A stretch of 64,000 bases of DNA from Cyanophora paradoxa CCMP329 (taxonomy: Eukaryota > Plantae > Glaucophyta), in NCBI GenBank assembly GCA_004431415.1, contig QPMI01000498.1, positions 1 through 64,000 of the forward strand, read 5' to 3'. Position 1 is the stretch's first letter; each line of letters opens with the position of its first letter. The position numbers were made by a program, and so were the translations under genes. Shown here one piece after another: positions 1-64,000 of this stretch. The notes under the pieces are model-generated. The model did not search any database. It worked only from the letters and a program-made list of their open reading frames with translations, and was not told where the DNA came from.

Positions 1-52
1 CCAACGGACTCGGAACTCGGAAAAGGGGGAGGGGAGAATGAACTTTGAAAAG

Positions 53-241
53 TTAGCGCCCGGCGGGGCGCATGCCGGCCGCCGCCTGCGAGCAGGAGCC
101 GGGGGCGTAGAGGGACTTGGCGGCGTAGCCGAAGCCCACGCCGATGACCGCCGAGGCCGTGGGGGTGCCGCCGAGGAGCCAGGTGAGGGTCGCGGCCAGC
201 GCTCCTAGCGAGTAATGGGCAGGATAAGCTTCGAAGGCCAT
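53..241 (-). CDS. Small (62 aa) hydrophobic/membrane protein, virus-like
   Basis: ATG at 241, MAFEAYPAHYSLGALAATLTWLLGGTPTASAVIGVGFGYAAKSLY...; two hydrophobic stretches; intronless; starts about 50 bp after the helicase stop. Confidence 0.5.
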   Translation of the reverse strand: MAFEAYPAHYSLGALAATLTWLLGGTPTASAVIGVGFGYAAKSLYAPGSCSQAAAGMRPAGR

Positions 242-290
242 CGCGGGACCGAATTGAGGGAGGGTTGAGAAAAAATACCGCCTCGGGGCC

Positions 291-3200
291 TCAGTGGTGC
301 AGGTGCCGGAAGCGCGCCTCGTCCTCGGCCTCCTCGCGCGCCGCCTGCTCCTCCGCCGCGTCGATCTCCGCCCGCGAGGCCTCCCGCGCCGCCCGCCTTG
401 CGTACGAGGTGGGCACCGGCGCCCGCCGGTAGCTGTAGCTGAGGCCCTTCGCCAGCTCCACGGTCCGTCCTCGAACGCCCGCCAGCTCTCCACGGCCTCC
501 GCCCGCGCTCGCGCGGAAGCCGCCTCCAGCTCGGCGCGGAAGGCGGCGGTCTCCTGCATGCGCCGGGCCCAGAGGCCCTGGCGCCGCTCCTCCGCCTCGC
601 GCGCCTGGCGCGCCGCCGCCGCCGCCGCCGCTCGGCCTCGCTGGGCCCCGAAGCCTGGATGCGCGGTGAGGACGGCGCCGGGGCCGGGAGGGGCTGGGGC
701 CGTCGGCGCTCGCGGAGGAGGCCGAGCTCCCGTAGCCGCTCGGGCCCGCGCCGCCGTTCGTCGGGGTACCCTGCCCTTGGATCAGGAGGGGGCGGGGGGA
801 GGGGGGGTACGGGAGGGAAGGCGGGGGTACGCGGGGCCGGACCTGGCGCGGCAGCATCTCGTCGATGCGCTGCTGGCCGGGGCGCTGCTGGGGGGCCGTG
901 GCGGGGGCTGGGGCGGGAGGAAGGCCGGCGCCGAGTTGCGGGTGCGCTTGCCCTTGCCCTTGGTGTGGGCTGGACGAGGAAGGCCCGACGTCGGCCACCG
1001 GGTCCTTGAACTGCGCGACGGGGATCGCGATCGCCTCCAGCGCCGGCTGGCTCTCGCCGAGGGAGAGCGGGCCTTGGGGACGATGCCGCGGATGTAGGTC
1101 TGCCAGACGCCGCCGAGCTTGTAGGAGTAGGGGCGGCACCAGGAGCCGAGCCGGCGAGGTCTCGTCCAGCCGGCCGTTCTCGATGTCGGCGCCGACGGCG
1201 GCGAGGTGTCGGGCCCTCCGTGCGCGCGATGTACTCGACGATTGCCCGCGACGCTCGTCATGTAGCCCTCCGTGTTCGGGGCGGCGACGTACGTGGTGGG
1301 GTCGACGGCGCAGTGGGTGACGATGAAGCGGGTGAGGGGCACTTGGTCGTCTCCTGCCAGAAGCCGAGGCGCTGCGCCCGCAGCCACGCCGGCTCGAAGG
1401 CCTGGATGCAGGAGGCCTTGCGTCGGAGAAGCGCGTGGATGATCTTCCACGCGAAGGTGAAGGCCGCGACCATGAGCGCCGGCAGCTCGTTCTCGCGGAT
1501 GTCGGAGTGGAGGTAGGTGCGCTTCTTGGCCGGCTTGTGGTCGAGGGGGATGAGGACGACGCGGGCGAAGAACTCGAGCATGCGGTTCTCGAGCTGCGCC
1601 GGGGCAAGTGAGAAAGGGCGCCGGGGAAGGGGAAGGGGGCAGGGAACGGGCGCACCTGCGGGAAGCTGTTGCAGACGATGACAAGCACCTTGCGCGTCGC
1701 CTTGGTGCGCACATCGTCACCGCGGACGTTCTTGAAGTTGCGGGAGTAGGCGTCGCCGGAGCGCATCTTGAGCTCCTCCTCCGAGCAGGCCTTAGGGTCG
1801 AGGCCCTCCGCCATCACCATGCAGATCGCCTCCTCGCCGCCGTGCTCCGAGAAGGCCGAGCCCTTGGAGGGGCGGTAGACGCAGACGCGCCCGGCGGCAG
1901 GCACTCCGTCATGATCTGCGTCACCATCGACTTGCCTGTGCCCGACTGGCCCTTGATGATGCCGCAGTACTGCAGCATGGCGCCCTCGGACGGCGGCTCG
2001 ATCTCCGCGCGCGGCTCCCGGTCGAAGACGGGCTTGTCGCAGAAGTTCCACGGCCCGACGAGGTTGAAGGCGTAGAGGACGGCCGCCGCGTAGCCGAACT
2101 CGTCGGCCGTCACGTAGCCGTTGTCCGCCAGGTGCTTGACGACGTTGGGCATGAAGGGGTGCAGCATGCCGTACACGGTGGGCCAGTCGCAGGTCTCGGT
2201 CGCCTCCTCGATGCCCGCGGGCAGGCGCCCCTGGATGTAGCAGGTGTTCATGTAGCCCGCGTACCGCTCCCGTGCCTCCTCGTGCGTCATGACGAGGACG
2301 CAGGCGCTGCCCGTGCTGTCCTGCGGCGCCCGCACCACGAAATCTGCGCAAGGGGCGTCGGCGGGGTACGGGGCGGGGCGCAGGGGTACGGGCGGCGCAC
2401 GCGTGTCGCAGGCGAAGGCGAAGCCGGGGATGACGGGCATCTCGGGGCAGACGTCCTCGAGCTGGAGGACTCCTCCACGAACGTGCGCGTCCGCCCCGAG
2501 AGCACCTCCTTCGAGAAGGTGAACTCGAAGGAGCCGGGGCTGGACTCGTAGGTCTTGTGGAAGGTCATCGCCAGCAGCTGGATGACCTCCTTCATCGTCC
2601 CGCGCCCGGCGTGCCTGTTCGCGCTGACCTTGTCGTACACGAAGAGGTTCGGGAGCTCGACGTAGAAGGTGGGCGGGGAGTTCGGGCCGTAGGGTCTCTG
2701 GCGCACGATCCGCTGCGCCGGCAAAAGGGGGTTAGCGGGGTTCGAACGCGGGGAGGGGGGCGCACCGGCCGAAGGCGGCTCGGACCCAGCGCCTTAAGCA
2801 GCTGGGCCACGGCCGCCTCCGGCCTCTAAAGGGGCGGGGCGCGCAGCTAAGGGGGGCGGGGCGCACGTTGTTCTTGACGAAGAGGCGGAGCGCATCCTGA
2901 ATGGCCGCCTCCTTCTTGGACTTGTTGTCCTTGCTGTACGTTGTCACGTCGTCGTACTTGGACATGTCGATCTCGGGCGCCTCGCGCGGCTGCGCCGCCA
3001 GCTCCGCCCGCGCCAGCTCCAGCCTGGTGGCGCGCGGCGGCTCGCCGTCGCTCTCCGACGCCTGGCCGTCGTCGTGGTCCGCCTCCGCCTCCGCCCGCTG
3101 ATCGCGCAGCAGCTGCCGCTCGCGCTCGCGCCGCTGCTGGGCCCGGCGGGAGAGGCGGCCGGCGCGGGGGGCCGGAGGGGGCGGAGGGGGCATGTGGCCG

Positions 3201-3739
3201 AGGGAGGAGGCGGGCGTGGCGACGGGCGTGCCCCGCGGCGGCGAGGGATGGGGCGGGCGAGGGGGTACCCTGGACGGAGGGCGGCGGGCGCTGCGAGGGC
3301 TGCGAGGGCGGAAGGGACTGAAGGCCGAGGGGTTGCCGCTCGGGCGCCAGGAGACGTCGGAGGCGGCGGGGCTGGCGGGGGGCACGGGGGCGGGCGGGCG
3401 GCGGGGGGAGACGAGGGGCGGCCTGGGGCCAGCGTCGCCGGGCTCGTCGTCCGAGAACTCCTCCACGGGCGGCGGCGGGGCGTACTCGAGGGAGGGGGAG
3501 GGCGGGAGGGGGTAGAACTCGTCGACGGGGGGCTCGGGCTCGAAGGTGTCCCCCGCCCCCGCCGCCGCCAGCTCGGCGTCGGCCTCGCCCTCGCGCTCGC
3601 GCTCGCGCTCCAGCTCCATCGCGTACTCCTCCGCCACCTCCAGCTCGCGCGCCGCCTTCGCGTCCGCCGCCGCCGCCAGCGCGGCCTCCTCCTCCATCTC
3701 GCGCTCGGCCTCCAGCTCCTCCTCTGTGGGCAGGGTCAT
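291..3739 (-). CDS. D5-like superfamily 3 helicase (multi-exon, several apparent frameshifts)
   Basis: Walker A IIKGQSGTGKS (~1928-1960), Walker B-like ICMVMAE, motif C LVIVCNSFP (~1660-1690), Arg-finger-like FFARVVLIP, C-terminal PLTRFIVTHCAVDP resembling the D5 winged-helix region; GTGCGC..AG introns. Confidence 0.75.
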
Positions 3740-5450
3740 TCCTTTGCGGCGCCGGAACGCCCTAGGCTCAGAATTTTGGGGTGGGGAGGGCGCACCGGCC
3801 GGCTCGGGGCCGGCCGCCTTGGGGCCGCCGCCTCCATCTGCTCGCCGAGATCGCGCCGCGCCGCCGGGGCGGGCACGTCCTCCTTCTCGAACTTGAGGTT
3901 GATGTAGGCGACCTTGCCCTTGCCCTTGCCCTTCGCCTGGGCCTGGGCCTGGGCCACGCGCATGGCGCGCGCGAGGCCCTCCGCCGTGATCTTGCTAACT
4001 CCGGCCCCGTCGCCGGAGGCGGAGGCCGTCGCCTCGCCGATCGCCGCCTTGAAGACGGCGGTCATCTCCCGGCCGGCGCGCGGCAGGCTCCGCGCCCGCT
4101 CGAGCTCCTCCTCCGTGAAGTCCAGCGCCCGGGCCGCGGCGGCGGCCTCGGCCTCGCGCTCCGCCTCGGAATCCGAGTCGGAATCCGAGGACTCCGCGGC
4201 CGCGAGCATGGGGCGGGGGCGGGAGGCGGCGGCGGCGGCGGCGGCGGCCGCCTTGTCGAAGACGGGGACGAAGAAGGTGAGGGCGAGGGTGCGCCGCGGC
4301 ACCACGTACTTCACGGCGCCGTGGATCATGGGCCGCCCGTGCGAGTCCGGCATCGAGCACCGGCGGATGACCTGCGAGGGGGTTTAAATGGCATCTAAAT
4401 AGTCTAAATAGCATCTAAATAGCATCCAAATAGAAACGGCGCACCTGCACGCGGTCGCCGATGGTGACGCCGGGCACCTCGAACTCAGGAACCAGGTCGA
4501 AGGCGCAGATGCCCTGGCGCCCGTGGCGGTCCCGGCACGTCCGGCAGGCCGCCTCCAGCACGATGCGGATGGCGTAGGCGTCGGTGAGGACGCCGGTGTC
4601 CGGCCGCTCGCCCCAGACCGCCGAGCTCTCGTGGCGCGTGATGAACGCGCGGCTGTTCCGCATGATGCAGCGCGCCTCGACGCCCATGATGCCCTTCGCC
4701 AGCCTCTGCGGGCCGGCGGGGGTCGGCGGGAGGGGCGGCCGCGGCTGCACGGGCGGCCGGGGGCGCACCTCGGGCGTGTAGGCCGGGTCCGAGCTGAGCA
4801 CCAGCAGCCAGAGCAGGTGCGGGGCCGCCTCCGCCATGCGGTTGAAGTAGAACTCCTCCGGGCCCGCCAGCAGGCCAATCGTGCGCCACTCGCCCTTGGC
4901 GATGTGCCGGGGCACGGCGCCCATGAGCAGCCGCAGGCGCTGCGCCGCGAACAGCCGGCGGGCGTCGGAATCGCGCCCGGGCTTCGGCTTGCTCGGCGTG
5001 TCGAAGTTCTCCTCCGTCATGTTCAGCGCCGCGTGCATCGCCCGCACGTCCGCGTCCTGCGAGCGCGGCGGCGCCTCAGCCGCTGCGAGCCGGGCGCGCG
5101 AGGGAGAAAGAGGCAGCGAGCACCTCCGCGAGCCGCAGCCGCGACAGGACGGAGTCGATGGAGAACTGCACCGACGGGCCGGGGGCGCCCTCGAGGTTCA
5201 AGGTCCGCGCCGCGGCCAGCTTGCGCTTGCGCTCGGCCAGCTCGGTCTTGCGCAGCACATCCTTGCTGTTCGGGCTGAACTGCATGCCATCCTCCAGCGC
5301 ACGCGCCTGCGCCTCCTTCGCCTGGTCGCTGATACCGGCCTCGAACACCGTCCAATCGACGCCGAAGCTGTCGCCGACGCAGAGAACGTCGTACAGCGTG
5401 TTCTTCGCCAGCTTAGCCGGGATCTCCGGAGGGAGCGCGAGCCGAGACAT
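3736..5450 (-). CDS. Unknown multi-exon protein; probably the N-terminal part of the helicase gene
   Basis: ORFs 5076-5450, 4415-5047 and 3736-4353 join in frame through GT..CAG introns (RLAE|DADV, DRVQ|VIRR); an intron at ~3742-3795 plus one indel would join it to the MTLPT... helicase ORF. Confidence 0.6.
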
Positions 5451-5757
5451 GCTGCTGCCGCCGATGCTGCCGCCGGTGCTGCGCGCGCTCTGCTGGGAGT
5501 GCTGCGCGCGCTGCGAAGGTTCTGGCGCCAAGGTCCCAGCCGATTTGAACGAGCGGCCTGCATTGCATCGCCGGACTGGGCAGTCAAAAAAAGCGAGAAA
5601 CCGACCGGGGTTCGAGCCCAAGGGGGGTACGCATTTTGAGGGGGGGGGGGGAAGCGGGCTTCAAGTCTGAGTCTTCGCGAGTTGGGGAGGGAACAAGCCA
5701 GCGGGGGTACGACGTTGAACGGAATCCGTTGAGACATCGCGGGCAGTAACACTCGCG

Positions 5758-8560
5758 ATGCAGGCGGCGACCTTCCGCTCGTGCGCGAAGCAGCAGCAGC
5801 CCGGCGAGCAGGACAGCATAGCCCGCGATCTCGGCAGCCTGTCGGCGGAGGAGGCGCTCAACGCGATGACCTGCGATAGCGTGTTCAACTCGGCCGGCGT
5901 GCCGCGCTTCGAGCCGTTCGGCGGGCTGAAGAAGATCCAGAACACGGACGGCCACCCGAAGCGCTTGAAGACCAAGGGCCAGTTCACGCCGGTGAATAAG
6001 TTCAACGAGGTTCGCGGTTTCGCCCGCACCGCTTCGGCCCCGGCTCACATGCCCGGCTCGCGTGCCCCGCGCGCAGATCGTGCCTTACAGCATTCACGAG
6101 CTGCCGGAGCATGTGAAGGCGAAGTACGGCTTCACGCACGGCGATGTGGCGCTGTTGCTGATGTCCGACAATGCGGCGGCGGGCTGCTTCAACAGCATCG
6201 CGCTCCATCGCGATTTCCATCCGCGCGCGATCTTCTCCGGCACTCCGGAGCAGAAGGAGTTCCTCGCGGACCTCAAATCCGGCAGCGGCGGCGCCCACGG
6301 GGTGAGGGCCCTTCCCTGCGCTCGCGTGCCCGCGCTTGCTCACGCGCGGGCCGCTGCAGCTCTTGATCGCGCGGGATCAGTGCCTGGCGTCGGTGACGGA
6401 GAAGGAGAAGGCCAGCCCGTCCGGCCTCGGCGTTCGGTGCGATTACGTCATCGTCACCAAGCGCATCAACCCGACGTACGCCAAGAAGTACGACCTCAAC
6501 TTCGTCTACGTGAAGGAGGGGCCGCCGGCCTCGCAGTACACCGTCACCGTCCAGGCCGGCATCTGCGCCGGCGAGACCATCCAAGGCGCGTACCACGGCG
6601 TCGGCACGCTCCCGTCCGGCGGCTTCTTCGACGTCGTTGATCACATGTTCCTCTCCTGCGCCGATGACATTTACGTGCGCGAGAGCCCGCCCTTTCCCCT
6701 TTCCCCTGCCCCTGCGCGCGCTAAGGTCGCGTCCGCAGGTCGGGGAGAACCCGAGCGCGGAGAGCCCGCTGGGCTACGCGTACTGGCTGGTCAGCGTGCA
6801 GAAGGTGCTCTCCTGCGCGGCCCTTCTGAAGTACGCCAGCGTCTGCGACTCCGGCATGCGGCCCCAGCTCCAGCTTCTCGTGGATCAGGGCCGGAGCGAC
6901 GAGACCCGCCAGCGCCACCGCGATCTCGCGCGGACGGCCGTGCTGAAGCTGGAGGAGGTTCTGCGCGAGGGCCACCCAAACGGGCCGGCCCGCGCCCGTG
7001 AGATCCTCTCGGCGGCCATCTCCGTGATCGTCGGCGAGCTCTCGCACACGGTCCGCCGCCGCCCCGCTTAGCCCGCCTCTCCTCCCTGACCCCGGGCCCT
7101 CGGAGCGCAGGAGGAGTCGGACGTTCTCACGGCGCGGGCGGACGAGTTCCAGCGCCAGGCGGAGAAGATCAAGTGCTGGTACGAGAAGGTGAAGAAGGCG
7201 GAGGAGACGGACCTGCGCGACTGGGGCAGCAAGAGCGGCGACGCCGAATTCGACCGCGACAAGCTCAAGCGCGTCTTCTTCTGGATGCGCATCTGCGCCA
7301 AGCTGGAGGCGCTGATGGACGAGTGGCACATCGAGGGCGTCCGTCTGGCGAAGGCGATGATCGCCATGGAGTGGGGCCACGGCCACCCGGCGCGCAAGGA
7401 GTGCAGCATGCTGGCCAAGGAGATCGGCCGCCGGGGCCGCTACATCAAGGAGGTGGCCTACGGCATCGAATGTGCGTCCGCCCCGCCCTTGGCCTGCGCC
7501 CCCGCCCTTGGCCTGCGCCCCGCGCTCTCCCCGCTCACCCCCTCTCCCGCAGTTACCATCCCGCTCGTCCAATTCTTCCAGCGCGAGTTTGTGCTGATCC
7601 AGGCCTCCATCATCAAGATCGGGTCGCTCTCCGCCAAGGAGGTGGACGAGGCAAGGGACGAGGGCCAGGCGGAGGCGGAGGCGCGCTGGGACGATGCGGC
7701 GTTCAGCGCCGTCTGGGGCGTCGGGGACAACGCGCTCTCGCCCCCCGCCCCGTTCGGCTTCAGCGGGCGGCCCGCGCTGGCGTTCGACGAGCACGGCCTC
7801 CCCGAGCTGGCGGAGGCGGACGCCGTCGGCTTCAACTGGGCGACGTTCGAGGCCCGCATCGACGAGAAGGCGAAGGAGGCGCAGATGCGGCTGCTGGAGG
7901 AGGGCCTCGTCCCGGCGCCGGTGCCCGCGCCCTTCCCCCTTCCTCTCCTCCTCGCCCCTCTCACCGCCTCCTCCAGCCCCCGGCGTCCTCGGCTCCGGCG
8001 CCCTTGGCTCCGGCGCCCTCGCCCCCGGCCCTCTGCCCCACCTACGGAGAGAGGTGCGCCCACGGCGCCGATTGCGCCCTCAACGGCTCCCACCTCCTGC
8101 CCGCCAAGAAGGCCCGCCTCGGCCTCTTCTCACCCCACCCTCTCAGCCCGGTGAGTGACTCTGAATCGGAGGGCTCGGAGGCCTATAGCACGCCCCGCGA
8201 CCCCGACGCCCCGCCCCACAAGGCCGGCGCCTTCGGCTTCTGTGAGTGACGCCCCCGCGCAGGCCCTGCCGACGCCGCCCGTCGCCAACCGCACCGTCTT
8301 CGTCCAGGTGAGTGCCAGGGCTGCCGCGAGTGGCGGCTCGAGAACTTCTCGGCTCAGGTCCCCGCCACGCAGCAGGCCGGCGCGATCCCGGCCTCGCCGC
8401 CCGTGACCGTCGACGTCGAGGGCGGTATGTTCGAGATGGAGCTGGAGCCGGCGCCCTCGCAGGCCCTCGCCACCCAGGGCTCGGCCCCGGCTCGCCGCCG
8501 CCGTCCCAGCCCTCCCTCCCGCTGGTGCACGCCAACTCCAACATCTTCGAGGGCTGCTGA
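5758..8560 (+). CDS. Unknown multi-exon protein, divergent from the helicase gene
   Basis: Coding-like exons in ORFs 5758, 6062, 6336, 6637 and 7189 joined by GTTCGC/GTGAGG/GTGCGC/GTCCGC..CAG introns; no recognisable family; 3' end approximate. Confidence 0.65.
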
Positions 8561-8819
8561 GGGCCCTGAAACGGTGCGCGCAGGCCCGTCCCGCCCTCCC
8601 AGAGCAAGTGGTCCACAACGCCATAGTGGACGCCATGTGGGATAACAGGGGCCGCCTCCCCACCCCTTCCGCTACGTCTCTATGGCCCTCCGCGGCCTCG
8701 CCTTCCCGCCCCCCTGCACCGAGCAGCTCAACCAAATCCTGCGCGGTCTGATTCATTACAGACTCGCCTACCCGGCCTGGGCCTGAGCTACACCAAGCTA
8801 CGGTGAGTCCGACCAAGCC

Positions 8820-8942
8820 CTGTCCCGGGTCCCGGGAAAATTTATATTAAGATTCCAAAGACCTGGGACAGAAGTAGTCTGACCAAGAGACGTGTCCGGA
8901 CCCTCCCAATAATCATATAGAGTATTGGAAAGGTCCGGACAC
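8820..8942. terminator. Twin stem-loops between convergent genes (putative 3'-end signals or origin)
   Basis: Arms 8820-8831/8860-8871 (11/12 match) and 8892-8911/8923-8942 (18/20 match) with AT-rich loops; each preceded by GTCYGACCAAG (8807, 8877). Confidence 0.5.
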
Positions 8943-9607
8943 TAGAGGAGGGCGTACGACTTAAACTCGCGCAGCGCCGCCTGCTCCTCGCTGAGGTTCT
9001 CTGACTTCATTCGATCGCTGTAGGGCTCGGGCGGCGTGCCCTCCTTGACGTGCATCCAAAATAGATGTAAGCACTTCCTCATGAGCTTGATGTACCTCTC
9101 GTCCCGTCTGACGTACCACGTTTGCACGCGCAGAGGAGTGAAGCAAAAAAGTTCGGCCCACTCGCGGCCCGTTATGTCCAGCAGGCCCTGGAGCTGGGGC
9201 ATGTAATAAGTTGGGACCTTTTCGTAGAGTTCTTGTTTGTAGGGGCATTTTATTTCAAGTATACGATCGCTTCCAATCAGCCCGTCCGGGCTGCCCGCCA
9301 GGAAGGGCAGTTCCTTATGTTCGTGCAATCCAGTATGTTGCACGTCCACGTTGTTGTTCGACGTTTTGTAGAGAGAGACCGCGAGGGGCTCATAGTCATG
9401 CCCATAGGTTAGGGCAGGGTTGTCAAAGTTGTTTTCCTCCGCTATCCCGCTTAGCTCCGCCCACAGGCGGGCCCTGGATTTCCAGGGATTTATGCCGCAC
9501 GCAGCCGCAAAGTTCGAGGCAGTTAGCTTTTCGCGGCGCGCCGCGTGCCACGCCGCGCTCCCCTGTTGCAAGTTCTCGCAAGTCTCGCAATCTGTATCGG
9601 TATGCAT
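8942..9607 (-). CDS. YqaJ-like viral recombinase / lambda-exonuclease family nuclease
   Basis: QGSAAWHAARREKLTASNF, YGHDYEPLA, FLAGSPDG, LEIKCP and YYMPQLQ motifs; intronless; lower GC than the host genes. Confidence 0.92.
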   Translation of the reverse strand: MHTDTDCETCENLQQGSAAWHAARREKLTASNFAAACGINPWKSRARLWAELSGIAEENNFDNPALTYGHDYEPLAVSLYKTSNNNVDVQHTGLHEHKELPFLAGSPDGLIGSDRILEIKCPYKQELYEKVPTYYMPQLQGLLDITGREWAELFCFTPLRVQTWYVRRDERYIKLMRKCLHLFWMHVKEGTPPEPYSDRMKSENLSEEQAALREFKSYALL

Positions 9608-9657
9608 GACTTGGTCTCGCAGTAGCGTTTAGAATTTCTTGATGTGTGCAATTGCAA

Positions 9658-10356
9658 ATGTCGGATGCAGAGGAAGCGCCCAAGGACGTGATCGCACAGT
9701 TCATAGATCAGGTCAAGGACCTTAGACGCTGGGTGGTAGAGCAGGCCTCGCGACCGAATCGACAGCGCCAACCCTGGCCGGTGCTGGAGCTGGCCCGGGC
9801 AGGGTGGCTGGACAGCCATTACAACTATGGCGGGGCCTCATACGTCCGGAGCCACGACGAGGGCAGGATTATCGACGAGTTCAAGCGCATCTGGTTCGCC
9901 CTGGGCTCCAAGCTCAGCATACTCTCGACCCTCCCGGACCACATTCGCATGCAAATCCTCGAGCGGTACGCGAAGGCAAGGGACTCGGAATGGGACGACG
10001 TAAATTTGCGCGACCTCTCGCGCTTGCGCTCGGCTGTGACGGCGTACGTCACGAACTATGAGTATCACACCAAAAAGCCCCAATTCGAAGTTGAGCCGAT
10101 TCCGGCAAATCTGGTACCCCTGGGCTGGGAAGAGTACCCCGAGTACTCGTGGAACAGGGGCCTCAACCCCCGGCGCCAGGCCCTGCCAGCCCCGCCCGCC
10201 CCACCGATAAACGCCCCCGCCCCACGTGACGTCGGGCGAGACATACGCGAATGGGAGGAGTGGAGCAACGACCCGAAGAACTGGCTACCCGAGGAGGCGG
10301 AGATGCGCAAGCGCGCGAGGCTGATGCCCGGCTACAAGTACCCCGACCGCGAGTAG
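9658..10356 (+). CDS. Intronless orphan protein (F-box-like motif LSTLPDHIRMQIL)
   Basis: Clean 232-aa ORF from ATG 9658, 50 bp from the YqaJ start; ordinary amino-acid composition. Confidence 0.7.
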   Translation: MSDAEEAPKDVIAQFIDQVKDLRRWVVEQASRPNRQRQPWPVLELARAGWLDSHYNYGGASYVRSHDEGRIIDEFKRIWFALGSKLSILSTLPDHIRMQILERYAKARDSEWDDVNLRDLSRLRSAVTAYVTNYEYHTKKPQFEVEPIPANLVPLGWEEYPEYSWNRGLNPRRQALPAPPAPPINAPAPRDVGRDIREWEEWSNDPKNWLPEEAEMRKRARLMPGYKYPDRE

Positions 10357-10393
10357 GGGGTACAGGTAGAAATTCTCAGCGAGCCGCGAGCGA

Positions 10394-11110
10394 ATGTCGT
10401 ACGGCGATCAGGAAGCATGGTTCAAGCTACACCGCCTCTTTCCTGATAAATTCGGCAATGCGCGCTACCCCCTCAACCTAATGACGCGAGTCAACCGGCG
10501 GACGAGGGACTTCAAAATCGAAGTGTTCTCTTCCTCTCCCGAGAGCGGCCGCTCCGCGGACAACGACGCTATGGCATGGCTGTACGGCTTTGTGCAGCCT
10601 CGGGTTGGTACTAGCCCGGCCACAGTCGAAATAGAGAGCTACTACAACGATTACGGGCCGCAGGGGGGGTACGGGACGCCCGAGCAGAATAACGCGATGC
10701 GGGGGGTAGGCAAAATCATGCTGCGGGCGGCTGTGAACGCGCTGCAACGCTCCGGGCTCATTAGCTCGTCGGACCCGGGCCAGCACCCGTTGGAGCTCAG
10801 GGCCCTCCCAGACGCAGTGGATTACTACCAAAGGGAATTGAACCTGCGTGAGAGACAGGTCGACTATAGGCCGTCCCTAATACCCATGGAGGGTACAGTG
10901 CAGAACATCATCGACAACACGTACAACGTGGCCGTTCGCTGGCGCAAAGCGGCGGCGGATCTCGTAAAGGGCAACTACAGGGACCTCGCAAACGAAGACA
11001 ACCCCGTGGGGGAGTACATGGAGCTGGCAAGCGGGAGCATCGTACCCCGCCGGAGGCCCCCATGGCCCCACCCCGACCTCGAGTGGGGACCGTCTCACTT
11101 CGGCCAGTGA
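10394..11110 (+). CDS. Putative GNAT-family acetyltransferase
   Basis: Acetyl-CoA-binding motif A-like MRGVGKIMLRAAV followed by motif B-like LELRALPDAVDYYQR; intronless 238 aa. Confidence 0.6.
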   Translation: MSYGDQEAWFKLHRLFPDKFGNARYPLNLMTRVNRRTRDFKIEVFSSSPESGRSADNDAMAWLYGFVQPRVGTSPATVEIESYYNDYGPQGGYGTPEQNNAMRGVGKIMLRAAVNALQRSGLISSSDPGQHPLELRALPDAVDYYQRELNLRERQVDYRPSLIPMEGTVQNIIDNTYNVAVRWRKAAADLVKGNYRDLANEDNPVGEYMELASGSIVPRRRPPWPHPDLEWGPSHFGQ

Positions 11111-11333
11111 GGGGGTACAGCATTCAGTTAGAGTCTGAGCATAGTTAGAGGCCGGAGGCCCCGAGGGGTACGTCGGACGTGTTAGTCCCCGTGCCTCCCC
11201 GAATGCAATATAACAATGCAACCTCCGCAACGCGTGACTCATCAACCTCCGAGGGTTAACAATACATTGACAGCGAAGGGGCAAGCTCGAGAGCTCAACG
11301 CTTCACAAAGGCCCACATATATATCGACGATAA

Positions 11334-11637
11334 TACTGTAGTCTGTGTATGTAGGCGTAGTTAAATTGCCGCGGAGTTAAATTGCCGAATTCGCCCAAAA
11401 CCGATTAATATTTGTTTTTGAGAGACTACGGTGGGGCGAACCCTCCGTAGGTATAAATAACTTATGTAAATTGCCGAATCCAGAATTCTGCTCTATGGCG
11501 GGCTAGGAACATGCCTAACCCCCCAAGCGATTAATATTGCCGCGGTGCTAAATTGCCGAATTCAGCCCCTCGGCGGCAATTTACGGCACTGGCGGCAATT
11601 TAAAACCACGGCAATCTAACTGCTCCGGCCTACAGTA
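11334..11637. mobile_element. MITE with TA ends and AAATTGCCG subterminal repeats
   Basis: TACTGTAG...CTACAGTA termini; imperfect inverted GTAGTTAAATTGCCG / CGGCAATCTAACTGC; many AATTGCCG copies. Confidence 0.6.
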
Positions 11638-11846
11638 CCGTACTACGCCGTAACTACGGTAGTACTACGTATACGGTACCATGTACCGGCTAGCGGCGGC
11701 TACTGCAGCGCTAGCTGACTCCGTAAAACACAATACTAGTAATATGACGGTCAAATTTATGTCGTTTAACAGTCGCGATCGTTAAGGTTATAAAACCCGA
11801 CCCTTGTCTATCGATATCTTTGATTTGTGAATCGCCGCTACCGGTA

Positions 11847-12111
11847 TACCGTAGAACACAATATTATGTCATGCGAATTTATGTCGTTTGAAAACCCGAG
11901 CCTTCTCTATGCGAAATATGACGTCCCCAAATTATGTCGGCATGAAATTTTCAGGCTTGTATGGGGCGGCAAAATTGGGGGGTACTGTATGGGGCGGCTG
12001 AGCGAGCCCGTATTATGACGTCCCCAAATTATGTCGTTTTGTCCCGTCCGAGGCGACATAATTTCGGGACGACATAATAAAGCACAGACCTTAATATTGT
12101 GTTCTACGGTA
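11847..12111. mobile_element. Tc1/mariner-pogo-type MITE
   Basis: Perfect 20-bp inverted ends TACCGTAGAACACAATATTA / TAATATTGTGTTCTACGGTA including the TA; internal ATTATGTCG repeats; degenerate partial copy at ~11718-11820. Confidence 0.8.
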
Positions 12112-12654
12112 GCGCTATAATACCCCGGCCCTTTCGCCGGGCATGAACAGTGCACACTGCACAGAGCTCCAAGTACTCCCCTGCAGCTGCAGCTGCACTC
12201 CTAGCTTGTCGGTACCAAGTACGGTACTTTTAACCTGTACCCAGCTAGAACTTGAGGGGGGGCGCAGTCCTATCTAGCTATAGCGCTAGCTATATATATC
12301 ATATATATATATAGTATAGCTAGTCCTATAGCTAGCCCGGCCTAGCCGCCTAGCTAGGCCCGCCAGACCATCGGATTATGATTCGGATACTATGCATATG
12401 ATATCGGCATGCGCATGTGTTCCGCGCAGTGATCGCCTACATAGCTACAGCTGCAGGCTACAGCCTACAGCTATAGCTTTAGCGCTAGCTATAGCTATAT
12501 ATAGCTACCTGGCGCCCGGCCAACTTGGCAAGCCCGCAGGCCGCTCTGCATCTCGGCCGAGTGGCGCCGGCGCGGCCGCGGCGCACTTTAATTTGCAATA
12601 TTAATTGCAATGCTGCGCGAGTGCCCCGCGGCCGCCCCGCGCGCGGGTGATCAT

Positions 12655-13356
12655 CAGTGATGGGAATGTTATTGATAACCTTTTTTATTAGTTAATTAAT
12701 AACTAATTAATAATACGTTATTAGTAAGGTCCCGGAACAGCCAATCTTATTAATAACGTTTATTAGTTCGGGGGGGTACCCATAGATACACCATTTCTTG
12801 CACTCTATGACGAATCTGTGCATGCTAGAGCTATATAAAGCAGTTCTATTCACGTCTAGAGACCTTCTGGGCACTTCTGCAGCTTTATATGATGCCCATA
12901 AGCTGATCAGACGGCAGCTCCAGACCATCCACTACCCCCTTGGTCGCACTTTGACCCTTTTATTCGACCCCCAACAGAGATAGAGGGCACTCGCAATGCT
13001 AAGACAGCTTATATAAGAGTGTTTAGCACCAGAAACGCGCGGCAGTGCTCCTTCAACGCGTGGTTTCGCGCTTCTATGAGGAAGTAATTATTAATCTACT
13101 AATAACTAATTATTAACTATTAATAATGATTCTTATAAAAGTCCCATTTTGGGGGTTCGAATGATGCCTTCCGTGTTCGAATCGCCCTGCGATGAGAATC
13201 ACGCCTTCGAATCCCGCCCGCTCCACATAATTCCGATCGATCATGTCCCACCTTGCCTGTATACGCCCCCGCAGTGCTGGAGTAGACTAGAGGCTGTGGC
13301 CGGTAATTCACCAAAAAAAAAACCCATTTTGGGGCTTATTATTAATTCCATCACTG
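12655..13356. mobile_element. hAT-type non-autonomous element
   Basis: TIR CAGTGATGG(G)AAT / ATTCCATCACTG; 8-bp TSD GTGATCAT at 12647-12654 and 13357-13364; AT-rich body. Confidence 0.85.
13155..13322 (+). mobile_element. SINE-like poly(A) retroposon nested in the hAT MITE
   Basis: Flanking 12-bp direct repeat CCCATTTTGGGG (13143, 13323); three TTCGAAT B-box-like motifs; tail GGTAATTCACC(A)10. Confidence 0.55.
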
Positions 13357-13456
13357 GTGATCATGAGGGAAGCTCACCCTCGCGCGCGCGAGCTCGAGCT
13401 CGAGCTCGAGCGGGCGCCGGCGGGGCGCCGGCGGCGCAGGTTCGCATCAAGGTGCA

Positions 13457-13771
13457 GCTGCAGCTGGTAGGCCTAGGCCTGGCGGACCGTATTTTAGCGT
13501 GTACAGATTGGCTTAGGTTACTGAGCGCCTTCCCGGAGGCCATAGCTTGCTAGGTATAGTCCCAGCTGCAGTTCGTCTAGCCTAGTAGCCGTCCGCCAGT
13601 TTTTTCAGACCTTGCTCCCCGTCTCGTCCTTGGGTAGGCATCCCCTTTTCCGATGTCCGAAAGGCTTAGTCCCGTATACGTAGGTTCATCTCTCGACTTG
13701 ACACAGATGGACACCGCATTTCTATCTTTAGCCATTTGCAATTGTCTCGGTGTGTGCGAATTCATATACGA
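13457..13771. mobile_element. 315-bp insertion flanked by a 41-bp direct duplication
   Basis: Identical 41-mers at 13416-13456 and 13772-13812; insert has lower GC. Confidence 0.5.
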
Positions 13772-16700
13772 GCCGGCGGGGCGCCGGCGGCGCAGGTTCG
13801 CATCAAGGTGCACTCGCGGCAGCTGGTGAGGCCTGGCGCGCGCAAACTCCAAAGCCGAGCGGGAGGCGGCCGCGGCCGAGCGCCGCGCGGCCCAGGCCGC
13901 GGCCCCGGCCCGGGCGGGCTCGCACCCGCCCTTCCCGCCAAGCACGGCGCCGACCAGGCGCCGTGCCCGTGCCCTGCAGCTGCCCTCAAGCGCCCCCGCG
14001 CGCGCGGCGCCGTACGCCCCGTACCCACTTTCTCCGCCACCACCGACGAAGACGACGAGGCCGATGAGCGGCCGTACCCCTCCCGCCCCCGCCCGTACCC
14101 CTCCCGCCCCCCGCCCGCCCCCCATCCCGCCCTCAGCCCGCCGCCCTGCTACGCCCCCCTGCCGCCGGCGCCGCCCCTGCCGCCGGCGCTTCCCCTTCCC
14201 CCCCCCTCCCCGCCCCCCCTCATCATCTCCCTCAACACCCGCCGGGAGGACAGCGTCCTGGAGGAGGCGGGGTACCTCGATTCGCTGCTCTCCGCGTTCA
14301 CGCGATCGGCCCCCGCGGAGAACCGTTCCTCCGTCTCGGAGCTCCTGTCCTCCGCGGAGAAGAAGTTCTGGGACCTCTTCGTCAGCTCCGAGGCTGGGGA
14401 GCTGTCCTTCGGGCGTTGAAGGACGAGGGGAGGGGGGGAGGGGGGGAGGAGAGCGGCCGGGGTACGCTGCTGGCCGCCGTGGCGTCCGGCCTGGCGCCGC
14501 GGGGCCGGGGCCGGGGCGGCCGCCCCCGCGCCCAGTGCCGGAGGCCGACGTAGAAGCGCTCTTCCTTCAGCTCTCCAACCTCTCCGTCGATCCTGACGCC
14601 CCCGCCCCGTCGCCGTCAGCCCGCCTCGCCCCTCGGGCCCGAGCCCGAGCCCCCGCGCCCTTCGCCGCCCCGTCCCGCCCCCCGTCCGCTTCTCCCCCCG
14701 CCCTACATCCTCGACCCGTCTGAAGAGGACGAGTTCATGGTACCCCCTCCCACCCTCACCCACCCCTTCCAAAAATAAATGTCCGCCTGACCCGTGCGGC
14801 CGGCCGGCAGCGGCGGGTGACTGCGGCAGAGGCGGCCGGCGCCGGCGCCGCCCTCACCGTCCTGCTCGGCGACCCCCGGTACCCCCCTGCCCCTCTGCCC
14901 CCCCCTTCCTCCCCCGCCCTGCCCCGACCCTTACCCCCCCGGAAGGGTCCTGGGCACGCCCCTCTTCCGGACGCCCGCCGGCAGGATACGGACACGGCAC
15001 CTCCTCGTGGTGCGGCGCCGTACCCCCCGCCGGGCCTTCCCCCGCTCAAGCCCATGTACCCCCCAGCTCGTACGCGTCTCTGCGCGCTCTGCCGGCCCCG
15101 GGCGGCCCCGCGCCCTCTTTCCTCCCCCCTCGGTTCGGCCCGCTTCCGAATCCCGTACCCCGTTGCTCCCTCACCCCTAACCCACCCCAGTTCGACGCCA
15201 TCCTGCAATCTCTCATCTTCAACCTTCACGCCGGCCCCTCTTCGTACCCCACCCTGTCCGCCCTCTCCCCACCTCGAACTCGCGCGCTCGTACCCCCCGG
15301 CTCTCATTAACCGTACCCCCAGAGAAGAGGCGGAGCGCGCCTGCGAGAACGTGTGGAACTTCGTCACGGTCGCCACGTCCGGTGCGCGCCTTCGACGCCG
15401 TACCCCCTCCTTCTTCCCCCCCCTCCCCCGCCTTGACGCCCCCCCCCCCCCCCCCCCAGACTTCGTTCTCGTGTCGCCCGATTTTCTGCTTGTATCCTTC
15501 GACGAGGTTCGCCCCCCCTCCCCCTCCCCCCCCGCACCAATCTCACTGCCGTACCCCCTGACCAGGTTCTGGCGCTGCACGAGCGGGCGATGGAGCTTGC
15601 TGCAAACGCAGTCGCGAGGTTCGCGCGCGCGGGGGCGGGGCGCCTCCGCGGGCGGGCAGCGCCTGAGGGAGCGCCGCAGCTTCGGGCCGGAGCCGCGCGC
15701 CGAGCTCCTCGCGACGGCCGCAAAGGTAATCAGGGGCCGACTCTCTACCGCCTCGGGTTCCTCCTTGATCCCCCGCTAAGGGCCTTAAAGCTTGAGCTAT
15801 CTTAAGGTTCCTCGGGGCCTTAAAGCATGAGCTAGGCGCTCGTCTAAGAACAGGTTCCCGCCTCCTAACTAAAACTATCTACCGTCTCGGGTTCCTCCTT
15901 GATTCCTCGCGGTCGCCCGCGCCCTCACCTCTCTCTCCCTCTGCCCCCACGTGCACGCAGGCGCGGGCGGCGTTCAGCCTGCGGCAGCACGGGCACCTCC
16001 GGCCCTCCCTCGAGCTCCAGTTCGAGGTGGACGGTCGCCCCAGGCCTCTTCTAGACCCCCTCTCCTTGAAATTCTTGGAGGAACCTTTCGTTAGACGAGC
16101 GCCTAGCTCAAGCTTAGAGATGGACGCGGTTCATTTATAAGGCTTTAGAAGTATCTTTTTAAGATTTGTGTAGATCCCCGCCCCCGCGCCTGCCAGGCTG
16201 ACACCGCCCGCTGCGCCTCCCTCTCGAATTGTCGAACAGGCCTGGGACGACCTCCTGCGCCTGCGGGTGCGAGCCTCCCCCCCCCCCCCCCCCCCCCTCC
16301 ACACGCCCCCGTGACTCGAGGGCAGGTGTACCCCCACCGGCTCGAGTGCGAGGTCCTCCGCGAGCTCTGCGAGCTGCACGGTGCCGCCGTACCCCCCCCC
16401 CCCCCCCTCACCCCCTCTTACCCCGGCCGACGGCCTTCGGCGCGCAGTGCAAATCGAGCGGACGGACCTCGCGCGCCACTTCGCCGAGCGCCTCTACTGG
16501 TGCGTACCGGCGGAGCGATAGCCCAATTGCAAGGCGGCTTATAATTAGGCTCGAGCCGGGGCTGGCCCGGCTGTCTCACTTGAAACTTTCGACTCCGAAG
16601 TCCGCCTTTACTGGCAGGGGGGGGGGGGGGGGGGGGGGGGGTGGGGGGGGGGTGAAGGGGATGAAACCTAACCGAATTCGTTACATGTCTGTTTCGATCC

Positions 16701-18929
16701 TCTACTAGAATCGAACCGAATCCAATCCGATCCGACGCCCCCCCTCAGGTTCGAGGAGACGGACGACGACATCGAGTTCAAGGTCTCCTGCCTCCAGACC
16801 CTCGGTACCCCCCGCCCCCCCCCCCCCCCCCCCCGCCCTTCCCCACCCGTGTCAACGCGCTGCTGCGCGGTCTCCGCTCTCCGGGACGGCTAGCTAGAGG
16901 GGGGGCTAGCTAGTGCTCCCCACTGCCCTTTCACCTTAAAAAATCTCGACGAGGTCCCGCGCCTCCGGACCCTCGGTACCCCCCCGCCGCTTCGCCCCGC
17001 CCCGCCCCGCCCCGCTCCCCTTCGCCCCGCTACGTTTTGAGTCGCCCCTTCCTCTTTCTTAATTCACCGTCTGCTCTCCTGTGCACTCGCAGCGTACATC
17101 GAGTGGCACGAGCTCGAGGGGGCGCCTGGCGCGGGGGCGGAGACCTACTGCCGCGCCGTCGAGACCTGCCGCCGTGCGCCCCCGCCCCGCCCGGCCCCGC
17201 CCTCCCCGGCACGCTCCGTCTTGATGGAATCTTCTGGGAGATCGTTCGCGGCACACCCCCTCCGATCGGGGGGGTCCCGCACCGCACCGCCCCGCCCCGC
17301 TCCGCCCCGCCGCGGCCCAGATCTAGATCTAGAGCCCGAGCCCGTCCTGGACTAATTAATTCCTGGGTCCAGAGCTCGTGGAGCGGTCCGGGGGCAACCC
17401 CTCCTACGCCCTCCGCCTCGGCCGTGCCTCCAAGTCCATGAGCCTCTGCGAGCTCGCCGCCGGTTCGAATCCCTCCGGGGCCCCTTTATTGTTTTTTCGT
17501 ATTCTCAGAGCCCGTTTTCGAATTCAGGGCTCGTAGCGCGCTGGGGCCGCTCCTTCAGCACAGGAACAAAGGTCCGAGACGCCGCTTCTTCAATCTATTT
17601 ATAGGTGCTCAGCTGATCATGAGAGGCGGCGCGGCGCTCAGGTGATGGATGCCGTCCTCGAGCTCACGAGCTCCGAGCACGACGACTTCGGCCTCGCCGG
17701 TTCGAGAACCGCCCGCGCCCATTTAATGAATCGAATAATAATTCTTCGTTCGCAGCGTGCGGCGTGGTGTTCCGGCCGGAGGGCTTCAGGCTCCGCCACG
17801 CGATCCGCATCCTGCGCACCTGCTCGCTCCACCTCGAGGCGCGCCCGCGCCCGCGCCCGCGCCCGGCCGGCCCCGCCGCCGGATTTCTCACACTTGAGCT
17901 TCCTGAAGAAGACCCTAAATAAATGAGGAACTCGAAATCAGAGCAAGTTGTAAAGCCCTATAGCTAGCAGCTTCCTTCTTCTGACGCGGCGGGCGCAGTG
18001 GGGCCACCAGCGGTACCGTACCCCCCACAAGGTCGCCTCCGCCACCTACCACATCGGCCTCCTCTGGTAAATACCAATTCCAATTCTAATAAGCTCTAAG
18101 TTCGAAGAAGATGAATTTCTATTACGACGCGTCGTCTAGCTTTCCTTTTTTTCTCACCTGTCTGCACGATTCGAAATTAAATATTCGTAGCGCTCTGGAC
18201 GGGCAGCTGGAGGAGGCCCTCGAGGCGTTCTCGGCGGCGATGGCCAAGTACACGTGCACGCCCGAGCTCGCCGCCTGCTTCGGCGACGCGCACCCCCGCA
18301 TCCGCAACCTCCGCCGCGCCGCCGCCTGGGTCGCCGCCCGCCTCGGGCGGCCCCTGCCCCCCGAGCTCGCTTTCTCCCCCGGACACAACTCCGGATCCGA
18401 ATCGGCGCCCCAGTCTCAGTTCCAATTACAAGCGCGGGCGGGGGCCTCGGGGCGGCGCTTGGCGCGGCTTGCGTGGCGGCCCTGCCTAGACCCAGACCTC
18501 TGGGCGAGCCGCGGGATCGACTCCGAGCTGCAGGAGGTCTTCCTGGCCACGTACCCCGCCGACGCGGTCCTCCAGATCGGCGCGTGGCTCGCCAACGGGC
18601 CCCTATGAGCATGACGCAGCCGCTCTACATCTATAGCTAGTTACGCGCGGAATATTAATCTTTCAAAAATTTCGCTCTTTGCCAGTGAATCCGTGCCGCC
18701 TGGATTTTCGAAAATTCATCGATATCTTCATACGTACATTCTTGTCTGACCATATGCATGGGAACACGGACGTCGACATTTCGAATTCAGACAATTTGGA
18801 ACAGCTGCAGGTCAATGTGGATTGTTAGACGGGTATACGTACTAAACGTAAGACGAAACAGGACGAACTCATGCATCGTGTATATGAGCCTTATATATAC
18901 TTAATTACTTTAGTGTCGTCTATAGCTAC

Positions 18930-19228
18930 TCTTCTATGCCCCCTGGGCAGCCCCCGCAGTGCTGGTGTCTCATCCTCTGTCACTAGATCTGCTCGGCCGC
19001 GGTCTAGATCTGGTTCGCTTCTCGTCTCTTCTCGATCTGTCTCTGTGTCTTTCCTCTTTTATTGTCGATTTTGGCTCTTTGTTTTGTTTTTCTTAGTGCT
19101 CTTGTCTTAGTTACTTTGCTTCTTTTGTCCCTGTGCCCCCTGGGCCCCTGGGCACTGCGGCAGCCCCCGCAGCGCTGGTGTCTAGAGACTGCACGTCACG
19201 GCGTGGCTGGTAATTCACCAAAAAAAAA
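18930..19228 (+). mobile_element. 3' tail of a poly(A) non-LTR retroelement
   Basis: CCCCCGCAGYGCTGG...GTGGCTGGTAATTCACC(A)8 tail shared with 13266-13322; pyrimidine-rich UTR-like body. Confidence 0.5.
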
Positions 19229-20000
19229 TGCCGCAGTGCCTGCCGCAGTGCCGCCCGGCCGGCGGCCGCGCCCGGCCGGGCCGCCGCCGCCCGGCCGGCG
19301 GCCGCCCCGGTTCATGCATATGCACCGTTTTTTCTCATTTCAGGTTCGAATTCATCGCTGTTATAAATTACCGTTCATGCATATGCGGCCGGGCCCCGGA
19401 TGTAGTGCGCCAAATAAAATGGCGCGCCATCTTATTTTTATGGCGCACGCTTTTGAGCCATCGCAGAAAAAAAGGCGCCGGCCAGCGCAGCCGGAGCTTT
19501 GCGTTGGGGAGTACTGCTAGGCTAGCTGTCGCGATCGAAATCGCCTATCATTATAGCCTACCGCCGGGCTACCGGTATAGGACCGCACTGGCGGGAAGCG
19601 GTCGGGGAGCCGCGCGCGCGCACCGAGCCCGAAGGCGCGGCCCCAGGCACATCAGCAATGAGGTGGTGGGAGCATCCAGATGTCAGAGACCTTCCCAACA
19701 AGTTCGAATGCAGGTGTCCACCCGCAGAGAATCTGTCCGGGCTCTGCGGCAATAACTTCCTGTGCAAGACTCTGTTTCCTAACATTCGCATCGACATGCC
19801 AGCAACGCAGCAGCGGCATCGTCATCGCAATCGAGCAACCAACAGCAGTCAGCACCATCGAGCGGCCAGCAGGCGCCGTCCACCTCGAGCGGACAGGCGG
19901 CGAGTTCGAGCAGTAAGCCGCGTAATCGAAAGCGGCCAAATACTAGTGAACCGCCGCGGCCGCGCGGGCGCCCTCGAAGCAGCCACCAGCACCTGCAGCT

Positions 20001-20842
20001 GTGGGCACAGATGGCGCAGCAGCTTCAGAATCACAGCCAGCAGAGGCAGCGGCTTCGAGCTCGAGCTCGAGGCAGCAACAACAAAAGAAGGGCTCGGCCG
20101 CAGCAGCCGGCAAGCGCATCGACACCACCGAATTTCGCCACCGAGTCCAGCGGATGTTCGCCGAATCCCGAGGCGCTGAACCGGTCCCAGCAGCATCAGT
20201 GCAGCGCGTAACTTTCGAAGAATATCGAGCCGCTATACAGCGTGTGAAGCCCGGAGCGGTGCTGCTATCTCGCGCCGACATCGAACACGTTAAGTACATC
20301 CTCGAAAACCCGGACGCGCCCGAGCCCAGCGGCAGCCCAGAGCATGTGAAGCGGGTGAAGAATTGGCGCGAGTTCATGAGGGGGAAGTACACGCTGCGCG
20401 AGGTTCCAGATCCGACAGACAACCTGACAGCGGAGGAGCTCGCCATGCCCAACCCGCGGCCAAGGCGCAAGCTTCGGCTGGTGGTGGAGAAGCAGGCTAG
20501 GTTGACAACCGCTTGAAGCGAGGAAATTCGGGCGACGCCCCCCCACTGGGCAGGGAGCTGGTGTCACAGTGTGTGACGAGGACATTTTCATCTGCATCCA
20601 GGTGCGATCGCGTTACAACGCAATTCTCTGCGCACGCGCAACGCATCTTCAACGCAAGCGTTGGGTTGCTAGCGTTGGACATTCTCAACACATGCGTTGA
20701 CCATGCGTGGAACAGAATACATTTTAATTTTTATGTCCACTGCATTGCACTGTTTGTGACGCGGTCATGATCGTGCGCAGCGCGAACACCTTGAGAGCGG
20801 GCACAAAGGTGGCACCGGTGTATACAACAATGCGAAGCAAAG
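20001..20842 (+). pseudogene. Truncated Ginger/KRBA2-like DDE integrase N-terminus (integrase H2C2 zinc-binding region)
   Basis: Spliced product ...KQ|GAGVTVCDEDIFICIQ (20554-20601)|REHLESGHKGGTGVYNNAKQR (20781-20842) matches the H-x3-GH-x-G pattern; upstream LSRADIEHVKYILENPD...WREFMRGKYTL; no DDE core follows. Confidence 0.55.
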
Positions 20843-21709
20843 GTACGCGATTCCTCGCCCCGGTACCGGTATTGCGCGAATTGCATACTAGTAGGTTCCG
20901 GCCTGTTCTGACCAATGAGATAGCAGGAAATGCGAGTCCCCAACGGCCCACGCGCGTCGCGCGTCCGGCCTTTTTTTTATGCGCACAATTTATACCCGGC
21001 CCGGGCCGGGCCATGGCTTTTTTTGGGGTACAGCAGCTGCAGCCTGCAGGGCGAACCTCCTGAAAGAAGACCGAGCCGCGGTCCGACGGTCCGAGCGCTA
21101 GCGCTCGCTCGAGGGAGCGCAGTCCTGCTGCGCGGAGCGGTGATCAACTTTGGCAACTTGGCAAGCACACCCCGGATTCCCGCTGCGCATGCACTGCGGC
21201 AGTGCTCATGATCATCGATATCGGATCAACGCACGTAAATCGCGGTTCGAAAAATTCGGATACTAGTAGCAGCTGCAGCAGCAGCAGCTAGCTGCAGCAG
21301 TCACGGTCTAGCAGACTATACCTGTAGCTCGTACTAGCCGTCACAGTAACAGTACGGTCGGTCGCCTTCTCATGAACACTGCAGCTGGTAGCCGCGGTAT
21401 ATTCATGATATCGACAAGAAGAAGTGCACAGTTCTCCTAAGCGCCGACCCAGCAGGCCGGCCTGTGAAATCTGCAGCCGCTGCAGCTGCGTATGCGGCAG
21501 TAAGCGACTGAGGTTCGCCTGGCCAAGTCCCCAGGCCGCTCTGCGTCTCGAAAGGGCGCGCCGCGCTGTGACCGCAGTACGCCATCGCCGCGGTCGCCGC
21601 CACAGCTGCAGGGCTCCGGACTGCCCAGCTTCTTCGGAGCCCCCTTTGAGGCCAGGCTCCGGATCGGGTCCGCCCGGGCGCGGCGAGCAAGGCGACAGCT
21701 GCACAGCTC

Positions 21710-24700
21710 ATGCCGGCGGGGATGCCGAGCGGCCCGACCTCGCCCGAGGTGCTACCTTTCGGCGGCGCGAAGGGCGAGCCCGGCGCCGGCGTCGCCGCGC
21801 CGGCGGTGCGCGTCAGGGCGGAGCGGGCGTACAGGCTGCTGGTGGACGACGAGGGGGCGCGGGAGCGGGCCCGGGCGGAGGCGCGCCCGGCCGGCTTCCC
21901 GTCTCGCCCGCCCCGGGTGGCCGTCCTCGAGCTCGGCCTCTTGAGCGGAGGCGCCGCCGAAGCCGGCGCCGCATTCGAGTTCGAGGGCCCCGCCGACGCA
22001 GAGAGCCTCGGCGTGGCGCTGAGCCTGGCCGCCCTCAACGCCCCCCGGGTCCGCGCGCGGCCGTGCCCGCCGCCCCTCCGAACTCGAGCTCGGAGCCGCT
22101 GAGCGCTCCGTGCGCGCGCGGCGCAGACGGCGCCGAGCACGACGATGCGCCTCAACATCTCAGAGGACGGGCGCGCCGTCGAGGCCGTCAAGTGCGCATG
22201 CGGCGCCGCCCCGCGCCCGCGCCGGCGCCGCCCACGCCGCACGCGCCGCCGCCGCCCACGCTTCGCCCGCCGCGCCCTCCAGGTTCTCGCTGCTGCCGTC
22301 CTGGAAGGAGCAGCAGGGCGTGGAGTTGGCCCTGCGCGGCCGATGGGTGCGCGCGCCCCGCCCCGCGCCCCGCGCCGCGCCCCGCCGCGCCGCCCGCGCT
22401 CGGCCACTCACCGCTCGGCAGGCCGAGGGCGGGGAGCCGCTGCCCGGCCCGCCGGCGCTGCGGCTGTGCTTGGAGGCCCCGGCGCCGCCGGCCGGACCGG
22501 TACCCAGGGCGAGCCCGGTCGCGACCGAGGCTGCGCCGGGGTCGGGCATGCGCAAGCGGCCCCCCTCCGCCCGCGAGCTCCGCGACGGCGCGTTCGAACA
22601 GGCGCGCCCCGCCCCGCCCGCCCGCCCCGCCCCGCCCCGCCCCGCCCCGCCCCGCCCGCCCCGCCCGCGCCCTCGACATAAACGCAAAATGCTAACAACA
22701 AAATGCTCCCGGCAGGTGTCGAAGAGCCTGCGGAGCATGCCGCCGCCGGGGGCGCCCCCCCCGCCCCGGGCCCGTGCCTTCGACGACGACGTGGCGGCCG
22801 AGGTCCGTTTTGAGGACGTTGTCTCACAGGGCGCCTGCGCCTGCAGTTTCTAGAGAAGTCATTCTAATTAAGCGCCCCGTAGCTTCTAAAGCCGACGTCT
22901 CGCCATATAACTTAGATCGCCGGTCGCTTCTTTGAGGCTCCGGGATCCGCCCCGTCCTCGCCTCAGGCCTCCCCGCACGCAGGAAATCGTGGCGGCGGCC
23001 ATCGCCGCCTCCGCGCTGGAGCCGCCGGCGGAGGGCGCGGGGCCGTCGCCCGCCGAGGCTGCCCTAGAGGCCGCCTTCGTGGGCGTGCGGATCGCCCAGG
23101 AGGCCTCCGCCTCCGCCTCGCCCGGGTCCTCGCCCGCCCACGCCCCCGCCCCCGCCCCCTCGCCCCGCCCGGTCCGTGCGCGCGCCGCGGACGCACGCTC
23201 GCACGCTCGCGCGCCCCGAGCCTGACCTCCGCCACCCCTCCCTCCCTCCCTCCCTCCGCCCTGCTTCTTCTCTACAGCCGACTGCCTCCCCCGACGTGCG
23301 CCGCTGTAGCCCTCAGCTCAGCTGGCTCAGCTGACTCTGCTGACTCTGCAGCGCTCGCCTACTCCGTGGTGGACCAGCGCGACGCCATCCTGGCCCTCGT
23401 GGAGCGCACTTCGGCCGCCCTCGAGGCCCGGCCCCGCCCCGACGGCCGCCCGCAGCCGGCCCTCGCCGCCCTCGCCGCCCTCGCCGGAGTGCTGCGGACC
23501 CTCCAGCCGCGGCCCGGCGAGGTGCCCTCGCCCGAGCCGCTCGGGGGACCCCTCTTCGCGATCGACGTGCTCGACGAGCCGCACATCCAACTCTCGGCGC
23601 TCCCGCCCTGGAATGAACCCGCGGAGGCGGACGCGGCGGCCGCCGCGAAGCCGTACCTGTGGGGCGTGGAGACGTGCCTGGAGGTGGCGAGGACGGCGCC
23701 GGGCCCCGCGCAGCGCGCCGCCGCCGCCCTCGAGGCCGCCGGGCGCCTCGCCTCGGACCACCTCCTGCTCTCCCCGTGGGTCCGCCTGATCTGATCCGGC
23801 GCCTGATCTGATCCGGCGCCTGATCTGATCTGATCCGATCCGATCTGGTCTGATCTGATCTGATCTGATCTGATCTGAGCAGGTCCGCACCTTCGAGGGG
23901 CGCCTCTCCCTCCGCCGCGCCCTCGTCGTCGTCCGCGAGGCCTCCGGCTCCTTCGCCCAGGTACCCCCGTCGCCGCCGCCGTACCCCCCCCCCCCCCCGC
24001 GGCTCAGACGGGGTCCGGCCCGGCGCAGGTCGCTCGGGTCGCCTTCCACCTCCGCGCCGCCGCCCTCCGCCGCCTCTTCGCCTCGTCCGTCGTGCCCTCC
24101 CGCGCCCTTTCCGCGCGCGCTCGACCACGCTCGCGTACCCCCCCCCGCCCCCCGCAGGCCCCACTCAGAGGACGCAATCCGGGGGGCCCTAGACGTCGTG
24201 GAGGTCCTCCGGTAGCTTTCTTTGGCTGACGAGCGCGGAAGCTTTAATTTGGACGCTTTGGCCGACGCGGCGCGCACGCAGGCCGAGCGTGTGCCTCGCG
24301 GCGCCGGACCTCCAGTGGATCCCTCTGGGCGCCGCCCTGGAGATCCTGCGGCCGGCCCTCGCGGCCGCGCGGGAGGCGGCGGCGCGGGGGCGGCCCCCCA
24401 GCGAGGAGCCGGGCCCCTCGCTCCTCTGGGCAGAAGCACTGGTCTCCCTGGGGAGCCAGGAGGTCATGGTGCGCCGCGAGGAGATCTAGAGTGCGAGCGC
24501 CGCGGCGAGCGACGGCCGCCCGCCCGCCCACCCCCCCGAGAGTCGATAGGAGCGTAAGAGCGCCGGATCGAGACAGAGTCTAGATATCTAAAGGCGGATG
24601 AAGGGCGGTCTAGATATCGCTGTACACTGTAGTGCATCGGCAACTAACTTGGGGAGCGCAGGACGGGTTCAAGGAGGGGGGGATCGGGCACCTCTTCGAG

Positions 24701-26123
24701 GCGTGGTCGCTGCTGCTGCGCTGTGGGCCCGCCGGCTGTCCCTCCCGCCTCGAGGCCCGACTCGTCCTCGTCCTGTGCGAGGCCCACGGTCCGTCCGCGC
24801 CCCTCGCTCACCTGAGCCCGATCCGATCCGAGCCCTCTAAGAATAGATCTGAGCCGTCCTTGGGCTTGTGCGGGGCGGGACGGCCCTGCACCCCGTCCCG
24901 TCCCCAGGCTAATCATAGCGGCCTCGAGCTATCTGAGCTTTCCTTTCCAAGCTGACCTCTCTCTCTCTCTCTCGTACCCCCCCCCCCCCCCCGCCCGCCC
25001 TCCCCCCCGCAGTCTTCCTCCCGACGGCGTACAGCCTCGCGGAGCGGCTCTACTGGTACCGCGAGGGGGTACAGGACCTCCACGTCGAGGCCCGCGCCTG
25101 CGCCGCCCTCGGTGCCGCCCCGTACCCCCCTCTCCAGTCCCCCCCCCCCCCTAACGCGCCAGAGCAGGGTTCCTGGCGCTGGGGGCGGGCCGCCTCTCGG
25201 AGGCGCAGGGGTTCATCGACCGCATGTTCGAGATATACCGTGCCCTCTCCCCTGCCGAGCGGTCCGCCGGCGCCCCCCCCCCCCCCCCCTCCCACCCCTC
25301 CGCGGCGCGCCGCGTCGGAGCTACCTCCGGCCAACGCGGGCGGGGGTACAGGGACCGGGAGTCGATGGGGTACAGGGCGGCGAGCCTCTCGATCATGCTA
25401 GCACTGCGGTTCGCCCCTTGGTTCTTTCGACTCATTTGTTTCTGACTTGACAGCTTGCCTTGCTTCTTTCTCCACTTCCGCAGGGCGGGTGACTTCAGGG
25501 GGGTATACGAGCACGCGCGCACCTGCTGCATCCTCGCCCTCGCCCACTCCGACCCCGCCCAGTGCGACCGCGGCCGCCCGGCCCGGCGCCTCTATAATTA
25601 GATCCGTGTGCGGCTCGCCTCTGATGGGGGGTACGGCAATACGGCAGCCCGCGGTCGGTGCCGCCGGAAATGGCGCTCTTCCACTTCCTGAGCGACGCGG
25701 GGGCGCCCCTCGAGGTCCACCTCGAGTTCTTTAAGTTCTTCATGTGCGCTCCCCGGGACGCCATGTGGGACCCGGCGCTCACTGGACACCCGTAGGCACG
25801 TGGCGGCGGTGACGGACCCGCAGAGCCTCAGCCCGGGCACGATGCAGGTGCTCTGCGCGGTGGCCGAGATCCACGCGCGGCTCGGCCTCTGGCGACCCGC
25901 CGCCCACGCCTACGCCCTCGCCCTCCGCGCCGCCGCGCGGTACCCCGGCTCGTACCCCCCCGACCACCCCCGCATCCGGCGCCTGCGCGCCGCCCTCGCC
26001 CGCTGCGAGGAGCGCGCGCGGCGAGCCGTGCGGGCCGCCCCCGCGGACCCCAGTACCAGTCTGCCCAGCCTCAAAGCGGAGCCGGGAAGCCCGGAGGGCG
26101 CGAGCCGCTCAACGGCCGCGTGA
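21710..26123 (+). CDS. Multi-exon protein with C-terminal TPR-like repeat; putative paralog of the 12610-18608 gene
   Basis: ATG 21710; coding exons; last exon VLCAVAEIHARLGLWRPAAHAYALAL...PDHPRIRRLR. Confidence 0.65.
23787..23877. repeat. Intronic (TCTGA)n pentanucleotide microsatellite
   Basis: tgatctgatc... tandem run. Confidence 0.85.
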
Positions 26124-26139
26124 GAGGCCCGCGGCCCGC

Positions 26140-26540
26140 CCGCGGAGCCCGTCACTTCCAGGCTGCAGCTTTCTTCTCTCAAAATTTGCCAATCGCAGAG
26201 ACAGCAGCGGTACATACTACGACAGCTGTAGATATAGACGTCGACGGATCAGATATTTATGCGCGCGCCTAACAACAGATCATCGGATCGTATATATATA
26301 TATATATACTCGCGGAGCCCGCGGAGTCTTCGGATTCCCCCTTGCTTCCAGGTTGCAGCTTTCTTCTCTCAAACTTTGCGGTACATACTACGATAGACGG
26401 ATATATATTTATGCGCGCGCTTAATAACAGATCGCATGCTACTACTACGCCTATCGACAGCAGCGGTACATGTAGCTATAGAGTCAATTTATAGATGGAT
26501 CGGATATTTATATGCCATGATGCGCGCGCTCAAATTTATA
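26140..26540. repeat. Degenerate ~170-bp tandem duplication (about 2.5 copies) downstream of the gene
   Basis: Repeated gcagctttcttctctcaaa...gcggtacatactacga...atatttatgcgcgcgc. Confidence 0.7.
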
Positions 26541-26809
26541 GAGTCAGTTGCACTTTATAGATCGTGTATATACTGCTGCTATGTACACGCCTTGTTCATT
26601 GTATATATTAGTTCCCCGTATTTGTATGTGTCTAGATCTTTTCGTTGCCGTTGGCCGCTTTCGAATTCAAACCTCGACTAGTACTTCATAGCCTTGACAT
26701 TGCATATGCGCATGCATTGCGCGGCCGATATCGATCGTGGATTAAAAAAGAAAGCGACGTACATGTACAAGGGGGCGCCACCTAGATCTAGATTAGATCT
26801 ATCATAGAT

Positions 26810-29800
26810 CTAGCTAGAGGAGGAGGTCGGGGTCGTCGCTGGGGCACGAGTCGGAGGCCACGGCCTCCGAGCGCGCCCCGGCCCCCTGCTGCAGCGCCCC
26901 CACCCGCGGCTCGGGGTACGGCGCCCCGTCCTCGGGCTCGGCTTCGGTCTCGGCGGCGTCGCTCCAGGACCGAGGCCGGGGCCGGGGCTGGGGCCGGGGC
27001 CCCGCCGCCCCCTTGAACTTCCCGCGCTCGAGGTCTCCAGCCAGCCAGCCTGCGGCGGCGCCGTTGTTCGGTCCCGCCCGCTAGCGCGAGGCAGGATGGC
27101 ACGGGCGCGGGCGTCGGCGTCGGCGCACGGCGGACGAGGCGGCGGGAGCGCTCGGGCCCCGCCTCGCCGGGCAGGAGGCCCTGCCGGTCCTCGGCGCCTC
27201 CGGCCCGCCGGCGCGCCCGCCTCCAGCAGCGCCCTCGCCACCTCCACGCGCCCGAGCTGCACGAGAGTACTAGTGTCACTACGGTCGGGTTGAGGGGCGC
27301 AGGGCGGCGGGTGCGCGCACGCGGCAGGCGGTGTGGAGCGGGGTCGAGCCGGCGCGGTCCTGCAGCGCCAGCGCGGCGCGCGCCTGCGGGGCCGCCAGCA
27401 TCGCCGCAAGCAGCACTCCGACGCGGCGCCCCGCCGCCACCGCCGCGTGGATCTGCATAGATAGACAAACGCCGCCGTCAAATTAGGACGAAACCGCCGC
27501 CGTCAGATTAGGGCCGGGCGGGCCGGGCGCGCCGGGGTGCGGCCGGCGGCGTCTTGAGCGGCGAGGTCCGAGGCGGCCACAAGGTCCCGTGCGGCGCGGC
27601 CCATAGCGTCCCTGCGAGTCGGCGAGGGAATATTTAAAGGTGTTAAATCAATCGTTCTTGATTCGGCTTTTCCAATAGTAAAAGATGCTAATTGAACACC
27701 AGAGTCGGCGGTGGCGCGCGGGAAGGAGGGAGGGAGTTAGTTAGGTGGCTCACCAGTCGAGCTCGGGGGGGCCGAAGAGGGGTCCCGAGGAAGGGGCGAA
27801 CATGCCGCCTGCGGCCCCGGCCCTCGGCGGCGCCGGCGCCGGAATCGCGCGCCCCTCTCCGTGCGAGGCGCCTGGAGCCGGGTCCGGCGGGGCCTGGCGC
27901 CAAGGGCGCCGCGCCGCGAGGCGGTGCAGCGGCGTCTCCCCGTCCGCGTTCCGCAGGCGCGCCGCCTGCGACAGCGACCGCCGGCGCGGCTGAGCTCACA
28001 CGAAAGGGACTGCGAGGGGGCGCGGCGCGGTCGGTCGGACCGCGGGGCAGCGCCGCAGGATCGCGGAGACGAGGGGGAATCCGCCCTTGTTGGAGCCGAA
28101 CCCGAAGCGCCCCACGTGGAGGCAGCAGTTGCCCTCCAGGTCCTGTGAGCCCGGCGGGGTCAGGTGAGCCGGGCCCGGGAGCTCGAGAGGCTCAGGTGAG
28201 CCTGCCGCGCGAGCCTGGGCCAGGGGGTTGGAGAGGGTCAGGAAGGCCGCCGCGGCGCCGTGGCGGCCCCGGCGGCACGCAAGCGCCAGCGGCGTCCGCC
28301 CTGCGCCATTTCGTCGCGGCTCGAGAGAGAGAGGAGAGAAGACGGGGGCGGACCGAGGGGGTCCGGGACGGCGAGGGCGGCGGCGGGGTCGGGGCACGCC
28401 GCGAGGATCTCCTTGAGCGGGACCTCGGCCTTGAGCGCCGCCACCTGACAGCGCTGTGAAAGGGGAGGCCGGGCGGAGAAGTAAAGCGTGCGCACGTAGT
28501 GGAAGACGGTGTAGCCGTGCTCGTCGGTGGAGCCGTCGACGCGCTCGCCGCGGGACCAGAGGGCCGTCAGCGCCGCGTTGAGAGCCGCCCTGCGCTCCTC
28601 GGGGACCCGCTGTACCCCTTCCTCCTCCTCGACCTCACGGTCTCGCTCCTCCCCGCGGCCGCCGCCAAGCGGGCGAAACGGCACGAACGGGGCCGGGGCG
28701 GCGGCCGTAGGCTGGGGCGGCGCCGGCCGGAGGAGGGCGAGGAGGGGCGGGGGGCCGCCTGGGGGCCGCCGGGCGGGGTCGGCGCCGCGCTCGAGGAGGA
28801 GCAGGGCGAGCGCGGGGGCCGACGCCGCGCACGCCGCCAGCAGCGCCGTCCTGCCGCGCTCGCTCAGGTAAGCTCAGGTGAGCGAAGGTGAACCGGACGG
28901 GACGGGGCGACCGCCGCACCTTCCCGCAGCGTCGACGGCGTCGACTTCGGTCTCGGGCCGCGCCAGCAGCGCCCGCGCCGCCCGCTCGTCCCCGCGCTCA
29001 GCCGCGGCGATCAGCGGCGTCCGCCCCCGCGCATCCCGCGCCTGAAGAGCCTCAGGGCCCGCCCGCGCTGCGGGACGCCACCGACAGTCAATCGCGGGGT
29101 CTCCAACGGAAAGTGCAATGTCGCCGCCAAGACTCGAACCCACGAGGTCGGGGAAGCAGGTGCCGCAGGCGAAGTGGAGGACGGTCCGCCCGTCGCGCCC
29201 CGCGGCGAGCAGCTCGAGCGGGGCGGCCGCGGCGCCGGCGCCGGCGCCGGTCCCGGCCCCGGCCCCGGGCCGCCCCGCCGCCGCCCCCAACAGGGCCCGG
29301 ACCGCTGTGTCCGCCACGAACCACTTCGAGGCGGCGCGCAGGAGCGGCGTCCGCCCCTCCGCGTCTGTTCGATGCGGACCGGTCAGCGGACCAGACGATG
29401 GGAGCGTGTACATGTCCCGCCCAGGCCCAGGCCTCCTATCGCTAAGCGCAAGAGGAGGAGCCCGCCCCGCCGCTAAGATGATGAGAGCGTGTCCCGCGGC
29501 CGCCCAGGGCCGCTCCGGGAGCGGGCCCACGTTTTCTATCGCTAAGCACAGGACAGGAGGAGGGGGTGCAGGCGCGCGCACCGCGGAGGGCGGATACGGC
29601 GGGCCGGGCGGCGAGGAGCTCGGCGAGGGCGCGCCCCTCGTTCCGCTCGGCGCTCACGTGCGCCGCCGTGTCTCCCGCCCCGTTCTGCGCGATTTACAGC
29701 TGGCCTCGGCTAAAAATAGCGCACGACGCTGTAGAGAGCGCACGGTGGCGGCGGGGTCGGCCCCGAGGGCGAGGAGCAGCCGGGCGGCCTTGCTCGAGTC

Positions 29801-32399
29801 CCGAATCGCCTGCGCGCGGGGCTCGCAGGCCTAGGAGAGAGGGGGCCAGGCGGGATGTAGCGGGCTGCAGGCCATAGGGCGGGGATGCCTGTTGGCATCT
29901 GTCGGATTCTTCCTAGGTTTCTTAAGGCTTTGTAAGGTCTCACCAAACCATACGGGGCGTCTCGTCGGGGCCCACGGCCAGCGCGCTTCTTAAGCTTCTT
30001 AGCTTCTAAAGCTTCTTAGAGTTCTTAACCGTCTTAAGTTTCTCGAGGTCTGTTCTCACCATGAGGGGAGTCTCGTCCGAGTCGAAGGTGCGGGCGTCGG
30101 CGAGGGCGGCGAGCCCCCAGCCGCGCAGCGCCTCCAGCCACTCCTCGGGGGGGTGCGCCGCATCCTCGCGCTCCACCGCGCCCGCCCCGAAGTGGCCCGC
30201 CGCCTGTTTGTTCGTTTGTTCGGCCCTTGTCAGGCAGGTCTCGTGTTAGGTTCTTGTTAGTTGGGTCTTCTCTTCGGCGTTCTTGGGGCGGCCATAAGAC
30301 GGGCGGCTGAGGCGCTGGCTAGCTAGTGGTAGACGGCGGGCGTGAGCTTAAGGCGCGCGTGGACCTGTAACACCTGGCGCACGCGGCGGCCCCGCTCCAG
30401 GGACGCGGCGAAGTGCAATGCCGTCCGCCCCGCCGGCCCCGGGGACCTGAAGACGCAACAAACTGTCAGGAGAGGGTGCACATGTGTGGGGCGAGGGCTT
30501 AAAGGACAGGGCCGGCGCGCCTGCTGGCCGCGGCGCGCATCGGGAACGGGGCGTCCCAGGGACGCGGCTGGCGGCGCCAGGGGCCGGGGAGGGTACAGCA
30601 GAGGGGCGAGGCCCCCGCTTCCACGAGCGCGCCGGCCACGTCCAGCCGCCCCGCCTGAATCGCCTCTGCGCGGAGTCGAACCGGCGCCCGGCCGCGCCAA
30701 GGGGGGGTACGCGCACTCAGGAAGGGGGTCATCCCGTCCGGGTCGGGCCCGTCGAGCCCCGCGCAGGGTACGTCCTTCGGAAGGGCGGCCTGGGAGGATT
30801 GAGCGGGATGTGTGGGGGGGGGGAGGGGGAGAAGAAGGGGGCTACGTGCGCGCCAGGACGTTCTCGACGCTGTAGGGCGTCGTCGACGTCGACGTCAACG
30901 TCGTCAACGCCAGCAGGAGGCGCGAGAGCTGTCCGGGGGGTACGCGTTGGAGGGGGGTACGCTCGCACTGGGGGCTACCGGGTGATCGCGTACCCTCTCG
31001 TCGGGGTCGTCGACGTGGACCTGGAGGTCGGGGGGGGATACAGACTCCAGGACCTTTCGCACGTCCGTGGGGTCCGAGGAGGGGGCGGCTAGAGCAGAGG
31101 TCAAGGCTCCAAACAGGTCATCGCCGCCACCGCCGAACAGGCCGCCGCCGCCGCCGCCGCCGCCGAATAGGCCACCGCCGCCGCCTCCGCCGAACAGTCC
31201 GCCGCCGCCGCCGCCGCCGCCGCCGGCGAATCCACGGTTGCCGATCAGGCCACCGTCCCCGATTCGCGCCCAAACCTGCGCGGCGCCGATCTTTAGCTGA
31301 GCGTGAGACGGGGGCGGCTGGCTGCGGGGGCGGGCGGGCCAGGAAGAGGTGCCGGAGGCGCGGGGCGGCGGGGCGGCGCGTTCCAACGAGGAGGGCCCGC
31401 AGCGCCGCCTCCGACACGGGCGCGTCCGCCAGGTCAAGGGAGACCAGCTCGGGCAGGCTGGGGTTGGGCAGCAGCAGTGAGCGGCGCCGGCTGCCGGGCG
31501 GGCGGGCGGGAGGGAGCGCCTGTGGCGAACGATGATGTCTAGGGCGCAGTGGGGAAGGGGCGGAGGGGCCAGGATCTGCGTGGACCTGCGAGGCGTCGGC
31601 CTCTGGGGTCGGTCTAGCGAGCGAGCGCGGGGAGGGGAGGGGCGCGGCGCGGCCGGGCGCACGGGAGGTACAGGTGGCGGAGGGTTCCGGCGCAGGAGGC
31701 TAGGAGCGAGTCGAGGGCGGCGCCACTGAGGCTGACGGCGGCCGCGTTGAAGAGCTCGAGGCGCGGCAGAGGCGGCAGGGATTCGAACGCGAAGGCTTGC
31801 GGGTTCGAATTCGACACGCCGCGGGCCAGAAAGGCCAGCGAAAGGTGCGTCAGGCAGGGCGCTGCCGCGAGGCACTGCGGCGGGGCGGCCGGTCAGAAGC
31901 ATGCGCCGCGAAACGCGAGCGCGAGGGAGGGTGCCCCCGCGCGGACCCGCCCGATGTCCTTTTCGGAGAGCTGAGGCAGGCCGCTGAAGCAGAGGCGGCG
32001 GACGTGCTTCCCCATGCGTCGGCACGCCGCCACGATGAACCGCGCGCTCTCATCCCGCTGCGCGGCGCGACGTCGTCAGAGCACGCGCGGCGCGGGCGCC
32101 GCAGCGCAGCGCGCAGCTGCAGCGGCAGCGGCAGCGCTCGGACCGAGAAGGCGGGTTCCTCGTAAAGGGAGGGATGCCAGGAAGCGGTCCGAAGGATGCG
32201 GGACGTGCGTCCCAGGCCCAGCGCCAACGCCTGGAGCCCGTCCGCAGCGGCCAGGCGCCGCACGACGTCCAGCAGCAGATCGTCTGCGCAGACGTACGAG
32301 GACAGTCGGTCGATTCGGAGCGGGCGCGCGGCCGCGGGAGCTCGAGCGCCCGCTGGGATCAAGCGCACCGGGCAGCGACTCGAGCCCAGACCGATTCAT
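26810..32399 (-). CDS. F-box + leucine-rich repeat + ankyrin-repeat protein
   Basis: Spliced start MNRSGLESLP|DDLLLDVVRRL (F-box); LRRs LTHLSL, LPRLELFN, LPELVSLDL; ankyrin motifs GRTALHFAA, GRTPLLRAA, GRTVLHFAC, GRTPLIAAA, GRTPLALAC; 3' end approximate. Confidence 0.8.
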
Positions 32400-33302
32400 C
32401 GCTCGCAGCTGCAGCTGCAGCTCAGATGCAGCTTGGCAGCAGGCCTAGGCGAGGTCTAGATCTGCAGCGCACCGGGCGCGCCGGCGCGGGCAATGGGGGG
32501 TATATATATGATCATGTCATGATTCGATCGCGATTTTTGGCCATGGTGCCAGCTGCAGATCTAGAGTCGACGTCGCGATCGACGTCCGACGGTCGACGTC
32601 GACGTCATTGCAATTGCAGCTGCGCATGCATATGCAGGCTGCAGCCTGCATGCGCACGCCCGGCCGCGGCCCACAGCTGCAGCTGCAGCCGCGGCCGGCG
32701 CTGCCATGGCCCATGGGCCATGGCCCATGGCCAGCAGCCTGGCAGCAGCTGCAGGTCACCGGGTCCCTGATCATGAGGAGCCGGCGCCTTCACGCTGAGA
32801 AGCAGTGAGAACTCGGGTGAGAACTCGTGGTGCTGAGCTCGAGAACTCGGCCGCGGGAGCTCGAGATGCTAGAACTGTCTCGGACCATGCCGCATGCGCA
32901 GTGCGCCCTGCCATGGCCAGGCTGCTTTAAGGCTGCTTAAGCAAGCGCTAGCGCTCAGCGGCTTGCGCGCGCAATATAGACCCCGACCCTGGCCTGCATG
33001 CACATGCGGCCCTGCCCTGCGCATGCATGGCGCCGGCGCGCGCTTGCCGAGTCGACGTCGAGCTCGTCCGCGGCCCGCGGGCCGCGGCGCCGGCCCGCGG
33101 CCGGCCGATCGAGGCCTTCCAAGTTCCAATTAAATATATAGGAGCCCCGACCCCCGAGGCCGGGACCGCGGCTGGCGCCGCGGGCCCCGCGCGCTGCTCG
33201 CGCGGGCGTTGCGACCGCATTTACGGTCGCTGACGGGCCGTTGGAACCGAGTCCACGCTGCAGCTGCTGGGCCTGGCGCCGGCCGCCCTGGTCGACTCGG
33301 CG

Positions 33303-33651
33303 ATGAGCGAGCCATCCGCGAGGACCGGTACCGTGGACCGGATTGCTGCCCTGAGCAGCGAGGCCGGCGATTTTGGAACGGGTGTTGTGAGACATGCTAC
33401 GAGGGTCCGAAAAGCTGTGCTGAAAGCTATAGAAAACAACCGCACGCCGACCGAGCGTTGCGCGTCCGCCGCGTCGGGCCGGGCGGGTACACGAATGTAC
33501 ACTTCTCTACCCAGATGTCGGCGAGGGCGCTTTCCTGGACCCGGGTTCATACGCGGCGAGCACGATTATCTGCGCCGTCGCCTCGACGATCGCAAGTCGC
33601 TGGTACTACGGTAAACAGCTCAGCGGCTCGCTGCAGCAGCGTGGCAGTTAG
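33303..33651 (+). CDS. Putative small two-exon membrane protein
   Basis: MSEPSART...RTPTE, intron GTTGCG..CCCAG, then VGEGAFLDPGSYAASTIICAVASTIASRWYYGK...*. Confidence 0.35.
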
Positions 33652-33866
33652 AGCCGAGATCAGTGAGCGCGGCCTCGGCGGGCCTTCTGCGGGCGTTCCG
33701 CGAGGCTCAGAAAGCGTGCCACAGCCTCGGAGAGCGAGCGACTTCGTCCAGCTGCGCCCCGGTGCGGCCCTGCGCCGGCGTCACGCCCTCGGGCTTTGCA
33801 CGCTGTGAACGTACGCGCCGCGTCGGCCTCGCTGAGCCGTCCTGCAGCTCCTGAGCGCGAAAGAAG

Positions 33867-34323
33867 ATGCCGACGGATGTGGAGGCGGCGCTGTCCGCGC
33901 CGAAGCGGCCGCTGAGGGCCGACGAAGCAACTGGCGACTCGTCTTCAGCGGAGCCGCCGCCTGGTGCGACCCGCGGCCGCGCCGGCGCCTCCGATCCGCG
34001 CTCGCTGATCCGTGGCTGCAGAGAAGCAGTCGGTCCTGGTTCGCCTGTACAACAAAGTGCCTGGCGCGACGGACTCCGCCAAGATCAACCTCATCGTGCT
34101 CTTCCTCTGCGCCGCCGTGATGTGCGCACCCCGTGTAAGCCTTCAGCCGGCGCTCCCGCTGACTTGGCTTCGCAGGTTCTGCGCGGGCGACGCCCTGTGG
34201 CACTTCTCGCGCGCCGCGGGCGCGCCGGCCCCCTGGATGTTCTGGCTCTCGATCGCCGTCTTCGGTCTCGGCGGCCTCTGCGGCCTCCTCTTCCTCGTCC
34301 TACTCTGCGTCATCAAGCCTTGA
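33867..34323 (+). CDS. Small three-exon membrane protein (2 TM)
   Basis: In-frame joins PPP|EKQ and AAVM|FCAG across GTGCG..CAG introns; hydrophobic INLIVLFLCAAV and WLSIAVFGLGGLCGLLFLVLLCVI. Confidence 0.65.
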
Positions 34324-34928
34324 AGTTCTTCGAGGGCGTCCGCCTCTGCTAGCCGCCCCTCGGCGCCCGCCTCGCCTCTGCTTCGCCCTCGACTCCCCCC
34401 CCGCCCCCCTCTCCCCTGTGCGGACCCGGGCTGGACCCGACCGCCCCTCGGCCCCCTCACGCCCCACCACCCTTTCTCGGGCCGCAGTACCCCTCCTCCG
34501 CGATCCTCCATTCCCGCGTCCTCCTGCCCCCTGCAGGTGCGGGGCGCGACCCCCTTGGCCCCCCCCCCCCCCCCCCCCCCCTCCTCCTCCGCGACCTCCT
34601 TCAAGCTGGATCGGGGGGGCCTGCGGCCGTGTACCCCTCCCCCTTTTCGGGCCTGCGGGCCGCACCAGGGCGCCCTTGCCCCCTCCTCTTCGGCCCCCTA
34701 GCCCGCCCCTCCCAGCCCCTCCGAGGCTTCGGAACGCTACTGAGGGTGAGGAACGCTAGCGCTAGCCAAGGCCGATCTCGTCGAGCAGAGCCTTGGAGTG
34801 TGCACGTGCACGTGAGGTGGCCCATGAAAATGGCCTCGGCCGAACCACGTACACGTACAGAAGTATACACGCAAAGCGGGGCATCTAGATGTACATGTGC
34901 TTACGGATCGAGCTGCGATCGATATCGA

Positions 34929-35201
34929 TCAGACGCCGGAGGAGTGGCGGAGGAGCATGAGGACGACGCAGAGGGTGGCGAAGAGGAGGGGCACGGTCGT
35001 CGGGTCCTCCAGGAGGCCCCGGAAGGGCCGCCCCGGCCACAGCGGCCCCCACGCCCACGCCGCGGCGTCGGCGTCGGCGTCGGACCCCGCGGCGTCGCCC
35101 GGGGAGCCCTCGGGCTCGTGCTGCAGCTGGGGGCCGTCCAGCAGAAGGCCCCCGTCCTCGGCCCAGTCGGCCGCCGCCGCCGCCGCCGCGTGCTCCGCCA
35201 T
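34929..35201 (-). CDS. Small protein with C-terminal TM helix
   Basis: 90-aa ORF, acidic N-terminus, TTVPLLFATLCVVLMLL. Confidence 0.5.
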   Translation of the reverse strand: MAEHAAAAAAADWAEDGGLLLDGPQLQHEPEGSPGDAAGSDADADAAAWAWGPLWPGRPFRGLLEDPTTVPLLFATLCVVLMLLRHSSGV

Positions 35202-36173
35202 TGACCGGTGTCGTCGCTAGCGCCAGCCTTCCGTCCGAAACGCGCCGTCAGCACTGCGGAACCGCGCGGGCGCCGTGCCGTGCGCGGGCCGGGGCGGCGA
35301 CAGGGGCTCACCGGGACCTAGCGATAAAGGCGTCTTCAGCTTCTTGCTGCAGCCTAGGCCCCAGGCTCCTGGGTCTGGAGCCGGCAGCGCACGGGCTGCG
35401 GCACGCGCGGTTAGCTGCATCTGCGCACTCTCCAGAACCGCAGGCAGATAGGAGGAGAAGGCGCATGCAGACCAATGGCTGCTCGGCCGTTCGTCCGACG
35501 GTCGCACCAGAGCGCAGCGGAGCCTCGGTGCGCGTCGCCGCTTTGCTGAACGACGGGAAGACCCCGACCAGCGCGGCCTTCAGTCCGATCCGGGGGCGAC
35601 CCGGGCCGAGAGCGCCCGGTGAACCTGCGCGCAGGATCGAGCACTCTCAGCCGGCTGTGCGCTCGGGGGCTTGAGAGACCTGGACTCTGAAGGGAGGGAC
35701 CCGCGGTTAACGCTGTGGCGCCCGAGCGAGGTCGATCGGGCGAGCCTGCTGGGGGCACGCGATGCCGTCTAGCGACTAGAGAGTCTCCAAGAGCGTAGCT
35801 GACGCACCTCGAAGCCGGCCGGCGACGGCGCCCCGACGCGTCCCCGGCAACCGCTGAGTGGACGCATCGGCTAAGCGCTTGCTAGGCACTGGCGCCATCT
35901 GGCGGCGCTCTAGCGGCGCGTTTCGACGAGCCCGCGCACCTGATCCTCGCACGTTCGGCGTCGAATTCTCTGAAGTTAACGGTTCCACTCCAGCGGGCTC
36001 CTGTTCCCTTCCGGGTTGGCCAGAGTGTAGCGGCGGGGCATCTCGCCTGTAGAAATAGCGTTCCTCAGAGCCTGGAAAGCCGTACCGATGAACCGAGAGC
36101 CTCAAGCGGTATAGGATCCCCACGTCAGATTGATCTCGTTTTGGGGCAAGCTGTCGGGCGAGCAGCAGCGCCC

Positions 36174-39100
36174 ATGAGCAAGCCGCTGCACGATCAATGG
36201 CCGTCAGACCCCCAGAGCCCGTCGGATCACTCTGTCTCGGAAACTCCAAGAGCTCCGGATGAGTTCCGCCTCCGGCCCGGCCCGTCATTTGCGTCGGGCC
36301 GCGAGATGGATGCAGCTTCAGTGGCCGGCTCGGTGGCCGGCTCGGCGTACGGCGCGCCGGCTCCCGGAGTTCGCATTGAGTGCTCCAGGTCCGGTCCAAC
36401 GCTCGCTCGCTGCTTTGCATGCCTGTGCCCCGAGGACTGAGTCGGGTCTGTGCAGGTGGACCCTGCGCTTTGACGCGAGCGCGGGTCCGGGCCCGGGCCC
36501 AGCGGCGCCGGCCCCGGCAAGCTCCGTCTCGCTCCTCCGAGCCGCGAGCGCCCCCTGGAGCTCGAGCCGCCTGCAGGTCCGGATCGAAACCGTCGAGCCA
36601 GACGCTGACCGCAGCGAGGTGCGCCCTCCAAGCCTCCTTCCCTCCGACTGCCCCGCCTCCGCTTCGTCTGAGCGGCGGGACCGGGGCGCGCGCGCAGGCG
36701 GGCGGGGGCCAGGCGGCCCGGCCTCGGACGGGCTCGCTGGACCCTAGCGCCCTCACCGCCCGGCGCTTCCGCCTGCGGGTGCCCGACCGCGAGTCGAACG
36801 CCGTCGGCCTCGAGCGGTGCGCGAGCGCGCCGCGCAGCCGCCGCCCGCGGATCCCGTTGTCCGGCTTGTCCCTAGGATTTGATGATGCCAGGGCCTGGCT
36901 CGGCCCGTCCCGGTCCGGCCCGGCCTGGGCTGACGACGCGGGGCGGGGCCCGGGCGGCGCGGCGCAGGCACTACGCGCTGGCGAACGCGGCGCGGCGGAT
37001 GGTCTCGACGCGCGTCGCGGTGGCCCTCGCCGCGTTTGCCTCCGTCATTGCCGCCACGCACAAAGACTCCCCAGCCTACAGCATCTCCCAGGCCCCCCCC
37101 CCCCCCCCCCCCCCCCCCCCGCTCCCTTCCCGCCCTCGAGCTTGAGCTAAGCTTCGCTCTCAGTTCGTGGTGGGGGTGCCCCTGCTCCTTGTGGTCTTCG
37201 GCCTCTCGTTCTTCCCGGCGCCCTTCATCCGCTTCTTCGAGCCCGTCGTCTCGGTCGCCCTGGTCGTCTACGGGGTCAGCCAGATCTCCATGTACGAGAC
37301 GCTGGTGGGGAGCAGCCCGCACCTCCTCCTCACCTGCATGCTCGTGCGCCCGCCCCGCTGGGAGCGGCCCGCTCTCGCGAGCACCGCCGAGGGGCTGACC
37401 GGCCGACCGGCGCCGGGGTACAGGTGTTCTGGGGGTCCTGCTCGCTGATTGGCCTGCGGTTCCACGTGTCCGTCGCCGTCACGATACTCCTCGTCGCCCA
37501 GGCGCGCCGTACCCCCCCGGATCCGCTCTTTTCTTCGTGCTTTAATTTGAGGACCCCCGCAGTACCTCCTGGCGGCCGGCGTCAGCTACGCGCAGCGCAG
37601 CGCCAGCGAGACCAGCTGGTCCGCGCCGCCCCGCGTACCCCCCGCCCCGCCTGGAGATCGCCCACGTACCCCCCCCCTTCCTGCAGGTCGTACCTTTCGG
37701 TGCTGTCGTGCCTCGGGAGCGCCCTGCTCGCCGTTGGGGCCTCGTACCTCCGCGACCGCAACGAGCGCCGCCTCTTCCTCCAGGAGCTCCGCGTGCGCCG
37801 TACCCCTCTCCCAGCCTCCCCCCGGGGGTACGCGTTCGAGGAGGGGGGTACGGGTCAGGTCGTGGCGAACGACGGGAGGCTGGCGGAACGGATGGCGGCA
37901 GCGGCGGGGGCGGGGGCGGGGGCGCCTCGGTCCCGCCTAGGCTCAGCCTCCGAGAACGGGGACACGCCGCGGGCCGGGGTCGGGGCGGGCCCGGCGACCC
38001 CGGGGACGCCGCCGGGGCCTCCCGTACCCCCCGCCGGCTCCTCCCCCTCCCAGCGCGCCTCGCGGTCGGGTCGCCGCGCCCTCAGCGACGGGCCGGCGCC
38101 CCGCTCCTCCCACTCCCTCGTACCCCTCACCGCCCTCGAGGCGACTCAGGTGAGCCCGCTTCGACCCCGTCTCCCTCCAGCCCCTCCTCTGCGCGTCGTG
38201 CGACGGTCCTGTACCCCACCCCCGCAGAACGCGGCGGCGGCGCTGGCGGCGGCCGCCTCGTCGCACGCCGGCGAGTCGGACCTCGAAGAGGGTTTCCTGC
38301 TCCCGTACCCGTCCCGTGCGGCCGGCCCGTACCCCTCCCTGCCCGCCTCGCCCGAGTTCATTCATTCCCCCCCTTCAGTGCCTCTGAACCGGGCGGCGGG
38401 GGCGCGGTCGCCCGCGCCGCAGCGGCCGCGGTCGCTGGCGTGGGGCGACAACGCAAACAAGTCCCCCGCGCCGCCCTCGCCGGCCCGCTCGAGCCTGGAG
38501 GGCCCGGAGGAGGGGGGCGGCGGCGGCCCCGGCCCCGGCCCCGTGGTCCTCAGCCTGCCCGTGTCGGGGCCCCTCTACCCCCCGGGTGACGAGGAGGCGG
38601 AGCCGGAGCCGACGGAGCCGTCGGCGGCGGCGCAGCAGCAGCCCCCCGCGTGGCGGAGCAGCAGTACCAGCAGCGCGGCTGCCGACCCGTCGATCTCGCT
38701 CTCGCCCCCGACCCCGGCGCCGGCGCCCCGCCCGGGGGCGCTGGCTTTCCAGATGCCCTCGGCGCTGCTCTCCCGCTCCATGAAGCGAACGCGCTCCCAC
38801 CAGGTGCCGGCGCCCCGCCCCGCCCCGCCCCGCCTCCACTGGATCCCCGGCCCGCTTCCACCGCCTCCATCGACTGTCTAGCGCCCCCGCTAGAGCTTCC
38901 ACCGCCCTCCAGCATTCCCCATCCGACACTTCTAGCATCACATTCCGACATTTCCGCATTCTAGCCGATACATGACGCGCGGGCCCCCCCACCGACCCTG
39001 ACCCCCCGCTTCTGCTGACTCGCGGGGGCAGAGCCTCAGCGGGTCGGACGGGAGCCAGGGGGCCGCCTCCGCCTCGGACGTCAAGCTCGCCCCGGCCGCC

Positions 39101-40871
39101 CCGGCCCCGGCCCCCGCCCAGCCCGGCGGGGGCCTGAGCAGCATGGCGGAGCACATCCTCACGCACCGCTTCCTCGAGGTGCCGGGGCATGCGCACCCGC
39201 CCGCCTCCTCGCTCGGGCCCGGGCCCGGGCCCGGGCCCGCCGCCCCTCCGCCGCCGCCCTCCAACGCCAAGCTGCTCCTCCTACACCCCCGGCCCCTCAA
39301 CTCCCCGGACATCCCGGACCCCGAGCCGCATCAGCGGGAGCAGCAGGAGCAGGACGCGGCCTCGGGCGGGGGCGAGGGGGATGGATTCGGGGCCGCCGCC
39401 GCCTCCTTTTCCTCCTCCCCCTTGCGGCGGGCCGCCCGCTGGCTCCTGCACGCGGGGACCCTCGACCCGCCCTGCCTCGAAGCCCAGTACCAGCGCTTCT
39501 ACGCCGCCCACGCCTGGGGCCGGTGCGCACCCTGTACCCCTCGCCCGCTTGCACCCCCCGACCCGGTTCGGTCCAGGGTTCGGTTCCTGTCGGCGCCGCT
39601 TCTCGCCGCGTACTTCGCTTCGATCCTCATCTTCGGCCTCCTCGCCTCCTCGTCCGGCCAGCCCTTCAGGTGCGTCTCTTTCATTCTGATTTCCACTTTT
39701 TTCTAATTTCAGGGTACCCCCGCACTGGGCCCGCAGCATCCACGCCGGGGAGAGCATGCGAGAGCACCTCTGGCGTACCCGTGTGGACTGGATCCTCGAG
39801 GTGCGGGGGTACAAAATTCTTCAGGTCCCCAGGGGAGGGGTACCGAACCCGGGCGGCCGCCCCGCAGCTCGGCGTCGTCGGGGGTACATTCGTCGTCGGC
39901 GTCGGCCTCCTCTACGTGCCTTCCCCCCCCCCCCCCCCTCCGCCTCCATCTCCATTTATGCCCCGAGCAGGCCCGCCCCGCCCGCGTCGTACCCTTCTTC
40001 CCCTATCTTGTCGTGTTCGCGTTCTTGTTGGCACAGGTACCCCCTTTGCACAATCTCGTCGCTTCCTGCATACCCTCTCCGAGACGCGGTACCCCTGCAG
40101 TTCGCGGGCCTGACCTCGCTGAAGCGTATTATGGACGACCCCGGTGCGAATCGCCCCCCCGCCCCCCCCCCCCCCCCCCCCCCGCCCCACCACACCCCGA
40201 GGCGCCGCGCGTACCCCGAAAGCGGTATCATGTACCCCCCGCTTCCCCGCAGAGCTGAAGAACCCCGGCCGGAGCGTGGGCAGGGCGCTGCGGGGCCCCC
40301 CGGCGACGTGGTACCCCGAGGTGCCTTGCCTCCCCCCCCTGTCGAACTTTTTCCTCTTTTTTCGGGGCCGCCCGTTTCTCATGTCTCTTTCGTTTCAGTT
40401 CTGGTACAAGATCAGCTCCGCCGACCAGGTGCCCGACGCGTCGCGCGCCCTCGAAATCAGAACTGACGCGTACCCCCCCAGTTCTTCTTCCTGTCGTCGA
40501 CCTTCTGGCTGCCGCTGCGGCTCTACCTCGCCGCCTCCTCCGCCGTCCTCGTCTACGCCGCCTACGTCCTCCTCGCCGCCGCCCCCGCCGAGTGCGCCGC
40601 GCCCCGGCCCGGCCCGGCTTCTTCTCCTCATTCTTCTTCTCCTTCTTGTTATTAATTATGGACGCGCAGCTTCTTCATCTACTACGTCAACTTTTTGATC
40701 GTGCCGTCGGCCATCGGAGGTGCGCTCCGCTCTGCTTCGCCCCGTCTGCTCCCCGATAGATGGCGCTCCGTCTGACGGCGCCTTTTCGCCGCAGCGATCG
40801 CGTGCGCGCGGGCGGAGGTGAACCTCAGGCGCCGCTTCTGCATCGAGCGCGGCCTCGTCACCTCCCGCTAG
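36174..40871 (+). CDS. Polytopic membrane protein with two adenylyl-cyclase-like TM bundles and no visible catalytic domain
   Basis: Bundle 1 ends GASYLRDRNERRLFLQE; Pro/Ser-rich linker; bundle 2 starts LEAQYQRFYAAH and ends AIACARAEVNLRRRFCIERGLVTSR*. Confidence 0.65.
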
Positions 40872-41587
40872 GCCTAGGCCTAGCCGGCCAGCCGGGCCCG
40901 CTCGTCCTAGTCCTGTGCTGGTCCTGGGCTGGTCCTGGGCCGGTCCTGTGCGTGCCGGCCGCCTCGAACTACTACTGCCGGCGGGCCCGGGGGCCGCCTC
41001 TTCCTCGATCTCGGCCTCTTCATGGGCTGGCCAGCCGGGCCTGCGCGTGGCCATGGCGGCGGGGCCGCCTCGAACTACCGTAGTACTGCTTCATGCGTGC
41101 GAGAGCCCGCGCCCGAGCACGGGGCTCACCGCGCGCGCTGGATCGGCCTCCGCTGATTCGTTTCTTTCTTTGCTTCCTTCATTATCATATATATAGTATT
41201 TTCTGTACCATCGTTCTACGTACGTCGTAGTATAGCGTGGTTTCAGAGTGCGCGCGTCGCGATCGTTTCCTCTTGGTGCTCAGTGCTTAGTGGTACGATC
41301 TCTTTTCTGTTAGTTACCGCAGTAGTCCCCACACATTGAGAACAGCAAAACACATGCATCAACCGTATTTCTGCTATTATAATCGAGAACTTCTTAAAAA
41401 TATTATGCGTAGACTTGGATTTTTCTTCTTCTTCAATTTCACATAGCATGCGCAGTTTATGTTTACTAGTACTATACTTAGCTTAACTGGCGTCACGGCG
41501 TATGTGCTTGAGGCTCTGGAGCGGGTTGCAGCGGGTTGGGATCGGAAAATGGGCCTCCTGGCCATGGCGGCATGGGGAAGGCGGTAT

Positions 41588-41711
41588 CACCGGTATCGGT
41601 ACAGAAAACCTCCACTCTCCGGCTCCGGTCCCCCCGCGCCCCCGGCGCCCGCCCCCTCACTGACTCACCGGTACCGGTCCAGAAACTGACTCACCGGTAC
41701 CCGTACAGAAA
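41588..41711. repeat. Short repeats CACCGGTA(C/T)C(G/C)GT(A/C)CAGAAA, 3 copies
   Basis: Copies at ~41588, ~41666 and ~41692. Confidence 0.6.
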
Positions 41712-42873
41712 CTGTCGCGAGATCTAGAGCTTCGATCCGGAATCGGCTTTCCGACATGCATATGTACACTCGGGTTTCACAAAGATTTGTTTTAGTTCCA
41801 ACACTATAGTACTCGGCTTTCACAAATATTTGCTGCCCCCAGGAAAGCATTAGATCGAGACCCGGCTGCGGCATATTCAGACCCGGCTGCGGTTTGCATT
41901 GCATTTTTCTTATTCCCCCTGCCCCCCTGCCCCCTGCCCCCTGCCCCTGCCCCCCCCTCCCCCCCCCCCCCCTCTTTCCCTAAGTTCTTCTTCCCCGGGC
42001 CCGCCCCCGCCCGCCCCACGTCCTTGTCCTCGTTAAACGTTGACGTCCCCCGCCGGCCGGCCCCGTGCGTGGCGGCCTCCAGATCCGATGATCTGGATGC
42101 CCTCCGCGCGCCAGGCTGGACCTTCCGGTGCCCCTCTAGATCTCCTTTTCCAGTTCCTGGGCATTTAATTTCCCATGCCGCGCCCCCGCTGCGGCGTCCC
42201 ATCCTCACTGACTCGGTGATTCACTGGCTTGCTCACGATCACTGAATTAAATTTGAGACCTCGCTCGATTTGAAACTGCGATGAAACACAATATAAGTTA
42301 AAGATCATCGATCGAAGGTGTGACAAATGGCCCCGAGCCACGTCAGACCACGTGCCACGGTGCACGATCTACTCTAGGCCTGGCCTGCACATGCCTATCG
42401 CACGTGCAAAAGACGACGTAAAGTCCGATTACCGAGATCGACTGAAACTCTTAGTAAGGAAGTCGTAATTCTCTGCCTATTCTACACGGATCGTTGATGT
42501 TCGTTGAGAAACCTATCACCAGTCCACTGGCCATGTGTACCTACGCTCACGATCTCCGTCTCGGCGAAGCACCGCCGCGCTGAACAGCTGATTCTCGTCA
42601 CGGCATTCGATGACCGATCAAGCACGCAAGCACAGACGACGCGGAAAACCACACGAAAGCTATATAGCCAATAGTACAACCTATTGAAAGCTAAAGATGG
42701 GGGGAAATCCACTCGGGGAAAGCACACGAAATCCACACGGCGATGAAAAGGAGAATGCACACGTTGAAATCGGCCTAAGAAATCTAAATCCTGATCTTTA
42801 TACGAGGGGAGCTCAGGGCGGAGGACGAGGGGGGGGGGGGGGGGGGGGGGGGGGGAGCCCTGCCCTCCTGTCC

Positions 42874-45800
42874 TCAGGGGCCCTCCTCGGGGAGGGCGGC
42901 GGGGCCCGGGCCCATTACGACGGGCACGGCGATGGGCGAGGCGCGGCGGGCCTCCTGCAGCCACTTCTCCGTCTCCGCGATGCTGTCCACCGTCGTCTCG
43001 GAGAGCAGGCGCGCCCCGAAGCCGAGGGTCGTCCCCTGCTCCCCGTCCGGCGCCTCGTACCCCAGCTGGCCCAGCGCCGAGGCCCGCTCGGCGAAGGGGC
43101 GCATGCCGGCGGCGCGCGCGAGGGCGAAGGCCTTCTCGAAGCGGGCGCGGGCGCGGCGCTGGGAGCCGAGGAGGGCGAGCCAGCGGCCCTCGTGGAGGGC
43201 GCTGGCGGCGGCGGCGGCGGCGTGGCGGGCCGCGCCGGCGGCGAGGGCGGCGAGCACGTCGCGGAGGGCGGCGCGGAGGCAGCGGGTCCATCCCTCCTCC
43301 GTCTCGCCGTAGTCGGCGGCGGCGGCGCTGTTGCGCTGGGCGAAGGTGGCGAGGAGGGGCCCCCCGTAGACGAGGTTGCGGCGCGAGGCCGTGCGGCGCG
43401 CCGCCTCCGCCGCGAAGCGCTCGGTGTACCCCCCGCGAGGAGGTCGGCGAGGGCGTCGGCGAGGAAGCAGAGGGGCACGAGGGCGAGGGCGAGCGGGGGC
43501 ACGCCGGCGGCGGCGGGGAGGCGGCGGCGGCGGTGCTGGCGGAGCGCCTCGACGCCGGCCATCGCCTCCGCCTCGGCCTCCTCGGGGCGGCCCTCGAGCA
43601 GGCGGAGGCGGGCGGCGGCGGCGCGGACCAGCAGCGCCTCGAGCACGAAGCGCTCCTCGGCGAAGGCGGCGCGGGCCTCGAGCAGCGCGCCGGCGACGTT
43701 CTCCTCGGAGAGGCCGCCGGTGGCGGGGGGCGAGGAGGGCCCGGGGCCCAGCATGCGCGACGAGGCCCAGCCGACGAGGCCCCAGAGCAGCTGCTGCCGG
43801 TTGTCGCCCTCCCGCGCCTGCCGGATCTGCGGCGCCTCAGCGGGAAAGAAGGGAGGGGCGGGCGGGGGGGGGGGGGGGGGGGGGGGGGGGGCGGACGAGG
43901 GCGTCGAAGAGGCGGGCGGCCTCGGCCTCGTTGCCGCGGAGCAGGTGCGAGGCGCCGTGGACGGCCAGCAGCTCGCCCACTGACCGCGTGTCCCCACTGA
44001 CCGCAGCTGCGGCGGCGAGGACGGCCCCGCTCAGGGCGCAGCCGGCGAGGGCGGGGAGCGGGGCGCACGCGGGAGGCGCCGGTGCGGGCGGCGGCGTCGA
44101 TGGCGGCGAAGCGCGCCGCGAGCACGTCCGCCGCGATCTGAGGGGCCCCGGGGCGCTCAGGTGAGCCCCGGGCCGGGGCGGGTGCCGGGAGGGGCCTCGC
44201 TCGCTCCCGCTCACCTGAGCGACGAGGCAGACGCCGGAGACGCGGCCGCCGGGGAGCGTCGCCGATGCGGCACGCGACATCTCCAGCAGCCGCTCCCCCG
44301 CCCGCGCCCGGCCCCCCACGTGCTGCGCGGGAAGTGAGGGGATGGGGGAGGAGTGCAGGGGGGGTAGGCGTGCGTGCGCACGGCAAGGGCGGAGCCGGCG
44401 AGGGCAAGGGCCTCGGCGCGCTCGAGGGGGTCCTTGCAGCGCCCCGCCGCCTTCAGCTTCTTCGTCGCTGCGGCGCGCGGCGCGCAGAAGGCGGGAGAGA
44501 AAGAAAGATAAGACAAAGCGAGCGTTGGGGGGGGGGGGGGGGGGGGGGTACCGTAGAAGGCGGCGGAGGCGGCGTCGCCGGTGTGGAGGAGGAGGGGCAC
44601 GTAGACGGAGAGGACGCGGGAGAGGACCGCAGCGCGCTGCTCCTCGGGGGGCGCCGCGTGCTCCGCGAGGGCGTTCTCCAGCGACTCCGTGTCGCCCCAC
44701 TCGTTCAGCCGCCGCCGCTGCCGCAGCGAGGCCGCCGCCGGCCGCGCCGCCCGCGCCAGCGCCGCCCGCAGCAGCGCCGCCAGCACGGCGAGCGTCGAGG
44801 GCGGCTGCTCCGCCGTCGGCAGGCCCATCGTCTTCAGGCACTGCTCGGCCGACTGCAGCGCCTGCGCGGCCCGCCCCAGGCTGTAGCAGGCGGCCGCGTG
44901 CAGCTGCCACCGGCGCGCCGCGGCGACGGCCCAGCCCTAGGGAAAAGATGAGAGAGTCCTCTAGGGACGGGGGGAGAGCAGACTCTCACCGGGTTGGTGG
45001 AGGATCGGCGGGCGGAGAAGGGGGCGAGGGTGGGGAGGCTCTTGCCGTAGGAGACGGCGAGGGACTGGTTGGCGATGGCGAGGGCGTCGCGGTAGCGCCC
45101 CTCCTCTACGGCGACCGCCGCCGCCACGTCCAGGTACGGGCTCGCCAGCTCGTGCGCCCCCGCCGCCACGTAGTGGCACGCGATCTGCGGGGCGTGAGTG
45201 AGAAGGGGCCGGGCCGGGGCGGGCCGGGCCGGGGCGGGGCGGACGGAGTGGGCGACGGCCTTGTTGCGGCGGAGGGCGGTGCGGGCGAGGTACTCGGCCG
45301 AGCGCCACGCCAGGTACGCGAGGCTGCCGTCGCGTCGGAAGAAGGGGGGGGAGGGGGGGGAGGAATCGGCGCACTCGTCCTTGGAGAGGACGGAGCGGAG
45401 GACCTCGGCGTGCGACGGCTGCGGCGAAAGCGCGCGGTGAGCGGCCGCCCGGCGCCGCCGCGCGGGCCTCTGGACGGGGGCGGGGGCGGGGCCTCTGGAC
45501 GGGGTACCTGGACGAAGAGGTACTCGTGGAGGCCGCCAGCGACGGTGACGCGCGAGAGCAGCCCGTGGCGCTCCAGCACCTGGGGGGGTACGCGGCTCGA
45601 GGAGGAGGGGGGGGGGAAGCGCGAGGGGGGTAGGGCACCGTGAGGGAGGCGGCGGTGGCGCGCCACTCGACGGCGCCCTCGATCGCGTACTGGCGGGAGG
45701 GGGCGCTCAGATCAGACGGCTCAGGTGAGGCGGGGGGAGCTCAGATCAGGCGAGGCGGACCTGGGCGAGGCCGGCCTCGAAGCGGGGCCCGAGGGCGGAG

Positions 45801-48800
45801 CAGAGCTTGATGACGAGGGCGGGGAGCGCGGGGACGCGGTCGAGGTGCGAGAGGACCGCCACCGACCGCAGCGTCTCTGCCCCGCCCGTCAGAAAAGGAA
45901 GGAAAAGGGGGGAAAAGGGAGGGGTGGGTGTACCCGGGACGGGGAAGCCGCGCTGGTGCTCCTCGTCGAGGACGGGGGGCCCCGAGGGCGGGTAGGGCGG
46001 GGGCAGGCGGGAGGCCGAGCCCGAGCCGTTCGAGTGCATCGAGGCCCGCGAGAGGTTCGCCTGCGCCGGTGGTCAGCCGGCTCCAGGCAGCGCCCGGGCC
46101 CGGGCGGGGGCGTGGGGGTTTTGCTGTCCGAGGCTCGCGAGGGCTCTTCCTCCGCGCACAGCGCCCGGGGCGATCCACCCCCCCCCCCCCAGCCCGGCTC
46201 ACCTGAGAGTCGAGCATGGAGAGGCCGGCAAGGACGCGGCCGTTGTCCACCTGCGCGGGGCCGCCTCGGGCCGGGCCGGGCCCGGGAGGCGGGGCGGGGC
46301 GAGACAGCTGGGGGCACCTCGATGAGGCCGCAGCGGAGCAGGTGCAGCGCCATCTCCCGCAGCGCGTACGGGCTACCCCCGCTCTGCGCGGGGAGGGGAG
46401 AGAGGGCGTCGGGGCGAGGGGTCGGCGGTGGGGGTACAGCGGGCGCGGGCGGACCTTCTCCATGAGGCGGTGCGCCAGCCACTCGGAGAAGTTCTCCACC
46501 CGCACCTTCAGCACGCGCGCCACGTACCCCCGCACCTCTTCTGCGGGGGAGGGGGGGAGCGTGAGGGGGTACGGGGCGAGGTCGAGGGGTACGGGGCCGC
46601 ACCGACGGACTCGAGGGGCCCGAGCGTGACGAGGCGCGTCCGGTCGCTCCGGCGGAGCGCGCTGTACTCCGGGCACACCTGGGGGGTACGGCATTCGGTG
46701 GCGGGGGGAGGGGGGGGGGAGGAAAAAGGGGAGGAAGGGCCCACCGTGTGGCCGGGGACGGGTCGTGACGTCACGAAGACGTACGCCGAGCTGCGGGGGG
46801 TTCGGCGGATCAGGCGCGGGCAAGGAAGGGGGGTACGCCGCGGGGCGGGCGGGCCTCGACATGGCGACGAAGGAGAGCAGCTTCATGGAGGGGGCGTCCA
46901 GCGCGTGCCTGGGTACAGGTCGGCGCCCGGGAGGGGTTTGGGGGGGGGATACGTGCACGCACAGGTCGTCGACGAGGAGGAGGGCGCCGAGGCGGCGGAG
47001 GGCGGTCTCGAGGAGGGCCGCGAGGAAGAGGAAGAGGCGGTGGGCCTGCGAGCCGGGCTCCATCGGGTAGTCCACCATGGCTCCCGCCGGCGACCCCGGG
47101 TCCTCCGGGTCCCCCATGAACGAGACCAGCGAGGGCGAGCGCGAGCGCAGCAGGCCGGCCGCGGGGCTCGAGAGGGGCCCCGGGCCGGCGCGGGGCCCGG
47201 CGCGAGCCCCGCGAGGGCCGGCGGGGGCGGCGCCCCCGGCGTCGGGGCCCCCAGGAAGGACTGCGGGGCCGAGTTGGAGGCGGAGCCGGTGGCGGAGCGG
47301 TCGCCGAAGCCGCCGCCGGCGCCGCGGGCGCGGCCCGAGGGGTAGAAGGTGGCGTCGGTGAGGAGGCGTGCGAGGACGTGGACGTTGTAGGGGGTGGCGA
47401 GCTGCGGGTCCAGCGCCCGCACGAAGGCCCGCGCGTCGCCCTCCATCCGACCGTCCAGCGTCGCAACCGCGTCCCGCACGGCGGTCCCGTGCGCCGCCCC
47501 GGCCACGGGGCCCCGCGGCGAGGCCGGCTCGCTGACCTCACCCCAGGCGACGTGCCCCTTGCGCGGCGAGCTGCGGCCGTCGCTGAGCTCCACGGTCGTC
47601 ACCGCCGCGCCCGGCTGCGGGCTCCCGCTTGTGGCCCGCGGCGGAGGCGACGCGTTCGCGCCGAGGAAGAACGAGGGCGGCAGGCCGGTCGAGGTCCCCG
47701 CCCCCGAGGAGGACGGCGAGAAGGCCGGGGAGAGGGCGGGCGGCGCCAGCGCGCGGGCCTCGGCCAGGCCGGCGAAGCCTTTGCCGACGACCTGCGACGC
47801 CAGCTGAAGGCTCGGGTCCTCTGTCGGGTCCACCAGGCTCGACGCCGAGAGCGGCGGCAGCCGCGACGTCGGCGCCGCCGCCGGCGCCCCGAGCCCCGCC
47901 CCGGCCCCGCCGGCGCCGGTGCCGGCCCCGGTGACGGAGCCCGAGCCGGGCCCTACCGAGGAGCGGGGATCCGAGGTTACGGAAGAGCGCGGGTTGGTGC
48001 CCCCCGCGGGGCGCGAGGGGGCCCCCTCCGCCCCCTCCCGCTCCGGCCGCACCATCGCGATCAGAAGCTGCGCGCGGGGCCTCAGCCCACGCGGCGCCTT
48101 CCCACCCCCAATCTCTCTCCGCGTACCCCCCGGACGGCCTCGTAGGGGTACATCTCCTTGGGGTCGGCCTGGACGCTCAGGACGGGCACGTCGACGACGG
48201 CCGCGAGGCGCTCGGCCTCGCTAAAAATAGCCGACTTCCTGCAACCGCCCCGGGCTCAGGCCCCGCGGACTGCAAGGCAAGGCGCGGCTCGCTTCTACGT
48301 TTAATCTGGCTTGGCGCACCCGTGGCCGGGCCCGCCCTCGACGAAGAGGGTGAAGCTGCCGGCGCCGGCGCGGGCGGCGGCGAGCAGCTCGACGACCTGG
48401 CCCAGGGCCTCGCGCCGCCCGAAGACGCCGCACTCGGGCGAGGCGGCCGCCACCTGCAGCGCCTCGCGCGCCTGCTCCACGCTCATCGCCGCCGCCGCCG
48501 CCGCCGCCGCCTCCTCCTCCTCCACCGCCCCCCCGGCCGCGGCCGCGGCCACGGCGGCGGCCGCCGCAGCGGCGATCGCGGAGGCGCCGGTCGGGTCGGA
48601 GGCGGCGGTGAGGGAGCCCAGGCGCATGGATATGCGGCGCGAGTTGGAGCGCGGGACCTTGGCCCGCGCCTCGCGCTCCGGCCGCGAGACGACCCGGAAG
48701 CACTGCGGGGCACGCGAGTAGGCCCCGCCCTGCGATCCATCCATCCATCCGGCCCGGTCAGCGGCGCGACTCCGCCTTTCTGCGAGCGAGCGAGCGGCTC

Positions 48801-51465
48801 GCACCGAGTCGCCGGGGGGGAGCTGGAGGTCGGCCTCCTCGGTGACGAGGCGCCCCTCGAGGGCGCGCCGCGTCTCGCCGTCCACCAGCACCGCGCCGCC
48901 CGCCGCCGCCCGCATCAGGCGAGCCGCCTGCGAGCACGCCCTGCGCGCAGCGCAGCGGAGCGGATCGAGGAAGAAAGTGAGCGGCGCGGGCCCCCGGACC
49001 GAGGAAGCGAGCGGGGCGGGGCGGGGCGGGGCGGACCGGCCGATGCAGGAGAACTCTGCGCGGGACTCGTCGCCGACGATGCCGACGAACGTGGGCGCCG
49101 TGGCGATGCCGACGGAGGCGGGGCCGAGGCCGTCGCGGCTGAACCCGTCGCGGATGCGCAGCGCCGCCCCCGCCGCGCGGAACGCGTCCTCGGGGCCCGC
49201 CTCCGCCCCGATCGCGCCCCACTGCCCGCAAGTTAAGCTTACGGAGGAAGGGTGGGGCGGACGCGGGGCGGGCGGGCGAGCAGCAGCCGGACGGACCGTG
49301 GCCACGCACTGCCGAGAGACATAACAGTGTCAGTCAGCCAGGCGGTCACAACAAACACACGAGAGAGCAGAGCAGGGGGCTGGCGCACGCAGAGGTCGTC
49401 CTGGTCGACGAAGAGGCCGCGGATGACGCCGCCGCCGCCCTCGAGGGCGCTCTGGAGCACGCGGGCGCAGCGGAGCAGCCACTGGAGCTTCTCCTTGGGG
49501 AACTCGGGGGACTCGAGGCCGGCCGACGAGAACCCATCCACCCGCACGCACGCGCACGTCACGGGGCGGAGCTCCATCGGCAGCCTGCCGCCGCCCCCCG
49601 CCGGCGCCAGCTAAGAGGGGACCAGGGCGAGCGCGGGCGCTCTCGGTGCGCACCGGGCGCGGTGCTCGAGGGCGGCGCGAAGGTCCCGCGGGAGGCACAT
49701 CAGCATCGAGTCGCGGAGGGGGCCGGGCACCTCGCTCCCCGTCTCCCCCTCGGCCGCCTCGCGCGGGGCCGGCGCCACGGCGCCGGCGCCCCGCTTGAAC
49801 GACTGCCCCAGCGCCCGCAGCGCTTCCCGGAAGCGCCCGCTGTTCCCGCTCACGGCCCCAGCCCCGCCGGCGGCCGTCTGCGGCTGCCGGGGCGCGTCGG
49901 GCGCGGGTCGGGCGGCGGGCGCGGTTCGGTGGGGGCGCGCACGCTGCGGGGCGAGCGTGCAGGCGGGTCGTCGACCGCCGAGAGCCGCGGCGTGTTCGGC
50001 GCCGAGCCCGACGGGCGTCGCGCCGAGACCGGAGCTGACAGCGACTGGCGCCGCGGCAGATCCTCCCCGCCGGGCATCCCCGACGCCCCGAAGACGGCGT
50101 ACCCCTCTCGCGTGCGCTGCCGGAGGGGTACGAAGCCGCAGCTCGTGGTCCGCGCCACCTGCGGGCGGGGGCGCCTCGTGAGATGGGCCGGGCCCGGGCG
50201 CTTCCAGGCCGGCGGGGGGACCGGACGGACCTCAGGGGCGAGGCAGACTTGCTGCGCGTCCGCCAGGCGGATGCCGGCGGCCAGGCGGGCGAGGGGGGTA
50301 CCCAAAATGGAGACGCGGCCGTCCCCCCGGGCGTCGTCCTCGCCCAATCGCAGCGCGAAGAAGCGGCCGCAGGAGACGGCGACGTGCAGCCGCAGCCTGC
50401 GCGCGCGTGCGGGCGGGCGTGAGGCGGGAGCGGAGCGGAGCGGGCGGGCGGGCAGGCCCGCCGATGGAGGAGAGCGGGGGGTACGCACTCCTCCTCGCCC
50501 GCGGAGGCCGTGGGGGAGGGCTCGTCGACGACCGAGCCGGCGCGGCCCCGGCTACTTCCGTGGCTCGGGTTGCGGGGCAGGGGCCCCCGCTTCGGCGTCC
50601 CCGGGGCCGGCGAGGCCGGGGTACGGGGCCGCGGCGTCCCCGAGGGTGCCGAGGCGGGGGTGCGGGGCGAGGGCGACGGGGGGCGGGACGGGTCCCGCTC
50701 GCCGGGGTCGAGCGACGTGAGGAGGCCGCCCATGCCGCGGCGCTCCTCGAACTCCATCGCGTCGCTGGCCACGCTGTACTCGTCGTCCTCCTCGTCTGCG
50801 CCGTCCTCGCCCGGCCCCGCCTCGAGGGCGTCGAGGCCGACGACGGCCGTCGCGATCTTGACGGCGGCGCGCGCGGCGCCCTCCAGCGCCTCCTCGGCGG
50901 GGGCGTACACCAGCACCAGCACGGCGTCGCCCAGGAACTGCACGGCGTCCCCGCCGTAGACGCGCGCCCGCTGGATCACCCGCGCGAAGGTCCTGTTGAG
51001 CGCGGCGCCGAGCGCGGCGGCGGCCCTCTGCGTTGCCGTGGCCGGCGAGGCGGCCGCCGCCGAGAGCACGAAGCGCTCCGCGGCCGTTGAGCTGCCGGAG
51101 ACGTCCACGAGCACGGCGGCTGCGTAGAATGGGATGGCCGTGCCTCGCGCCGGCGGCAGCGGCGCCGTGGCCCACCGCAGCTGCAGGTCCGACAGGAGCG
51201 CCCGCACCGGAATCTTCGGCTGCGACGCCCCCGCCGTGGCCGCGGTGGCCGTGGGCGAGCGCGGCAACATCGGCTGCGTCGGCGGGCTTGGGCTCGTGCC
51301 AGTGGACGGCTGCGCGCGCGCGCGCGCCTGTCAGCCGCGCCGCGTCGGGGGTCCCTTGATTCTCGTCACACGCACCCCAATGACGCCCCGAAGGAAGGAC
51401 TTGGTGGAGAGGCGCGAGCTTCGCAGCTCGCCCTCCACCTCTGCGACCCGCGGCACACCGGCCAT
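42874..51465 (-). CDS. Soluble adenylyl cyclase (ADCY10/sAC)-like: tandem class III cyclase domains + P-loop NTPase + TPR-like region
   Basis: C1 AAVLVDVSG, GGDAVQFLGDA, LRLHVAVSCG; C2 ELRPVTC, SVGIATAPTFVGIVGDESRAEFSCIG, AARLM; FGRREAL, spliced Walker A GGPGHG|KS, Walker B LLLVDDL, SGGSPYALRE; ATG 51465. Confidence 0.85.
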
Positions 51466-52065
51466 GGCTTCCGCGGCGCGGCTTGAAGATCAACGGCGAA
51501 GGCCGCAAAGCTGTGAGTCAACGGTGAGGGCCGGAAGGCCACATCCCAGTGCGGCGCTCACGTATGCTGCGCTCCGGCTGGCTAACAGTGGCTGCCCTTG
51601 GTTTGCGGGCCGCCGGGCTTGTCACCGCGGTCCATCACTGGTTCCCTGGCATGGGTCGCACATTCAATTGAAGTGCGCGACCCGAGCGGTCGGCCTAGCT
51701 CGAGCTCCGGGAGTCGCGAGGCCGACTAGTACAGTACTCTGCAGCTGTGCGCTTGAGCATACGTCTGCTCGGCTGGCGACGGCTGCTAGCTACAGCCTGA
51801 GCTGTTGCTGCTGCTGCGGCGCCGGCTGCAAACTATAAGCATGCAAAGCGCGCCTCTGGGCGGCTGCCGGCGCCTGCCGCGCCCTGCATGCGCAACACCG
51901 CAAGCTTACCAAAAAGATGTGGGGGGTACGACCCACGCGTGCATTTTGCGCGACCAATTGGCTGTTTCGAATTTTTTTATATCCGCAATGGTCACGCTGG
52001 TACTGCGCATGCGGTCGGTCGGCGGCGGACTCGGCGCCGGTAAGGCCATACTAAGGCGGGTACCA

Positions 52066-52317
52066 CGTAGTTATGCTTAAATTGCAGCGTAGTTAAATTG
52101 CCGAATTCGACAAAAACCGGAATTGCCGTGACGATAAATTGCCGAAACTCTGGATTTCTTCTATGGTGCCATTGCCGCGCCAATGCCGGCGCCGCGCCAT
52201 ACAAAATCGGTCGTGTAGCCCTACCCCCTAAGAATTGCCGTGGTTTAAAATTGCCGAAAATCCGATTGCAATTTAAAACATCGGCTAAAAAAGCAATCCT
52301 ACACTGGACCTACAGTA
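52066..52317. mobile_element. Relative of the 11334-11637 AAATTGCCG MITE family
   Basis: GTAGTTAAATTGCCGAATTCG, multiple AATTGCCG copies, ends CCTACAGTA; left end unclear. Confidence 0.55.
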
Positions 52318-52498
52318 TATTACGGTATATGTATATATACTAGTAATGCCCGCAACCTCGGTACTACTAGTAGTCAACTCCCAGCGTACCAAGTACATGC
52401 ATTTGCAAATGCAAAGGCATGTTGACGTCGCTGGATTGCGAATATTAATGTGACCGTGCACGTGAATTCTCGAATTCGAATGGCGCCGGCACGATGAT

Positions 52499-53108
52499 GA
52501 CCGGCGATCGCTTGCGCAGGAGCTGCTTCAAGTTCGTCGCACCAGCCAACGCCAACGCCTGCAGTGCGTGCCCGCCTCCCGTAGCGCTGTGGGCATGCTC
52601 GCATAGAGATTCTCTATTCAATGCGATCGCTACATCTCTGCCCCGCGCTCTGACCGGCGATCGCTTGCGCAGGAGCTGCTTCAAGTTCGTCGCACCAGCC
52701 AACGCCAACGCCTGCAGTGCGTGCCCGCCTCCCGTAGCGCTGTGGGCATGCTCGCATAGAGATTCTCTATTCAATGCGATCGCTACATCTCTGCCCCGCG
52801 CATAGACCGGCGATCGCTTGCGCAGGAGCTGCTTCAAGTTCGTCGCACCAGCCAACGCCAACGCCTGCAGTGCGTGCCCGCCTCCCGTAGCGCTGTGGGC
52901 ATGCTCGCATAGAGATTCTCTATTCAATGCGATCGCTACATCTCTGCCCCGCGCATTCTGACCGGCGATCGCTTGCGCAGGAGCTGCTTCAAGTTCGTCG
53001 CACCAGCCAACGCCAACGCCTGCAGTGCGTGCCCGCCTCCCGTAGCGCTGTGGGCATGCTCGCATAGAGATTCTCTATTCAATGCGATCGCTACATCTCT
53101 GCCCCGCG
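52499..53108. repeat. Four tandem copies of a ~154-bp exon+intron unit
   Basis: Copies at 52499, 52652, 52806 and 52960; single copy at ~60406. Confidence 0.9.
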
Positions 53109-53300
53109 CATAGAGCCTTCTCATTGCTCGGCGATCGCTTTGTGTTCGGCGCCATACCCAGCGGATCCGATCTCTAACAAAGAGCTGCTGGGCCGGCGAT
53201 CGCTTCTGTGTTCTCAGTTCTAACGGTCGCCGCGGGCTTGACGTCCACAGCCTTCTCATTGGCCAAGCGATCGCTGGTTTTCGGTGTCTTATGCCCGTCT

Positions 53301-54290
53301 CCGCAGCATGCTGACCCCGGAGAGAGGAGGCGGACCTCCCTACCCCCGGAGTGCCCTCTTCGGGGGGAAGAGAGGACGTGGACCTCCTTCCCCTCTCCCA
53401 GCCCTCTTCGGAGGGCCCCGCCCCCGCCCTTCCGCCTCCCCCGGCCCCGCCCTCCCCCGGCCCCGCCCTCTCCCCAGCCCGCCTCTCCCCCCGGCCCCGC
53501 CCTCCCCCGGCCCCGCCCGGGCCCCGGGCGCGCCCTCCCCGGCCCCGCCCCGGGCCCGGGCCCGCCCCTCCCCCTGGCCCCGCCCTCCCCCGGCCCTGCC
53601 CCGGGCCCGGGCCCGCCCCTCCCCGAGCACCCGCAGCATGCTGACCCCCGGAGAGAGGAGGCGGACCTCCCTACCCCCCGGAGTGCCCTCTTCGGGGGGA
53701 AGAGAGGACGTGGACCTCCTTCCCCTCTCCCAGCCCCTCTTCGGAGGGCCCCGCCCCGCCCTTCCGCCTCCCCCGGCCCCGCCCCTCCCCCGGCCCCGCC
53801 CCTCTCCCCAGCCCCGCCTCTCCCCCCGGCCCCGCCCCTCCCCCGGCCCCGCCCCGGGCCCCGGCGCGCCCCTCCCCCGGCCCCGCCCCGGCCCCGGGCC
53901 CGCCCTCCCCCTGGCCCCGCCCTCCCCCCGGCCCTGCCCCGGGCCCCGGCCCGCCCTCCCCCGAGCACCCGCAGCATGCTGACCCCGGAGAGAGGAGGCG
54001 GACCTCCCTACCCCCCGGAGTGCCCTCTTCGGGGGGAAGAGAGGACGTGGACCTCCTTCCCTCTCCCAGCCCCTCTTCGGAGGGCCCGCCCCGCCCTTCC
54101 GCCTCCCCCCGGCCCCGCCCTCCCCCGGCCCCGCCCTCTCCCCAGCCCCGCCTCTCCCCCCGGCCCCGCCCCGGGCCCGGGCGCGCCCCTCCCCCGGCCC
54201 GCCCCGGGCCCCGGGCCCGCCCCTCCCCTGGCCCGCCCCTCCCCCCGGCCCTGCCCGGCCCCGGCCCGCCCCTCCCCGAGCACACGAACC
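53301..54290. repeat. Three copies of a ~330-bp unit with UUCG hairpins and C-rich GGCCCC arrays
   Basis: ccgcagcatgctgacccc... at 53301, 53631 and ~53969. Confidence 0.9.
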
Positions 54291-54341
54291 CCGAGCACAC
54301 GAAGCCTGGCCCGGGGCCTGAAGCCGGCGGGCCGGCCTCAG

Positions 54342-55573
54342 ATCTACAAGTACAGCGGCGAGCTGGACGCGGCGACCGAGCTCCTCGACCGCGCCCTCTA
54401 CTGCCTCGAGGCAGCCTGGTGCGGGGCGGGCGCGGCACGGGCGCGGCGGGGCGGAGGATGCGTTGCGCTGCAGTTCGTTCACTTGGTTTTGAGCTCCGTC
54501 CCCGGCAGGCACCCGCAGTTCAAGCCGGCGAGCGGCGCCTGCCGCCTCGACTTCGCAGTCATGGAGAACAAGTGCGCAGAGAACCCGTTGTACCCCGAGG
54601 ATAACCTGTACCCTCCTCCGGACTCACCCCGCCACCCCCAGGGCCTGGTCTTCCGGCGCCTGCAGATGCTCATTCGCGGCGGCTGCTCCCGCACCTCCCT
54701 CGGTACCCCTCGACCGCTTCCCCCTACTCGGATTCGAACCGAACGTCGTACCTCCAGAGACGGCCAAGCTGCTGCTTGCGCTGGACCCCGACAGTGACCT
54801 GATGGGGTGCTCCAGTGCATCGACTACTTCGCCCTCCGCGCCAGGTACCCCATAACCTTCCCCCCCCCCCCCAACTTCCCCCCCCCCACCTCATTTTTCT
54901 TCAGGGAGTACAAGTCCTTCTGGAGCTGGTGGCGGCGCCGGCGCTCCCGGGCGCTCCGCCTCGTTCGTGCGGGAGCCGCCCCTCTCGAGGCGGGAGCCGC
55001 CCTCTTCCTCCCATCGCCCTCAACTCCTCGGGTACCCCACTTAGCCTCTCCCCCTTTTTCCTGGCGCCGAGCCGGGCTCGCAGCGTACGCGCTCATGCGC
55101 GTGCGCGGGACGGCGGCGCCGCGCCCGTCGACGAGCTGGTGCCCTGCGCCCCTCCGAATCTCCTCTAAGACTGAAGCGCGGCAGGTCCTCCGGCGCCTCT
55201 TCTCGCACACGCTGGACCCCGCCTCGCCGGCGCCGCCCCGCCCTCTGCCGCGGCCCTCGCCGCCGCCCTCCTGCGGCAGGCGGTCCTCATGTACCCCGGC
55301 GCCGTCCGCCCCTCCTCGAGAACTACAACGTCAAGCCCGACTCCGGGGTGCGGGGGAGGGGCGGGACTCCGACAAGGCGAGCGTCTTTCCTCTGAGCTTC
55401 TTTACTTTCCGAGTCCTGAGCGGCTCTCTCCTTTGCTTCTTCGTTCACAGGGCGCCAGGGGCTGGGCCGCCCTACACAGGCGGCCCCTCTTCGACGACGA
55501 CGAGCCGGCCGCCAGCGTCGAGCTCCCGCCCCTGACTGCCGGGATCGGACCCTGGACGAGCTCAATGCTTTGA
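54342..55573 (+). pseudogene. TCF25: TCF25/Rqc1 internal fragment (multi-exon)
   Basis: ELLDRALYCLEAAW|HPQFKPASGACRLDFAVMENK|..QMLIRGGCSRTSL|ETAKLLLALDPDSDLMGVLQCIDYFALRAR|EYKFL, LRQAVLMYPG; N- and C-terminal parts are missing. Confidence 0.8.
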
Positions 55574-56600
55574 AGCAATTGCAATTCTTGAGCTCGGTGC
55601 GTTTCTTACAGCAACTTATCTTGCGATTCTGCTCTCAATATGCTGTTAGGTGGCGCTCGAGTCGAGACGCTTGCAAAAGTAACAACGGGCTGCGCACGAC
55701 CGCCGGTCTACATTCAAAGCGAAGTGTTGGGTCGACCGGGTCCTGGAGGTCCTGTTCTCCCCGCGCGCGCTGGGTCGGGTGGTGTGCAGTGGCCACCACC
55801 TGCGCGATCCGACAGCATGCGCACCATTTGTGGTCACGTCCACAGAGTGTTCCGCGCGCCCCGCGCGGGCGTCCTGACATCTTCGCGAACGAAGAGCAGG
55901 CAAAAGGGCTACTGCAGCGGTGCAAGGCTTTTGTAGGACTGCAGATAGCCTGATTCCGCATGCAGCTATAGTCTAGGGTTCTACGACATCGTTGGTTTTG
56001 TATGAGATCAATTTCACGAGGCCGAACTCTGTACCCTTCGATCGCAAGTTAGCCACCGGTGGCTAACTTAGGGGGGAATGAACAGGGGGAGAAGCGCAGG
56101 GGGAAGAATAGGAAAAAAAAGGAACTTCCGCGCGCCCGGCCATGCATGCAGCGCGCGAATTCCGTCCGCTGCGCATGCGCACTGCCGCGCGCACGCCGTG
56201 CTCAGCCCCGCGGCGCCACGCCCGCCCCGCAGGCGTCTTCGCCGCGCCCGCGCACGCGAGGAGTACACATCGCTTGCTTCATCGGCTCACCCGCGGCGCC
56301 GGCGGCGCGCTAGCTACACGCTTTCGCTTGTCCGAGGTACTCATCTTCGAATTCTGCAGCCGTCGCCCCATCCTCGGCAGCTGTAAGGCGGCGCGCAGGG
56401 ACTCGAGCTCTCAACTATGGCGTCGCCCGGCGGGCCCAGCGCAAGCAGCTCTGAGCCAGTAGGTCCGTCCCGGAACCGCCCCTCGGACCTGCCTGGGCGC
56501 GCTGTCTTCCGATCCTGCTAAAAAACGTGTTTTCGGGGCGACATTTTGGCACTATGTTCACTATCTCGCCCGCGCTAGAGGGAGAACGTCGTACCTCCAG

Positions 56601-57421
56601 AGACGGCCAAGCTGCTGCTTGCGCTGGACCCCGACAGTGACCTGATGGGGGTGCTCCAGTGCATCGACTACTTCGCCCTCCGCGCCAGGTACCCCATAAC
56701 CTTCCCCCCCCCCCCAACTTCCCCCCCCCCACCTCATTTTTCTTCAGGGAGTACAAGTTCCTTCTGGAGCTGGTGGCGGCGCCGGCGCTCCCCGGGCGCT
56801 CCGCCTCGTTCGTGCGGGAGCCGCCCCTCTCGAGCGGGAGCCGCCCCTCTTCCTCCCCATCGCCCTCAACTCCTCGGGTACCCCCACTTAGCCTCTCCCC
56901 CCTTTTTTCCTGGCGCCGAGCCGGGCTCGCAGCGTACGCGCTCATGCGCGTGGCGCGGGACGGCGGCGCCGCGCCCGTCGACGAGCTGGTGCCCTGCGCC
57001 CCTCCGAATCTCCTCTAAGACTGAAGCGCGGCAGGTCCTCCGGCGCCTCTTCTCGCACACGCTGGACCCCGCCTCGCCGGCGCCGCCCCCGCCCTCTGCC
57101 GCGGCCCTCGCCGCCGCCCTCCTGCGGCAGGCGGTCCTCATGTACCCCGGCGCCGTCCGCCCCTCCTCGAGAACTACAACGTCAAGCCCGACTCCGGGTG
57201 CGGGGGAGGGCGGGACTCCGACAAGGCGAGCGTCTTTCCTCTGAGCTTCTTTACTTTCCGAGTCCTGAGCGGCTCTCTCCTTTGCTTCTTCGTTCACAGG
57301 CGCCAGGGGCTGGGCCGCCCTACACAGGCGGCCCCTCTTCGACGACGACGAGCCGGCCGCCAGCGTCGAGCTCCCGCCCCTGACTGCCGGGATCGGACCC
57401 TGGACGAGCTCAATGCTTTGA
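56601..57421 (+). pseudogene. TCF25: TCF25 partial copy 2
   Basis: Duplicate of exons from ETAKLLL onward. Confidence 0.75.
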
Positions 57422-58445
57422 AGCAATTGCAATTCTTGAGCTCGGTGCGTTTCTTACAGCAACTTATCTTGCGATTCTGCTCTCAATATGCTGTTAGGTG
57501 GCGCTCGAGTCGAGACGCTTGCAAAAGTAACAACGGGCTGCGCACGACCGCCGGTCTACATTCAAAGCGAAGTGTTGGTCGACCGGGTCCTGGAGTCCTG
57601 TTCTCCCCGCGCGCGCTGGGGTCGGGTGGTGTGCAGTGGCCACCACCTGCGCGATCCGACAGCATGCGCACCATTTGTGGTCACGTCCACAGAGTGGTTC
57701 CGCGCGCCCCGCGCGGGGCGTCCTGACATCTTCGCGAACGAAGAGCAGGCAAAAGGGCTACTGCAGCGGTGCAAGGCTTTTGTAGGACTGCAGATAGCCT
57801 GATCCGCATGCAGCTATAGTCTAGGGTTCTACGACATCGTTGGTTTTGTATGAGATCAATTTCACGAGCCGAACTCTGTACCCTTCGATCGCAAGTTAGC
57901 CACCGGTGGCTAACTTAGGGGGGAATGAACAGGGGGAGAAGCGCAGGGGGAAGAATAGGAAAAAAAGGAACTTCCGCGCGCCCGGCCATGCATGCAGCGC
58001 GCGAATTCCGTCCGCTGCGCATGCGCACTGCCGCGCGCACGCCGTGCTCAGCCCCGCGGCGCCACGCCCGCCCCGCAGGCGTCTTCGCCGCGCCCGCGCA
58101 CGCGAGGAGTACACATCGCTTGCTTCATCGGCTCACCCGCGGCGCCGGCGGCGCGCTAGCTACACGCTTTCGCTTGTCCGAGGTACTCATCTTCGAATTC
58201 TGCAGCCGTCGCCCATCCTCGGCAGCTGTAAGGCGGCGCGCAGGGACTCGAGCTCTCAACTATGGCGTCGCCCGGCGGGCCCAGCGCAAGCAGCTCTGAG
58301 CCAGTAGGTCCGTCCCGGAACCGCCCCTCGGACCTGCCTGGGCGCGCTGTCTTCCGATCCTGCTAAAAAACGTGTTTTCGGGGCGACATTTTGGCACTAT
58401 GTTCACTATCTCGCCCGCGCTAGAGGGAGAACGTCGTACCTCCAG

Positions 58446-59264
58446 AGACGGCCAAGCTGCTGCTTGCGCTGGACCCCGACAGTGACCTGATGGGGGTGCT
58501 CCAGTGCATCGACTACTTCGCCCTCCGCGCCAGGTACCCCATAACCTTCCCCCCCCCCCAACTTCCCCCCCCCACCTCATTTTTCTTCAGGGAGTACAAG
58601 TTCCTTCTGGAGCTGGTGGCGGCGCCGGCGCTCCCCGGCGCTCCGCCTCGTTCGTGCGGGAGCCGCCCTCTCGAGGCGGGAGCCGCCCCTCTTCCTCCCC
58701 ATCGCCCTCAACTCCTCGGGTACCCCCACTTAGCCTCTCCCCCCTTTTTTCCTGGCGCCGAGCCGGGCTCGCAGCGTACGCGCTCATGCGCGTGGCGCGG
58801 GACGGCGGCGCCGCGCCCGTCGACGAGCTGGTGCCCTGCGCCCCTCCGAATCTCCTCTAAGACTGAAGCGCGGCAGGTCCTCCGGCGCCTCTTCTCGCAC
58901 ACGCTGGACCCCGCCTCGCCGGCGCCGCCCCGCCCTCTGCCGCGGCCCTCGCCGCCGCCCTCCTGCGGCAGGCGGTCCTCATGTACCCGGCGCCGTCCGC
59001 CCCTCCTCGAGAACTACAACGTCAAGCCCGACTCCGGGGTGCGGGGGAGGGGCGGGACTCCGACAAGGCGAGCGTCTTTCCTCTGAGCTTCTTTACTTTC
59101 CGAGTCCTGAGCGGCTCTCTCCTTTGCTTCTTCGTTCACAGGGCGCCAGGGGCTGGGCCGCCCTACACAGGCGGCCCCTCTTCGACGACGACGAGCCGGC
59201 CGCCAGCGTCGAGCTCCCGCCCCTGACTGCCGGGATCGGACCCTGGACGAGCTCAATGCTTTGA
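58446..59264 (+). pseudogene. TCF25: TCF25 partial copy 3
   Basis: Duplicate of exons from ETAKLLL onward. Confidence 0.75.
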
Positions 59265-60745
59265 AGCAATTGCAATTCTTGAGCTCGGTGCGTTTCTTAC
59301 AGCAACTTATCTTGCGATTCTGCTCTCAATATGCTGTTAGGTGGCGCTCGAGTCGAGACGCTTGCAAAAGTAACAACGGGCTGCGCACGACCGCCGGGTC
59401 TACATTCAAAGCGAAGTGTTGGGTCGACCGGGTCCTGGAGGTCCTGTTCTCCCCGCGCGCGCTGGGGTCGGGTGGTGTGCAGTGGCCACCACCTGCGCGA
59501 TCCGACAGCATGCGCACCATTTGTGGTCACGTCCACAGAGTGGTTCCGCGCGCCCCGCGCGGGCGTCCTGACATCTTCGCGAACGAAGAGCAGGCAAAAG
59601 GGCTACTGCAGCGGTGCAAGGCTTTTGTAGGACTGCAGATAGCCTGATTCCGCATGCAGCTATAGTCTAGGGTTCTACGACATCGTTGGTTTTGTATGAG
59701 ATCAATTTCACGAGGCCGAACTCTGTACCCTTCGATCGCAAGTTAGCCACCGGTGGCTAACTTAGGGGGGAATGAACAGGGGGGAGAAGCGCAGGGGGAA
59801 GAATAGGAAAAAAAGGAACTTCCGCGCGCCCGGCCATGCATGCAGCGCGCGAATTCCGTCCGCTGCGCATGCGCACTGCCGCGCGCACGCCGTGCTCAGC
59901 CCCGCGGCGCCACGCCCGCCCCGCAGGCGTCTTCGCCGCGCCCGCGCACGCGAGGAGTACACATCGCTTGCTTCATCGGCTCACCCGCGGCGCCGGCGGC
60001 GCGCTAGCTACACGCTTTCGCTTGTCCGAGGTACTCATCTTCGAATTCTGCAGCCGTCGCCCCATCCTCGGCAGCTGTAAGGCGGCGCGCAGGGACTCGA
60101 GCTCTCAACTATGGCGTCGCCCGGCGGGCCAGCGCAAGCAGCTCTGAGCCAGTAGGTCCGTCCCGGAACCGCCCCTCGGACCTGCCTGGGCGCGCTGTCT
60201 TCCGATCCTGCTAAAAAACGTGTTTTCGGGGCGACATTTTGGCACTATGTTCACTATGCCCGCCGGCCATGGGCTCGGATCGGGCCGGGGCCTTTTTCAA
60301 GCGATCGCCGGCGCCGCGTCCGTCGTCCGACGGTTCGCGCTAGCGATCTCCCGGAGTACTCGGTACCAGGGCCTAGCGATCGCCGAAGCGATGAGAAGGC
60401 TCTCTGACCGGCGATCGCTTGCGCAGGAGCTGCTTCAAGTTCGTCGCACCAGCCAACGCCAACGCCTGCAGTGCGTGCCCGCCTCCCGTAGCGCTGTGGG
60501 CATGCTCGCATAGAGATTCTCTATTCAATGCGATCGCTACATCTCTGCCCCGCGCATAGAGCCTTCTCATTGCTCGGCGATCGCTTTGTGTTCGGCGCCA
60601 TACCCAGCGGATCCGATCTCTAACAAAGAGCTGCTGGCCGGCGATCGCTTCTGTGTTCTCAGTTCTAACGGTCGCCGCGGGCTTGACGTCCACAGCCTTC
60701 TCATTGGCCAAGCGATCGCTGGTTTTCGGTGTCTTATGCCCGTCT

Positions 60746-61740
60746 CCGCAGCATGCTGACCCCGGAGAGAGGAGGCGGACCTCCCTACCCCCCGGAGTGC
60801 CCTCTTCGGGGGGAAGAGAGGACGTGGACCTCCTTCCCCTCTCCCAGCCCCTCTTCGGAGGGCCCCGCCCCGCCCTTCCGCCTCCCCCCGGCCCCGCCCT
60901 CCCCCCGGCCCGCCCTCTCCCCAGCCCCGCCTCTCCCCCCGGCCCCGCCCTCCCCCGGCCCCGCCCCGGGCCCCGGGCGCGCCCCTCCCCCCGGCCCCGC
61001 CCGGGCCCCGGGCCCGCCCTCCCCTGGCCCCGCCCTCCCCCGGCCCTGCCCGGGCCCCGGGCCCGCCCCTCCCCGAGCACCCGCAGCATGCTGACCCCGG
61101 AGAGAGGAGGCGGACCTCCCTACCCCCGGAGTGCCCTCTTCGGGGGGAAGAGAGGACGTGGACCTCCTTCCCCTCTCCCAGCCCCTCTTCGGAGGGCCCC
61201 GCCCCCGCCCTTCCGCCTCCCCCGGCCCCGCCCTCCCCCGGCCCCGCCCCTCTCCCAGCCCGCCTCTCCCCCCGGCCCCGCCCCTCCCCCGGCCCCGCCC
61301 GGCCCCGGGCGCGCCCCTCCCCCGGCCCGCCCCGGGCCCGGGCCCGCCCCTCCCCCTGGCCCCGCCCCTCCCCCCGGCCTGCCCCGGGCCCCGGGCCCGC
61401 CCCTCCCCGAGCACCCGCAGCATGCTGACCCCCGGAGAGAGGAGGCGGACCTCCCTACCCCCGGAGTGCCCTCTTCGGGGGGAAGAGAGGACGTGGACCT
61501 CCTTCCCTCTCCCAGCCCCTCTTCGGAGGGCCCCGCCCCCGCCTTCCGCCTCCCCCGGCCCCGCCCTCCCCCGGCCCCGCCCCTCTCCCCAGCCCCGCCT
61601 CTCCCCCCGGCCCCGCCCGGGCCCGGGCGCGCCCCTCCCCCGGCCCCGCCCCGGCCCCGGGCCCGCCCCTCCCCTGGCCCCGCCCCTCCCCCGGCCCTGC
61701 CCCGGGCCCGGGCCCGCCCCTCCCCGAGCACACGAACCCC
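60746..61740. repeat. Three copies of the ~330-bp unit (second array)
   Basis: Copies at 60746, 61081 and ~61415. Confidence 0.9.
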
Positions 61741-61791
61741 CGAGCACACGAAGCCTGGCCCGGGGGCCTGAAGCCGGCGGGCCGGCCTCAG

Positions 61792-63029
61792 ATCTACAAG
61801 TACAGCGGCGAGCTGGACGCGGCGACCGAGCTCCTCGACCGCGCCCTCTACTGCTCGAGGCAGCCTGGTGCGGGGCGGGGCGCGGGCACGGGCGCGGCGG
61901 GGCGGAGGATGCGTTGCGCTGCAGTTCGTTCACTTGGTTTTGAGCTCCGTCCCCGGCAGGCACCCGCAGTTCAAGCCGGCGAGCGGCGCCTGCCGCCTCG
62001 ACTTCGCAGTCATGGAGAACAAGTGCGCAGAGAACCCGTTGTACCCCGAGGATAACCTGTACCCTCCTCCGGACTCACCCCGCCACCCCCAGGGCCTGGT
62101 CTTCCGGCGCCTGCAGATGCTCATTCGCGGCGGCTGCTCCCGCACCTCCCTCGGTACCCCCTCGACCGCTTCCCCCTACTCGGATTCGAACCGAACGTCG
62201 TACCTCCAGAGACGGCCAAGCTGCTGCTTGCGCTGGACCCCGACAGTGACCTGATGGGGTGCTCCAGTGCATCGACTACTTCGCCCTCCGCGCCAGGTAC
62301 CCCATAACCTTCCCCCCCCCCCAACTTCCCCCCCCCCACCTCATTTTTCTTCAGGGAGTACAAGTTCCTTCTGGAGCTGGTGGCGGCGCCGGCGCTCCCC
62401 GGGCGCTCCGCCTCGTTCGTGCGGGAGCCGCCCCTCTCGAGGCGGGAGCCGCCCCTCTTCCTCCCCATCGCCCTCAACTCCTCGGGTACCCCCACTTAGC
62501 CTCTCCCCCTTTTTCCTGGCGCCGAGCCGGCTCGCAGCGTACGCGCTCATGCGCGTGGCGCGGGACGGCGGCGCCGCGCCCGTCGACGAGCTGGTGCCCT
62601 GCGCCCCTCCGAATCTCCTCTAAGACTGAAGCGCGGCAGGTCCTCCGGCGCCTCTTCTCGCACACGCTGGACCCCGCCTCGCCGGCGCCGCCCCGCCCTC
62701 TGCCGCGGCCCTCGCCGCCGCCCTCCTGCGGCAGGCGGTCCTCATGTACCCCGGCGCCGTCCGCCCCCTCCTCGAGAACTACAACGTCAAGCCCGACTCC
62801 GGGGTGCGGGGGAGGGGCGGGACTCCGACAAGGCGAGCGTCTTTCCTCTGAGCTTCTTTACTTTCCGAGTCCTGAGCGGCTCTCTCCTTTGCTTCTTCGT
62901 TCACAGGGCGCCAGGGGCTGGGCCGCCCTACACAGGCGGCCCCTCTTCGACGACGACGAGCCGGCCGCCAGCGTCGAGCTCCCGCCCCTGACTGCCGGGA
63001 TCGGACCCTGGACGAGCTCAATGCTTTGA
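61792..63029 (+). pseudogene. TCF25: TCF25 fragment copy 4
   Basis: Duplicate of 54342-55573. Confidence 0.75.
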
Positions 63030-64000
63030 AGCAATTGCAATTCTTGAGCTCGGTGCGTTTCTTACAGCAACTTATCTTGCGATTCTGCTCTCAATATGCT
63101 GTTAGGTGGCGCTCGAGTCGAGACGCTTGCAAAAGTAACAACGGGCTGCGCACGACCGCCGGGTCTACATTCAAAGCGAAGTGTTGGGTCGACCGGGTCC
63201 TGGAGGTCCTGTTCTCCCGCGCGCGCTGGGGTCGGGTGGTGTGCAGTGGCCACCACCTGCGCGATCCGACAGCATGCGCACCATTTGTGGTCACGTCCAC
63301 AGAGTGGTTCCGCGCGCCCCGCGCGGGGCGTCCTGACATCTTCGCGAACGAAGAGCAGGCAAAAGGGCTACTGCAGCGGTGCAAGGCTTTTGTAGGACTG
63401 CAGATAGCCTGATTCCGCATGCAGCTATAGTCTAGGGTTCTACGACATCGTTGGTTTTGTATGAGATCAATTTCACGAGGCCGAACTCTGTACCCTTCGA
63501 TCGCAAGTTAGCCACCGGTGGCTAACTTAGGGGGGGAATGAACAGGGGGGAGAAGCGCAGGGGGGAAGAATAGGAAAAAAAAGGAACTTCCGCGCGCCCG
63601 GCCATGCATGCAGCGCGCGAATTCCGTCCGCTGCGCATGCGCACTGCCGCGCGCACGCCGTGCTCAGCCCGCGGCGCCACGCCCGCCCCGCAGGCGTCTT
63701 CGCCGCGCCGCGCACGCGAGGAGTACACATCGCTTGCTTCATCGGCTCACCCGCGGCGCCGGCGGCGCGCTAGCTACACGCTTTCGCTTGTCCGAGGTAC
63801 TCATCTTCGAATTCTGCAGCCGTCGCCCCATCCTCGGCAGCTGTAAGGCGGCGCGCAGGGACTCGAGCTCTCAACTATGGCGTCGCCCGGCGGGCCCAGC
63901 GCAAGCAGCTCTGAGCCAGTAGGTCCGTCCCGGAACCGCCCCTCGGACCTGCCTGGGCGCGCTGTCTTCCGATCCTGCTAAAAAACGTGTTTTCGGGGCG

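What the first reader, a model, noticed from the sequence alone, without database searches (positions are those of the whole stretch)
1..11330. Virus-like replication/recombination cluster (D5-SF3 helicase + YqaJ + GNAT + orphans) embedded in a eukaryotic chromosome
Seen: six or seven tightly packed genes, several with 37-50 bp spacers, including an SF3 helicase and a canonical YqaJ nuclease, plus hairpins between convergent genes and a MITE pile at the right edge. Established: D5-type SF3 helicases and YqaJ/lambda exonucleases are typical of NCLDVs, Polinton-like viruses and phages, and are not normal host gene neighbours. Inference: this is the right part of an endogenous virus or a large self-replicating mobile element, possibly an undescribed family. 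No capsid, pPolB, packaging ATPase or integrase is visible in this part.
Basis: partly seen in the sequence, partly recalled or inferred. Interest (0 to 1): 0.88.

Follow-up and report, generated by a model that had tools for sequence, protein, structure and literature searches.

The report
Intron-rich virus-derived algal mobile element
This is one end of a large DNA element that sits in dozens of copies in an alga's genome and carries a virus-type DNA-unwinding gene and a nuclease gene, with host-style introns in its two big genes; it likely spreads as a virus-derived transposon, but its other end, and so any capsid or integrase, could not be seen.

Summary
The cluster is real and is not a one-off. 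Six tightly packed genes (spacers 37-50 bp) form the right 11.3 kb of a dispersed element family in the glaucophyte Cyanophora paradoxa. Gene models of the element lie on at least 60 named contigs in conserved order, and contig depth is about 15-45 times that of the flank. The helicase is one ~1,500-aa, 9-exon gene. Its ATPase aligns with phage P4/D5 SF3 helicases (hhalign 95%, E 3e-8) but no relative was found outside Cyanophora. YqaJ is canonical. The GNAT call is unproven. The 701-aa orphan is spliced at six GT-AG introns in two runs. Other copies carry different sequence at the right-arm gene borders, which points to swappable gene cassettes. Three more small genes continue left of the window. 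No capsid, packaging ATPase, polymerase or integrase was found in the ~14 kb seen, and the left end is unknown. Polinton-like viruses are already known in this genome (366 capsid genes), so this is either an intron-laden, capsid-less derivative spreading like a transposon (0.5) or the arm of an unrecognised Polinton-like provirus (0.35). I found no description of it in nine literature searches.

The parts
53..241 (-). 62-aa small ORF (MAFEAY...), weakly hydrophobic; present in other copies. An RNA-spliced GT-AG intron (205-278) removes its start codon in some transcripts.
   Evidence: peak hydropathy 1.27; same peptide in P0066, P0073, P0074; joint 203>278 in X15 and X17
291..5450 (-). ~1,500-aa gene, 9 exons (introns 5123-5057, 4768-4706, 4444-4372, 3795-3724, 2866-2713, 2400-2344, 1655-1594, 842-771): conserved orphan N-terminal domain with Cys/His cluster, low-complexity linker, D5/P4-type SF3 helicase, C-terminal coiled region. 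More than a dozen 1-2 base frame breaks in the window, many contradicted by short-read contigs.
   Evidence: exon map against P0043; SF3; table 4 (indels at 653, 661, 685, 902, 1068, 1202, 1210, 1242)
1295..1972 (-). SF3 helicase core: Walker A GQSGTGKS (1928-1951), Walker B-like VMAEG, B' ELKMRSGD, motif C CN, arginine-finger FARV
   Evidence: alignment; controls
5286..5366 (-). 27-aa motif in the helicase N-terminus that recurs in gene C (77.5% DNA identity over 80 nt, E 6e-12)
5758..8249 (+). Gene C, orphan, 701 aa in an open frame over 7 exons; six GT-AG introns are skipped in RNA-type contigs. May run on by further introns to a stop at 8784-8786 (inferred, not shown).
   Evidence: no family hit for its exons
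7825..7905 (+). copy of the 27-aa motif shared with the helicase N-terminus
8820..8942 (.). two adjacent hairpins (8820-8871, 8892-8942) between convergent genes; variable between copies
   Evidence: joints and loose ends at 8817-8952
8942..9607 (-). YqaJ / lambda-exonuclease, 221 aa, intronless, 57% GC; 90-93% identical to 14 Cyanophora accessions, 63% and 50% to two environmental proteins
9658..10356 (+). orphan E, 232 aa, intronless; absent from some copies (joint 9662>10356) or replaced by another ORF that ends at the same stop position
10394..11110 (+). orphan G, 238 aa, intronless, GNAT-like motifs by eye only; other copies carry different sequence starting with ATG at this border and different sequence before 11110
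11111..11335 (.). high-copy non-coding right arm; the element's end lies at or shortly before 11335 (exact terminus not resolved)
   Evidence: depth tables and joint 11155>11243; single-copy depth contigs at 11483-11905 and 12087-12710
11336..11635 (.). MITE-like element, TA-flanked, a separate repeat family; not part of the element
   Evidence: (15-19 contigs per run with unrelated flanks); related arm at 52077-52119
11847..12111 (.). second MITE-like element with perfect 20-nt inverted arms; not part of the element

Best explanation
The stretch is the right 11.3 kb of a dispersed, multi-copy element of the alga Cyanophora paradoxa that encodes a D5/P4-like SF3 helicase, a YqaJ exonuclease and orphans, with host-type introns in its two large genes, and it likely spreads inside the nucleus as a virus-derived transposon, probably descended from a Polinton-like virus. 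Shown: many dispersed copies in the same gene order, subfamilies from 64 to 100% identity, spliced transcripts of gene C, variable right-arm gene content. Inferred: the helicase unwinds the element for copying by host polymerase; the conserved N-terminal domain or gene C recognises the element's origin or ends (their shared 27-aa motif would let them bind each other or a common partner); YqaJ resects DNA ends so that copies recombine at the conserved GGGGTAC-led spacers and exchange right-arm ORFs as cassettes. Untested: the integrating enzyme, which must be one of the orphans or lie left of the ~14 kb seen.
For: Copies and order: 23 helicase models on 23 contigs (one, P0050, is probably this locus's own), 14 YqaJ accessions, element genes on 60 named contigs, YqaJ within 8 gene numbers of the left-hand small genes on 8 of 8 named contigs and helicase on 13 of 23 (lower bounds, as only one name per distinct sequence is shown). 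Depth of single contigs 16-34 times the flank in run X1 and 14-46 times in X3 (the tool warns that depth is not a copy number). Flank is single-copy and followed by host-like genes. SF3 identity. Six introns of gene C skipped in contigs of X15 and X17, two studies, and retained in DNA runs; RNA-type contigs stop at helicase intron borders 842, 4369 and 5123. Core GC 69-73%, like the host part of the window (69-72%), right arm 57-63% and intronless. Alternative sequence at 10354, 10391 and 11110 in 3-4 of 4 DNA runs and a joint that skips orphan E.
Against: No integrase, transposase, primase or polymerase was identified, and the left end, terminal repeats and target-site duplications were not seen, so mobility is inferred from dispersal. 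The absence of a capsid covers only the part seen. Small membrane-type proteins left of the window (hydropathy 1.8 and 2.6) fit a virion better than a transposon. Integrated Polinton-like elements can gain introns after insertion (PMC11957031, abstract), so introns do not exclude a virus. The cassette variants come from short collapsed contigs with 30 letters of loose sequence; they could be subfamily differences fixed once, not ongoing swapping. RNA status of X15 and X17 is the tool's guess, and transcripts cannot be assigned to this copy.
Confidence: 0.5

Rival explanations
1. It is the arm of a complete Polinton-like provirus. Capsid, penton, packaging ATPase and integrase lie further left, and copies arise by reintegration of virus genomes.
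For: This genome holds 366 PLV capsid genes (PMC10120064 Table S1/S4 rows) and 156 annotated elements (PMC12220804 Table S6 row). PLV helicases are often fused to unknown domains (PMC10120064 passage) and replication modules switch often (10.64898/2026.06.19.733378 passage). Size seen (about 14 kb) fits half to most of a 15-30 kb PLV. Small membrane-type genes at the left. One of six capsid-bearing contigs listed in that supplement also carries a left-hand small gene.
Against: That coincidence has no distance attached and is expected by chance with 60 of 712 contigs. The helicase does not hit D5_N or TIGR01613, which mark 13-40 of the 156 annotated elements. Those surveys predicted genes as intronless; here the two core genes hold 14 introns at conserved places. 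Viral genes in this alga are reported as mostly methylated, and methylated genes as mostly silent (PMC12344493), while gene C is spliced. No relative of helicase, gene C, G or U1 in IMG/VR by pattern scans (weak, close relatives only).
Confidence: 0.35
2. It is a conventional cut-and-paste or rolling-circle transposon (DDE or HUH) whose very divergent transposase is gene C or the helicase N-terminal domain, with helicase and YqaJ as captured helpers.
For: Two large, divergently oriented, intron-rich genes and host-like composition. YqaJ-type nucleases occur in some eukaryotic DNA transposons such as ISL2EU, and Helitrons fuse a nuclease to a helicase (both recalled, no call).
Against: No DDE or HUH profile hit on the fused protein or on gene C exons. 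The helicase is D5/P4-type SF3, not Pif1-type SF1. No Helitron-type hairpin plus CTRR end was evident in 11111-11335.
Confidence: 0.08
3. It is an amplified fragment of a giant-virus (GEVE) or mriyavirus-type insertion.
For: GEVEs are reported in C. paradoxa (PMC12344493 section 9). D5 helicase and YqaJ are common in Nucleocytoviricota (recalled); mriyavirus SF3 helicases carry unknown N-terminal domains (10.1101/2024.02.29.582850 passages).
Against: No NCLDV or mriyavirus marker (capsid, VLTF2/3, HUH, A32) among nine genes; a fixed gene order on dozens of contigs fits a self-mobile unit, not a decaying GEVE; the YqaJ clade has no giant-virus sister with support.
Confidence: 0.05
4. It is a host gene cluster multiplied by segmental duplication or assembly redundancy.
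For: Host-type introns and GC; many copies are 99-100% identical in the helicase exon.
Against: Depth drops to single-copy level right after the cluster; subfamilies diverge to 64% identity; short-read depth independently shows many copies; no homologues in other eukaryotes among 1.84 billion representatives (8 of 8 hits from Cyanophora).
Confidence: 0.02

Closest known systems
Polinton-like viruses (PLVs) of protist genomes, including the 366 capsid-bearing elements reported in C. paradoxa
   Same: Dozens of dispersed copies; size class; SF3 helicase fused to an unknown domain in place of pPolB; tight packing; variable accessory genes near an end.
   Different: No capsid, penton, A32 ATPase, rve or tyrosine recombinase found in the ~14 kb seen; 14 spliceosomal introns and host-like GC in the core; spliced transcripts; helicase missed by D5 profiles; TIRs not seen.
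Phage P4 alpha / poxvirus D5 primase-helicases (SF3)
   Same: Walker A, B, B', C and arginine-finger order and the following helical region align.
   Different: No AEP or DnaG primase detected; a 320-aa orphan domain and a 400-aa low-complexity linker precede the helicase; no sequence-level relative found outside Cyanophora.
Mriyaviruses / NCLDV-like dwarf viruses (Phaglo-G)
   Same: SF3 helicase with an unknown N-terminal domain, no polymerase; YqaJ appears among genes labelled in the Phaeocystis element figure; integrated, GC-rich example.
   Different: No HUH endonuclease, capsid or VLTF genes found; intron-rich; high copy number.
Helicase- or YqaJ-encoding eukaryotic DNA transposons (Helitron, Academ, ISL2EU, Tlr1; recalled except Tlr1, named)
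   Same: Large intron-bearing genes, nuclear spread, accessory nuclease or helicase.
   Different: No DDE, HUH or tyrosine-recombinase hit; helicase is D5-type SF3; small membrane-type genes and right-arm cassettes.

Membership tests
Polinton-like virus | double-jelly-roll major capsid protein and penton | tested here: inconclusive
   No hit among the nine genes seen; the left part of the element could not be read.
Polinton-like virus | A32-like packaging ATPase | tested here: inconclusive
   The only P-loop seen is the SF3 helicase; left part unseen.
Polinton-like virus | integrase (rve or tyrosine recombinase) | tested here: inconclusive
   No hit in the part seen; orphans unresolved.
Polinton-like virus | replication gene: pPolB or SF1/SF3 helicase fusion | tested here: met
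   SF3 helicase fused to an unknown domain.
Polinton-like virus | terminal inverted repeats and target-site duplication | not testable with these tools
   Only one end is in the window; no whole genome held; terminus not resolved.
Polinton-like virus | multiple dispersed genomic copies of 14-40 kb | tested here: met
   60 contigs, conserved order; at least 11.3 kb plus three genes.
D5/P4 SF3 helicase | Walker A, B, B', C and arginine finger in SF3 spacing | tested here: met
   hhalign 95%, E 2.8e-8; shuffles at most 1.6%.
D5/P4 SF3 helicase | N-terminal primase domain | tested here: inconclusive
   No profile hit; model pLDDT 40; fold search not significant.
YqaJ / lambda exonuclease | PD-(D/E)XK motifs and profile score above cut-off | tested here: met
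   PF09588 104.9 bits against cut-off 22; SPDG and EIKCP invariant.
GNAT acetyltransferase (orphan G) | GNAT fold with acetyl-CoA motif A | tested here: inconclusive
   No profile hit; low-confidence model; two GNAT-labelled rows at ranks 32 and 47 of 50 shown, E about 0.1. Motif likeness is recalled.
Mriyaviricetes | HUH endonuclease, NCLDV-type capsid, VLTF2/3 | tested here: inconclusive
   None found in the part seen; left part unseen; features.
Helitron | HUH Rep fused to a Pif1-type SF1 helicase | tested here: not met
   The helicase is SF3; no Rep or Pif1 hit above cut-off in 21 models.

The most novel reading that the evidence does not exclude
A new class of large eukaryotic DNA transposon: a capsid-less, intron-rich descendant of a dsDNA virus that copies itself with a D5-type SF3 helicase, integrates with an enzyme of unknown family (one of the two orphans), and uses its YqaJ exonuclease to swap whole ORFs as cassettes between conserved spacers in its right arm.
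Probability: 0.3. Interest if true: 0.87.

Novelty: new variant of a known kind. Interest (0 to 1): 0.66.

Why it matters
Surveys of endogenous viruses find elements by capsid genes predicted without introns, and transposon libraries find them by known transposases. A family of about 30-60 copies with neither marker in view, host-type introns and spliced transcripts would be missed by both. If it has no capsid, it is a direct example of the long-proposed step from Polinton-like virus to transposon, with an unknown integration enzyme, in a cultured model alga where it can be tested. If it has one, it is an intron-laden virus group hidden from current screens. It also means that well over 100 predicted host proteins of this alga (helicase, YqaJ and small-gene models listed) are element genes.

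Tried and rejected
No whole genome is held, so the left end could not be read. The protein Atlas gave no answer in ten tries. AlphaFold models from single sequences were too poor to use: orphan G pLDDT 42, helicase N-terminal domain pLDDT 40; fold searches gave nothing significant. PDB sequence searches found nothing for the helicase or G. tblastn against phages and plasmids gave only E of 1 or worse. IMG/VR pattern scans found no relative of the helicase, G, a gene C exon or U1. YqaJ-bearing loci from metagenomes (80 kept of 195) and IMG/VR (80 kept of 424; 1) carry no relative of the other element genes; the best one, L095, is a prophage. The YqaJ tree (54 rows) groups the window with P0001, P0002 and P0004 (100/98) but leaves their sister group open. 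The second read-laying run did not show the exact terminus (82 loose-end rows not shown). RNA-type contigs give almost no cover over orphan G; this is no evidence of silence. No listed run is on record as RNA. Frame breaks in the window were first considered decay; rejected for those listed because contigs of the DNA runs show the other state, though contigs pool all copies. A split into two minus-strand genes with an ATGA overlap was rejected. GGGGTAC as an element-specific signal was rejected: it occurs 113 times across the window. Earlier findings of this scan: none for place or sequence; one unrelated note. Repbase could not be searched; supplement file 2 of PMC10120064 was cut when stored and lists only six capsid examples for this species; supplements of the bioRxiv preprints were not seen.
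Full report
Observation. The window is GC-rich eukaryotic DNA with short GT-AG introns. Positions 1-11335 hold six genes: a 62-aa ORF (53-241, minus), a large minus-strand gene (291-5450), gene C (5758-8249 or further, plus), YqaJ (8942-9607, minus), orphan E (9658-10356) and orphan G (10394-11110). Two hairpins lie between gene C and YqaJ (z -7.1, 0 of 200 shuffles). Two MITE-like repeats follow at 11336-11635 and 11847-12111. YqaJ is canonical. The GNAT label for G found no support in four profile or sequence libraries or in fold searches of a poor model; it remains a likeness by eye.

Host and copy number. YqaJ is 90-93% identical to 14 accessions of Cyanophora paradoxa. A helicase exon found 21 gene models of the same species at 64-100% identity and nothing else among 531 candidates. 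A full scan of 1.84 billion representatives gave 8 hits, all from this species. One model, P0050, shares the window's private frame breaks and is probably this locus's own. A mis-fused model, P0044, runs past the window's left edge; searching with its tail gave 38 proteins, 37 from Cyanophora and one environmental. They resolve into three further small genes: U1 (159 aa, C-terminal hydrophobic segment), U2 (108 aa, strong hydrophobic segment) and U3 (134 aa, basic tail). From the names printed, element genes lie on 60 contigs; YqaJ is within 8 gene numbers of a U gene on 8 of 8 named contigs and the helicase on 13 of 23. These are lower bounds because one name is shown per distinct sequence. 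The assembly has 712 contigs (PMC6704402 passages). Short-read contigs agree: depth 16-34 times the flank in X1 and 14-46 times in X3, with the tool's caveat that depth is not a copy number. Depth falls to single-copy level at 11483-11905 and 12087-12710, so the element ends at or before the first MITE; the exact terminus was not resolved.

The helicase gene. Mapping P0043 on the window gives nine exons with eight GT-AG introns and about 1,500 aa. The window has more than a dozen 1-2 base frame breaks; those at 653-1242 are contradicted by contigs of the DNA runs and most also by the RNA-type runs, so they are likely long-read errors, although pooled contigs cannot prove this copy intact. No library profile of D5 or SF3 helicases hits the protein. 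I built a profile from 14 phage P4/D5 helicases. It aligns with nine Cyanophora copies at 95% probability, E 2.8e-8, over 187 columns, through Walker A, B, B', motif C and the arginine finger. Dropping the one phage chosen by its own weak hit gives 94%; 20 column shuffles reach at most 1.6%. The N-terminal 320 aa are nearly invariant among copies, hold a Cys/His cluster and have no identified fold. A 27-aa motif recurs in this domain and in gene C.

Expression and architecture. Contigs of X15 and X17 (two studies; RNA status is the tool's guess) skip six GT-AG introns of gene C that DNA runs retain, giving an open 701-aa frame. RNA-type contigs also stop at three helicase intron borders and skip an intron at 205-278. 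The core is 69-73% GC like the host part of the window; the right arm is intronless and 57-63% GC. Other copies differ at right-arm gene borders: a joint skips orphan E; a different sequence ending in TGA precedes the spacer at 10354 in 3 of 4 runs, a different sequence starting with ATG follows it at 10391 in 3 of 4, and a different sequence precedes 11110 in 4 of 4 (rows shown). G has about half the depth of gene C. This reads as a conserved core with exchangeable intronless cassettes; only 30 letters of each variant were seen.

How it likely works. Shown: a dispersed, syntenic, recently amplified family with subfamilies and spliced transcripts. Inferred from the families involved: the SF3 helicase unwinds the element for copying by host polymerase, as proposed for polymerase-less mriyaviruses; YqaJ resects ends for recombination between copies, which would explain cassette exchange; an unidentified enzyme integrates new copies. 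I put 0.5 on a capsid-less, virus-derived element that spreads within the genome, 0.35 on the arm of a full Polinton-like provirus, 0.08 on a conventional transposon with captured helpers, 0.05 on a giant-virus or mriyavirus fragment, and 0.02 on segmental duplication. The small membrane-type genes favour the virus reading; the intron load, host-like composition and splicing favour the transposon reading, though integrated viral elements can gain introns (PMC11957031, abstract only).

Comparison with what is known. Polinton-like viruses are reported in this species: 366 capsid genes (PMC10120064, passages and supplement rows) and 156 elements with rve, pPolB, D5 or SF1 genes (PMC12220804, passages and supplement rows; YqaJ does not occur in its main text or supplement file 1). 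Giant-virus insertions are reported too (PMC12344493, passages and section 9). I read passages of 10.1101/2022.07.28.501842, 10.1101/2024.02.29.582850 and 10.64898/2026.06.19.733378. None of what I saw describes this element, and nine searches listed no paper that does; Repbase and most subscription papers are outside the library, and the per-element data of the surveys were not visible. Membership in the PLVs is undecided: the replication-gene and copy-number features are met, while capsid, ATPase, integrase and TIRs are inconclusive because the left end is unseen. Environmental proteins at 50-63% (YqaJ; P0002, P0004) and about 60% (U1; P0084) identity suggest relatives beyond this one genome.

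Verdict. A real, apparently undescribed family of large virus-derived elements; a new variant of a known kind on present evidence, with a 0.3 chance of being a new class of capsid-less helicase transposon. Interest 0.66.

Noticed in passing
window 1-64000: The 7-mer GGGGTAC occurs 113 times against 7.4 expected from dinucleotide shuffles, in host genes, introns and element spacers alike; a genome-wide motif of unknown role.
   Followed up: partly
window 5286-5366 and 7825-7905: The helicase N-terminus and gene C share a 27-aa motif (77.5% DNA identity over 80 nt), pointing to an internal duplication or shared binding module.
   Followed up: partly
window 8034-8100: Gene C holds a C-x6-C-x5-C-x5-H stretch next to a basic PAKKAR motif, like a CCCH-type zinc finger plus nuclear signal (likeness recalled, no profile hit).
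   Followed up: no
window 52496-64000: Layered tandem repeats: about 153-bp, 335-bp and 1.85-kb units, the last in at least four near-identical copies.
   Followed up: no
window 52077-52119: Second arm of the MITE family at 11336-11635 (90.7% over 43 nt).
   Followed up: no
window 19640-20760: Lower-GC intronless stretch with a 188-codon open frame (19950-20513) between repeat-like flanks; may be a transposon fragment.
   Followed up: no
window 8699: In DNA runs X1 and X3 one contig joins 201 unrelated letters to the element at 8699: a truncated copy or a second element that shares only the YqaJ arm.
   Followed up: no
window 205-278: A spliced minus-strand intron removes the start codon of the 62-aa ORF, so one transcript may run from the helicase through the next gene.
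   Followed up: partly
L095:1938-10381: Metagenome prophage-like locus with SSB, Rad52, two HNH, YqaJ and a D5 helicase; the same gene pairing in a bacterial virus, but not a relative.
   Followed up: yes
P0002, P0004, P0084: Environmental proteins on short contigs (1.6-1.9 kb) are the only close non-Cyanophora relatives of YqaJ and U1; they may mark the same family in other algae.
   Followed up: partly
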